Origin: Takakia lepidozioides | Lineage: Eukaryota; Plantae; Bryophyta | Assembly (NCBI GenBank): GCA_030704615.1 | Contig: CM060734.1 | Coordinates: 54,498,001-54,562,000, forward strand | Direction: 5' to 3' | Length of the DNA: 64,000 nucleotides | Part shown: one piece after another, positions 1 through 64,000 of the stretch | Layout: each line of letters begins with the position of its first letter | How positions within the stretch are numbered: the stretch's first letter is position 1 | Program-made: the position numbers and the translations under genes | The notes under the pieces: model-generated | What the model saw: the letters and a program-made list of their open reading frames with translations, nothing else | Told to the model about the DNA's origin: nothing | Databases searched by the model: none

Positions 1-409
1 GTGAAGTACATTTCTGCTGCTTCAGCAGTTGCCCTTTGAGCAGCATTTACTGTGCACTGCATTACTAATCTTGGGCCAGTCTCCTCCGCTGGCTTCTCTG
101 GGTTGTCAGCTAGGGGGTGTGTGTGAGAGCCTGATAGAAAGGTGGGGGGAGGAGTGCAGTTGGCAGGTGGTGGTGAAACCCTCACCAAACCTCACAAAGG
201 TGGACCTAATTTTCCCACATTGCATGCAGCCTCAACACCATATTCCACTTCCAACCTCCGTGCGTTCTCGTCCCTTTTGACCCTTTTGTTGTCTTTAGCT
301 ATCTGTGGTAACGATTCCCCCTGTACCTGCAAATGGATAATAATGGAAGAAGGTGTGTAATTGCCAAAACATTGGTTCCTTATTTGTACATTGTTAGTAT
401 CACATGCAG

Positions 410-3400
410 GTATCTGGGGACAAGAATGAAAAACCTGAAGCTGATCCTGCATTCGAGGGCATATTCTGGAATTACTTCAGCATTGGTGAGTACACTATGT
501 CAGTTCTAGGAGAAATCTGAAGGTAATGTACTGACTGTTGTTTGAAGAGGGCTTGGGCCTTTTGATGAGAAGTACAGAAGAGACAAGTCAACTTTATGGC
601 TCAGTTACTACATTCTGCGTATATTTAGCTGTAGGTGCGGAGTACCACTTTTGGGTTGATTTAAGTTCCAAATTGGATTATTGCATGAATTTTTCCAAAT
701 GGTGAAAGATTACTCCATACTGAACCGTAAGCAGATTTAGTTACTCATCTCCCATCCTCCCATTGGGACAAATGAAGTTCCTGGTTGCTGGCATTGGCAA
801 TTTTTTCTTTGCTGTCCAACTGGGTGTGGCATGTATGAACTAATGCAGGCAAATGAGTGCCTCCTGTTATCTATTTGATTTGTGTCTGCCTTGGTTCTTA
901 AGCACGAGCTTAGTAGTCTGGCTCCTGGACGTGGACATTACCAGTAAGGATATTGCAGACTGACAGTGAGTGAGATGGTCTGTAGGGATGGATGCTGAGG
1001 TTGCATATGGATTTCACAAACTTCGTGATGAGAAGCCTTGGCTTGCTCGTGGCCGTGTGGCTAATCAAGTACTTGACCACTCCCTTACCATATCTGTCAC
1101 TCAAGTTAGTGCTTATCTTGTTAAACTTGTTGAGTTCAAGCTTAGTAACTGATTAGTGAAAAGGGATGAGAAGATGCTCTCAATTACCTTTTCATTATGA
1201 GCATTTCTGCGATGTCCTGGATGGTGTTGGGATTCCACCCACCATGGTGTTTGCACAGAAGAGCCAGTAGGGCTGGAAAAACTGATTTTACTGTCCCTGA
1301 TTAGTTGAAAATAGGATGCACGGCACACATTTCTTCTTGGCAACAGCAACTTGCTGACCAGCTCCTGACTCTTGTAGCAAAGCCTTAGATGGGATCTAAA
1401 TTTGTCCTGGGCCTATCTGAAACTACAGCCTCTAATCCAGTTGCTATTGCCAGTTATGTAGCCATCCTCTCAGCTAAATTTTACGTAGGCTCCTGCACAG
1501 CCAAGGACATTCTGGTGACCGGGAATTCACCATTGATGGCCCATGGGAGGGAGATATTGCTTCAATCCTGTTTATCGTCACCACTCTCCTGGGGTTTGAC
1601 TAACGGGAGAAGCCTTTTCTGGATGTCAAGGGTAGTGTGGTGCATCCACTTTTCCTTGCAAAACATTTAAGAGAGAGATGTCTGCACAACGCAAGGGAGT
1701 CACATATAGGCTGCAGGAATGTGTCCTTTCTGTCATATAGACTCTTTCTACGTCCTTCGTCAAAGCCACACGGTGCCAAGCTGTGGTCAGGTGATTTTCT
1801 TATAAAAAATGGACGAAAAGCAGAACAATTTCTGTTGTTTCTTAACAGTTCCTTGTCTTGGGTAATCTCACGCAGTAGTTCAATAGTTTGTTGGTAGTGG
1901 TGCAAATTTGTGGCCTGAACCAAACCAACTATGTGATTTCTGGCTTGCCTCTGCTCATGTTGGTAGAATGCAGGTGCAAGGCATGGGTGGCTGACATAGT
2001 TGGTAGGGTTTCTTCTGCAGATGATCTATTCAGGTTATGGTTGTACCCAAGGCTGGTTCTGCACATCCTGTTCAACTGGTCCTCGGGGCAGGTGGAGCCC
2101 CGCCATATGCCTTCCTTGGTCTCCATTTTCGTTCTTCCTTGGTGGTCCTTAGAATTCTTTGGATTGAGAGAGTCTGTCTTGGAAGGTACATTCTGCTTTC
2201 TAGTTGAGGTAGATTGGGTGTTGTTCTAATTTTTCTGTTTAAGAGCATGTTTACAGCTCAAGGATGTCCATTATCTAGACCTTTCTCATGTAGTACAGAG
2301 CAGAAGTTGATTTCTCGGATAAAGACTGATGGTTATGCTGGCAAGAGTCCTGCTGCCATCCAATAGTTGATGATAGTAAGAGTGGAAGCTGTGTTAATCT
2401 CATGTATGGTGGATGCAATGCAGAGGGGTTAAAAACATCGTTCATCTGTCAATAAAAAAACCTCAAAGCAGCACCGATGAGTGGGAGGAGGTCAACATTC
2501 CTTCCAAGTAAGACTTCACCCTTTTGTGTTGTTGATCAGGGTTTCTTCTGTTAAGTTTTGAGCAGAAAGATGAGGTGTTTAACCACAATGTTCATATGCC
2601 ACACATCTTATTTCTTCTGAGCAATGGATGTGCCAGTTACCCCAAATAATATGAGTATTGTTTCCTTGTGCAACATGAAAACGTTTTGGCATTTAGCTTT
2701 GAATTGCAATAAAGTTTTGTCAAATCTTTGATTATCTGTTCAAGTGTGCTTGCATTAAGTAATGGTAAGATGACAGGACTGTGCCTTGAAACGGGTGCAG
2801 TATACGGGCGATAGTCATCCTGAATCTACAAAGCTATGCTGGTGGGCGAAACCCATGGGGTCGACCAGGAGCTGGGACATTGCAAAAGGTGAGTCTTGCC
2901 ATGTCAAAGTTTTACTGGTTATCGGTGCTGTTCTATGCCATATGTGTGTGTGTGTGTGTGTGTGTGTGTTTCAGCAGACATTCATGTGTCCTCAAAGGAC
3001 ACGGCATCCTTGGCTAAGGACTATATGCAGACATCCATCCCTTTCCTTGACAGTGACAATTAATGGTAAGAAGGGGTCTTCTACACAGGTACAGTTTTAC
3101 TCATTTTTTCCTAATGGTTCTGTGACCATGGCGTGGATTCCTAACTCTAATTGTGTGTGGAGCCCAGGAGGGGTTTGTGGAGGCAAAGGCAGACGATGGG
3201 CTGCTGGAGATTGTGGGTCTGCGTGATGGCTGGCACACTGCCTTTGTGATGATCAGTGTCCTCACAGCTGTTCGTCTTTGCCAGGTGATAAACTTAGGTC
3301 ACATAACTTTCTCTGTATCAATTATACTTTCTGCCATGGACTCTGATGGTCTTCTTTAAATCCAGGTCTGAATGTGCCCAAGAATTCTATGTGCATCCTG

Positions 3401-3814
3401 AGGAATTATGTGATATAGTTTATGGTGTTGGCTGGAGGCTTATGTTTATCAGGGCTTAGAGGATGCAATACCACATGGACTGTCATCACCTTTTCCACCC
3501 GTTTTTGCCCTCCTCCCAACCCCCTGCTCTTCCACTCTCTGCTCTGTCCAACTCCATGTGAGTTGTATGGTCCACAAGGCCACAGCAAACGTAAGTCTCA
3601 TCAGTTCTTTGTACTTCTCTTGAACCCCTCTTTCCTCACTGAACAGGCTAAAGCTATTCGATTGGAGCTGGGAGGGAAGCGGAGGAGGGGATTCCTGCAA
3701 ATGGATGGTGAACCATGGCAGCAACCATTAGGTAGACCAAACGAGCCCACTACAGTGGTGGAGATTGAACGTGTTTCAGTTCCCTCAGTAATGCTTCAGA
3801 GAGTGAGGTCATGA
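410..3814 (+). CDS. DGK: Diacylglycerol kinase (plant DGK3/4/7-like), 3' portion; 5' exons lie upstream of the window
   Basis: GT-AG exons 410-485, 986-1068, 2021-2091, 2424-2507, 2801-2888, 3168-3284, 3647-3814 splice in frame to give FWNYFSIGMDAEVAYGFHKLRDEKP...IYSGYGCTQGWFC...LNLQSYAGGRNPWG...DDGLLEIVGL...FLQMDGEPWQQP, the DGK accessory domain motifs. Stop TGA at 3812-3814. Confidence 0.93.
2943..2969. repeat. (TG)n microsatellite in DGK intron
   Basis: Uninterrupted tgtgtg run seen directly. Confidence 0.95.
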
Positions 3815-5389
3815 GAATTTCTTGAAGATTTTCATATTCTTTGTACATGTATTTGTATGAATAGCCATGTACCAAAATAGTGGGTTACAAGCTGGCCTTT
3901 GGGTCGACGTGATAGCTCCTATCCTTATTATTTGCACTCATTCAAACTGAGTTAGCTCTGCCTGGTGTGGGATTGGAAGAGCGGAGCTTTAATGCCAGTG
4001 CCCTTCATGAGACACGATGCTCTTGTATGTTCTATTTTTGTCTGGTGTCTCTTCTTGAAAGCAACATTCATATATATTTTTCTATCTAGTGTAATTAGCC
4101 TTGAAATTTCTGTCAAAGAACCTCTCTCTCATATTGAAGCCTGAAATTTTTACTGAAGAAATCTGAATACTGATATTTGTATGTCGAAAAGTTGAGATGG
4201 AATCGAGGTTTCATCATGTAAGAATCAGTGAGATGTAGTTGTAGATATGGTGGTGTAGTATGTACCTTCAGTAATGAAATCTGTTAGTTTTCAGAAGGGA
4301 CCCCTAGCAAAATGGAGATGCATGGGTGTGCTGATTGACATCCTTAAGCAAGTGCTGGATAGTCATAATGCATTACCACTACTATGGATCCTCCGCAGAA
4401 ATGGAAAGTACTCTCATTTACACTGTCAGCAATAATTCTTGCACCCCCGGTCATCAACACTCAGCCCACCAGGCTTCTTCATGGTTGCTTGGCCATCATG
4501 AAGACTTGCCTGTCTTCCCCTGCACCATTCTGCATAGGTTGGGTCTCCTACATCTCCATCAGCTCCTATCTTGTTACTTGGCCACCACCAAGTGCTGCTC
4601 CATGTCCAAGTGCATTGCAGAGCTGGATATGTAGTTCTTCTCCACCATGGTTGCCTGGCCATCACCAAGCTGTCGGTGCTTACTGCATCAGCCTGGATAC
4701 CTTATGGAAGACTAGGTATTCGCGCACACCATATTGCGGTTGCTTCACTTCTGGCAGTCTTATTTATGGCACATTCATGGTATACTGCTTGCCATCACAC
4801 TCTCTGCCTACATCCTCCTACTGTGTTTTGTCTCCACTTCCATTAGTCCTGATGGTTGATTGGCCATCACAGCTACAGCTGCAGGAGGTTTCCTCTCTCA
4901 CAAAGAATGAAATTGCGAGCAGAACCGGGTGTCTACCGAGCCACAGATTCTCCTTCCTCTGCTAGTTTAGGTTGATTTGGGGGCAAGTCACTCGGTAAAG
5001 CTTTCTGTCCAGGAGGAAGGCATCTACGCAAGAGGAGAATTGAATACAAGCTTGCAACTACCACATTTCACTGCACAGAGCCACAATCTTCACCTAAAAG
5101 GGAGTCAAGGAGAAAAAGCTGCTACCCTCTCCCTCCAAATTCCCCAACAACAGCGAATTAGAGACATATACAAGATGGGTGACAAGTCCAAGTTATATGC
5201 AAACTCCCAACGCGTTGGGATGAACGGATCCACGAAGATTAGCCACTGTGTATTTTGAATCCAAGCCTTAGCTTTTGCCCCACGTGTTTAGTGGAGAGAT
5301 TTAGAGACACGCGGCCATAAACAAACCTAATCTCCATGGATCAGGTTTGCCTCCTTGCTAGTCTATGGGATCTCTGCTGAATTGTTTTG

Positions 5390-5513
5390 TAGTATTGGGA
5401 GATCTGAAATGGGGTCAGAACACTTTGGCTATGCGGAAATTTGTTACTGGTGAATTTTCTCGCTGTGTTGGGAGTTCTGAAATGGGGCCATAACGCTTTG
5501 GGCTATGCGGAAT
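5390..5513 (+). repeat. Imperfect direct repeat (two copies of about 50 bp) in the 5' UTR/promoter of the PH-domain gene
   Basis: ttgggagatctgaaatggggtcagaacactttggctatgcggaa vs ttgggagttctgaaatggggccataacgctttgggctatgcggaa. Confidence 0.75.
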
Positions 5514-5551
5514 TGAGTGAGGGGTGTTGTGTTTCGGCTGATCTTGCGTGG

Positions 5552-8500
5552 ATGGAGGTCCAGGCTGGGGACGAAGAAGAAAGCAAGAGTAGTCTTGAGA
5601 AAATCAAGAAACAGCTCAATTGTGCTTCCGGAAGTGTGATCCTGCAAGGGCCTCTTCTGAAGCGTTCTGAAACGGTGAGTCGATGAGTATTGACTTGAAT
5701 GCTTAGGCAACTGGAAGAGGATGCTCTGAATAAGTGCGGTTTTCTCTACGCATGTCAATCAAGCCTAAGCTGCCTAGTGCTCTAAAAGCCTCCTAAAACT
5801 TCTCTGTACGCTCTGAGCTTCTGATCCAGCATGCCTGACGCAGACAAATTCCATGAATTAGGTCTGTATGTAGACGCAGCTGATTTGTGTAACGCAGCTG
5901 CCCTGGTCACCCCTGATCGGTCGGAATATGACAGCAATGTCTTTGATAGACCTCGCAAGAAATGTTGGTATTGAGAGCATTATACATGATGTTTTTTACG
6001 CTTGCTGAGGTTGGAAATTGAAGTGCACTGAAATAACAGAAGTGAGCATGGGTGCCCCAACGGACAACGTTGCTATTGCTAACCATTAAGGTTGTTCTGG
6101 TGTAGCTTCGCAAATGGAATCAACGGTGGTTTACATTGGACCCTTCAATTGGCAAAATGGAATACAGGTGAGAATATGGACTCAAGTCATCTTGTATAGA
6201 GTAAGGTACTGCTGGTAGGTGAGGACCTGAGGCAAATGAAGCCACCTACTTCAAAGACTACCCAATGTGTTCAATTGTCTTGGTTGTTCCTCTTCCACAT
6301 GATTTCCCCTGGGCTGGGCATGCAGGGCTCAGCAATTTGATCTGTCACCCAGAGGATCGATAACATTTGATGCCGACAGCACAGTCACTCTTACCCCAAC
6401 CAACTTCCAGTAAGTTGGTTTGGTATCTGCAATTTTTGAGTTTGCACCTAGATCTTCAGCATGTATATCTCAACAGCTTATTCTCCACAACATGGGGCGG
6501 TTCAGGAGAGGGTGACGCCATTCCATACCACTTGCTGATTGTGTGCATGAGTGGTTATGTGGCAGCCAATTTAGGTTGCCATCATCTTCGAGAAAAAAAA
6601 TCTGTAAGATAGGGTTGGTACCCTAGCAGTAACAGTTTCTTTGATCTGTTGAGTTTTGTGTTGCATGTTAAATGTCACAGAAGTTTGTGAGGTGTTGTAT
6701 TGATGATTAAATGGTCATATTTCTTGGCTGCTTTGCAGAAGAGATAAGAAGTATGATGGCTGTGGCTTTTGTATCCTTTTTCAAGAGAGCATGATTAAGC
6801 ATATGGAGGTGTCCAATATCTGTCAAATAGGGTTTTGTTCTTCTACCAGTGGCACTCCTCCCTCCAACCAGGTCTTCAAATGTTATGATGGAAAGTGGAC
6901 CCAACTTTTGTTTACTCAAGAACAAATCAAGCAGGAACCCTTGAACGTGCTGTATGAGAGAGATGTTTTTGGGAGGCGAAATTTTGGAGACATAAGTACT
7001 GCATCTCTTTTCTTATTGGTTGATTGATCTTCTTGTCGTGTTTAGCTTTGTAGTTCAGATCTCTGCACAACAAATGCTTGCACTTGAAAATTTTGTGCTT
7101 TAAGAGTATTCAAGTGTTGACTTAACACAATCATTTAGATGTGGGTTCTCCGCAGAAGAAGGAATACTTCCTTTGTGCAGGGACACCAGTTGCTGCAAAG
7201 GCTTGGGTGGCAACATTAAGGTGAGGGATAGAGCATCCATTTTTGTTTGTCAGGTAAAGTCTTTAGTCCACTTTATTGCATTCGAAAAAACATATTAAAT
7301 TGGAGGGTTCATTCCGGAGGAGTGTATGTGGCAACTGAGCTTGGCGGTGTTTGCTTGCACTCAATAGTACTTCAGCCAGGACATTTGGGGATTCTCAGTG
7401 GCAAGTAAACAACGGGTTTGTGTGTGCATAATCTGCAGGGCAGCCGTACTAGTGTTGAGGGCGCACAGGGAAGCTGTGAACTCACTGAGTGGGAATGGAC
7501 ATGCCAAAGTTGGAACAGTGGCTGCTATTGTGGCTGCTGCCAATGCCACTGCCCAGGAAGCAGCCAAGGATTTGCAAATGTCAATGAGGGCCACTAGCCT
7601 TGTCTTCTCTGCCTCCGGCCCAAGGGGTGGTATGGATAATGTGGCCGTTATGAAGGTCTGTTCCGTGCTCACTTCATTTCTCCTATTTGATAGTCTGAAC
7701 CCTTTGATTTCATTTTATTGGATCACAACCATTGTCTCTCCTGCTCTGCTTTCGTGCCTCTCTGGTAACCTTTGAGTCTACAGAGGTCTCTCAAGTATCA
7801 TAACTGAGACCCTCAGGCTAGTTATGTGTACATGCAGGGTTATGCAGTTTCTTGTGGTACAAGGTCCACATGTGAGTGCATTAAGCAAGATAGTGGGATC
7901 ATTATAGAACCTGTTGTCATGTACTTGTGATTCATATTTAAACTCGGTGTAACCTTTTATCTTATGCAGTTTGCGTCTGGTATATGTGTCCTGCGCAGGA
8001 GACCCTGAGGGTGAAGGATGAAGAACTCAATCAACTGGCAGGGGATTTGAAAGCACGGAATTTCACCATTCAGGAGTTGACAAACCGTCTTTCTGAAACT
8101 GCCAGTGCTGCAGACTCTGCGGCATCAGCAGTACATGCCATGGACAGAGATCACAAGGTGGCTCTGTCAGAAATGGAAAACCTGCGTGATGAGCTGCTCC
8201 GTTTTGTGCAAGACGTATGCTTTCTCGTGCCTCAATGGGAGTCCAGTTGGGTTTTGCATGTCTTCTCTCTAAGATCGTAGGCAATGGGAAGGGTTCTCAC
8301 AAACATGAAGTGGTCCAGTCCATCCCTGACAACTGCAAATAGAGAATGTCCACTTTGGTGTAGATTCTAATGTTCGGTTTTCCATAACGACAAGATGAGA
8401 TTGTTGCAAATAGTTGTTCACTTCAGAAGTACCACCACTTGCTTTTCCATAATTTTGAGTATTCTTCTTGATCTCAGCGCAATTGGCATGGGCAGTTGAG

Positions 8501-9334
8501 CAAGAATCTAGGAAGTGTGGATACTTAAGAACAGTAGCTGAACCTGTTATTATGGTCTTCAATTTGTGTGCTCAGATAAGGGCTGCAGATGAGCGAGCAG
8601 CAGCAGCATTGAAGGCTAGAGAACTTGCTTTGCAAGAAGCTCACATGTGGCGCTTGGAGCTGGGCAAGCTCCGAGAGCGCAGTGTGGTCCTGGAGGGAGC
8701 TGTACTCCGTGCGGAAGAGAATGCACGTCAACTGAAGCTGGCGTTTGACCATGAGCTGGCTGACTGCAGTCAACGCGCAGCCCCCAGGTTTGCTCTGCCT
8801 CAGCCGATTGGAGAGATTAGTTTGGTGAAGTTGCAAACAATGCACCTTGTTTCAGCATCATGGCTTGCTGGAGCTGTTATTGCTACACATGTGTACAGGG
8901 CTGTTGAAACAAATACAGCAGATGCACATGATGAGAGAAAACCAGCGTTATCTGACAAGGAATTGGTTGAGGACGTGTGTCCCACAAATTGCAGTGCTCA
9001 ATCAACAGCAGATGCACATGATGAGAGAAAACCAGCGTTATCAGGGAACGCTGACGAGGAATTGGTTGAGGACGGGTGTCCCACAAACTGCAGTGCTCAA
9101 TCAACTACAGTTACACCTGGAGTTGGTGAACAAGACAAAACTCAGAGCAGTGAGCATCCGACAGATTCCGAGTCGGCACATTTGCAAGAAGCAGCAGCAA
9201 ATGAGGGTGCAGGTATGTGCCGGGCACGAGCAGGGAACTCAGCAGAGGAAGTGAGACCCATCCCTTCAACATTGCAACATGAAAGTGCTGCGAGTGAGGA
9301 TGAGAACCAGGAGCGCGAAGGTATGCCATGTTGA
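5552..9334 (+). CDS. Pleckstrin-homology + coiled-coil protein, plant SWAP70-like (At2g30880 type)
   Basis: Exons 5552-5674, 6106-6167, 6326-6409, 6739-6770, 7139-7220, 7439-7655, 7999-8214, 8576-8787, 8899-9334 splice in frame: SLEKIKKQL...LQGPLLKRSETLRKWNQRWFTLDP...KYDGCGFYVGSPQKKEYFLCAGTPVAAKAWVATLR...AHREAVNSLSG...ETLRVKDEEL. Confidence 0.88.
6771..7138 (+). other. U12-type (minor spliceosome) GT-AG intron
   Basis: 5' splice site GTATCCTTTT; branch-like GACTTAAC at 7119-7126, 12 nt before the AG; no polypyrimidine tract; flanking exons join in frame. Confidence 0.85.
8915..9103 (+). repeat. Coding tandem duplication (90 nt + 99 nt units) in the last exon of the PH gene
   Basis: TADAHDERKPALS(GNA)D[K/E]ELVED[V/G]CPTNCSAQS occurs twice and is nearly identical at the DNA level. 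Confidence 0.92.
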
Positions 9335-11257
9335 AGCATTCTTTTATTTCTTCAAGAGGTTAGGTTCTGTAGTATCCTTCAGGACATTTCTTGCTCTGCA
9401 ATTTCTGCAATGATCCTGAGCAAGTGCTTCGACAGTTGTACAACAGCCTATCTCCGTGTGCCTTGGATTTGTGGGGCCAAATGTCAGTTAGAACTTGAAT
9501 GTAGTATGTGAGATGTACGACTCCCTAGTCTAACTCTACAGGAGGTTGCAGAGGCGATGTCCTTTTGACAACTTTTTCTCCATCCCTTTGCCAACCATAA
9601 TACTAATGTTTTCGTACCAGTTGTATCTGTATGGACACTACGTGGTTTTGACACTAGTGTTACTGAGAAATTAAAATGATGTGCTTTCTGTGTGTTTCCA
9701 GCACCCTGCAACCTATGTTGTTTCTGAGGGATGATGAGTTTGTTCCGAATACTCCAAGACAAACATGTCGAACGGAGGCTTAAACAGCCATTCATCAGGC
9801 ACCAGAGCATGGGCATCTTGGGTTGTATACATAGCAGGTCTTCCCCTGTAAATTATTTGAGACCACATTGAATGTTTTTATGTTGATATTGTGGGTGGTC
9901 ACTGCATTTGGTGTGTAAGAAGATGCCGCGGCTATTTCTGGTCGAGGTTGGTTTGGTATAACATTGTAAGATGAGAGATGTATGCAATTTCAGACTGTCA
10001 AATGTGGACAGCTTGAAATTTGCAAAGTCCCTATGCTGGCACAGCGGTTGAGAACGCAGTGTGACCTAGTCGGGCTGCGTCCTTTCCATATCATGTGCTC
10101 AAACCTCCCTACCAAACCCACACTCACCATATCCCGCGATCTTAAGTGGTCCATGAGACCACATCTTGTTCAGCCTCCCTGTCAAACCCTCGATGTGTGC
10201 ATCCTTCAGGATTGCGGGCCATTTGACATTTACTTGTCCAGATTCATGTGAGCATCCATTTTTGCTGCTAGGCTGGCACATGCAGGTAGTGATCTCAAGT
10301 GACTTTGCTTGAAGTCGACCCTTCCAGTACTGAGGGGTTGCTGCTACATCCAAAGCCCCCCTACCATTAAACCAATCTTGACCAATCTTGACATTTTGTA
10401 CACTTGCATTGTAAGTGCAGGCTCTGCATTTTGCATATCGAGTCTTCAACGTTGAAATTGTAGGATTTTGAAATAGATGGAAGGCCTCCTGCCAGCCTTA
10501 CCTCTCTCCCAAGTCCTTGCGATGTATCACTCTCTATTGTCAACTTGAATACTGTAATCATTTGAGATGCTGGAAACTCCAACATGCGGCTGGTCGTACT
10601 GATATCCCTCACATTGTATTGAAGGGGTCTCATATTGTCTTTGCAGCAAATTGGGAAATGAAGGCAGTGATTGACTCGTCCTCCCCAACCTTTCACAGCA
10701 CTGTCTGTATTGCATTCTTTTCTCTATTGATCTGAGGAATCTGTTCAAACAGACGGTTAGGTGATGTCTGGGACATAGAGATCTAGATAGCTGCTAATGT
10801 GGAGAAAGGAAAGCTTCTTGGAGAGGCGGCTATGCAATGGACAATCTACTCCGATGGGCCCGAGCATCAGTCCTCTGGTGTATGTAGATTGTAGCTGTTG
10901 GACTTCTGACGCGACTAGCACAGACAATACCATCCTCCTTTATTGGAGCTCTGCAATATTTTCCACTACACACCATATAAGATGTAGAAGGTTATTAGGG
11001 AGTAAATAGGCCCACCCCCCCCCAAGAGGGAGCAGGTTCTGAGTTACGCCGGATTCGGCCAGAGTTTTCTCTCTCTCTCCTTTATTAGGGAGTAGGCACA
11101 GAAAGACAAGAGGTAGCCTCAGCTCTCGAAGCTATGGTGAGAGACAAGTCACAAATGTTGGAGAGGCAAGCCGGACGCAGTTAATCACCATGGGGAATTG
11201 AACTGCAAATGAAAAGGATGAATGTATGGGGGAAGGACCTTCTGGGGGGGTTATTTC

Positions 11258-11500
11258 CAGTGTTGCGCGGGTATTACTTTTTCTAATACCAGCTAGGTCC
11301 GGGTATTGAAAAGAAATTAATTTGCAATACCAGCTGGTTCCATAGTATTGAAAGATTCCCTTAATTTTAATACCTGCCGGTTCTCAATATTAGTATGATT
11401 TTTGATTTGCGGACGGGTATCAATAGGATGGGTATTCCAATCTAATACCTTCCGGTTATCAACCCGGGTATACATAATAAAAATAAAAATAAAAATAACC
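11258..11500 (+). mobile_element. hAT-like DNA transposon terminus with subterminal repeats
   Basis: Starts CAGTGTTGCGCGGGTATT, followed by multiple GGGTATT/AATACC(A/T)G motifs in both orientations; partner end not found. Confidence 0.55.
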
Positions 11501-11625
11501 ACTAAATCATTAATATATGAATTTAGAAGATTTCAGTTGACTTCACAAAGAAATTAATTATTGTACTCATTCCTTCGTGGTGTTTGTCTTCTAAAATTAA
11601 TGTATATTATCTCTATTCTCTTATT

Positions 11626-11841
11626 CTAATACAGTATGTAAATAGTGCAATCCCAAACCATCCCGTACGTGATTATTGGTAATACAAAAGGGAGGTTTGA
11701 ACTCATGACAAGGTTCATGAATTCTACTCCAAAATCTGCAACAAAAATTCTTACAAGATGATGTTTGTCGATGACGCGCACATTGATACTAAATACATTT
11801 GGCGGTGGAAAATTAGGCGGAAAATATCTACCTCGATCCAT
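11626..11841 (-). CDS. Small ORF B (71 aa) of unknown function inside an LTR element, paralog of ORF A
   Basis: ATG-to-stop intact; about 20 identities to ORF A over 66 aa by manual alignment. Confidence 0.55.
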   Translation of the reverse strand: MDRGRYFPPNFPPPNVFSINVRVIDKHHLVRIFVADFGVEFMNLVMSSNLPFVLPIITYGMVWDCTIYILY

Positions 11842-11844
11842 GAA

Positions 11845-12045
11845 CTATGTATATACACATATGTACACATTCCAATTTCTAATTATAGGAAAGACGACAG
11901 GTCGTGGGTTTTGTAAGACTTCTTGATATTGTTCCTCTCCAAATCTCTGTACTATCATATCTCTAATTTCTGCCTTACGACGACATATAATTTTAAACTC
12001 ACACTTCGAAGGAAAATCACGGAAAGAGGGTTGATTTAAGTCCAT
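11845..12045 (-). CDS. Small ORF A (66 aa) of unknown function, about 150 nt downstream of the PBS
   Basis: ATG-to-stop intact; shares FP..F.I..R, FG.E, P.V.PII and V..C pattern with ORF B. Confidence 0.55.
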   Translation of the reverse strand: MDLNQPSFRDFPSKCEFKIICRRKAEIRDMIVQRFGEEQYQEVLQNPRPVVFPIIRNWNVYICVYT

Positions 12046-12191
12046 AAATTTTTTATACTATTGTTATGACGCACCATCACTACTATCTATTCAACACTTA
12101 AAAACATTAACAACAAAAATCTCTAAAAAAAAACATCTTAATCAAATCCTTCTAAAGAGGGTATTCACTCCCAACTTTAAGAAAGACTAGA

Positions 12192-12202
12192 CTCTGATAC
12201 CA
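12192..12202 (-). promoter_or_regulatory. tRNA-iMet primer binding site
   Basis: Minus strand TGGTATCAGAG, 1 nt after the LTR end ...TGTTACA. Confidence 0.9.
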
Positions 12203-12203
12203 T

Positions 12204-12578
12204 TGTAACACCCATGATCTACACAAACAAGAATAGAAGTATTTCTCAACTTTTTCCCAAAATAACTCGATGCCTTCTAGGCTTTCATTGCATGTTTATA
12301 TACCCTTCACAATATGATTATTTTAAAGGTTTGACTTGAGAGCCTCAAGTCAATATTTCTTAAAGTCAACCTTATTAGGTTTGACATATTCTTCACAATA
12401 TGACTTTATCAAACATTTGACCTACTCTCCATAATATAAATATCTTACAGGTTTGACTTGAGAGTCTCAAGTCAAACTTCCTTAAGTCAAACTTCATAGG
12501 AACCTTCTTAGTTATTTTGGAAACTTCTAGGAGACTTTCCTCCTCCATCTAGAACCTTCTAGATTCTACCCTGTTACA
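12204..12578 (-). mobile_element. 5' LTR (375 bp) of an LTR retroelement inserted into the PPR gene
   Basis: Perfect 7-bp terminal inverted repeat TGTAACA...TGTTACA, adjacent PBS, and PPR homology stops exactly at 12579 (GYVPD|). Confidence 0.85.
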
Positions 12579-13760
12579 GTCAGGCACATACCCCGTCTTC
12601 TTTATCTGCCCAGACAATCTTCTCAGCTCAGCATGGATTTTCTTAATTCTGGGATGCAACTTGTCATCTATAACGAAGTACACCCTGTTGCAAACCTCAA
12701 TGCAACAGTGACCTGACTCATTTTCAATCCCTCTGACCTTCATCATTATTCTCACATTTACAGTATCAATCCACCTGCCAGCTGCGGCATAGATGTTTGA
12801 TAGCACTATAAGTCGCGACATCTTGTTCATTCCATTTGAGGATAGATGTTACCACACGTTCAACCATCTCTACATTGTCATGGATTCTGCAAGCACCAAA
12901 CAATGCCTTCCACACCACAACATCTGGATTGATTGACATTTTATTAATCAGATCCACTGCCTCATCTCGTTGTCCCACACGTCCAAGAAGGTCCACCATG
13001 TAGCCAAAGTGCTATACTGTCAGAGTGACACCATGATTTGGAATCAGGCAATCGAAATAATGTATTTCTTCATTCAGAAGACCAGTGTGGATGCATGCAG
13101 AGAAAACATATTTTGCATCAAGCCGTTCTTTTGTATTCTTTCAAATAATTGTAGGACCTCCCTGTGACAACCATCCTGAGCATATCCTGTGATCATTGCA
13201 TTCCACCATATTATCAAATCATCCCTTTGCATCCTCAAAGCACCCACATTTCGCATACATGTCCACCAGGGCAGTGTCCAGAATGACATTTGGTACAATT
13301 CCAGCTTTGATGATGTCACCATGCACCTCTTTGCCCTTTTTCAGGGCTGACTAACTTGCACAAGCATTGCAAATGCACACAAACGTGATGTGGTTGCACT
13401 TTACCCCTTCCCTCATCATTTGCTCATAGGTCTCCAAGGCCTCCATCCCGCGCCCCTGCTATGTATATTCTACAAGCATGGCGTTCCAGGACACCAAATC
13501 TCGTTCAGCCATATTGTTGAACACTCCCTCCGCATCCTCAATGGTCCCACATTTGGCATACATGTCCACGAAGGGTATTGTTCATACTTACATCTGTACA
13601 ATTCCAGCTTTGGCGATACAACCATCACCTCCTTTGTCATTTTCTAGGGCTGCCAGGCTTGCACACGCACTGCAAACACACACAAATGTGATGTGGTTGG
13701 GCTTCACCCCTTCGCACATCATTTGCTCATAGGTCTCCAAAGCCTCCATCCTGCACCATT
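12579..13760 (-). pseudogene. PLS-class PPR (E/E+, probably formerly DYW) RNA-editing factor pseudogene
   Basis: Frameshifted segments: EGVKPNHITFVCVCSACASLAALE, WNAMITGYAQDG, MVDLLGRVG...PDVVVWKALFGACRIH, LSNIYAAAGRW, HPRIKKIHAELRRLSGQIKKTGYVPD. Truncated at both ends by repeats. Confidence 0.9.
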
Positions 13761-13761
13761 G

Positions 13762-14061
13762 ACAAAGTTCGTAAGGCCGGGGGTTGAGAACGAAAAAATT
13801 TATCTCGGAGGCAATCAATTCACATTTTTGACAAATTTTGATTGTGTGGCCTAAGGTGCATCCTTCTGTCACGATGAAACTTCTCATCAGAGAAGGTAAC
13901 GATTTTAACAAAAGTTTTTTTTTTTTTTTTTTTTTTTCGCAATCTCATAAGTGAATGGTTGAAAACAAGTGCATGAAATACATGCAAGCCTCGCCCTTTT
14001 GTAATTATTCCAGATCAACACTGCTTCTACTTTTTTAGAGCATTCCTGACCCAATGAAATA
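13762..14061 (+). repeat. About 300-bp dispersed direct repeat, copy 1
   Basis: Highly similar to 18721-19008 (acaaagttcgtaaggcc...ctgacccaatgaaatac). Confidence 0.9.
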
Positions 14062-14064
14062 CTC

Positions 14065-14255
14065 TGAGTCGTCACTCTGAATCGTTGGGTAGGTACCACG
14101 TCTGCAGTGACGACCATCATTTCGCACTTATCACTCCGCAGTGATGGTAGAACTGACTTTGTGTTTGTCACTGTATAGTGATGTATTCATAATCGCATTT
14201 ATCACTGCAAATGTAGTGATATTTACAGTCATAAAAACGATAATCTGTACTAGTG
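14065..14255 (-). mobile_element. CACTA transposon terminus interrupting the Ty3 integrase
   Basis: Minus strand begins CACTAGTACAGA at 14255; ATCACT/AGTGAT subterminal repeats; integrase homology stops here. Confidence 0.7.
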
Positions 14256-17200
14256 CTCCTTGTATTGTTTTTTAGCTTCTGCGAGGTTGAATGTAAGCTC
14301 CTTGTGAATCATAACAAGATGAGTAGCAAGGTTTTTTACAGCAGGGTTTCCAACAGTCTTCATGTGGAAATGGTTTGCTCGAGGATGATGACCATAATTG
14401 GAGAAAATAAGAGTTTCCTTGGTCGAAGAATGTATAGTGTTGTTGTAGGCAAACTCAGCCAATGACAGAAGGTCCGTCCAATTATCTTGGTAATAATTTA
14501 TCGTACAACGAAGATACTAATCTGGTTTACACGTTCGGTTTGATCATCAGTCTGTGGGTTTTTAGCTGTAGAGAGGTTGATCTTAGTATCCAATATGTGA
14601 AATAATCCCCTCCAAAAATTTGATATAAACTGTGGTCCTCGATCAAATACGATGTCCTCTGGGAGTCCATGAATGCGGTAGACATATTATTGAGGAATAG
14701 TCTTGCAATTTCCTCGCCGGTAACCATCTTATTACATGGAATGAATGTGTTACCTTCGTAAAACGATCTACAATAACAAGGATTAAATCGATGGTATTGG
14801 AAATTGGAAGGTCCGTCATAAAGTCCATAGACACGGACGACCATGGACCCTTGGGAATGGGTAATGGTTGAAGAAGGCCGTAAGGTCGATGTCGTAGTCC
14901 CTTTGTTCTAGCACACGTGTCGCAAGATTTTATAAATTCTTTTACGAGTTTCCACATCTACGGCCACCAATAGTCCCTAGATATCAATTCTATTGTTTTG
15001 TTGAAGCCGAAATGTCCTGCAGCCGGAAGATCATGACATGTTTGAAGAATTCGAAGTCGTGTAGGTCCTGGAGGTACATAGAGAAGTCCCTTGAAATAAA
15101 GTAAGTCATCTTTGAATTCGAAGTCGTTTGTAACATGTAGGTTGTCTCGAGGTCGATTTAGTTGACTTCGTAGTGTCGTAGCAAATTGGTCGCTCTTCAG
15201 TATTTCCTGAATTTCCTTTATGATCTCTACATCGTCATAGGTAGACATGGATAACATATTCAATTAGAAATTTGATGGTTTCAAGATGATGGATTTTTGT
15301 TGGTCGAAAGCTACCTCCATTTTTTTCGGCGCACAATACAATCGTCGAGAAAGAGCATCGGGTTTCCCTTGAAGATGTCTGGGGCGATAGGTAATAACAA
15401 AATCAAACCTTGCTAGTGACATACCCCATTTTGTTTAACGTCGATTCAAAACATGAACACTCATAAGATATTCGAGGTTTTTGTGATCGGTGTAAACAGT
15501 AACATAATGTTTAGCTCCCTCCAATAGATGACGCCACTCCTCAAAAGCATCGATGATCGCTAGAAGTTCTTTGTCATGGATTTCATAATTGATCTCTACA
15601 ACGGAAAATTTGCGAGAACGAAAACCAACAGGGTGAAGTCAGTCATCCGTACCGTATTGAGAGAATAACAAGTGCAAAGTCGGATGCATCTGCTTCCAAG
15701 AAGAATGGTTTAGATGGGTCTGCATGTACCAGTATTGGTGCCGTTGTAAATGTCTGCTTCAGCATTTCAAATGTCTGGTTAGCCTTCTCGTCCCATACAA
15801 ATTTGTCATTATCTGTGAGTCGTGTCAATGGTGCAACAATTTTGGAGTAGTCATTGATGAATATTGTATAGAAATTTGCAAATCCTAGAAAACATTGTAC
15901 ATCTCGGACCGAAGTTGGTTTAATCCACTCGATGATGGTTCGTATTTTCTTCTGATCCATAAAGACGCCTTTGTTGGAAATAATGTAGCCCAGAAATTCG
16001 ACCTCAGATTGATGGAAAAAGATATTTTTCCAACTTGGCATACAGTCTTCTTTTTCTTAATTTATCAAGGACAAGGCGTACATGGCGGCCATGTTCTTCT
16101 TCATTCTGTGAAAATATCAAAATGTCGTCCAAATAGATGACTATAAAGTCATCTAAAAATTCTCAAAAGATGTCATTCATCATATGTTGGAAAATTATTG
16201 GAGCATTTGTAAGATCGAAATGCATAATACTATATTCAAAATGTCAATATCTTGTTCGAAAAGTTGTTTTCCATTCGTCTTCTTCTTTTATCCGTACAAG
16301 GTTATAAGCTCATCTTAAGTCAATTTTGATGAAAATCTTCGCTTGTTCCAGTTGGTCGAGAAGCCCAAAAATCAGCGACAACGGATAACGATTCTTAATT
16401 TGACCTTGTTGAGACTGCGATAGTCTACACACATGCGTAATGATCCGTCCTTCTTTTTCACAAACAAGATAGGCGCCCCCGTAGGTGATTTTGAATGTCG
16501 GAAACATTTTTTTGGTGATGAATTTGTGGTGTCCAGCCGCACGGTTCCTACTGTGATTGGACATATTCATTTTCCGACCTCCTCGTTTTGAACACTTGAG
16601 TTGCGCCCCGAGCTTTGAATCTACTCTTGTTAGGGCAGTTTAATGATATGTGATATTCTTCTCCGCAATAGAGGCATAATCCATTCAAGCGCCATCTTTG
16701 TTTTTCTTGTGGCGTCAATGGCTTGAATCAGACAGCATCAATCTGCATATGATCACTATCGGATATCTGATGGATCATTGTGTTTGGTATCGTAGTAGCA
16801 GCGACATGATGCGTCGTCGACCATCCAGATCGCCTCTCTTGACGTCTTTTGAACAAACGATTATCGCATGCAATGACTTGGGTGATGAATTCACTCAGTG
16901 TGCTCACGTTTGGCATTGTCAGTAACAAATCTTTTACATCCTCTTTTAGCCCACATTGAAATTGACTAATGAGGCTCTTCCCATTCCAGTCGAGGTCGCA
17001 CAGAAGTTGTCGAAATTCGACAGCATAAACGGAAACATGACGTGCTCCTTGTCGAAGATTTTGCATCTTTGTCTCTGCAACTTTCTTTATATTATTCTTT
17101 CCAAATATTACAATGAACTCGGACATGAATGCTTCAAAATTATATAGTAAATGCAATTTTTTTTCTAATAGCGGTGCAAATCAAGACAGGGCAGTGCCTG

Positions 17201-18308
17201 ATAGAAGGGTGCCCATGAATCCCACTTGAATACCTTCATCGGGGTAGCGTTGTGGATGTAGTTGTAGGAACAGTCGTAGTTGTAGGAACAGTCGTACTTG
17301 TTGAACAAAACCGCGAAATCTTGATCTCGTCCCATCAAATTTCTCGGACATCCTAATCTTTGGTTCTCTCGTAATCTGTTGAAGATGAACCATTGCAGTA
17401 GGAGCTGTTGTAGTAGGGACTCGTATGGTTGAAGATCCATAGTTCAACTCCTTTAAGTTTGAAATTTGTTGTTGCAAATTGTGGAGAACATTGTCAAGAT
17501 TTTGAGACTGATCAACTTGTAATTGGGCTGTAGAGTTACGAAGTTCTTGCATCTGGAGCTGAAGACTCTGCAATGTGGCGACCATTTCCGCAAATGTGCC
17601 TTCCATCTTAACTAACTAATGAACAAACTTCAGTCTCGCCAAACTGTCAAGGACGAGAACATGACTGAACACAAACAAGATATTAGACTAGAGGTACAAG
17701 ACTAGACAAGAAGTCAAGGTCGGCGTGGCCGAATGCATGGTGGGTAAACATGAATCAAGATGATCTTTATAACAATGGACAAGAGTACAAGATACTGGAA
17801 CTCGACTCGAATGCTAGAATGCTGGAAACTGGACTGGGGTACCAGATACTGGAAACTGGACTAGAGTACTGGAAGTTGGACTGGAGTACTGGGACTGGGA
17901 ACAAGAGTAGCTTGAACTTGTGTTGGCGAGACTAAAGAGTGTTCAGTCTCGTCTTCTATATATACTGGCTACTAGGAGGTTCCCTGAGAGGATACCAAAG
18001 GAGGTTTCTTGATGGAGAAGTTTCCTTAAACAAATGAGGTATCTTGATGGAGAAGTTTCTTCCAAATGAAGCTTCCTGAGCAGTTTCCAAAGTTTGTTTC
18101 GGTAATTTGGTAAACTTCCGATAACTTGGTAACTAATGGTAACTTACGATAAATCATGGTAGATCATGATAGATCACGGTAATTTTTGATAACATGGTAA
18201 CTTGATAACTTCTGGTATTTACTCCTGATAAGTTCTTCTGGGCTATGTCCGTGAGATGAGGCCGCCGACCCCTGAAGCGGTGGGACCTTCTAGAAGGTTG
18301 CCCTAACA
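14256..18308 (-). mobile_element. Degenerate Ty3/gypsy (Tf1/sushi/Tcn1-like chromovirus) retrotransposon, 3'-truncated
   Basis: 5' LTR 17645-18308 (TGTTAGGG...CCTTGACA); gag 17606-16700 (PKIRMSEKFDG, LRQGARHVSVYAVEFRQL); RT (KNRYPL, VEFLGYIIS); RNase H (FFLEADASDFAL); integrase (HDLPAAGHFG, CDTC, SMDFMTDLP, AEFAYNN). Many stops and frameshifts; protease not recognisable. Confidence 0.92.
17632..17642 (-). promoter_or_regulatory. Self-priming PBS (complementary to the predicted transcript 5' end)
   Basis: TTGGCGAGACT just after the LTR is the exact reverse complement of AGTCTCGCCAA at 17933-17923, about 25-30 nt downstream of TATATATA (17957-17964). Confidence 0.8.
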
Positions 18309-18720
18309 CACGTCACTCCTAGAAACCACCACGCCTGATCCCAATCTAACCATGAACCATCTCCTATTTAATAGGTCTTACTTTTCTACCCCCCACCCCC
18401 TCCCCCCCTTACATGTGTGAGAGAGAGAGAGGACTCCGGCCGTAGCCGACTACTCCTTACATGACAGTTATTAATTGAACTCCTGCTGTAGTTTACTATA
18501 ACTCCCGCTTCATAATTCCTGGACCACTCTCTAATCCCTTCACCCCCTTTCAAACCTGGGCCCCTTATGGAGGCCCATCCACTGTTTAAAGAATGTGTGA
18601 ACAAGGCCGATAGCCCAAGTTCACTATGCTCGAAAACGGCGGAAAAAGGCCAGTCGGCTGCCCTTCACCGGCGTAAACAATATCAACCTTCCCCTCATAG
18701 CCCCTCAAATTTGTCATCTT

Positions 18721-19008
18721 ACAAAGTTCGTAAGGCCGCGGGTTGAGAACGAAAAAAATCATCTCGGAGGCAATCGATTCACCTTTTCGACAAATTTTGA
18801 TTGTGTGGCCTAAGGTGCGTCCTCCTGTCACGATGAAACTTCCCATCTGAGAAGGTAATGATTTTAACAAAGGGAATTTTATGTGGTTTTTTTTTTCGCA
18901 ATCGCATAAGTGAATGGTTGAAAACAAGTGCATGAAATACATGCAAGCCTCGCCCTTTTGTAATTATTCCAGATGAACACTGCTTCCACTTTCTGACCCA
19001 ATGAAATA
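18721..19008 (+). repeat. About 300-bp dispersed direct repeat, copy 2, in the XCT upstream region
   Basis: Matches 13762-14061. Confidence 0.9.
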
Positions 19009-19353
19009 CAACCTATTTCTCATATTTCATCCATCCATAAACATGGATGAAATAGTATGGGTGGTAAGAATCAAAACCCTTTGACTAGTTCTGCCAGGGC
19101 CAAAAGAAATGTAATCATATTGTGAAGTTTTTCTTACCACATTCCTTGGCACTGGTAACTTATGGATTTCACCAATATTTTCCTTGAAAAAGGCCCCAAA
19201 AAGAAAAACAAAAAATTGGGACCTGCTCCATATTATTAGGGTTCGGAGTTTTGTTGTGTGGAGAGGAGTGAAAAATTGAAGTGAAGAGGGAGAAGAAGAG
19301 GGAGTTGAGGGAGAGGGAGCAGGCCTTGCATTGCGAGGGAGTGGTAAGTAGGC

Positions 19354-22300
19354 ATGTCGGGCATGGGGGATGGATATGTGGGCACAGCCCAGGATGCTGC
19401 TCGAATCCGGAGGCTGGAAAAGCAAAGGGAGGTGGAGCGCAAGCGCATCCAAGATCTCAAGAAGAAGTCGGCTGAAGGCCAGGGTGGTCTTCTCCAATTT
19501 GGTGCTGGCACCTCTGAGGTCCTCTTCCGTGGATTTTATATTTACCCATAAACTCAACTGTGCTTTCATGGGATCTGCGTCTCAGTACTACAGCTGTGAC
19601 CAGGGTGGTCGTTGTTGAGGTCTTGCGCAAGTATGTTGATAAACGTGAATCATAGCTGGGAATCTGATTTTGTGTTGCAGATAGACTTCTCCGAGTTAGG
19701 ATTGTAGGTGGGTTTACCATTCGTGTTCTTATTCACGATAAATAAGATAAGTGCACGGTGGAAGAGGCAGATGCTGCAAAACGGAAATCAACATCACTTG
19801 CTATTATCAACTTGAGCATGAACCCTGAGAGTTTTGATTGCTCCAGGGACACTGGAGCGTCATCTTTAATGTTTTTTTTTTTTGGGTCCAGAGTACTGCA
19901 AGGAGCTCCAGGTAGTTGAAAGGAAGTAGTCATGCACTAGTTAGGCATCACCAGTGAACTATCACAACCGCCTGTAAGCAAGTGACTTCTCTTTTACTGC
20001 ATCGGACTAGAATGTAACTTTGAACTGGGAATTTTTTTCCCAGCTGTGGCTGATATTTCCAAGGGTGAAGCCTGTGATAAGGTCAGGGTTTTTGCAAGAG
20101 AAATCATTTGGCTTAGGGCATTGTTGGGAATCATCTTTGGCGATTCCTGAGGGAAGTTCAGCAATCAATGGTAGTGATGATTTTACTCATTTGTGAAATT
20201 GTCTAAATACTTGCAGTTACTGGAGAGTGCATTCAAGAAGGAAACTGTGGGTCTTGTGACCCGAGAGCAATTTGTGGAGAAGGTATGAGTTTGTCCAACT
20301 TTTATCTGGTGGAGGATTTTTTAAGTTAGTTGATTGTTTCTGCACTGTCCTGGTATTGTTTCGCAAATGAGCTGGTTCTCTCATTTGAGGTCAATTGAGA
20401 TTATTTCTCATATGAGCTACAAGAACTCTGATGCAAGAGGTATGTGAACGTATTCACAGAGGGTGAACTTGCGTAGTAAAATTGAAGAGGAGGAGAAAGA
20501 GAAGCAGCAAAAGCTTGCCCAGGAGTATGCTTCTTCACCTTTTAACCTTCAGTACAAGTGAATTGTAGAATTATCCTGTTGGCTATTTTGTGTTCTTTTC
20601 GATTTGCTATTCCATTGAATTCTTAGATGTCTGCCAGACATAATTTTGGTTGAGTATAGGGTTATTGTCATGGTATTTATGTGCAACAATATTGTGCCTC
20701 CACTACAGAGTGATGCTCACTACATGGCACCTTACATACAGCTCTCAAATTCTTTGTGTTTTTGGCAGAGTTCAATTAAAGGTTCCAGGACAGAAAGCTT
20801 TTTTTGAAGTGCACTTGTGAGTTACTCAATGATTTTGGTGTAGTCTGACGGTGATATGTTGGCATTGGCACAGAGAGGAAGAAAGGCATTTACAGAAACG
20901 CAAGAAGAGGAGAGCGAAAGGTCCCTCACGACTGTCCTTCGCTGATGAGGTTGACGGTGACGGTGGTGACACCGACGAGGAAGAAAGTGAAGCAGCTGGT
21001 ATGAAATCTCTTTGATTTTCACACTGTAGGAGATAATGAAAATGTACACAGATGTGGATTATGCTCTCAGTTCCCTGGGTTCCATGGTGCAAGTGGAATC
21101 AGTTCATTGGTGTTGACCAGGAGATTTTAGTCATGGTCATAGAACTTTGGGGCATATCTCAGTCATGACTGGTTGGTGGATCTGAACCCAAGAAAGTTGA
21201 TATTCTGCCAGACACCATCTACTAGAAAGTATTTTTATGTTGTGTTCTTACGTAGAATGGCTGTTTGAGCTGAAAGGGTGGCCCTGTTGTTGGATTTGGG
21301 TTTAATTTGTTTTCTTTGAATTCAGTGGTGTAATATGACCCCAGTTCTCCTCTTCCAATGACTGGATGGGGAATGTTTCAGCTGGGGTTCTGCATCTGCA
21401 GTAGAGCTGTTTTTAAGCCATCTCCTTCTCCTAGTTGCAGAGAGACAAAGGGAGGAAGCAAGAAAGCAGCAAAAGCTTGGAAAATTTGGGAAGAACCCAG
21501 CAGTTGAAACCAGCTTCTTACCTGACAGGTATGATGCATGGGCTTCCTTTTATACTTGGCCATATCGTGTATTTGATGACGTCTAGATGTGGTTCTCATG
21601 TAATTTGCAAAATAAAGGAAAAATTGAAGTAGGATTGTGAACTCTCAAAGGTGGGCTTAATTGTAGGTTGTTAGAGTGAACCTGACCAGTTGCCAGTTGA
21701 CATGGCATTTTGCGTTATGGTCAGAAGCAGCTCTTGTAACCTGGGTAAAACACTGGTTGAAGGACGAAGATTTTATTGTCATACATGTGAGGTAGTGAGA
21801 ATGTACTGCTCCATAAAATTTTGTCCGTGCCTGAAGAAACTCGAGTTGAACAGATGGATACATGTTGCATTATAATATGGATTGATCAAGAAGGACTCCT
21901 GTCTTTCGTAAATCTAAACATGCTGTGTTAAGGGAGTGGAGGGTGTTACTCCAGAGAGCGTGAGGCTGAGGAGCAAGCTGAGCGCGAGCGTCTTCGCAAG
22001 CAATGGCTCAGAGAGCAAGAGCGCATTCGCAGTAAGTTTACTTTCCATTTTGTTTTTTCTACTAGTCAGGCATTAGCTCTCAAGAGGCAGTGAGAGGTAA
22101 TGCACATCTGACTGTTCCCTGTGATTGTCAGCTGTGTCTATGATTGGGTTACCGTCTCTCTGGCATATCAACCCCTGGGGCTATTGGTATGATTTGTATG
22201 CACCAGGTTTTTAACTTGGCCTGAAATACACCTAGGAATGGCCAGAGACTATGACAATCTGGCTGCATATTTATGGGGAGCTGCACTCTTCCCACAACAA

Positions 22301-24829
22301 ACTGAAACAATCTGCTCACTAATCATTGGAATGTACTGCAGATGAACCGCTGGAGATTACGTACAGTTACTGGGATGGTGCAGGTCATCGACGGGTGATT
22401 CAGGTGCTCTCTCCCTTCCTTACCTTCTGTGAAGTGGTTCAATGTTTCCTCCTTAAATCCTCAAAGCTGTCCTCTGCCTGACAACTTCTTGTTGCCCATG
22501 CACAAGAAGCTAGAGCTGTGGATAGTATTGAGAACATCATTACAAGGGAAAAGTAAATAGCAGTCAACCATCTGTGGAATGACCAGTCCAATCACTGCAA
22601 GATGTACACATGGCCTTCAAGCAAGAGACTGGTCTTTTTCTCTCATAGCTGACTTCTCAACCATTAGGTTGGGACTTCTTCTAGAAGATTATTGGTTGAA
22701 GGTCGAACCATTCGAGACCATTTTGTACCACTGGTTTGTGAGCTTCAAGGCTATAACACCAGAGCTGGTGGTTAGCAAGTTCACTTCAGATTTGAAGTTT
22801 CTTGTCCTTGGTCTTCAGGTGCGCAAGGGAGACTCCATAGCAGAGTTCCTGCGGGCAGTGCAGCAGCAACTAGCATCTGAATTTCGGGAAATTCGCACAG
22901 CTTCAGTGGAAAATTTGCTTTACGTCAAGGAGGATCTTATCATCCCCCATGTGAGCTACAGTGATCTATTCTCTCTCTATAGCTCTCTCTGACTCTCTCT
23001 TGTTTTCTTCTGTATCCAAAGTGGGTGCACGGTCTAGAACGTTTACAGCTACTGGATTATACAATGTGTAGCTTTTTTTCTCCCCCAATCTTTCTGTGTT
23101 GACGGGATGCTGATGTTTGGCATGTGGGATTGTGGACATCCAGCAACATAGCTTCTATGAGCTTATCATCAACAAGGCAAGGGGGAAAAGTGGCCCAGTA
23201 AGTGAAGACGGATCGGACCTGCAGTTTAATTGTGTTATCAGTAGTCTGACCAGCTTCCCTCAAACTATCGTTAAATAATTTTGATTGCAACTTTTGGGAT
23301 TACTCTGTTCAGACACTGGCATAGGTGAACAGTAGGCATGCATGTGTCCAGTTTCATGAGGTGAAAAAATTATGACTCAGGAGGGCTTCTTTTACTGGGA
23401 CTCCAGCATTCTGTGGAAATTCGTATAAGAGCAAATCTGTAACCAGAGCAACCAAATTGTTGGTTTTATGATGGGCATAGTGAGTCCTATGATTTCCATT
23501 CTAGCAACTGCCAGGGAGGGTCACCTTCGGCTTCTTTAGTCATTAGTCATGAGTATGGCTCGAAGTCAGTTAACCATGGTTATTTGATGAGGAAAGAAAG
23601 CCTCCAGATTAGAGCCCCAATGTTCCGGCTATAAATTGGACTATTTGCTGATATCTGTCTAAAGCATGTTGTGAGCATGTTAGTGTGTTCACTATGGGGT
23701 AACATCGTGGTTTCATGGTTTGTGCAAGTCCTCGCCGTATGTCATCTGTGCATGGATGTTGTTTTGCAATCAGGGATGTCTGATCATGACTGCTTTTACT
23801 GAAGGAGAGTGTATATGCAGCTTTTCCACTTTGATGTGCACGAGGATATTCGAACCATTGCGGATGCAACTATTGAGAAGGACGAGGTACTTCTAGGTCA
23901 CCACATCCAGTCTTTTCCATGTACAGCCTTCGGGGATCTTGCTTGGTGACAAGTCGTGAACTTACCAGTTAGGTGGTTGTCCGTCTAGAAGATTAAGGTC
24001 TATCAAATTGTAAGAACCACCAGAAGTGAACAGTAGCCATAAGACAGGTTGTGGGTTCATCTAAGGACCTAAGGTGCAGTACGTGACACATATCGGTACT
24101 TATTATTAGATCATTGGTAAAACACATAGAATCATGAATTTGTTTTCGTGATGAATCTTATAACGTGACCAATTTAGACATTGGTCTCTTTTATGCACTG
24201 TGCAGTCGCATGCTGGCAAAGTTGTAGAAAGACATTGGTATGAGAAAAACAAACACATTTTTCCAGCTTCAAGATGGGAGGTACTCATTCACCATCTATT
24301 TCTCTGCATTGCGGCATAAGCTGCAAGTTATAAACTAGGCATTCCTTGTGGCTGGATGTACCTCTTGAGATGTTATACTTTGCCCATTCACCAAATGCCA
24401 AATCTTTTTACATGTGAAGGATGTTCTTCTAGGTGTGGTTTTTTCATGGCATCGGGGTGTTATTTGCAAGTGTAGCTTGATGCAAGCTTGATGCAATTGG
24501 TGGTGGAGCCTCTATCACAGCCCTGCAGAACTATCTTCTTTTCTAGACACAACAGACTATGTATGAATAGATGCAGTAGTGCTCAATGCTAACAGTTTTG
24601 TACTCCTACGGCTTGGTGAATTGCCGAGCAGTTTTGTACTTTGGTAAGATACATAATTATAGGACCTCGGACATTTTTTACCATTGACCTCATGCCCTAC
24701 TAAACATTACAGGGTAGGAAGAGAAAAAAATTCTGCAGGCACTGAAATAATAATCATGATTGGATGAACCTGTGGCAGATCTATGATCCAACAAAGAAGT
24801 GGGAACGCTACACAATTCATGGTGATTAA
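19354..24829 (+). CDS. XCT: XAP5 circadian timekeeper / FAM50 family nuclear protein
   Basis: 12 exons: 19354-19518, 20217-20282, 20460-20524, 20874-20998, 21441-21528, 21955-22031, 22342-22403, 22819-22950, 23144-23197, 23821-23886, 24206-24280, 24779-24829. [15 protein letters not shown]...[13 protein letters not shown]...[16 protein letters not shown]...[13 protein letters not shown]...[10 protein letters not shown]...[16 protein letters not shown]...[25 protein letters not shown]. Confidence 0.96.
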
Positions 24830-26313
24830 GTCATTCCAATATGCTAGAAGTAATGTCTTTGGAGGAAGCTACTGGTTTGATCCATCCATTAGCATGCCGA
24901 CTGTCAAGGAGATTTTTGACTAGTCTAAGGTTGAGTTGAAGCACTTTTTCTGTCATTGAGATTCTGAATTGCCACGGCTGCCTTTGTGGAAATCATTTGA
25001 GTTTTAGAATCGCGCCGCACGAGTGGAAATTTTGGGTTAAGGAGTTTTGTAACCCTTTTGGATAATAGCATTGTGGGTGTAATGGGCACAAGCTGGGGCT
25101 CTGACTGTGTTGTAGTTACCTGGAGGGGATATTTCTCTAAACCTTTCTGCACATGCCCAAATAAGAGTTATTCTGGTTAATAGTTAGCTGTCTGCCTGCA
25201 CCAAAATGTGGTGTACTCAGTGTGAAGCTTCCCTCTGAGTGAGTCTGCAAGTCTGAAGCTGAGTGTGAGTCTGAACCTTCAGTTAGCTGGAGTTGTGTAG
25301 GCTTGACACAATGGTTTACATCCTGGGGTGAATTGATTACCACATAAAACTTTGATATTTGTGGGCAAGCTGCAGAACTTTTGGGTTGGGTTCATCGTAG
25401 AGAGGGAAGGTAGTCTGTTCTTGTGAGGCTGATTGCATCATCTGTAAAGGTAGTTTTTACCACCGGAGCTGATGACCGTCGCCCCCTTTCAGCTGTGGTC
25501 TCATTGTTATTGCCATACTAAAAAGTGAAATACCAAGAAGCAGGCCACTACTGGTATTGGAAACAGCCATAAAATTCATAGTATTGGAATCATATTCTTG
25601 CAGTTTGCATGCACACCTATAGAGTACATCACCCACATCAAGCTACCAAACTTTCATATAAGCTGCTAAACTCACTCTAAAGCATCAATGCAGGGTGCAC
25701 TATGATTTGATGCATGGGAAAACGAGGTTGAAGAACAGCTTTGGCACAGCTTCCTTGGCTTCATTGTGTTAACGTTGTAGAGCAGTTTCCAAGGGGGGTT
25801 CGCGGAACTTTGTCGGTAGTACAGCCCTCCCCTGCTGAAGATAGATTATGGAGTGCATGATGGCATGCCCATACGTTTGCCTTGGCCAGGCATTAAGCGG
25901 TGGCGGCTGTTTCTGCTGTTGGGTTCCAGGAAATCCCTCGCATTTACTACAGAGTTTGTCTTGCAAAGCAGGTCATCTTAACACCCAGTCAAAGTCCACG
26001 GCTACACCAGTTCTGGATGTTTCGGGGCCTTGAATGGAGCTTAGTGAGATCTGCTTCTTTGTCGCCGCGGAGTATGTTGATGAGAATCTAGATAAGTATG
26101 TGGAGAGATCTGTCCGTGAATCACTCCTTGAGTTGCTGTGAAACTGTCACCAATGGAACTGTCACCTTTTGCGAAGTGGGCTCAGTGAACAGTGATAGGA
26201 TCGCTGAGGAAGGGCCGGAACGGATAGGACTAGAGGAGGTTGTGGAGGGCCTGTTTGTACAAGGAGCTGCAAGGAGCACGAAATTCGGATCTCGTGCATC
26301 TTGTTAGGTGAAT

Positions 26314-29300
26314 ATGAATCATGGAAATAAAGGACGCGGTTTCTACGCTTCGATCACGTCCAGCTTTTCTATCTTCGGGAGTGCTGTGCATAACAAGGTG
26401 AACAGGTGCTGAATCTGATCGTACTCTCCTCGTTTTTGTGCAATTGTTGCATGAAGGAAAGGTCTTGTGTCACTGCCGGCTCCGACAGCTATGCCTTCAA
26501 CCGGGTGTCCTTAGAGTTCAGGAGTGTGCTCAAAATCTGTACTGTATGTCTCCTCGCATCTGCGCGAGTCCTATCTCCACACTTGATCCCCGAACATTTG
26601 GGTTTGATATGGAGGGAGGTTCCATAGACCATCGGACAGTCGATGTGCAAAACATGAATATTTTGTTTCAAATTAATATCTGAACATCACTTGAAGTGTA
26701 TCTGCGATGGGATGTGGACATGATCTCCTGGTTGGCTAGATTTTGTCTCATTGGCATGTATGTGAGAAGTTCACCCTTCATAAACGAGCTTGTATTTCCA
26801 CACTGTACTTATCTGATATCGCATCCTAACAGAGAATCATAGAAGGACACTGAGGCCTTGGATAATTCTCGAACTCCCCAAGTATGTGACTGTATATAAG
26901 CGAACCATACGGGTGATAAGTAATATTTCATCCTTTTTTGGTTTGTGTCATTTGCCGGTTTCAACAAGGCTGATGGGATGTTCTATCTGTGCCACACCCT
27001 TGTCTTCCTTTATGTCTTAGTGGCTGTTAGCTGCTGGGTACTCGCACCTAGGTCAGTTTACTGCACTTTCAGGCCCGCATGTTTCCCTAAGGCTCTAACT
27101 ACTACTCGTCAATTCCAAGTTTCAAATGAAATGAATGGATTTTGGCACATTCTCCGGTGAGATACGTCCGCAAGTTACAGGTCGTGTTAGTGTGTGGTTC
27201 CTTGGGATTGCTAATGGAATAAAGTTCTGGAAGGCCATGTTCTTAACTCAATGTTGTATGGATCCCTTGGCTTTGTCAGCAGCATTATGTTTGCCTCCTG
27301 GAATGAAAGAGGCTGCAGTAGTCTCATGGGGACCTCTTAGGCGGTGGCTGAATACATGTTCATTTAGTGAGCTACACCTTATAGACACTATCCTTTTTTA
27401 CTTGCCAAACCCATCCCCACCTGTCCCTCTCTTTCTCTCTCTTGGCCTTCTGAGTTTACTGTTTGTTTCAACCTGTCAGCAAGCACATACACTCCTACTT
27501 ATATTATACAAACTTTGAAACATATGAGAGAATGAAGCTGATTGGACAGAAGATGCTTGTTGCAGTTTACTTGGGTACCAAGGGTTGGAGGTAGTGAACC
27601 CAGAGGGTGGCCAAGAGGATGCCGAAGAGGAGGCCATCAGAGGGAGGTTTAAGCAGGAGGTCAGCTTCTTACATACACCTTATTTTTTAATTATGAACAA
27701 TTTGCAGGCAATGATTATTGCTTTGTGACACATCACCCAACAGAGAGGCCCCTCTGAAATCCAGGTTGGAGTCTTGTTTGGATGGGGGAGGCTCATAGTT
27801 ATTGCATTCAGTGAAAATTCGTCATGGTTGGTACCCATGGCTGCTCTTTGGTCTGAAATTTCTTGGGACTGACTTGTAAAAGTATGCCAGAACAGAATCA
27901 CAGGAAGCTAACACTGATGGATTCTGACATCGTTAGACTTCGCAAAGGCATCTTAGCTTACAGGCACTGCTTAGGGTTCTCGACTACCAAGAGAAAGAAT
28001 TTCTGTTGGACGTTTATGTGCTCCTCAGGTAGCCAGGGTGGACGAATACTGAATTGGTAGCCAAGCTTGCATTTAGAACTGTCTCAGCAAAGCAAGGCTT
28101 TTAGTTGTGAGAGGTGCAAGTGCTTGGGCCTGCATAGACATGCACTGAAACTGTTCCCCTGCCTTCTCTGAAGACTCTAAAGAGCAATGTTACCTATCTG
28201 TTTGGTGGGATCACCCGGATCAGGATCAGGAAAGCTATTGGAAGATGATGCGTAAGTACATTGGATCGGATGTAACCTCAATGGTGACCCTCCCTGTGCT
28301 CATATTTGAGCCCATGACTATGCTCCAGAAAATGGCAGAGGTATGTGACTTGTGCACAGATTGCCTTTTGGTTGTTAAGGAAGAGGTGAGGGACATATGC
28401 CAAAAAATACAGAGTGACTTTTGTCAGCAGAAGAGCTAGAGACTACAATCATGACTATAAAAGAATGTGATAATCTGTGTTTGCAGTTGATGGAGTATTC
28501 ATATCTTCTTGACATGGCTGATGAGTCTCCAGATCCATATTTGAAAATGGTCTATGCTTGTAAGTCTCTGCCTTTGTAGGCCATGAGTTGTGAAGGCTTT
28601 CATATTTGGTACTTATATATAAAAGCGTCTTTCTATTATTGTGCGTTGAAGCACCTGTGTAACATGTACATTCACTTTACTAGTTTCATTAAGACCTTTT
28701 GAGCATGGAGACCTTTTGACATGATTTTATGGACGAAGTTATGGTTGGGAAAAGTAGTAGGACTTCCTTACCAATCCAACTGTCATCACCATTTAAGAGA
28801 CTAGTTCAGCACCACATGTTTTAAGCATGAGGTTGAACCACAATTAGGCTATAGATTCAGCTCCTCTATGTTGATGTGGCTGTGGCAGCAACGTGGGCCT
28901 TGTCAGTATACTATGCTTATCAACGGACTTGGAAGGCATTCAACCCAATCCTAGGCGAGACATATGAAATGACAAACCACAATGGCATTACGTTCATCGC
29001 TGAGCAGGTCAGATCTGGAATGCTGCAGACAGTAGATGACACTCTTGTAGAATCTTGTATACAAGAACATTTTATGCTGCTGGTTAGATCAAGTTTTACT
29101 TGTGACTATCCAGCTTTATGGACCCAAAACCCTTTATGATATGAAATGCTTGACGTTGAAATGTATACCATTCTGACAGTCCAATTGACCAGCTCAAAAT
29201 TCTAGTCAAGTTTTACCTTGGTAGATCTGAAATTGGATTTAACTCCCCAAGAGGGTACGACTAACTGCCTTGTTTGCTAACATTTGACTGGTAGGTGAGC

Positions 29301-31792
29301 CACCATCCACCCATGAGTGCAGGTCATGCTGAGAACTCCCATTTCAGCTACGATGTGGCATCAAAGCTGAGGACCAAGTTTCTGGGCAACTCGGTGGATA
29401 TTTACCCTGTTGGAAGGTATCTCCAAACTGCTTAAATTATCGATGCAGCTGTACAGACATGTTTAAGCCAACATGACCTTTACTGCCGGTGTATTCATCA
29501 GTCAAAACGGGAAGGGAGCATTTGCTTGCTACCTGATAGTTAGGTTCAGTCTCCATGACTATTCCACCTGTTTGGATTTGACCTACCTGAGGTTGGAAAA
29601 ATGCATGTTTGTCAGCATGCATGCATCACTGGAATGGAACAATACACTGTGTTGATTAGCATGGATAATGTGAAACAATGTATCTCCAGTATATCATAAT
29701 TCATGCTAACATGGCTTATGAAAGAGTCGAAGTACTGAATACTGCTTATCTTTGTCTACAAGGGACATGTTTTAAAGCTTTGGTTAACCACCATTCATAT
29801 ACTCAAGTATCGGCATGAATATTAATATCTGGGGTGAAAATTCGTGGGAGAAGAGCAGGACACGAGTTGTGCTGAAGAAATCAGGGGAGGTATTGGACTT
29901 GGTGCCCCCTCCAAGCAAAGTGCACAACCTCATCTTTGGGCGCACATGGGTTGACTCCCCTGGTGAAATGGTGCTGACTAACGTCACCACTGGTGATAAA
30001 GCTGTCCTCTACTTCCAGCCTTGTGGGTGGTTTGGGTATGTAAAACATCTTATTTTCAGTGACTTGGAACCAATTGGAGGTGGCCTGGTCTTTTTGCATG
30101 GAAAGAAAAGCACTAACACAGCCAAGGAAACCATCCCTGGCAGCTTGCACACTGAAGAGAGTTGGTAGGAGGTGCACTTGCACTTGATTCTTCCTCAGCA
30201 GTTCGAATGTCTAGTATACTTATCCCGGGCATATGGAAAACTCTTTACCATGTCATGCTCCTGTCTTCGTTCTACCTTCGCCTATCAGTTGTGAGTCGTG
30301 CTGGTTTGATCATTGTGCAATTTGTGTGATTCTGGGTCAAGGGACCTTCTGTTGTTTAGAGCCTTCTAACTATGCAAAGTAATACCACTTTGTTTGTTTC
30401 CGGTATGTCAGAGTGGGGCGCCATGAGGTTGATGGGTATGTATACGATAAGGACGAGGAACCCAAGATGCTGGTGACAGGCAAGTGGAGCACATCCATGA
30501 GCTACCAGCCTTGTGATCTGGAAGGCGAGCCCCTTGATGGCACTGAACTCAAGGAGGTGCGCCTCTCTCCCACTGCTCTCATCTGGAGTCAAATGCTGAC
30601 ACCCTTTTTGGAGATTAGAGTGAAGTTTTAGTGTCGCACATGGGATGCTATGGTCTATGAGAGCTATGGAAGACCTTCTTCACACTTGAGACTATCAACC
30701 AACTGGGAGGGTTTATGGCCACTAGGCATCTATATCTCAATGACAAACCATTCTGACTTGATGAGTATATCTATGCCTTTTTCAGCCACAATGCATACTG
30801 GTCAGGAACAAAGTGGGGTTATCTTTTGAGGTATTCTAATTTTGGCACTACATCAGTTGTGCAGTTTGTAAATGTTTCCCAAACACCCTTAGAGTGCAGG
30901 TTTGGGCCATCTGAGGGTTTCAGGAATTCTTATTTTTCACTTTTGCTGATAATGGTGAAGGTGGTGCCTGCAGATATGGAGAGTGGCAGACACACCAAAG
31001 AATGACAAGTTTCAGTACACGCATTTTGCTCATAAGATCAACAGTTTTGAGACAGCTCCACTGGGACTGCTACCTTCTGACTCTCGCCTCCGGCCTGACC
31101 GCTATGCCTTAGAGATGGGTGATATGAACAAGGCCGGCTCTGAAAAATCAAGGTCTATGCCTGTGCCTGTCTAGTCAAAGACACGAAGCCCCTTGTTCAG
31201 TGTAGCCAGCCACAAACTGTAGGTTTGGACGTGCAAGACGCAAGTCACATTGCCATTTTCTAATACATGTTAGGCTGTATTGACATTGAAGCCTTGCAGT
31301 TCATCTGAGAACATGCAGACTTGAAAAATGGACCTCGAGTAGCTGTATTCTCAGGGATTTCTGTTGATGTTTTCCAGTGCTCTGTAGCTGAGAAAGCAGG
31401 TGACAAGGCCTGAGCTGTGTTAGCCTAGATGCTACCTTACAAAGAGATGAAATGCATTCGAATGTTTGATGTGCTGATCATGTGTGGTCTGTATGTTTAG
31501 AATGGAGGAGCGGCAAAGGGCTGAAAAGAAACTGAGAGAGGGGAGGCATGAGGAGTTCAAACCGCGATGGTTCAGAATGACGGGGGATATTACACCAACG
31601 CCCTGGGGTGGCCTTGAAATCTATGAGTACAATGGAAAGTACTCAGTACATCGCGAATCTGTGGACAAATTGGATGCAGACAAGAAAACTGACATTGAAG
31701 GGCTACCAATTCCATTCAACCCTTGGCAATTTGATTGTTCAGGAGAACAGTCCCATGTTGTCCCAGTGTTGATTGAGCCCATCTTGTCATAG
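26314..31792 (+). CDS. ORP3: Oxysterol-binding protein-related protein, ORP3 subfamily
   Basis: Exons 26314-26405, 27566-27659, 28224-28340, 28487-28559, 28889-29007, 29295-29416, 29859-30035, 30412-30556, 30974-31152, 31501-31792. OSBP signature [35 protein letters not shown]. Confidence 0.95.
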
Positions 31793-34069
31793 GCAAGATT
31801 TAAAAGCCTCCCCATTGATCTTCTTGGACTAGGGTTGCAATGGATTTGACCTTCTAACATCAGTGTAGTTCTTCCTCGAATGTGCTGGGCTCTGGGCATG
31901 CTTGTTCTACTCTCCCAGCAAGCACCTTCATTCTGTTGAATGAAAGTTGGCGCTTGCCTTATGAAACTCTGTAGGATAATGACTTACCCGACTTATTCTG
32001 CCTAATCCATTCCCTCATCATCTCATCAAGAAACTCGGTCGCTCTTGTCGAGCGCATGATTTGGCATGGGCCAACGTGGATCTCCCTGGGCTGATAGTGG
32101 TTTGATCTGCTTTTAGTTGCATTCTTCTAATGCAATTTTTGTCTGCACTCTATTGGGATGTTGTGTAGATACCCATCAAACCTTTAAGTGCGTTACATTG
32201 AATGAGGCAATTATTTGCCTTTACCCATTTGCAAGGGATTGCAAGGGTCATAGTTGTACAGACTTTTGGATTAGAGCTTTCTGCAAGCACCCCAAGGTGG
32301 GTAATTGTTCTGCATTGTTTTCCAACCCACTGTTATATGGATGGATCCCCAGTAGGATCACTGTTTCTTACAAGTACATATCTCTGCAGTTCCTGGGAGA
32401 TCAACGTCATACCACCGATGTCAGCCCCTGACAAAGGTAGTTTCTGTCCCTTTGTGTTCTGCTCAAACTGCGGGTCAATGGCCACAAGGCTATGGAAAAC
32501 GTCTTATGAGTACATTATGTAGACCATCCCCTTGTCTTGTCAAGTTTGTTCCAATAGTAGACAACTGATGGGACTAGGAAATGCCATAAGCTTGTAGTGT
32601 AGTGTCATTGTTTTGGCAGTAGGATAGGAGTCACTTAAGAGGAACTATTTTCTGCAAAAAAATTCCCAAGCCATAGATTATGAAACCTGGAAGAGAGAAC
32701 TTCTTGGCAGGAAGAAAAATCTGCAGCATTCTCTTCTGGATATTGGAGTCTCATGATCCACATGCAAGGCTAAGGAGGCTGAGCAGTTGCAGTGCAGGGA
32801 TTAGGAAAGGAACACACTCTGGAAACATCAGGATCATGAGTGCAGTCTAATCAGGGCTTCTGAGACACTGGTTCACATGGAACAAGGATACTTCCCTTCA
32901 GCTCTGACAGCAACTTTGTATGGCCCAAGACTCCTTGAAGGGTAATCTGGAAGAGGGTGATTCATAGAAAGGAGAATTGACAATTTGCTGTAAGGCAAGT
33001 TTGTGTCCTCCCAGGTAGGATGCATATGTATTCATCAAGAGCCCAGATGTTCAGGAGTTCGTTCAGGGTATCCTTAATGAAAACCCCTTGCTTAATTTGC
33101 CAGGCTTTTCCATGTGTAAGCATGGTGTCTATCCTTGCTTGACTACAGCCTTAGGGTTTTCTGGCTTTGATGTAATGAATTTAGGACAAATGACGTTGCT
33201 TGAGGGCACCAGCCATTCAGAGACCGCCCAAAAGCTGTCCTATTTGTTTCAGTGAATCGAAAGCCAGCAGGTGGGTCTGCATTTACTAATGTAGGCTGTG
33301 TAGTCCTTGCTCACTTAAATTATTCTCTCAGTCCTATGAGATCAGATGCATGTTTTGTCCTAGCAGAAAAAGGTAGAAGAGATTTTCAAGTATCTGAATA
33401 TTAGCCCTCAAGGCTCTGAATATGACTTGGAAACTGAAGTGTCTATAGTCATGTTGGGTTTGCTAAGTGCTGGAAGGGGTTCTCAACCCTCTTTTTTGGT
33501 AAATAGCCTTGTACCACTACTCCAGTGGCCGGGGGTTTGATTCGTGTGGATTTGGGGTGTTATGCAACAAGACTGGAGGTCCTATATTGAAGGGGGCACC
33601 TCCTGTGGGAGGTTCACGGTAGGGTTTTTGTTCACGCATATGTATTCCTACATCCATTGGCTCTGTCTTTCTCTCCCCTTGTTGGCTAGCCCTACAGACG
33701 ATCGAGAGTAATGGGCAAGACATCTCCCAGCTGCAGAGTGTCTTTGCCACTCATATCATTTGATCGTAAACTCAGGGCTATAAAAACTAAAATCATAAAC
33801 TTTGCAATTAGACTTACTTTGTTCTCTTCGGCCGAGAGCTAGATTTGCCTGCATCTATTCGCAGGGACGTTACAGTAGTCCTCAATCTTGACGATCTGGA
33901 TGTGTGGACACAAGCATGTGGATTCTGGAAGGTCAAGATGGCATGGTATGGAAGGATCATGTGCGCAATTGTGTGTCATGTCATCTCCCACATGTGGATG
34001 GGAGGATAGATACCAACCTTGCAGTGGTACCTGCAGGGTTGCGTTGCATGCTGGTGGTGTTGTAACCAT

Positions 34070-34741
34070 GTCCGACTCCATCAACCACTTCAATAGTTGA
34101 TGATCCGTGACAAGGGTGAAGAGATTGCCATAGAAATCATCTGAAATGTTCCACTGCTTATACTGCAGCTAGACACTCTCTTTCATATGAGTTATGTTTT
34201 GCCTCAGCATCATTGTTCGAGCGGCTAGCAAATGCCACTACGAACTCTCTTCCCTCATCATCCACCTCTGTGAACATTGTTCCAATACCCAACATATTTC
34301 AATCCGTATATAGCTGGAAAGGCCGCCCCCGAATAGGCCGCCTCAGAATAGGCGCAGAAGTCAATCGATCCTTGAGTTCTTCAAGGGCTTCCTCCTGTTC
34401 TTCTTCCCACTGTCATTCCTGACCCATCTTGGTCAACTTGGTAAGAGCTTTCGCAATGCTGCTAAATCCTTTGACAAACCGACGATAGTAGTTGGTCGAC
34501 CCCATGAAAGCACGAACTCTGCTTACATCTATGGGACGTGGAATGCGTGCAATGGCCTCCACCTTTGTCTGTTGAATACCCAATCCTCCAGGGTATATCA
34601 TGTGGCCCAGATACTCAATCTGATCGTGGAAGAACTTGCACTTTCCAGGGTGCAGTTTCAATCCATGCGCCCTCAAGCGCTCAAACATAACCTGAAAGTG
34701 TCTCTCATGCTCATCAACCGTGGCACTAAAGCTGATGATGC
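34070..34741 (-). mobile_element. Ty3/gypsy pol fragment (RT C-terminus + RNase H)
   Basis: FSATVDEHERH...GLKLHPGKCKFFHDQIEYLGHMI...VRAFMGSTNYYRRFVKGFSSIAKAL; LTSAPILRRP...FQLYTDW...VVAFASRSNNDAE; TDHQLLKWLMESD. Confidence 0.93.
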
Positions 34742-35400
34742 CTCTGTGGTTGTCTCTCTTGGTCCAAAATGCCCTCAACCGTGAGGTTGGGTGGCTGTTG
34801 AAAGGAATCATAGGCTCTCTTGTGCAACTCTGGTGGTGCAACATTGGTCCACCACAACCTAGCCCTATGTGCCCGTGAACCCACTGCAGCTGTATCCAAT
34901 AATACAGCTGGTCCAATCCAAGACCGCACCTTATACACACTAGCCATAACCTTGGCCCGAGAATCCCCCATGAGAGGAACATTCTCCAGGATGTAAGTTG
35001 GAGGTTGCACTTGCCTCACCTGCAAGTCACCCAACACTCGTAATATCTCCCAAAACAAATGCGATAATGCAAGCCATTCCCATGACCTGTGGGAGAGTGT
35101 CATTGGCAAGGTCATCCAACTATCACCAAGTCAATTGCACCATGCTGGCCCAAATCATCCACCCCCGGCAAAATAATGTCTGCTAGCAAGGCCTTTTGGT
35201 ATCCTTGAATTGCTGAGAAAGGCAGCAACTCAAGATACTGGTGTGTGAGCAAGGCAACGTGGCGCATAGAAATACGCCGAGGTATCTCATCTTTCTCCAC
35301 ATACAAGTACTTTCGTACTTTAATCCCAGCTTGCAACACTCCTGCAAGCCCAGTGCTCATGCCTCCAAACAGGTCTAGCAAACAAATCCCCGAGTCAGCA
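34742..35400 (-). pseudogene. DNMT3-like C5 cytosine DNA methyltransferase (motifs I-VIII), directly abutting the Ty3 RT
   Basis: Motif I LLDLFGGMSTG, motif II YVEKDE, motif IV DLVIVG*PCQ (PCQ at 35111-35103, stops on both sides), motif VI YILENV, motif VIII SRAHRARLWWTN; no introns. Confidence 0.88.
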
Positions 35401-35825
35401 AAGATGAAGGTGGATCCATAAAGAGAGCAGAACTTTCTAGAGTTGAAGTTAGCAATGATTCAGGTACGTTATTTCCCTGTCAGAGCGTTCCGTCGTTTTC
35501 CTCGTTATTAACTCTCGTTGGGATTGTAATGCATTGTGCTATGGTGTTGACTTGAGAAGTTTTTGTTGTGTGCTGGCATTAGGGTGTTATGGACAGTGCA
35601 CTTAGGATCTTTTCATTGAAGAGTTGAGTGCAATGGGATTTTGTGTCAACAAACTGATTCACTTGGATCTGTATTCTGGTGTCGTGATCAGTTCTTAAAG
35701 GACCCGAGAGTGGAACAAAGCTCACTAAAGACCATCCGATTTCAAAATTCGTGGCTTGCTTAAGAGACGCAAGGATACAAGAGCGAGTTAACGAGGCCCA
35801 ACTTGGCTCAGTGATTGACCTGCCA

Positions 35826-36619
35826 GAGGGTGTAGTCCAGCTTGGAGGTAAGACCATATTATCCACCCAATTATATTTAAGACAATGTTATTTAACATCT
35901 TAGAGACAATAAAGAATATTTTGAGTTGAACAAAAAGTTGAAGACAGTTCTATACAAGGGTACAGAGGGGATTGGAAAATCTCACCTCTGCGCTTTTGTG
36001 ATAACTTTGGAGTTGATAGTGGATATAATGGTTTACTTTGAAGTGGTGACACCATCACCGTTGAAAACAAAAAGAATATCCCAGTTTTTTAAGTTAGAGG
36101 TGACAACTAGAGTTCGAAAGTTGGACTCATTTGAAATCTTAGACCACCTAACCAGTAACGCCAAAATTATCTATATCATCGATGGTGAGCCACCGAGTAA
36201 CCCCATCTCTCATATTAAAAGCACAAGTGTTTGCAAGCCCAACAAAAACCCTTTATGTGGGTCACAAGAAATGCTAGAATTATCTTTATCTGCACATTTT
36301 TTTGTCAGTTTGGATGAGATGGAGAGTTGCAAAATTGGTATTAATCGTTTTAACAGAAACATCAACAGGGATATGGTGGAAGAGTGATTTTCGGCAACTG
36401 GAGGTGTGTTAAATCTGTGTTGAAAGACTCTAGCTCAAGAACAACACTAGCACCTTGGTTGCTGAAAGTATAGAACATGATTGTTGTTGACAAAGAATAA
36501 AAAGTATGATTGGACATCTATAATTGGACACTTTCCTTGACAACAATGATTCATTTTTTCCATTGACATATAGATGAGACTACTGTGCAATCTGAAGAAC
36601 ATGCATTGAGTCTTCAGAA
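35826..36619 (+). pseudogene. Crinkler (CRN)-like P-loop NTPase pseudogene, left arm of inverted duplication
   Basis: LYLRQCY...VLYKGTEGIGKSH (Walker A), IYIIDG (Walker B-like), GGVL motif; premature stops. Confidence 0.55.
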
Positions 36620-36802
36620 TTATATGTGATAATGTCTGGAATCAGCAGCCTATACATAGGGCAGCTATCTCAACGTCTCTTGTTGTGTTCAACATGAAGA
36701 TACTACTTCAAGAATCTGCTTTAGATGTAGGTCGAGGGCAAACTGATTAGCAACCCATCCTGATGCAAAGCAGAGAATTTGTGTCTAAAGTGCCTTGAAG
36801 AT

Positions 36803-37603
36803 TTTTTCAGAAGATCCGATGCATGTTCTTCAGATTGTACGGTAGTCTCATCCATGTCCCAATGGAAAAATGAGTCATTGCCGTTGGGAAAAAGTGTCTA
36901 ATTGTAGGTGTCTAATCATATTTTTTATTCTTTCTCATCAACTATCATGTTTTGGACTTTCAGCATCCAAGATGTTAGTGTTATTCCTGAGCTAGAGTCT
37001 TTCAACATAGATCTTAACACACCTCCAGCTACCGAAAACCACTCTTCCACTGTATCCTTGTTGATGTTTATGTTAAAACGATTAATACTAATGTTGTCGC
37101 TCTCCATCTCATCCAAGCTGAACAGAAGAGTGTACAGATAAAGGTAAATCTAGCATTTCTTCTAACCCACATAGAGGGCTTTTGTCGGGTTTGCAAACAC
37201 TTGCGCTTCTAATATGGAAGATGGGATTACTCGGTGGCTCACCAACGATGATATAGAAAACTTTAGCATTGCTGGTTAGGCGGTCTAAGATTTCAAACTA
37301 GCCCAACTTTGGAATACTAGTTGTCACCTCTAATTTAAAAAACTGAGACATTCTTTCTGTTTTCAACGGTGCTGGTGTCATCATTTCAAAGTAAATCACT
37401 ATACCCACTATCAACTCCAGAGCTATCACAAAAGCGCAGAGGTGAGATTTTCAGATTTTCGGTGTACCCGTGTACATAATTGTCTTAAACTTTTTGTTCA
37501 ATTCAAAATATTGTTTTTTTGCCTCTAAGAACTCAAAATAAGAGGATTTTAATTACAATTGGTTGGAAAATGTGGTACTCCCTCCAAGCCAGACTACATC
37601 CTC
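36803..37603 (-). pseudogene. Crinkler-like NTPase pseudogene, right (inverted) arm
   Basis: Reverse complement aligns along the whole left arm (MDEMESDNISINRFNININKDTVEEWFSVAGGVLR vs LDEMESCKIGINRFNRNINRDMVEE). Confidence 0.6.
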
Positions 37604-40332
37604 AACCAGTTTGGATCATATATAATCAGGAAGCAACTATACTTAACATTATAAATCGGGATGAATTTGTGTGACTTGAAAGCAGAGGTAATTACTTATT
37701 GACACTTTTTACATGTACTGAGTGGGTTTCCGCACAAGTGCATGGCAGACGAGGTGGTTTGAACCGTGAGGGCTGGGAGGGGAGGTGCACAAATGCTACT
37801 GCTACCATCCCATGATCTACCATGCTTTCAACCTCATGGCTTCTTGCTTGCCCCACTTAGGAGATGTATCCCTTCATGCATAGCAGCATCTGATATGTTA
37901 AGATAGAGATGTAGAGTAGCAAGCACAGGCCTGGACATTAGGTAGGGTTGATGCCATAGAAGAGTAAGGGACCAATTGTTTGCAATCAAAATTTAGGGGT
38001 TTGTTTTAATTTTGATCATAGTTTTGGTGCAGTGTAATCAAACTGAAGGGTAAGGTCGAAGTACAGGTCTGAGCAAATTAATGTAGTCTAGAACACTTTT
38101 ATAGCATTTCAGGTAAAAAAAACTTATGAGAATGCAATGGATTCAACATCCGTTACAGCTATACATACGTTTAGGTTTAGCTACTCTAGAACTCTCAACG
38201 TGTAATTAGCACCAGTCCTTTGGAGGAAGACTAAGCTTTATTTCTCTATGTACTGTCCATACTCCTTAGTCTGTATTGAGGTTATTGTCATGTTACGACT
38301 ATGCCATGTCTTCTTAATTCAATGATGGTTTGGGATATCTTCAAGCTATCTCAACATCATCTAAATACCCTTATGCGGTGCCTTGCCAGCTAATTGGAAG
38401 CAACTGGATGGAGCCTCTATTAACTTCCGCCGTTTAGTTCTCGCTGCCTTATTGTCTATCAACATCAATTTTGTGCTCTAATCCCTTTGGCTTCTTCCAG
38501 TGTTTACATCTTCTCCCCTCTATTACGATCGCATTTTCTAGGAAGGTTGTTTGGTTGACCTCTCTCCCCTGTTGATTTTTTTGTGTGTGTTGTTGTATCA
38601 CTTGATTCTGCAAGGCTCAACATTTCTTGGCTTACCAAGGTTGTCATAAAGGTGTTTTGGTTGTACAGTTTGATGGAAGTTGTTTCCTCTTTCCTCAACA
38701 AACAAAGATGTTTAAATGAACGAGAGAAAGAAAGGACAATTGATTATAAGAAAGCCCAAATTTGTGCTTCACGATACAGTCGCACATAAAGTACTTGAAA
38801 GCAACACTTGAGGACATATTCTCTCTCATGCTCTGAATCATATATAAGTCAAATTATCTTCAATGCTCGACTGCAAATTGTTCTCAAATTAGTGGCACAT
38901 TAGAGCACAAGTCTCTGAATCATCATTCTAAACTTGGTCTCTTATAGCGATCCCTCAACTTGGCCACTTCAGTCAAGATTTTTGGGGTAATTATATCCAC
39001 GGGAGAGTCCATGGACAGATTCATATCTTTAAGATGGAAAACCCTGTTTTCATCGGTTTGTTTGGCGGGCAACCTGGATTTCAGATTGAAGCACATTATG
39101 TACCGAGGAAATCATGTTTTCAATTCTCAATCACTTGATTTGCAGAGTGTCGAGGAGAGAACGACATCAACGTATAGGTTAAATTCCCCCTTCGAGGGCG
39201 TACCGCGGTGTGAGGGAAGTAGTCCGAGGGCATAGCCCGAGGGCGGGGGGACTTTCCCTCCGTAAAGACAGATGGATCTTTCCCACAGATCTTTTGAAGA
39301 TCTGCGTGAATGGCTCATATCCCTATGGTCAAATAAAGAAATGAATTTCGAAAGGAAAAGATGACATGGCGTAATATCCCACGGGACATTCGAGAGATCT
39401 TACGCCGTAATGCCCCTGCCGGCTGTTGGCGACGTGATATTATGTCATATAAGGTCCCTGCAAATACCAAGGGAAAAATCCCGTAGGTTTTGACATGCCA
39501 CCTTCAGCCCTTAAGAAACGTGAGGAGAGGCTCACTCGCTTGAAAGACAGTGGTACTCTTCTGCCCTTTGCACACAAGTACTTGCTTACGTACCTAATTC
39601 CATTTCTTGCTCCATATGTCATTGCTTATTTAATTCTAGCTCCTCAATCAGTGACATTTTCTACTATCTGGAATGAAGGAACACTAATTTTACGTGTTAA
39701 ATGTTGGCTGTAATGCAATGCTATGTATTGAATCGACTAGTCGTCATGTTGTGCGTTTCTAGTTGAACTATGATTGATCCGTATAGGTTTTCCTAGACTG
39801 ACAAGTCTAGTTTCCATTGAAAATGCGGAGATACTGATCATTTTCACAGGATTTATAAGTGAATTGGACACATTGAAGTGTTTTTTTTTGTTTTTTTTTT
39901 TGGATTGGATTGGATGCAAAAGTACACATAAGTTCAAACTTACAAGCCTGCTTGTTTTGTGAAGGCTGCCCATAAGGTATAGGGGATAGTACCCACAGAT
40001 TATTAACCTTTCCCGTAGCATGGTGTGTGCATTCAGCCCAGCAGAGCACAAAATCTCAGCCTCAAGTGCAATAACAATTGGAGTGAATGACGAACCTGAA
40101 ATTTGAATAGTCTCTATTGCGATGTAACCCACACGACAAGCAATGACTTTGACAGCAGATTTGCACTTTCTATTTTTCTGCTGTATTCTACCTATGAACG
40201 AAGTAATGGTCATAGAATCTCTCATGGAGGACCTATAGGTTCCTAGTCACCTAATTGAAACCTACATTGAAGGGTCGAATCTCTGTCACAGTGAGTTATG
40301 ACAGAATTAAGTGATTGTGCACCTGCTCCTAA

Positions 40333-40801
40333 GAGCATCTCCAACGGTGGCCTCTAAATCTGCCCCGCTATTGAAGCTATGGCGGCCCACTTGGCGTGTC
40401 TCTGAAAATGAACCGTAGCTGTGGCCCACCCATTCACATTAAGTTCTCCCCTCCAGAACAGGCACAAGCCACGTGTTGGACGTGGGTTGTGTGCACATAC
40501 TACGTGTTGCGCGCTGCCAAAGAGTGACACAATGACCTTGAGAATTTGGTCGAGCCCATGCCGCGTGTTGCCATCGCGAGCTCCTAGACGGTCAACATTC
40601 GTTGACTTCCGCGTGCTGTGAGCATGTGCAAGCCCTGCATCCTCCACCAAATTAGTGGTAGCCTAATGTTTGGGATTTTACGGGGACGGTGGCTTAAGTG
40701 CCGTGCAAGGTGACCGCTGGGGTGCAGCTTCAAGCAACTTCAGCGACGGCATCTGCAGCTTGCCGTTGCAGCGCGGCATGCCGTGACCGTTGGAGATGCT
40801 C
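40333..40801. mobile_element. Tourist/PIF-Harbinger-type MITE (469 bp)
   Basis: Perfect 16-bp TIR GAGCATCTCCAACGGT / ACCGTTGGAGATGCTC with TAA target-site duplication on both sides. Confidence 0.92.
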
Positions 40802-41885
40802 TAAGCGTCTTGCTTCGAGGAAGTTTCAACACAGCCTGTTGAACAATAGGCTCTTCATTTTTAACTTTCTTCTTGGCTTGAGCTTGACAACAGAGGTTAC
40901 AAGAACTGGATGACCAAAAAACTTAAATGGATATGATTTTTGTGAGGGATTGAGTTGAAGTCAACCGAATCGACCCTGATATCAAGAAATATACAAAGGA
41001 AAGTGGACGCAGATTCAGACAGAATGACCACCTGAAATTTGGAAACAAGCACATAAACTTTGGAGACTGAATGTGCCATCCATTTGTCTAGGGAATTGTG
41101 GGATATCTTATCCCTCTTTCAAGGGCAGAGTGCCATCCTGATGGAGGCACCGTGTTTTAGATATGACATCTGAGATCTGGTCTCAATTTATTGACTATTT
41201 GCTTCAATGTTAAAGTTGTCAGAGTTCCACACCTTTCGCAAATGTGATGGTTCATTGAAATTCTTCACTTTATGTCTGTAACAGAAACCTAAACTGAATA
41301 CATCAGTTTAAGCTTTAGCCCTGGTGCAGTACGGCAGATGAGTCAACACTCGTCTAGTATTGCTCAAATGTCAGTTTTCAAATGACATTTGTGAGGATAA
41401 TCCTCAGAACACTCTTAAACAATATTGGCACCCGAGCAAGCAGGCATACTCCAAAACCTTGAACATGTTGGAGGCTGTACCAAATGACCGGAACTCCACA
41501 AATACGATACAGGGAAATTACATGATTTAGATCCTCATTGGCAAGCTGCAAGGTGAAAAAAAAGGCCAAGGAGAACACAGGAAACTGTAACTAATGGTTA
41601 CAAAATTGTCTTGGTGTCTTCCCCTTATAATTGCAATGTTTGGCATAGACAATTAATCTGCACAATCAGTTGATTAAGGAGCACCTCGGTGCTCCTGATT
41701 TCAATGGGATGCTCGTAGGGCTTCCCTCGGGTGCAGATATACAGGAAACCCAAGTATGCTCAATTTCTAGCAAATCAACTCTGGTCAGAGGACAGTGCAT
41801 CCAGCTGTGAGTTTATGGCCCTGTATTGGGCACATCCATCCAATTCCTCCGCATAGCATACTTGTCGTCATATCATTCTTGTCAG

Positions 41886-44221
41886 CTAATTGGTCACCAG
41901 ATTTCTCGATGACAGCCGCTTACGCATAAGATGGCGGCGTCGTTGGAATGTCAGAACCGAGAGGAAATTGTCCGTTGCCACCACTTGATAGCCCGCCTCC
42001 TTATACATGGTGAGAGGGGCTGTGTCCACAATGCGGCAGTGCAAATACATGTCCTGGCATCCCCTCGCTAAAGCCAGGTCCTCTGCAGCCTTCAGAAGTT
42101 GGCGGCCAAGACCCCTCCTGCTCACAGTCACCACGAAGTGAAAAGACCCACAATTGTATCAGCTTGGGGACAGTTATTTGAAGAGAAAAAAGCCCGTATG
42201 ATAGCTCAGACTAGGAAGGAAATGTCAAATGTCTGACCAGAAAGCAAAGCTGAAAACATGAGGGCTCCATAATACTCCATTAAATTTCCTGACGGCCAAT
42301 GAGACATGAACACCCAAAGAATTTCCAAGGTGCCTACCTACGGTAGCCTTTGCTCACAGCCATATTGCAAATGTAGGGGGCAGTTGCTGGTGGCGGCGGG
42401 GTGGGGAGATAGGGATGGCCATTCACTGAGAAAGAGAGCTCCACTGTTCCAGCCAATAGCCAGTTACCAGACCACCCATTGACAGTCTGCCCCATGATGG
42501 GGTTGTCCTCTGCTGGGGCATACAATCCCACAAGGGTCACTGACTGCGGAAGACATGCCCGCCTGTCTTTCACATACTGTTTCACTGTCAAGGAGAGCAG
42601 GGGGCGGTAAGTGAGCAAGCCCCCCATCAACTCAGCGAAAGAATCGACCAAAAGCTCTTCAACAGCTTTCATGTGTTCAGTCCGCATGGCCTGGACTACA
42701 AATATCCCTTTCACACTGGCATGCCTGCAAGAAAATCGACAATTTGAGCAAGAGCTTCTAAGAAAGATAGGCTTCAAACTGTTCTATTCTCTCAGTTTAG
42801 ATACAACCTTCTTACTTTTAGGGAAAGAGGACAAAAACCAATACCTGAAGGTATCTGACAGTTGTCTGTAAACGCTGTCTTTTTCATACCATTATGTTTA
42901 TGTTGTTCAAATAACAGTATATCTTCGATCACAGTTTGAGATGCGAGTTCCAATATCAAAGCTGATCTACAGAATGTGAGCTTTTGCCAAAGAGCTGAGT
43001 GGCCCTGCACTCAAACCCTCTGATGTCATCTGTTCCAGAGCATGCTTCCCCAAATTGACACTTGGGAGATCTCAAGTCTCTTGGGCAGCAAGAATGCAAT
43101 GACGGTGACAGTGTCCACAGTAGTGAAAAAATAATCGCCTCTAGGAGGGTGAAGTAACTGAAATGGCAAGGGAGCACCATAAATGCCACTGGATCCAGCC
43201 AATGTCATCCTGCTTCCTACTTCCAGTAAGGTGGAAAAAGATGAGCTGATTAAGATTGTGTAATACACAACCTCCACTTACCTTGTAAGAGTGCTTCCAA
43301 TCAAAACTATAACGACCAAAAATTCATGCAACATGTATGATATTTGTACCTGTGTTCATACTTTTGCAAGACTTTAATTAGCTCCATGTCTGCGGGGGTC
43401 CACTTGGAAACCTCCCCTTTGTCAGATTTTGTCACAAGGTCCTCTACACGCCACCTTCGCACGCCTTGATCCACACCTGTCTCATTGTCTGACTCGGCCA
43501 CTTCAGGATCGCCTACACTCATCACTCGCCCTACTCCTTCCTCAGCTGCAAACAATCTCCAGTTTTCTGTTTCGCCATCCACAGAGCTGGTAGAATTCCC
43601 TAGGAACGAGCCCGTGGCTCTCTCCCTCGCAAAAACGCGACCATCAGCTAAGAAAGCCTCCTCGTCTGACCTAAGCAGGTCTATATCATTAGGATCGATA
43701 CCATTAGAGTCTGAATCGTAAGTCCTCCCCTCTACTGCTACTGTCACTTCAGAGTCTCTCACCCTGTCGAAGGCTTCTTCCCGAACAGAAAAAGATTTTG
43801 GGCTCTCTGATTCAGAAGACCCAGGAGCTTCGTCTGAAACACCTTCACTCACAAGTGCTTCCAGCCCCACATTCTCTACTCCAAATAAACAGATACTTAA
43901 CCTCTTCTCCATCGCTCTTCTCCTCCTCCTCCTCCGTTTCGACCTCTGAAGACATTGCTCGTTGTCCAGTAATGCAGCTTCTTTCCCTCCACTGCCCACT
44001 TGAATCCCATGCTTGCTTGTAAAGCATTCGATGCTGGCTACTTTTCCATGGAGAAGGCGGGGTGAAATACAGGAGCATGAGATAGAGTCTCTGTAGCTGG
44101 AGGGCTCTCTCCTTGTGGTTACGGCCGTAACTCTCCGGTAATCGACAGAACCGTCACTATGCTTTTGAGTCAGAGTAGATAGAGAAGTCCCAAGGTGTGG
44201 GGGGTGAGCTGCTACGCCCAT
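41886..44221 (-). CDS. GNAT-family N-acetyltransferase, plastid GNAT5 (At1g24040)-like, with long N-terminal extension
   Basis: Exons 44221-43350, 42724-42338, 42117-41886 in frame: LLVDSFAE...VKQYVKDRR...AGTVELS...PYICNMAVSKGYRRRGLGRQLLKAAE...YLHCRIVDTAPLTMYKEAGY (acetyl-CoA motif RRRGLG). Confidence 0.88.
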
Positions 44222-45379
44222 GGCAATGCACCCAAACAGAGAGCGATCGCAACAAACAACTTCGGGAGTCTCGAACAAACCCCTGCGTTACTCTTCTGTT
44301 TCTTCTTCATCTGCGCGTCCCTCCATAGAAGAAATATGAGGTGGCGGTCAAAGGAAAAACACTGAATGCAGCCGAGTAGCAATGGCAATTCTACGCTATT
44401 GCCAGTTGGTGTGAGCCAACCGTCCAGAGTAACGTCTCCGATACATTAAGGAAAGAGTATACTCCAGCTCCCCAAATTGCAGCTCCCTAAACTGCAGCTC
44501 TTCTCCTAGACTCGATTAGGGCAGAGGCTCGCATTTGCGAGGCAGCTGACATTTTCAGCGTGAACAACACTGGAGACAAAACCCAGTCTCTGACTGAATT
44601 TCCAACAAGAAGCAGCTGGGAAAAACTCTATTCAAGCGAGAAGACGCCCACATTAAAGCATACAACGAAAACACATGGTTGGAGATTCCCTCCGCAGGCA
44701 GAATACAAAGAAGAAGAGCGTAGAAATTGTGGGAGGGAATTGGTGGCAGCTTCTAACAGCTTCTGCAGTGACAAGAAGACAAATGGAAGGCCTGGGTGGA
44801 GGGAAAGAGCCTGCAGCAATCCAGAAGCTGCAAGCGCCAAATTTTCCACCATAGCCGTTCATACAAGTCTTTACTTCGCTGGCAGATAAGATAAAGATAC
44901 AGATAAAGTTTAAGATAATGAGATTGTCACTATGAACTTGCTAAATTAAGATGGTAGCTTATTACTATAAGAACATGCAGGAAGCAAAGTAAGGACTCGC
45001 AGGAAGAAGAGAGACGATCAAGGCATTGTGAACTGAATTGCTTGCCACAGCTTGTGATACTTACTCTCCATAATCGGAGTGGATTGTCGATGTGGGCATA
45101 GAGTTTCCTGATCATGGCAGTCTTGGATTGCTTCTTGCATTTTGTACATGCAGGCGCTTCAAGTGTCGTTCTTACTATCCGTAGCTACTCCTTGATTAGT
45201 CGCCGGTCGCTTTGATTCAAATGATCCAAGGGCTTTGTTTGTGAGGCATCGATGCTGGGAGGACTTGCGTGTAATCTAACCATGGGAAGTGCAGGTGCCC
45301 TTGCCGGGGAGAACTATCTCTGGGGCTCTGTTGACGAATCCTGCTGCACTTTGAACAAGACAACTACTTATTACTAAAA

Positions 45380-46330
45380 TTGGTAAAAACCCGAGTGAAT
45401 GCCACAGCGGTCAATGCAAGTGTCAGTTGGGTTTTACGACAATTTGTAAACAATGTCCCGGTTTCACAATTTCAGTCTATGATAGTGTTGTCTTGTATCC
45501 CAGCAACATGCTATCTTTTTCTATGTTTCTATGTGCCCCATTGGCAGCCCCACACCCAACATCCCAGCCTGTTTTGGAGTGCCTTACTTTGGTTTGTAAT
45601 CAGCTCACCTAATCTCAGCTTCTAGTTTTGGATCACAAAACAGCATGTCCTCAGCAATAGCAGCCCAGGTCAACCTTTGTACCAGCCCAACAACCCCACA
45701 CATCCCCCTCATGCACGATTGTGTGATTTGAACCCCAGACGGTCCAGCCCCATTGGCACTACACACATATATTGGTAAGACTCTAGGTTTTGATACTCGC
45801 TCGACAGGTTTCTTGGACATATACGGTTGTATGGAAAAATATTATCTTTGTACTTGACCATCATTTCGTAAATGGTAAGATTTTGCTGGGGGGTGAAGTA
45901 CTTGGCATGTAGCTCATTCTGTGAATCTAAGAGCACCTACTCTAAGCTTATGAAACGTGGGATCAACACTGTCATTACATATAAGTTGGTTGTCCACACT
46001 TTATAGGGCCCACCTAGTCCACTCCTAATCTTCATTATGGCATGGGACTTCAAGAATTCATCCCCACCCTTCCAGTACAACCCAATATTAGATAACTTCT
46101 TTATTCCCATTAGTATGTCCACCCCCAACCAAGTCCGCAGCTCCTTCACAGTTATGGGATACACCACTTACCTCCCTATAGTGTGCCCCTATTATTGAGG
46201 GTCCTCGCATAAATGTTAGTCATGATCAGCACCCCTCGCATGACATTCAATGGCCAAAACAAATTGAAGAAATCAACATGAGCTTAAGTATCATGCAATG
46301 AATGGTTTGGTCCAAGAACAGGACCAATGA
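45380..46330 (-). mobile_element. Degenerate piggyBac-like (PGBD / DDE_Tnp_1_7) transposase relic
   Basis: FFNLFWP..VLIMTNIYA; PITVKELRTWLGVDILMGIKKLSNIGLYW; YFTPQQNLTIYEMMVKYK; MSKKPV. Confidence 0.7.
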
Positions 46331-47493
46331 AGGTTCATTCCGACAATCCAGTGGCTTCCGAATTCCACATATCATCTTTGAACATTAGAACAAAATGCCA
46401 GTCTTCCCATCATTCAGGTAAGTCATACAAGCCAAGCTCATGCCAGTATCATTAGATTGACTTTAGCATCCTTTACAAAGTTATAGTCATCTTCACTTTT
46501 GCTATCCGTGGCCCCAAATTCATTGTCCCTAATTTCACCTTCGAGCCCTAGCATTTTATTTATGATGCAAGACATGGCATCTTCCCAGTGTACAATCTCT
46601 ACCGATGATGTTAAGACAAAATGCATACCCGAGCCACCAAAAAAGGATACCAAGGTAACTTTCAGATGTTGCCACGATGACCCAAGTGGATTCATGGACA
46701 GTGCCATACACACATTTAGGCACATTACAGGGTGCCAGGCAGCGTTTGAAGTATGAAGGAAGCACTGGCGGAAGCACCAATCCTGATAACCCCGGACTGG
46801 AGTCTGGGCATTTTTTCCAAAATTGTTGACCAACACTATCACTGTCGATCCCAAGATCCCCAAATCATCTAAAATTTGGCTGTGACCAGCCACATCCATT
46901 GAGACATATTGAGAACTACGAAGAGAGTAAGAAACCACCTCATGTTCAGTATCCTGCAAATCCCCCAAGTCTCCCAAATCAAAGCAGGTGGTAGGTTGTT
47001 TACCTTACAAGACTCTTCAACCTCATTGTGACTAGAGCAGCTAGGTTGAAAGTCAGACCATGTCACGGAAAACGAAGCAGATTGTTGATCTCTGTGGAAA
47101 ATCTAGTCGGATTTTCCTCTTTGTTTTCAACCCACCCAGCTAGGATCTCGGCTGCATGTTGATGTCAAAGGTAGCAAAAATTAGAGGGCATAGGGAAAGA
47201 GGGTCATCTCACCCGAGTATGACGCTTTAAGCACAACAAATTATACTCTTCATTTAAGCACCCTTACAATTTGGCAATTTGATCATGACTTACACCAAGT
47301 CCTATTGCCTAGGCCGCAATAGCAGCTGCCTCGACTCCCAAATGACTAGGTGCATGGGGAGGAGCACCATCACTCCCCAGTTCACAATGACAAGTGAGGA
47401 TACGGTTGTGATAACAACGAGAACATGCAAAACCACCAACGGCTATCTGTACTAGCTGCATACCCGTGTTGGGGGTCATTAGGATATCAAGAG

Positions 47494-47760
47494 CACGTTT
47501 TCAACCCGGATATCAATGTATCCGGACCCGGAACTGGCATTTTTTAGTATCCGGGTTAGATGTACAACCAGTGTAATATCTGGATACCCGGCCAATACCT
47601 GGCGGATCTCAACCCTAAACTTAATAACCGGATGCATACCCGGATCCGCTATTTGTCATGTTGGTAATACCCGGAACCGGCGGATATCTAAAACCAATTT
47701 TTTTTAATATCCGGAACCGGCATATATGAAAAAAAAAAAGGTGTAGATCCGCTCGACACT
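47494..47760. mobile_element. hAT-like terminal region with clustered (AT/AC)CCGG subterminal repeats
   Basis: Many ATCCGG/ACCCGG motifs in both orientations after CACGTTTTCAACCCGG. Confidence 0.5.
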
Positions 47761-49519
47761 GCTGCGCAAAACAAAAGTGCATGAGAGACAATGAGAGGCT
47801 ACAAGGAATGCAAAATACGCAGGCCAAATCGAGGATAATGTTCACAAAACACAATGGTGCTCCCGCGGGGCAGCTGGAGCGCCTGAGGTTGGGTAGCACG
47901 TGAGCAGAAGAGAATATGCCATATATTCAAAGAATATTCTAAAAAATTTTAACGAAACTAAAACTTGAAATGAGGTTGGGTAGTGCATGAGCACACTCAC
48001 GCCGTTGTACGCGTGCTCGCGTGAGCAGAAGACAAAATGCCCGAAAAATTATGAATATTCTTGAAAAGATGCTGCGGCGAAACTAAAATTGGAAATTTGT
48101 GCTCACGGGGACCAAATTGTGCGCACGTGAGCACAAGCCACACGTAGATGGGTTAGTCACCATATCGCCAAACACAATACATATTGTTTCGCCCACGAAA
48201 CCACAGGATAATGACCTACGCCGCGATACTTGGAAATTTCGCCGACGAAACCCATTATTTCGCTGGAGAAACCCGATACCATGATTTATTTCGTTAACGA
48301 AATCCGTTGTTTGTCTCATTTTATTAAATTGTTCAACTATTGTTTGATATTTGTGTGTTTTGGATGGTGTTGATTATTGTGACTTTGTTTTTCTCTTACG
48401 TGCTCTTGTTTTGTAGAATACCATAGCTGTAGATATAACACTATTTTAACTAATTCTAGACTTTTGTTTGGTCCAGAAATAATATAAGATATATGAATAA
48501 ATATAATCTATAATAGAAATAAAGAGATATATCTATAATTATTTGACTATTTGTACACTATATAACAACGAATTATATAATCCTCCACACATTCTACGCA
48601 AAAATACAAGTATGTATTGTGGTCTTAGATGAACATCCAATGAAAGTTTACATTCATTAAAAAGAATGGGAGGATGCAATGAATCAAACAATGATGAGAG
48701 CTCCGATATCCAAAATGACATACACAAACAAACATGGAACAATGGCAGAACCAAATATAAAACAATGATGGCATGTGATGAAGAGGACAACATGGAAAAA
48801 CGAGTCTGTCGGGACCTGATTGATAATATGAAACATTCATATTTTATTTGAGATTATATCATTCAAGGCGATGGACCAACAGAAAAATGAATGTCAACTG
48901 TCCATCCGTTCATGGACTTAATGCCATACAAGCCATAGATTCTGAAGCCATAGAACCGTTACGGTTTATACTAACTCATTAATAATAATGAGCCTCTTCC
49001 CAAACGGCTCGCAGTCAAGGCATGTGTCCGAAGACACCTCCGGTTACCACAGCCACTTGCAACGGTCTCCACACCAGAGGAAACGGAGATACTTTCAGGA
49101 AGGTGAAACCGGCTGACATTGTCATCTGAAATGTTATTGCCAACTCTACTTGATGCCCTTGACGCCTCCTGGCACGCCTGCCATTCTTCCCAATCACGCA
49201 GCTTTTGTTCCTCTTTTAGAATTCGTTCCTTGAATGTTACTGGGGACACGCGGTTGAAATGACAAATGTTAGGCCCAAAGTGGAGGTTTTGCATATGGAT
49301 TTGTTGAGGTAAGAGTACAAATGCAAATGCAAAAGAATTGGAAAATCAAATTATGAACAAACAACAGAACAGTGGGATCCACATGCCTACCAAGGTAATC
49401 AGGTTCTTTTTGTTGTGGGATGCAAACACGAGGATCAAGATATCTTCCATACTAGGCCCAGCAGGCATGGTCTCGACCAATAGGCTTATGAGAACACTTT
49501 GCCCGGTTCTCGCTAATCC

Positions 49520-50095
49520 ACGACTGTTGAAGCTCTAGCCATCTCCGATATATATGACCACACTACTTTTGTCATATCATCCCGGTCACGCAAGCCGTTT
49601 GGTGAAGGCTTGAATGAGAAAGGGAAGAATCTAGTATTTTGTGGGTTTCGCAGGCCCTTTGATGGCTCATCATCTACAAGAAGTATTTGCCCCTGCGTAG
49701 CAAACGGTCTACCAGGGTACTTGACAATAACATTTCAAATATCCTTCACGAGATATTTTATCCTGGGCCTGATATAACCGGTGGTATCCTTGCAATCCTC
49801 AGCAGACCATATGAAGCAAAACTTCTTCGTTGTTTTCGTGGGGACGAAGCTCTCCAGCATCCTACAAAGAACACCTCTATCAGCGCATGACCAAATGGCC
49901 ACGTGAAAATGCTTCAATGCAAGGTCCAGAAACTCCAAGACTCCAGGCCGAGGCACCACAAACGGTCTGTCAGGAACTTGAAGTGTCACATCCTAAAACG
50001 AAATTTCTCCTTAAACAGTTCACCGCCGGTTGGGGGTGGCCGGTAGCAGAGGAGTCCGTTGACACTCAAAATTAACAACATCCGTTTCTTCTTCC
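49520..50095 (-). pseudogene. FCP1/NIF (HAD) phosphatase-like domain 1, frameshifted
   Basis: LLILSVNGLL...PRPGVLEFLDLALKHFHVAIWSCA...FIWSAEDC...LVKDI...ILLVDDEPSK. Confidence 0.75.
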
Positions 50096-51211
50096 CCGCT
50101 GTTGCATGTAAAGAATGAGAGACAAAGTTATCCTGAGCAAGTTAATCACACACTGACATTAGTGTTTCTGCATGAAAATACCCATGACCCAGAATGATTG
50201 AGTGTATGGAAGATCAACACGATTGTGCAAAAAATGGCAAAATCCTGTACAATGTTGTGGGCTTGGAATGTTTCAAGATGAGGGTTAATATTGCTAAGAA
50301 AATGAACGTCGACTGCCAAGTGGAGGTTCAATAATGTACCTTGTACGGAGGGAAATTGATGAAGGTATCGTGCTGCATCCCCGCCTGTTGAGAAAAGATG
50401 GAGTTAATTAGTGCAGAACCAAACGAACAGAAAAGATAAGAAAGCGGAGAAATAATATCGGATAATACCGATGTCGCCTTATTGGAAAGTCTCGTTGGTG
50501 GACTTGGGATCCCAACGGACGTGTTTTGACGAGACCCCGGTATGTCCGAGGTATTCATTTTCTTCCTCGAGTCTACTCTGTCTCTGAAGACAAACTTCCC
50601 TTCGATGGAGCCGATTTGTAGAAGAGATGGAAATGGTTTAGGGGCTCTATTCCGCTTCCTCGGTGCAGAACATTGCGCCAACACTACAGGGTCGACAAAC
50701 CGAGAAGTTGCAATTGTTTCGTCCTTGTCCTCGTCCAAATGGTTGCGGAGAAGAGGAACGGAATGGAAATTATCTCTTGAAGCACTCCACATCCTGAATG
50801 GATTTCACACGTAACGAAGGTATTACCTCGGAACATATTTCCAATTAAGACTTCGTTTGACAGGAAGGTCATAATCCGTAGATTTTCTGGCCTGGAGTAA
50901 AACAAGAACATCAGACCCAGTACAAAGGAAAACAAAAAGACGAGTTAGATTTCAGATATAAGTAATTTTACCTGACTCCTTCTGATTTGGGCTGTCCAAC
51001 CCTCGTGCTAGGGAAAGAACTTAACATCTCCAAGGCTTCTCCCTCCTCCCCAATGCTCACCCTGGCTATCACGCATCTAGCTGTCTCTTGATTGACATTG
51101 GGAGCAAAGTCCACTGGACAGTCGAGGTTTAGGAAAATCTTGAGCAGCCATCTACGTTTCAATCTGTTCCAAGGAAGTGTCAGGAAATTTTTGTTTTCTA
51201 AGATAAACCTG

Positions 51212-51860
51212 TCACTGCAAATCCCATAGCAAGAGGCATTTGACCTTTGGGTCATTATACGGTCGACATCCTATAGGTTTTTCCACGCTGAATATATCAG
51301 CGTCTTTTTCGGATAACCGCAACTCTTCCATGTGCGGTTTGAGTTCATCCAGAAGAAACCTGTCCTTGTATGGGTCGACGAGCGCTTTATATTTTGGAAG
51401 GAAGATACCGATCGACTTTGGGTTCAAGTAGGACTTATACATATTTTCTATAGTGTCGATGAGAAGCGTGTTTGATCTGTACGCTACAGTGTCGTCTACA
51501 GTGATAATGTCGTAAAGACGTTTAAGATATATTGGTGCTTTCGGATATTTGGGCCATTCGTCACTGAAAGTCTGTCTACGCTTCACGCAGTCCTCATTAT
51601 TGAATTCCCTGACCTTGTAAAACCTTTTTCCAAACAAAGCCAGCCCTATATCCAGGACATTTTCTAACGGTCCAGTGTTCCAAAAGTAGACCTTAAAATG
51701 CTTAAGGACCCATTTCAGGAAGTCGTCCAAACCATTTCGGACTGCAAGCTTGAATTTTCCAGCGCATACACAAGGATGGGTTGCAGGAAGGGATCTCGGG
51801 CCATCTCGGAGGTAAACCTCACCAATGTAACCGACGTCAAGAACCAAGACGTAGTATCCT
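51212..51860 (-). CDS. FCP1/NIF (HAD) phosphatase-like domain 2 (TE cargo, catalytic motif degenerate)
   Basis: VLDVGYIG...VRNGLDDFLKWVLKHFKVYFWNTG...NEDC...YLKRL...NTLLIDT; open over 211 aa. Confidence 0.7.
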
Positions 51861-52466
51861 GGTTGAGTCCCTCAGAGAGGCGATACCAATCATGTGGGTT
51901 CACAGATTGGTGATAGTCGATTGGAGGGTGAATCATATCATCCTGTGGAATAACAAAACAGTTAATTCATTTTGAAAACTAGAAGAAGGACAAAGAAGAA
52001 CATTTCTAAGATGGTTATGAAGTGTATACCCGTTTCGGGGAGGGATTCCGAATTTGTTGTTGTGGCTGCTCGCTCTCTTTTCCTTCGCGCTGAGCAACGA
52101 CCATCTCCGACTCATTTCCTCCATCTCGCAACGTCGACTGGGCAGTGGAGGTTGCTTATGTGACCGGATCAGGTGGGCTGACCCTGATTGTTAAGACCAC
52201 CTGCCTCCTCACTGTTTGAGTCGCGATGGATTCTGTCCGGGTTTATGTGATTTCCTCCAATGTCCGTTCATGGATCTATATGAGTTTTCGTAACTGTCAG
52301 TCACATGTAAAGTTGAAGAAGGTGGGAAGATGACGACAAACAAAAATCAAAATACAGATTAGATATTGGCAAAAACACAACCAGAACACAACCAGATGCA
52401 ATACGCACAATTTGTTCCATTTGAAATACTTAAAGACACCATAAATCTCCAGGTGTCATTCGTTAC

Positions 52467-55376
52467 CTACATCCACATTGACATGCTGGGAGACACTTTG
52501 AGAGTCAGTTGGGCTCTGAGTCCGGCCTCTACCTCCCATGTTTTTTTCGGGAGACGAGCTTTTAGTCTTGGCTCTGTCACCACTGTCCCGTTTTGCGGGA
52601 GACAAGCTCTTAGTCCTCGCTCTGCGTCGCTTAGTCCTCTCTGTCTTTTGTGGGACACGGGTTCTTTGTCCTTGCTCTCTCTACCCTCTCTTTGGCGGGA
52701 GTTGGGGACATTGGCGCCGGCTCGTCCCCTTCTACAAGTTTGAACCAGTCTTCTGCACTCCGACCAAGATTGCCACCCACCTCGATTGAGCTGGCATCGG
52801 CACCCCTTGAGGGTGAAGGAGGATTACTCTTAGTTCTCTTGCTTGAACTCGACAAATCCCCGTCCAGAATCTTGACCTTGTGGACCGCAACATCTTGCGT
52901 GGTGTTCTCAAGTCCATCCGGTGACTGAGTTCTGAAGTCCTAAATCACATCAAGGTGTCCAAGGGTCTGCATTGTTTCCATCGTGGCCCTCATTGTCCTC
53001 GTTACCCTCGATGCCCTCGTCCTCCTCCCTGTGTTCGGAATGTCCTCCTCCTTCTTCCAAATCTTCATCTTCCACTTCCTCATCCTTATCATCGTCTCCA
53101 CCGTCAACCTCTTCAGCAACATTGTCATTCTCAATTTGAAGGTTCTTAAAATTCGCTTCAACTTTTCCTTTGTAAATTTTTATTTTGGTTGAGTGGTTGA
53201 TGTCAAGCACTCAAATGTTTTTTACCTGCAGATAAACCAAGTCAGTAAAACAGAGGACGTGTTCGATCAAAAATGTAAAAAACGTATTTAAAATGCAAAC
53301 ATGTTTTACACTTACATGAAGGGCGTACGTCAACATCACGCCTCTGAAGATGTCGACAGCGGACATCCCATCTCGACAAAACAGGGAGGCCAAATAGTCG
53401 TAGGTGTTACCTCGTAGCTCATGATTATAAGTCCTACACTCTTCTTCAAAACCTCATGGCTTCCCAGAAAGCCCTTCAAGAATCGACTGAATTGGCTCGA
53501 TTAAGAGCACTGTCGCGATGTGCTCATCCGAATTTTGCATCTCCTCAGGTGTCACTAAAAAAACATAGTCCAAGCACAGGACAGTCCGAGAGAAAGTCTT
53601 CGTGCTGTTTTTGTAAACATTTTCATACTCCCCCGGAACATAAAATCCCTGCCGGACAAGATACAATGTTCTTTCGGGACCATTTTGGATGTAGGAGACC
53701 AGATTGGCCGAGGACGGTTGAGTCGAGAAGAAAACAAAAGCACTCGTGTTCATTTTCCAAGCCACAAAAGCTTCTAGTATGTTCACATAGTCCTTGGCCT
53801 CAAATACCATAGAGTCATCTTCAGAAATTGTATTGACGAACACCATCGCTATGTTGTCAAACCGTTTCTTCGGTGCGAGTCGCAGACAGGATTGGCATCG
53901 GCGAATTTTGTTTCCCCCCCCATGAGAGCATAATGAGACTTGAAACTCGCTTAAATAATCGCCATGGCATCCTCTCTATCCTCATAAGCTTTTTTGATGG
54001 AGGAGACGTACTTAACAAAAGCGGTCGTGAGTGGTTTTGTCTCCATGTTCATCTTAATCTTGCTTTGGATGTAATCCGTCCCCAGTTTGTCTTTAAATGT
54101 TGAGAACTTTGCCTTATTGAAGTGGTACTTTTTCTTCACTTCATGTCACTCGTCCTTAGTGTATGGTTCCGTGCACTGTTTGCTCCTCCGAGGCCACCCC
54201 AACAACACTTCCATAACATCGTCGACAATAAATCGGCGCATTTTCATGTTGTCTATGTACTTGTTCATGCCTTGAATTGATTTGTCTTGTCCTTTTATAA
54301 TCTCGAATGGTCAATTTCAAGTCCAGGATTTTTTGCGCAGCTTTTATCAGCTGCCATCTGTTCAACCATTGCAGCTTTGCAATAGCAGATTTCGTGAGCT
54401 GTTGCTGTACACCCTTGTACTATATCCCAAGCGGGTCGAGAAGCTTTCCCTGCTCCCAACGTTTGAACACATCTTCCCAGATCTTCCAAACGCCGTCGTC
54501 ACAAAGTACCAGGACCATTGCCTCCTTAATGCTACCCATTTCAAGTATCAAATGACAGGCAAACATGAACTCCTGCACATTCATCAACGGAAAAATTAGG
54601 TGTCACTCCGACAACAGAAGTATTCTTTAGCATAAAATGAATGTGAATAGTAGATTTTCATTCCATAAATGCATACCTTCCATTGTTTCGTCTCGGACTT
54701 GGTGGTGTGATCGTTGTATTTCTTTGGCTTCCCCCTCAAGTTGAATAACATTCGCGCATGCCAACTTTCTCCGGCATTGTTGTATCAAACGTTTGCGCCT
54801 TATTGGGATCATTGAGGAGCTTTGACAACTTCAAGAGCTTTTGTTCATCGGTAGACCATATAATCTTCGCAGGCCACTCCCGATAGTATTCCTTCAGTTC
54901 GCTGTTGGCAAGATCATCGAGAAGTTCCTGCTACAGTTAAGGTAAAATGGGTGAGAGAGTTGAAAGGGTAGGGACATATCCAATTTCGTGGGAACACCAA
55001 CCTCCACTGCCCAGTGGAGGTTTGTTGAAAGAGAGGGCTGGGTGGAAATGAAGTCCATTACCTTTGCGGCCACGATGGTGTGTTGTCCACCAATGACGAA
55101 GATACGTCCATTTCTTTCCATTGCTTCGGTCGCGATGAAGCAATATTCTCAGGATTGGAAGGTTTGATTGGCGCAAGATACATCGGATGTTTGGAGTCAA
55201 ACAAATGAAGTTGGAAGAGTCACGCTTTCACTTCGTCCTTATGTTTGATATTTAACGGCCTGTACACCATGCTCCTTGGAGCTAGTTCCATCATGGAAAC
55301 CCCGGTTATCAGCGTCATGTCCGTCCGTCAGCGTCAGGTCTCGTCAGACCTGACGCTAACGGGACCTCCGTCACGT
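52467..55376 (-). pseudogene. Multi-exon TE cargo gene: ParB-like domain, helical region, amino-methyltransferase-like fold, acidic low-complexity tail
   Basis: ELAPRSMVYRPLNIKHKDEVK...IFVIGGQHTIVAAK (ParB-like GxH motif); YNHELRGNTYDYLASLFCRDGMSAVDIFRG (resembles motif X/I of beta-class N4C/N6A MTases); D/E-rich tract 52950-53150. Confidence 0.45.
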
Positions 55377-55447
55377 CAGGTTCGGGGAATATTCTGGTAA
55401 AAATAGTACCAGGTAAAATACTGCCACTTAAGCAGCCACGTCGCCGA

Positions 55448-56690
55448 CACGGTGGCAGTGGCAAATACATTTTGAAAATTAACAAAATGAACATGACCGC
55501 CAATTCGCTTTGCTTTTCAAAATTTAAAAAGAAATAACGACCGCCGTATTGGCGGTCGCTTCAATTTTTATTATTTTAAAAGCAAGATTGGCGATCGCCT
55601 TATTTTTCGAAATAGAAAAAGAAATAGCGACCGCCATATTGGCGGTCGCTTCAAATGTTTTTTTTTCAAAGCAAGATTGGCGGTCGCACTGGCAGTCGCC
55701 TTATTTTTCGAATTCGACCGCTATGTTGGCGGTCACTTCAATTTATTTTTAAAAAAAAAACAAGATTGGCAGCCGTATTGGCGGTCGCCTAATTTTTTTT
55801 TAAAAACAAGCGACTGCCATATTGGCGGTCGCACGGTGGCAAATACATTTTTGAAAATTAACAAAATGAACACGATCGCCAATTGCTTTGTTTTTCGAAA
55901 TTAAAAAAGAAATAGCGACCGCCGTATTGGCGGTCGCTTCAATTTTTATTTTTTTTTAAAGCAAGATTGGCGGTCGCACTGGCGGTCGCCTTATTTTTCG
56001 AAATAAAAAAAGAAACAACGATCGTCATATTGGCGGTCGCTTCAAATGTTTTTTTTTTAAAGCAAGATTGGCGGTCGCACTGGTGGTCGCCTTATTTTTC
56101 GAATTAAAAAAACAAATAGCGACCGCTATGCTGGCGGTCGCTTCAATTTATTGTTTAAAAAAAACAAGATTGGCGGTCGTATTGGTGGTCGCCTAATTTA
56201 AAAAAGAAAACAAGTGACTGCCGTATTGGCGGTCGCACGGTGGCAAATACATTTTTGAAAATTAACAAAATGAACGCGACCGCCAATTATGGCTGTCGCT
56301 TTGTTTTTCGCAATTAAAAAAGAAATAGCGACCGCCATATTGGCGGTTGCTTCAATTGTTTTTTTTTTAAAGCAAGATTGGCGGTCACACTGGCGGTCGC
56401 CTTATTTTTCGAAATAGAAAAAGAAATAGCGACCGCCATATTGGCGGTCGCTTCAAATTTGTTTTTAATAAAAGCAAGATTGGCGCACTGGCGGTCACTT
56501 TATTTTTTGAATTAAAAAAAAGAAATAGCGACCGCTATCTTGGCGGTCGCTTAAATTTAAAAAATATACAAAATAGAAGTGACCGCAATATTGCACAAAA
56601 TGAAAGGAAATAAAAGCGACCACAGTAGTGGAGGTCGCTTGTTTTTCATAAAAAATAAAAATACAGACCATAGTATTAGTGGTCGCTTAA
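55448..56690. repeat. Array of palindromic GCGACCGCCATATTGGCGGTCGC motifs with an about 380-400 bp higher-order period (hAT subterminal repeats)
   Basis: Dozens of GGCGGTCGC/GCGACCGC units; the block CACGGTGGC...AAATACATTTTGAAAATTAACAAAATGAAC recurs at about 55448, 55831 and 56236. Confidence 0.9.
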
Positions 56691-57117
56691 TTTCAAAATT
56701 ACAACAAATATGGTTGTACAGCCTTTTTTGGGTGGACGCTATTGGTTTGTCATTTATTCATTTCACTTTCATTTCACTTTCATCCTTCTTGGATCATATA
56801 TAAGGGAGGAGGGTCACCAAGCTCCTCACTTCTTTTGGCGCAAACACTTGAGGTTGTTTTTTATGTTCTCTTCCATTGAACGAGTGTGTAGCCCAAGAGG
56901 AGGGTGCGCACATTTTGCTGTTGTGGCTTCCACCAAAGCCACTTCAACAGATTGTGTATAAGCTCAACATTACAACCCATATCGATCCACTTGGGTTGCT
57001 GACAGGTGTAGAAGTGTTGGGCTATTGCATTGCACTCTACATTCACAACACGTTCATTTATAGGTGACTATTTTTTATTGCTTGCATCGTTAGGTCCCAG
57101 GGGAAGATGAGGGAGAA

Positions 57118-59137
57118 ATGGAGCCTTTGGTATACGACAATCCCGAACACTGTCAATGCCACTGGTAGTGTTGAGTGCAACCTATGTGGATTAAAACTTT
57201 CGTAAGGATCAGTTGTTCGCTTACCTCGGCTATAAAGGTGTGAAGAGCGCTAGGGTGGGTTTATGCCCCAAAACATCTATGCGGTAAAAAGCCATTTTGC
57301 CCAATGTGGAGGCAATACTCTAAGGTTTTTGGATCTGGACATGACCTCTGAGCAGAACACTCCATCTTCCCGTTATGATGCCCCGATTAGTACCCAGGGC
57401 GACTCTTGTGAGGCTTCGGGTGTCCTTGGACAAGTGGGTTGAGCCGGAGCAACACCTGCTTCAACACCTCTTTGTACCTCTACACTTCAACGGAGTAGAG
57501 GATTACGGCAGCAATCCATGCAATAAGGTCTTAACTTGTCTGCGAAAAGACAGTTGGATAAAAAATGGGCGCAGTTTTTCTTCGAGGCCAACATACCATT
57601 TAATGTGGCAAGGCTTCCGACATTTGTTTCTGTTGTTAGAGCAACCTCGGAGTCCAGATCCACGTACGTGCCTCCGACTTATCACAATCTCCGCACAGGA
57701 TTGCTAGAAGACGCCATGACCGAGCTTACCCAAAAAGTCAACGATAGGACGGGCGAGTGCATCAGAAAATATGGAAGCACTATATGTGCCGATGGTTGGA
57801 ATTCTGTCACAAACAGACCGTTGTTCAATGTCATGCTCGTATGTCCAGCTGGGGAACAATTCTTGGGATCGGTCGACACTAGCGGCAAGAAGAAAGATGG
57901 ATGTTATCAATGCCAACTATTGATGGACTTCATCAAACAGGTCGGAAGTGATAGAATCGTGCAAATATGCATAGACAATGCCGCTAACATGAGAAACACT
58001 GCAGACATGTTGTTGACACGTTATCCCCATATGTACTATCAAGGTTATGCTCCTCATATCATTGACCTCCTTTTGGAAGATTGGGGAAAAGAACAGTGGG
58101 TGAAACAACTTGTCAAGCGAGCGAAGACTGTTGTGTCGTTTATCCGCACACACCACATCCCTTTGGCAAAATATAGGAGGCACAAACCCAAATACAGCCT
58201 CCGCAATCCAGGCGAAACTCGTTTTGCCACTAGCTTCTTGATGATGGATCGGTTGGTGACGGTGAAGAACAGTCTGGAGCACACCATCATCGATCCTCAA
58301 TGAGATGCGTACACATGGATATTGCGGGACTCCAGAAAAGCCAAGTCATTGGGCAAAAGTCGAAAAGTTTGAAATAGCATTCGCAGCGATGATTTTTGGA
58401 AGAAATGTGAAAACTTTGTTTATATGGTTGAGCCGGTGTTAATCGTCTTGCGGGAGTTTGATGGAAAGAAACCAGTAATGGGCAAGGCATGATTACTAAT
58501 GCAAAATCTTGAGAAGCACGTCCAATCCTTGAGGCATCCTCCCTTCTTCTTGGAACCTGAACTTGTAGACAGTGCTGAGGATGCATTTTACGACCGTCGT
58601 TCGATGGTTCGAACGGACTGGCATTATGCGGGGGCTTTGCTCAATCTATTCTTGCTCGACAATACCATGCTCCGAGACGACGCTGATGCCAAGGCCGGCC
58701 TCGTGCGAGTGCTCATGCGACTGGCTCCGCCGAACCATGCAGAGAGAGCTATATCCGAGTACCAATGCTTCTCAAATCGCCATGACCCTTTTGAGGACAT
58801 GCCGGATCCAAAAGAGCTCAATATGCTGCCACATGAATGGTGGGATCTGATTGGAGCTGGAGCAAGAACATTGGCTTCCATTGCAAAGCGTATTCTTGCT
58901 CAAGTGTGCTCTGCATCATCTTGCAAACGCAATTGGAGCAGTTACTCATTTGTTCACAACAAGATTCGCAACAGGCTGAATCCCGCGAAGGCTGACAAAT
59001 TGGTGTATGTGTATATCAATTGTCGACTGCTACGTGAGAGGGCAGCGGATGATGTTGCAGCATGGTATGAGATGAATTTGCATTCCGAAGACTCTGCTTC
59101 TGAGGCTGATTCAATGAGTGACGATATTGAGCCTTAG
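57118..59137 (+). pseudogene. hAT transposase (DUF659 + hAT dimerisation domain) with premature stops
   Basis: FFFEANIPFNVA, TICADGWNSVTNRPLFNVM, VQICIDNAANM, PGETRFATSFLM, EWWDLIG, ILAQVCSASSCKRNWS, KIRNRL. Confidence 0.93.
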
Positions 59138-60549
59138 AGAGAATCATCTCAGAGGGAATCATCTGCCTCCGATAGTGAAGATGGATCCGATGATGCTCCC
59201 GAAAATGCATATGACCCGTTTACATTCACAGAGGATGATGCTTATATCCAACCGACCTTTGATAACCTTCTTGAAGAAGTGCGTATCGCAGATGAAGGTG
59301 AAGTTGCAATTGTGTCATCCCCAGAACATGGTCCTCAAAATGAAGTTGGGGTCGACCCTCGCCCCCCACTACATGCTGAAGCCACCGGTAGTGCCCCAAT
59401 GGAGCTTAGGGGTGATGTACTGCCAGGACCGATCGACGTACGTAACCCTGTTCATACAAATGATGGTGTCGAACCCATTGTACAGTCGACGGGACGGGAT
59501 CATGCCTCACCGATACGACCAGCTCCACCACAATGCCAAAACCGATCCAGCTCGCTGTAAAGCGCCAGAAAACGTAGAGCCAAAAATAATTTATATTTTT
59601 GTTTTTCGAACTGCGCTTCGCGCCTCGGTCTCCTGTCGATTAGTGGTCTGAATCTAACCATCCACACCCGGTGGTCCAGATCAACACAACGGGCATTAAG
59701 GAGCAACAGGGTTGATCTGTTTTCCACACGCATGCATCATTCTGCTGCATTGGACCGTGCGGAAGTTGAAGCCTCAGATGATGACAACCTGTCATTATAA
59801 TTCCACCTTAACCAACGTGTTGTGTAGCAGACCCGTGGTTCCTTACATGCCGGACCATCTAATGTCGGTCCATCTCGGGCAGTCCCCCCTCCAGTACCTC
59901 CTTCGAGACCACTTGCAGATTGTGTTTCCCGCACCTCTCTGGTCATCTCTCACCTCGCTTCCCATATTGCTCCTCTTTGAGCATCATGTACCTCTGTGGT
60001 CATCGCAGGTGTAACTCTCTGAATTTCCATAATCTCTCGCATTTTCACCCGTAGAAAATGTTAAGACATCTATGTATTTTCAATATTCTACAGGAAAATC
60101 TACTTATTTATCATCTACATGTTTAGAAATTACAGTCCAATACTCTCCAATTTCTGTATTTTGTTATATCTCAAGTCGTGGACCTCCACTGGACAGTCGC
60201 GTCAATGCTCTCATCCATCCGTCATTACAATTATTCATCCACGTAACCATGTTCATCCACTAATATTCATCTGTCCGACTTTTTCATCTGTATCTCATCT
60301 AACCTCCACTGTACAATGGAGGTTATATAATTAGACACAATCTTCAAATGACATGTTCCAGACCAAACAACAATTCCATTTCTATTCTATTTCTCTGAAA
60401 CGTTCATACGCGAGTGTATTTCCTTTTATTGAATTGATTCATCTCTGAATATAGTCTTCACTCAAACTGCTTATTACTGTCAGTAAGGTCGTCACGGAGG
60501 GGTTTTCAGTTTCTTGAACCTCGCGTGTGCAGTGGAGGTTCCGGTGATC

Positions 60550-61841
60550 ATGATCTTAGAGACGGGTCAAAGAGTGTTTCTTACTCTTCCCGGGTCCTCA
60601 TCTGTAGTAGCCACTGGGGACTGCCTTAATGTCTCCGGGGTTGGGACCTATCATGGACAACAATTATCTTCCTCAACCATTTCAGTGGTTCTCATCTCAT
60701 GTGATGAAGCACACTCATTATGTCATCTTCCTTATGGACATATGGATGCTAACACCTTGAAGGAGGCCATGGGGACCCCGGTGATGTGGAATGTTGGCGA
60801 AGTTCTTGCGGAGAATAACGAGTATCAAGGAGGGCCTGACATGAATCCTGATTTTATGCCGGAGACAAGAGATATTGTCGAGAATTCTGACGTCGACGAG
60901 GATGAATCAAACCACAGACCATCAAAGAGTTCCGGGAATCCAAGCGGAGGACTCGGAAGAAACAACTGGAGAAACTTGTAGTGCTTACTGTTGGGTGATG
61001 ATGGGGGTGCACTATTCGAGGGGAGGATTCAAGCTGCATTCCGGACGAGGTGATCCTCAATGACAAACTGGGAGAGGACGATGTTGGAGTTCTTGTCACC
61101 AGAATATTTTCTGGAGGTTCTGGATCTTTGATGTCTCTTGTAAAATGGTCTTTAACAAAAACACGACTTTTGGAAAAGTAGGAGACTACTCTCAAATGAT
61201 CTGGAGAATTTTATTAGATCCTTTGACAGTATCTTGTACGAAGATCATGAGGCAGGTGTGAAGAAAACGGCGTATCGGCATTTTACGAGAAAGAAGAGGG
61301 ATCGAGATTTGGAACATTCCAAAAAAAGAATGAAGAATCTTACCCTCGAGGAAGTCCGGTCCGCGAGCAACAAACCTTGCTGCAGATTTCACTGCTGTCA
61401 ATATTTCGATTGGCGAAAAACCTTGGCTATCCGTACTTCGTTTTGGGGATCCACTTTCGATGAGCGTAGAGAAAACGGACTGAATGTTTCGAAATGACTT
61501 CACATGCTGGAAGGGACCTCTCGCAGGGCATACGTTACGATTGAGGGTGTAGATGTATGTGAGACTGCTTGGTGGACAATTCATGGAATTGGCAGGTCCA
61601 CATACATGGAGTACAAAAAGTTGAGTAAATAGGGTTGGTTGTCAAGTCTCCATGGGAACCGTGGAGTGAAGAGGCCACGCCCAAAGACACTTCAGGCAGA
61701 GATAACATTATGTCCATTGTCAACGGAAATACTCACCTCATGCCCCATAAGACAAGATGCATTGGGGAGGGAAAGAGGGATACTTTGAGAGTCTTACCAC
61801 CTGAAATGAACTGGAAGCGAATACGAGACGAGTCCAACGAG
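60550..61841 (+). pseudogene. Sola/DUF7869-like transposase N-terminal part, preceded by a Tnp1/En-Spm-type beta domain; disrupted
   Basis: TYHGQQLSSSTISV...LPYGHMDANTLKEAMGTPVMW; KPCCRFHCCQYF; TIEGVDVCETAWWTIHGIGRSTY; HGNRGVKRPR; HLMPHKTR. Confidence 0.55.
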
Positions 61842-62015
61842 GTATGAAATCTCCATTCTTCAATTTCTTTCCTGGAAGATTTTTTTGATTCAATGTGGAT
61901 GATCCTCCCTTCGATTTTGTCTCTTTCGACTGTGGTTCTAGCTTCATGAACCTCCACTGTCCAATGGACGTTCCTTTCCTGACCTTGCCTTATTGTAACA
62001 GACCAACAGACTTTT

Positions 62016-63213
62016 CGAATTTGATGATATCCGGAGCGCAAATCGATCCGGCTGAAATACTTCGCTCTTGCCAACCGATTGAAGAGGTCATCGATCCTTG
62101 GCAAAGGGTATCGGTTTTTGATAGTCACCTTATTCAGAGCCCTGTAATCGACACACATCCGCAGCGTCCCATCCTTCTTGTCTGCGAATAGCATCGGGGC
62201 TCCGTAAGGTGACTTACTCGGCCAGATGTACCCCTTTGATATTAGATCCTTGAGTTGAGTCTTCAGCTTGACCAACTCTCTGTGGCTCAACCGGTAGGGT
62301 GCCTTGGCAGGCGGCTCCGATCCCGGTATCACCTCAATTTTGTGGTCAACTCCTCTTCGCGGTGGCAAGCCGCTTGGTAAATCCTCCGGCATCACATCCT
62401 GATATTTCTCCAAAATCCCCTTGATCCAATCTGGGCTCGGCTCCCCATCGCCTTTTTCCTTCACTTGTCTTACGTAAAGCAAAAACTGGGGCTCGTGTGG
62501 CTCCTCCACGGCCCACTCCCTTGCTGACAGAAGGTTTATTCGCCCTCCCATGGGGTTGGGCGTTTCCGACACTCGTAAAACTTCGCCACCATTCCCACAC
62601 GGTAGCGTGACTACTCTTTTGCGGCCATCTATGACCACTCCGGATCTGCTAAAAAAGGTCATCCCCAAAATGAGATCCACTCCATCGATCTCGCAAAAGG
62701 TGAAGTTCTCACGTCCCTCCCAACTCCCGAACTGAAGAGGAACATCGAACGCCAACCTCGTCGTCAATTGTGGTTCTCCTTTAGCAGAACGCACCTCAAT
62801 CGAGACCCCCACATCACTTGTCGGGAGTCCCAGCTTCCGTGCCGTTGCCGGTGTCATGAAGGAGTGCGACGCTCCTGTGTCCACCAACAACGATACGTTA
62901 GTTCGGGAGATTATCCCACTCACAAACATTAACTGACTCCCTTTACGCAAGGCGCCAGTTTCCTGATACAACTCACAAGAGTAGTTGCCTACCTTGCAAG
63001 TCTTGGCGACCACCGCCTCCACCAAGCGGCTGATGGAGGCTTCGGATAACTCCATGGTTGCCCTAGTCATGTTCAATTGTCGGGGATTCGTGAACTTCTG
63101 GGCCATGTGCCCGGGCTCCCCACAATTAAAGCACGCTCCATCGAAGGTCGCCTTCTGTCCGCCATAAGCCGCCGCACCTGATTTTCCTTTCGGGGCGTCG
63201 GGTGTCGTCTTGA
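62016..63213 (-). mobile_element. Ty3/gypsy gag-pol fragment (zinc knuckle, aspartic protease, RT N-terminus), no LTRs
   Basis: [81 protein letters not shown], then abrupt truncation. Confidence 0.93.
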
Positions 63214-64000
63214 CACTACTACAAAAACCGATTTTTCCAACACCACCCATAGTTCACACCTGGCACTTTGAACAGCTCCTCTTACACCCATGTGAGAGGA
63301 GGCAAGGTGTGATCTGGACCATTGTAGGAAAACCCACATGGTGTTACAAATTTCACACTCGAATGACACCCATACGGTCAACGGGTGTTGACCAAGATAA
63401 TGCATATGGGGCATTTGACATGAGTGTGAAATGAGTCATGGAGTGTGAGGTTAGTGTGAGATGTCCTACAGGAATTTGGGGCAACTATATGGCGTGGCAC
63501 ATTGACCATCCAGGTGGAAGATAGATGGATGAAATGACTTCCACCTCTATTCAACATGCCTTGGACGACATAACACATAGACTTTTGTTTAGAGAATTTA
63601 AAAGTTCAAAAATGTTATTAGGGTTATGGGGTCTGCATGTAGAGGGCTATGGGACTTGTAGTTTTTCTTTGCCGGCTCGTTTAGAATCTGAATGCCCACC
63701 AGTGCAGGCCATCCATTTAAGTTGATGCCAAAATGCATTTTCATCCAAACATCAAAGCTCTCAAAATAGACAACCTCAAGTAAAATGAGAAGGAGATTGG
63801 CAGAACCGAAAGGGCATAGAATTCTCTTCAATATTGAACACTGCCTGCAACTATTGGCTATAACTTGCCCTCTGTCCTGTCACATATAATCCCTTCGGGA
63901 ACCAACAATCCAAAAAGATGCACTGCTCATGCAGCTGACGACAATATCGTTATGAGAATGTCACATTATAATCAACAATGTACAACAATTGCTTTGAGAA
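63214..64000 (+). mobile_element. CACTA element left end, continues beyond the window
   Basis: CACTACTACAAAAA terminus exactly where Ty3 gag homology ends. Confidence 0.7.

What the first reader, a model, noticed from the sequence alone, without database searches (positions are those of the whole stretch)
34070..35400. Ty3/gypsy retrotransposon carrying a DNMT3-like cytosine methyltransferase in a land-plant genome
Seen: an intronless C5-MTase domain with motifs I (LDLFGG), II (VEKD), IV (G*PCQ), VI (ENV) and a DNMT3-style motif VIII (AHRARLWWTN, compare AHRARYFWGN). It runs on the same strand straight into Ty3 RT (IISFSATVDEH...) and RNase H, with the junction near 34741. Established: linear motif order I-VIII with this motif VIII resembles DNMT3 rather than the permuted plant DRM; DNMT-bearing retrotransposons are known from some dinoflagellates and streptophyte algae but are not a standard part of land-plant Ty3 elements. 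Inference: this is a decayed, internally deleted copy (MTase motifs IX-X and the RT YxDD segment are missing) of a family whose polyprotein encoded its own methyltransferase, possibly to methylate its cDNA or insertion site.
Basis: partly seen in the sequence, partly recalled or inferred. Interest (0 to 1): 0.88.

Follow-up and report, generated by a model that had tools for sequence, protein, structure and literature searches.

The report
Moss retrotransposon relic carrying DNMT3-like methyltransferase
This is a broken 1.6-kb remnant of a highly repeated jumping-gene family, probably in a moss, whose relatives in liverworts and peat moss encode their own DNA-methylating enzyme and are predicted to use it to mark their new DNA copies, an arrangement the papers I could search describe only for algae.

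Summary
Confirmed. On the minus strand, DNMT3-like motifs I-VIII (35408-34741) abut the second half of a Ty3/gypsy RT and RNase H (34740-34053). I also found an inverted piece of the same element's integrase (33815-34052). Both sides of the junction match the same Marchantia predicted protein at 58-64% and fall in one bryophyte clade in separate trees, so the link belongs to the family. This copy is dead: 6 stops, 2 frameshifts, about 1.24 kb lost at the junction. Contigs of one sample stack hundreds-fold deeper over the DNMT than over the flanks. Named relatives are in Marchantia (intact-looking, 96-97% alike), Calypogeia, Sphagnum, Closterium and chlorophytes. Whole relatives (about 9 kb) read gag-protease-DNMT, an in-frame TAG, then RT-RNase H-integrase-PHD, inside A-coding-B-A-B repeats. 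The host groups with mosses. The closest described system is KnitGypsy-Dnmt3 of Klebsormidium; ten searches found no land-plant report. Methylation of the element's cDNA is inferred, not shown. This scan already reported the family on other DNA (8 findings).

The parts
35067..35408 (-). DNMT3-like C5 methyltransferase, motifs I-IV (LDLFGG, VEKD, G*PCQ); TGA stops at 35114-35112 and 35102-35100; gag and protease upstream are missing
   Evidence: (58-62% to Marchantia proteins)
34741..35064 (-). DNMT3-like domain after a frameshift near 35066: motif VI (ENV) and motif VIII (AHRARLWWTN); ends at the deletion, motifs IX-X absent
   Evidence: (63-65%)
34740..34741 (.). Deletion junction; about 1.24 kb missing relative to whole relatives (rest of DNMT, spacer with the in-frame stop, first half of RT including YxDD)
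   Evidence: L005 6531 to 7775; loose ends of other copies at 34739-34742; two contigs bridge it, each with 4 other letters (records 4 and 13)
34053..34740 (-). Ty3/gypsy RT C-terminal half and RNase H; 4 stops, frameshift near 34135, ends inside RNase H
   Evidence: (64% over 204 aa to P0002)
33918..34052 (+). Inverted piece of the same family's integrase C-terminal region, just before the PHD-like finger
   Evidence: 55-70% aa to 4 of 4 loci tried, E 5.6e-16 to 1.7e-8; loose ends at 33917 and 34052
33815..33917 (+). Inverted piece of the integrase just after the catalytic core; about 240 bp missing between this and the next piece
   Evidence: 41-49% aa, E 5e-8 to 4e-6 in 4 of 4 loci tried

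Best explanation
The window holds a dead, deleted and partly inverted 1.6-kb remnant of a multi-copy Ty3/gypsy retrotransposon family of bryophytes that encodes its own DNMT3-like cytosine methyltransferase, which in working copies likely methylates the element's newly made cDNA before it integrates. Shown for relatives: ORF1 is gag (zinc knuckle)-protease-DNMT and ends at an in-frame TAG; RT-RNase H-integrase-PHD-like finger follows in the same frame; the repeats are A-coding-B-A-B. Inferred steps: (1) ORF1 is made at Gag level, so the enzyme is packed into the particle in many copies and released by the protease; (2) RT-RH-IN is made at a lower level by readthrough of the TAG or by restart at the ATG six bases on; (3) the DNMT methylates the naked cDNA de novo, so a new copy arrives already marked, which would mask it as host DNA or damp its own expression; (4) the repeat layout is what a two-LTR circle opened at the inner B|A boundary would give. 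This copy does none of that. The identity is about 0.95 sure; cDNA methylation as the purpose is about 0.45.
For: Same Marchantia protein on both sides of the junction. Window DNMT in a 9-row clade with Marchantia, Calypogeia and Sphagnum rows, 100/100 (31 rows picked by me from the 214 full domains). Window RT-RH in an 11-row clade with Marchantia and metagenome loci, SH-aLRT 100 (quick tree of 91 rows). DNMT then RT in 9 of 14 loci, with gag to integrase all present in 5 of 14. TAG CAA CCC ATG in 9 of 9 loci spanning the spot (L012/L013 are near-duplicates). A-B-A-B repeats complete in 2 of 14 loci. All seven motifs checked are intact in 4 of 5 Marchantia ORF1 proteins, and P0113, P0120 and P0121 are 96-97% identical to P0114. 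The family profile's best PDB hits are DNMT3A (E 2e-28), ahead of DRM (4e-15) and M.HhaI (6e-10). The model of the Marchantia domain has pLDDT 96.5 and its top Foldseek matches are DNMT3A/B/C, TM about 0.7. Window versus 8 loci: dN 0.29-0.41, dS 1.3 to saturated, i.e. purifying selection on the DNMT. Summed contig depth over DNMT-only bins is 8,868-75,126 against 32-60 in the adjoining unique flanks. SymbioDIRS-Dnmt3 domains methylate CG de novo in yeast (PMC5890265).
Against: No activity or expression data for any bryophyte copy. The closest described enzyme, KnitGypsy-Dnmt3, gave no methylation in yeast; the authors call that inconclusive. No host DNMT3 and no named Klebsormidium element was in any tree. 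Among the decayed metagenome loci dN/dS is high (about 0.45-1.4), as expected of dead copies but no support for recent selection. The context CAA CCC fits the recalled CAR-YYA readthrough consensus only in part. The stop and the repeats lie in the part this copy has lost, so they are shown for relatives at 65-75% DNA identity, not for this genome's family. All four runs are one sample, perhaps the window's source, and summed depth is not a copy number. The host tree has no hornwort or vascular row.
Confidence: 0.8

Rival explanations
1. Same element, different job: the DNMT acts in the nucleus on integrated copies or on host chromatin (self-limiting silencing, or changing insertion sites), not on cDNA inside the particle.
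For: DNMT3 enzymes act on chromatin (established). A PHD-like finger ends the integrase of relatives. De Mendoza 2018 lists effects on insertion-site chromatin and on host fitness as options.
Against: The domain is fused behind Gag-protease, which would place it in the particle with the cDNA (inference). In the Pfam scans of family proteins no PWWP- or ADD-type targeting domain appeared.
Confidence: 0.25
2. The DNMT fold is kept for binding nucleic acid (RNA or cDNA chaperone, or shielding) and its catalysis does not matter.
For: KnitGypsy-Dnmt3 showed no activity in yeast. Motif I reads LFGG, where DNMT3A has LFDG (alignment).
Against: The catalytic Cys of motif IV, the Glu of motif VI and the Arg pair of motif VIII are invariant or nearly so in 57 diverse domains (C96, E139, R179, R181).
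Confidence: 0.12
3. The deleted DNMT-RT fusion is itself a small non-autonomous derivative that was copied a few times, not a one-off wreck.
For: Two contigs bridge the junction yet differ from the window at 4 letters, at depths of 78 and 65 against about 55 and 44 for the flanks.
Against: No terminal repeats were found in the window. Depth falls to flank level outside about 33820-35450. Loose ends of many contigs run on into undeleted sequence. A segmental duplicate or a second individual would explain the 4 letters.
Confidence: 0.12
4. A retrocopy of the host DNMT3 gene happens to abut an unrelated RT fragment.
For: The two halves are out of frame at the junction. No host DNMT3 could be placed in a tree.
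Against: Both halves, and the inverted integrase pieces, match the same elements. All named top hits of the DNMT piece are Marchantia proteins of this family. Other copies in the same sample continue past the junction on both sides.
Confidence: 0.01

Closest known systems
KnitGypsy-Dnmt3 of Klebsormidium nitens (de Mendoza et al. 2018, PMC5890265; parts 1, 3, 4 of 7 read, passages, supplements searched; figures not seen)
   Same: Gypsy-type RT/RNase H/integrase with an intronless, unpermuted DNMT3-like domain; DIRS-like repeat layout (A-coding-B-A-B in relatives L005 and L008); purifying selection on the DNMT; streptophyte host.
   Different: Land-plant host. The paper places the DNMT in the Pol ORF, whereas in these relatives an in-frame TAG separates gag-protease-DNMT from RT. 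The paper treats the acquisition as belonging to the K. nitens lineage, whereas kin occur here in Closterium, liverworts, mosses and, with the order RT-RH-DNMT-IN-PHD, in chlorophytes. No Klebsormidium sequence was compared.
SymbioDIRS-Dnmt3 of Symbiodinium (same paper)
   Same: DNMT3-like domain within a retroelement; A-coding-B-A-B repeats; de novo CG methylation shown in yeast.
   Different: DIRS class with a tyrosine recombinase, not Ty3 with a DDE integrase; dinoflagellate host.
EpiLTRs of Cymbomonas and Euglena (bioRxiv 10.64898/2026.05.21.726589; passages read)
   Same: LTR retrotransposons carrying a cytosine DNMT.
   Different: Their DNMT is sister to DNMT4 and comes with an adenine methyltransferase and a chromodomain; the authors call it distinct from streptophyte Gypsy-DNMT3.
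Host DNMT3 and DRM of bryophytes (PMC6453930, PMC12344493, PMC5784723; passages read)
   Same: DNMT3-class catalytic domain; linear motif order as in DNMT3.
   Different: Land-plant host DNMT3 carries a domain of unknown function and DRM is permuted. This one is intronless, repeated and embedded in a retrotransposon. Schmid 2018 lists five Marchantia methyltransferases and none of these copies.

Membership tests
Ty3/gypsy LTR retrotransposon | RT followed by RNase H, then integrase (order PR-RT-RH-IN) | tested here: met
   Window RT then RH; relatives PR..RT-RH-IN in 5 of 14 loci; in the window the integrase survives only as inverted pieces
Ty3/gypsy LTR retrotransposon | Two flanking LTRs with a tRNA primer site and a target-site duplication | tested here: not met
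   None found in the window. Relatives have split A..B-A-B repeats, a purine tract before B and no TGG-type primer site after A in 7 of 7. A clear TSD was not established
DNMT3-class C5 methyltransferase | Motifs I-X in linear, unpermuted order | tested here: met
   I-VIII in the window; through IX-X in Marchantia relatives
DNMT3-class C5 methyltransferase | Closer to DNMT3 than to DRM, DNMT2 or bacterial enzymes | tested here: met
   Profile E 2e-28 against 4e-15 (DRM), 6e-10 (HhaI), 3e-6 (DNMT2); all listed top Foldseek hits are DNMT3A/B/C. No tree with host DNMT3 was made
DNMT3-class C5 methyltransferase | De novo cytosine methylation activity | not testable with these tools
   The window copy cannot be active (stops beside motif IV, motifs IX-X lost); relatives are unassayed
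KnitGypsy-Dnmt3 | Intronless DNMT3-like domain inside a Gypsy element | tested here: met
KnitGypsy-Dnmt3 | DNMT in the Pol polyprotein ORF together with RT | tested here: not met
   In-frame TAG between DNMT and RT in 9 of 9 loci; Marchantia ORF1 proteins end just after the DNMT. Met by more distant unnamed proteins P0042, P0184 and P0092. The region is deleted in the window
KnitGypsy-Dnmt3 | DIRS-like split repeats | tested here: met
   A-coding-B-A-B in L005 and L008; relatives only, absent from the window relic
KnitGypsy-Dnmt3 | One clade with the Klebsormidium elements | not tested
   No hit named Klebsormidium among the names returned
Retrocopy of host DNMT3 or DRM | Nearest kin is a multi-exon host gene, with no conserved link to pol | tested here: not met
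   Nearest kin are retrotransposon ORFs with a conserved link to pol

The most novel reading that the evidence does not exclude
Ty3 elements with a DNMT3-like enzyme are not an oddity of one alga but an old lineage of the whole green line, kept from algae into mosses and liverworts in two domain orders. The bryophyte branch makes the enzyme at Gag level behind a leaky stop, pre-methylates its cDNA inside the particle and integrates through a circle. In Marchantia, recent intact copies would add a mobile, so far uncounted source of de novo DNA methylation to a model land plant.
Probability: 0.3. Interest if true: 0.82.

Novelty: new variant of a known kind. Interest (0 to 1): 0.55.

Why it matters
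Cytosine methylation is the main weapon plants use against transposons, so a transposon that carries the methylating enzyme is a standing puzzle. The 2018 paper could not show activity for the one Gypsy example and had no genetic model. Intact-looking copies in Marchantia polymorpha, which has methylomes and methyltransferase mutants, would make the question testable. The spread across liverworts, mosses, Closterium and chlorophytes argues against an acquisition limited to Klebsormidium, and DNMT inventories of bryophytes may miss or miscount these copies. The kind of system is known, this copy is dead, and recent papers already say 'streptophytes', which may quietly include land plants.

Tried and rejected
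No genome is held, so whole copies in the host could not be sought. PF00145 missed all window pieces. Single-sequence PDB searches of the window pieces were weak (best E 0.004 to a DRM-type enzyme for motifs I-IV, 0.03 to DNMT3A for VI-VIII), so the DNMT3 call rests on the family profile and fold. Folding P0010 without an alignment failed (pLDDT 31). The wide structural search was not run. The careful RT-RH tree did not finish; the quick one is cited. The deletion as an intron: rejected; the stretch missing relative to other copies shows no AG end (read by eye). LTRs or a TSD in the window: none; the L005 repeats may be too diverged to detect, so this is weak. dS is saturated in many window-versus-locus pairs, so the ratios are rough. 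CpG o/e in the relic (0.46) is near the window's (0.55) and tells little. Literature: ten searches found no report in land plants. One search was badly framed and uninformative; one search found one paper citing the 2018 title and naming Marchantia (PMC12344493), and the Marchantia passage shown from it concerns 4mC. Figures, bioRxiv supplements, non-CC papers and Repbase were not visible and could hold such a report. Earlier-finding look-ups by sequence and by place were empty. The atlas gave only leads under 0.9 for the neighbouring NTPase-like ORF.

Full report
Observation. Motif I is at 35378, motif II at 35300, motif IV at 35117-35103 with TGA stops on both sides of the intact Pro-Cys-Gln, a frameshift near 35066, motif VI at 34986 and motif VIII at 34872. 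At 34740/34741 the frame changes into an RT that begins just after where YxDD should be, followed by RNase H. Pfam confirms RT and RNase H but gives no PF00145 hit on the window pieces. A profile built from 57 family domains without any window row scores the two pieces at 129.5 and 120.2 bits, against at most 3.0 in 10 shuffled windows. The DNMT and RT-RH pieces carry 2 and 4 stops.

The link belongs to a family. A search with the second DNMT piece returned 15 proteins; 8 are named Marchantia polymorpha and 7 come from sources that name no organism. One of them, P0002, carries PF00145, RVT_1 and RNase H. Laid on the window it matches the DNMT pieces at 58% and 64% and the RT-RH piece at 64%. 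In separate trees the window DNMT falls in a 9-row clade with Marchantia, Calypogeia and Sphagnum rows at 100/100 (30 rows chosen by me from 214 full domains, the full FastTree agreeing at 1.0). The window RT-RH falls in an 11-row clade with Marchantia and metagenome loci at SH-aLRT 100 (quick tree, 91 rows). The relic is thus about 1.6 kb of a 9-kb element, deleted at both ends and internally, and partly inverted.

Other copies in the same sample. Four runs of one sample hold the stretch; they may be the window's source and are not independent. Summed contig depth is 32-60 in the adjoining unique flanks, 8,868-75,126 over the six DNMT-only bins and up to about 400,000 over RNase H. The tool warns that this is no copy number; I take it only as a sign of a family likely hundreds of copies strong. 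Loose ends pile up at 34739-34742. Read by eye, those on the DNMT side run on into the next stretch of the family's DNMT and those on the RT side into the YxDD region, so the junction is a deletion from a longer form; about 1.24 kb is missing relative to L005. Two contigs bridge the junction with 4 other letters each, so it is not an assembly artefact and may exist twice. Most differences between this copy and the others are transitions, led by window T for C and A for G (54 and 47 places in X1), as expected from decay of methylated DNA (inference).

What whole relatives look like. Fourteen metagenome loci were found with an unnamed family protein that groups with the Sphagnum fallax element. 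Nine show DNMT then RT, and 5 show gag, protease, DNMT, RT and integrase. The integrase ends in a PHD-like Cys/His pattern. All 9 loci that span the spot have TAG CAA CCC ATG in frame between DNMT and RT (L012 and L013 are near-duplicates). Marchantia ORF1 proteins also end shortly after the DNMT, at 1278-1281 aa; 4 of 5 keep all seven motifs checked, and three are 96-97% identical to P0114, which suggests recent copying. L005 and L008 are bounded by A-coding-B-A-B repeats, with A about 340 bp and B about 115 bp; L001, L007 and L011 end in a single B. A purine tract precedes B, the A|B join varies between copies, and no TGG-type primer site follows A. De Mendoza 2018 states that KnitGypsy-Dnmt3 has DIRS-type repeats and defines that layout as A-coding-B-A-B.

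Class of enzyme. The family profile ranks DNMT3A first in the PDB (E 2e-28), then DNMT3C and DNMT3B, DRM (4e-15), M.HhaI (6e-10) and DNMT2 (3e-6). The Marchantia domain folded with its alignment gives pLDDT 96.5, and all listed top Foldseek matches are DNMT3A/B/C at TM 0.65-0.72. The catalytic Cys, Glu and Arg pair are at least 90% conserved in 57 domains. Window versus 8 loci gives dN 0.29-0.41 and dS 1.3 to saturated; the RT-RH piece versus 5 loci gives dN 0.22-0.27 and dS 2.3 or more. No host DNMT3 was available for a tree.

Range and host. A search with the Marchantia domain gave 86 proteins; the 50%-cluster library gave 230 at E<=1e-30, of which 150 were listed. Names were obtained for a minority: Marchantia, Calypogeia fissa, Sphagnum fallax, Closterium (3 proteins), Hariotina, Haematococcus and Monoraphidium. 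One Spirochaetia MAG label (P0093) sits on a protein with integrase and PHD domains and is probably a mis-binned contig (inference). Of 214 full domains, 71 lie after RT-RNase H and before integrase, as in Hariotina; those preceded by protease or followed by RT form a separate 79-row group that holds the window. A host acetyltransferase gene at 41.9-43.9 kb is 78-82% identical to Sphagnum and 63-72% to liverworts in its two conserved exons; it groups with mosses at 100/100 and beside Sphagnum at 83/85 in a 12-row tree that lacks hornworts and vascular plants. The host is probably an early-diverging moss.

How it most likely works. Shown: the anatomy above. Inferred: an enzyme at the end of the Gag-protease ORF would be made at Gag level and packed into the particle, where the only DNA is the new cDNA. 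Pol would follow by readthrough or restart at the nearby ATG; the context matches the recalled CAR-YYA readthrough signal only in part. The enzyme would methylate the cDNA de novo, as the related SymbioDIRS domains do to CG in yeast, so that insertions arrive marked. The repeat layout is that of a two-LTR circle opened at the inner B|A boundary. Against this, the Klebsormidium enzyme was inactive in yeast, inconclusively, and nothing here shows expression or activity. Rivals are action on chromatin after integration (0.25) and a non-catalytic role (0.12).

What is known. De Mendoza et al. 2018 (PMC5890265; parts 1, 3 and 4 of 7, passages, 3 supplement files searched, figures unseen) describe the Gypsy form only in K. 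nitens; their genome list has Physcomitrella and no Marchantia. Sarre 2025 (PMC12344493; passages, 1 supplement file) and a 2026 preprint (10.64898/2026.05.21.726589; passages) refer to it as 'streptophytes' without naming a land plant. Passages of Schmid 2018, Ikeda 2018, Yaari 2019 and PMC8557442 do not mention it. Ten searches found no land-plant report; the library lacks most subscription papers. This scan has reported the same family at least 8 times on other DNA; I saw those notes after my own tests and they changed nothing.

Verdict. It is a new variant of a known kind: it works like KnitGypsy-Dnmt3 as far as anatomy shows, fails the 'same ORF as RT' feature in its nearest relatives, and was not tested for kinship with the Klebsormidium sequences. 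Interest 0.55: the copy is dead and the kind is known, but intact-looking copies in Marchantia open the function to test.

Noticed in passing
window 35826-37603: A large inverted repeat (arms about 86% complementary, 186 bp between the innermost arms) holding remains of a P-loop NTPase-like frame (GTEGIGKS, 35896-36387). Pfam gave nothing useful; atlas leads were AAA, NB-ARC and RHS clusters, all under 0.9.
   Followed up: partly
L008 2459-4687 (-) and 17717-18716 (+): Two more, much more diverged DNMT-then-RT elements (DNMT 38-40% to Marchantia) in the same contig as a whole element, so one genome can hold more than one DNMT-Gypsy lineage.
   Followed up: no
P0043 versus P0002; tree: Sphagnum and Marchantia elements are very alike (88% over 86 aa of RT) and group together at 89/87 to the exclusion of the window copy, although the host sits beside Sphagnum; this may mean horizontal transfer or old parallel lineages.
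   Followed up: no
P0067, P0089, P0090 and 71 proteins: A large, partly chlorophyte set with the DNMT between RNase H and integrase and usually a C-terminal PHD finger; I saw no description of it in the papers searched.
   Followed up: partly
L005 10838-10858, L008 15105-15106, L012 13580-13596: The A|B join at the 3' end differs between copies (direct, extra bases, or carrying sequence that normally follows the 5' A), as end-joining of a linear cDNA into a circle would give.
   Followed up: partly
window 14527-17615 (-) and 61733-63253 (-): Two other decayed Ty3/gypsy elements, only about 30-38% alike to this family in RT and RNase H.
   Followed up: no
window 57527-59137 (+): Frames that look like a hAT-type transposase (label recalled from the translation).
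   Followed up: no
window 28149-31792 (+), 22561-22992 (+), 3419-3814 (+), 13588-13944 (-), 18586-18963 (-): Host gene pieces that look like an oxysterol-binding protein, XAP5 and a diacylglycerol kinase, and two similar stretches of which the first holds a PPR-like fragment (labels recalled).
   Followed up: no
window about 33380-33404: A short, separate high-copy repeat: a depth spike and loose ends at 33404.
   Followed up: no
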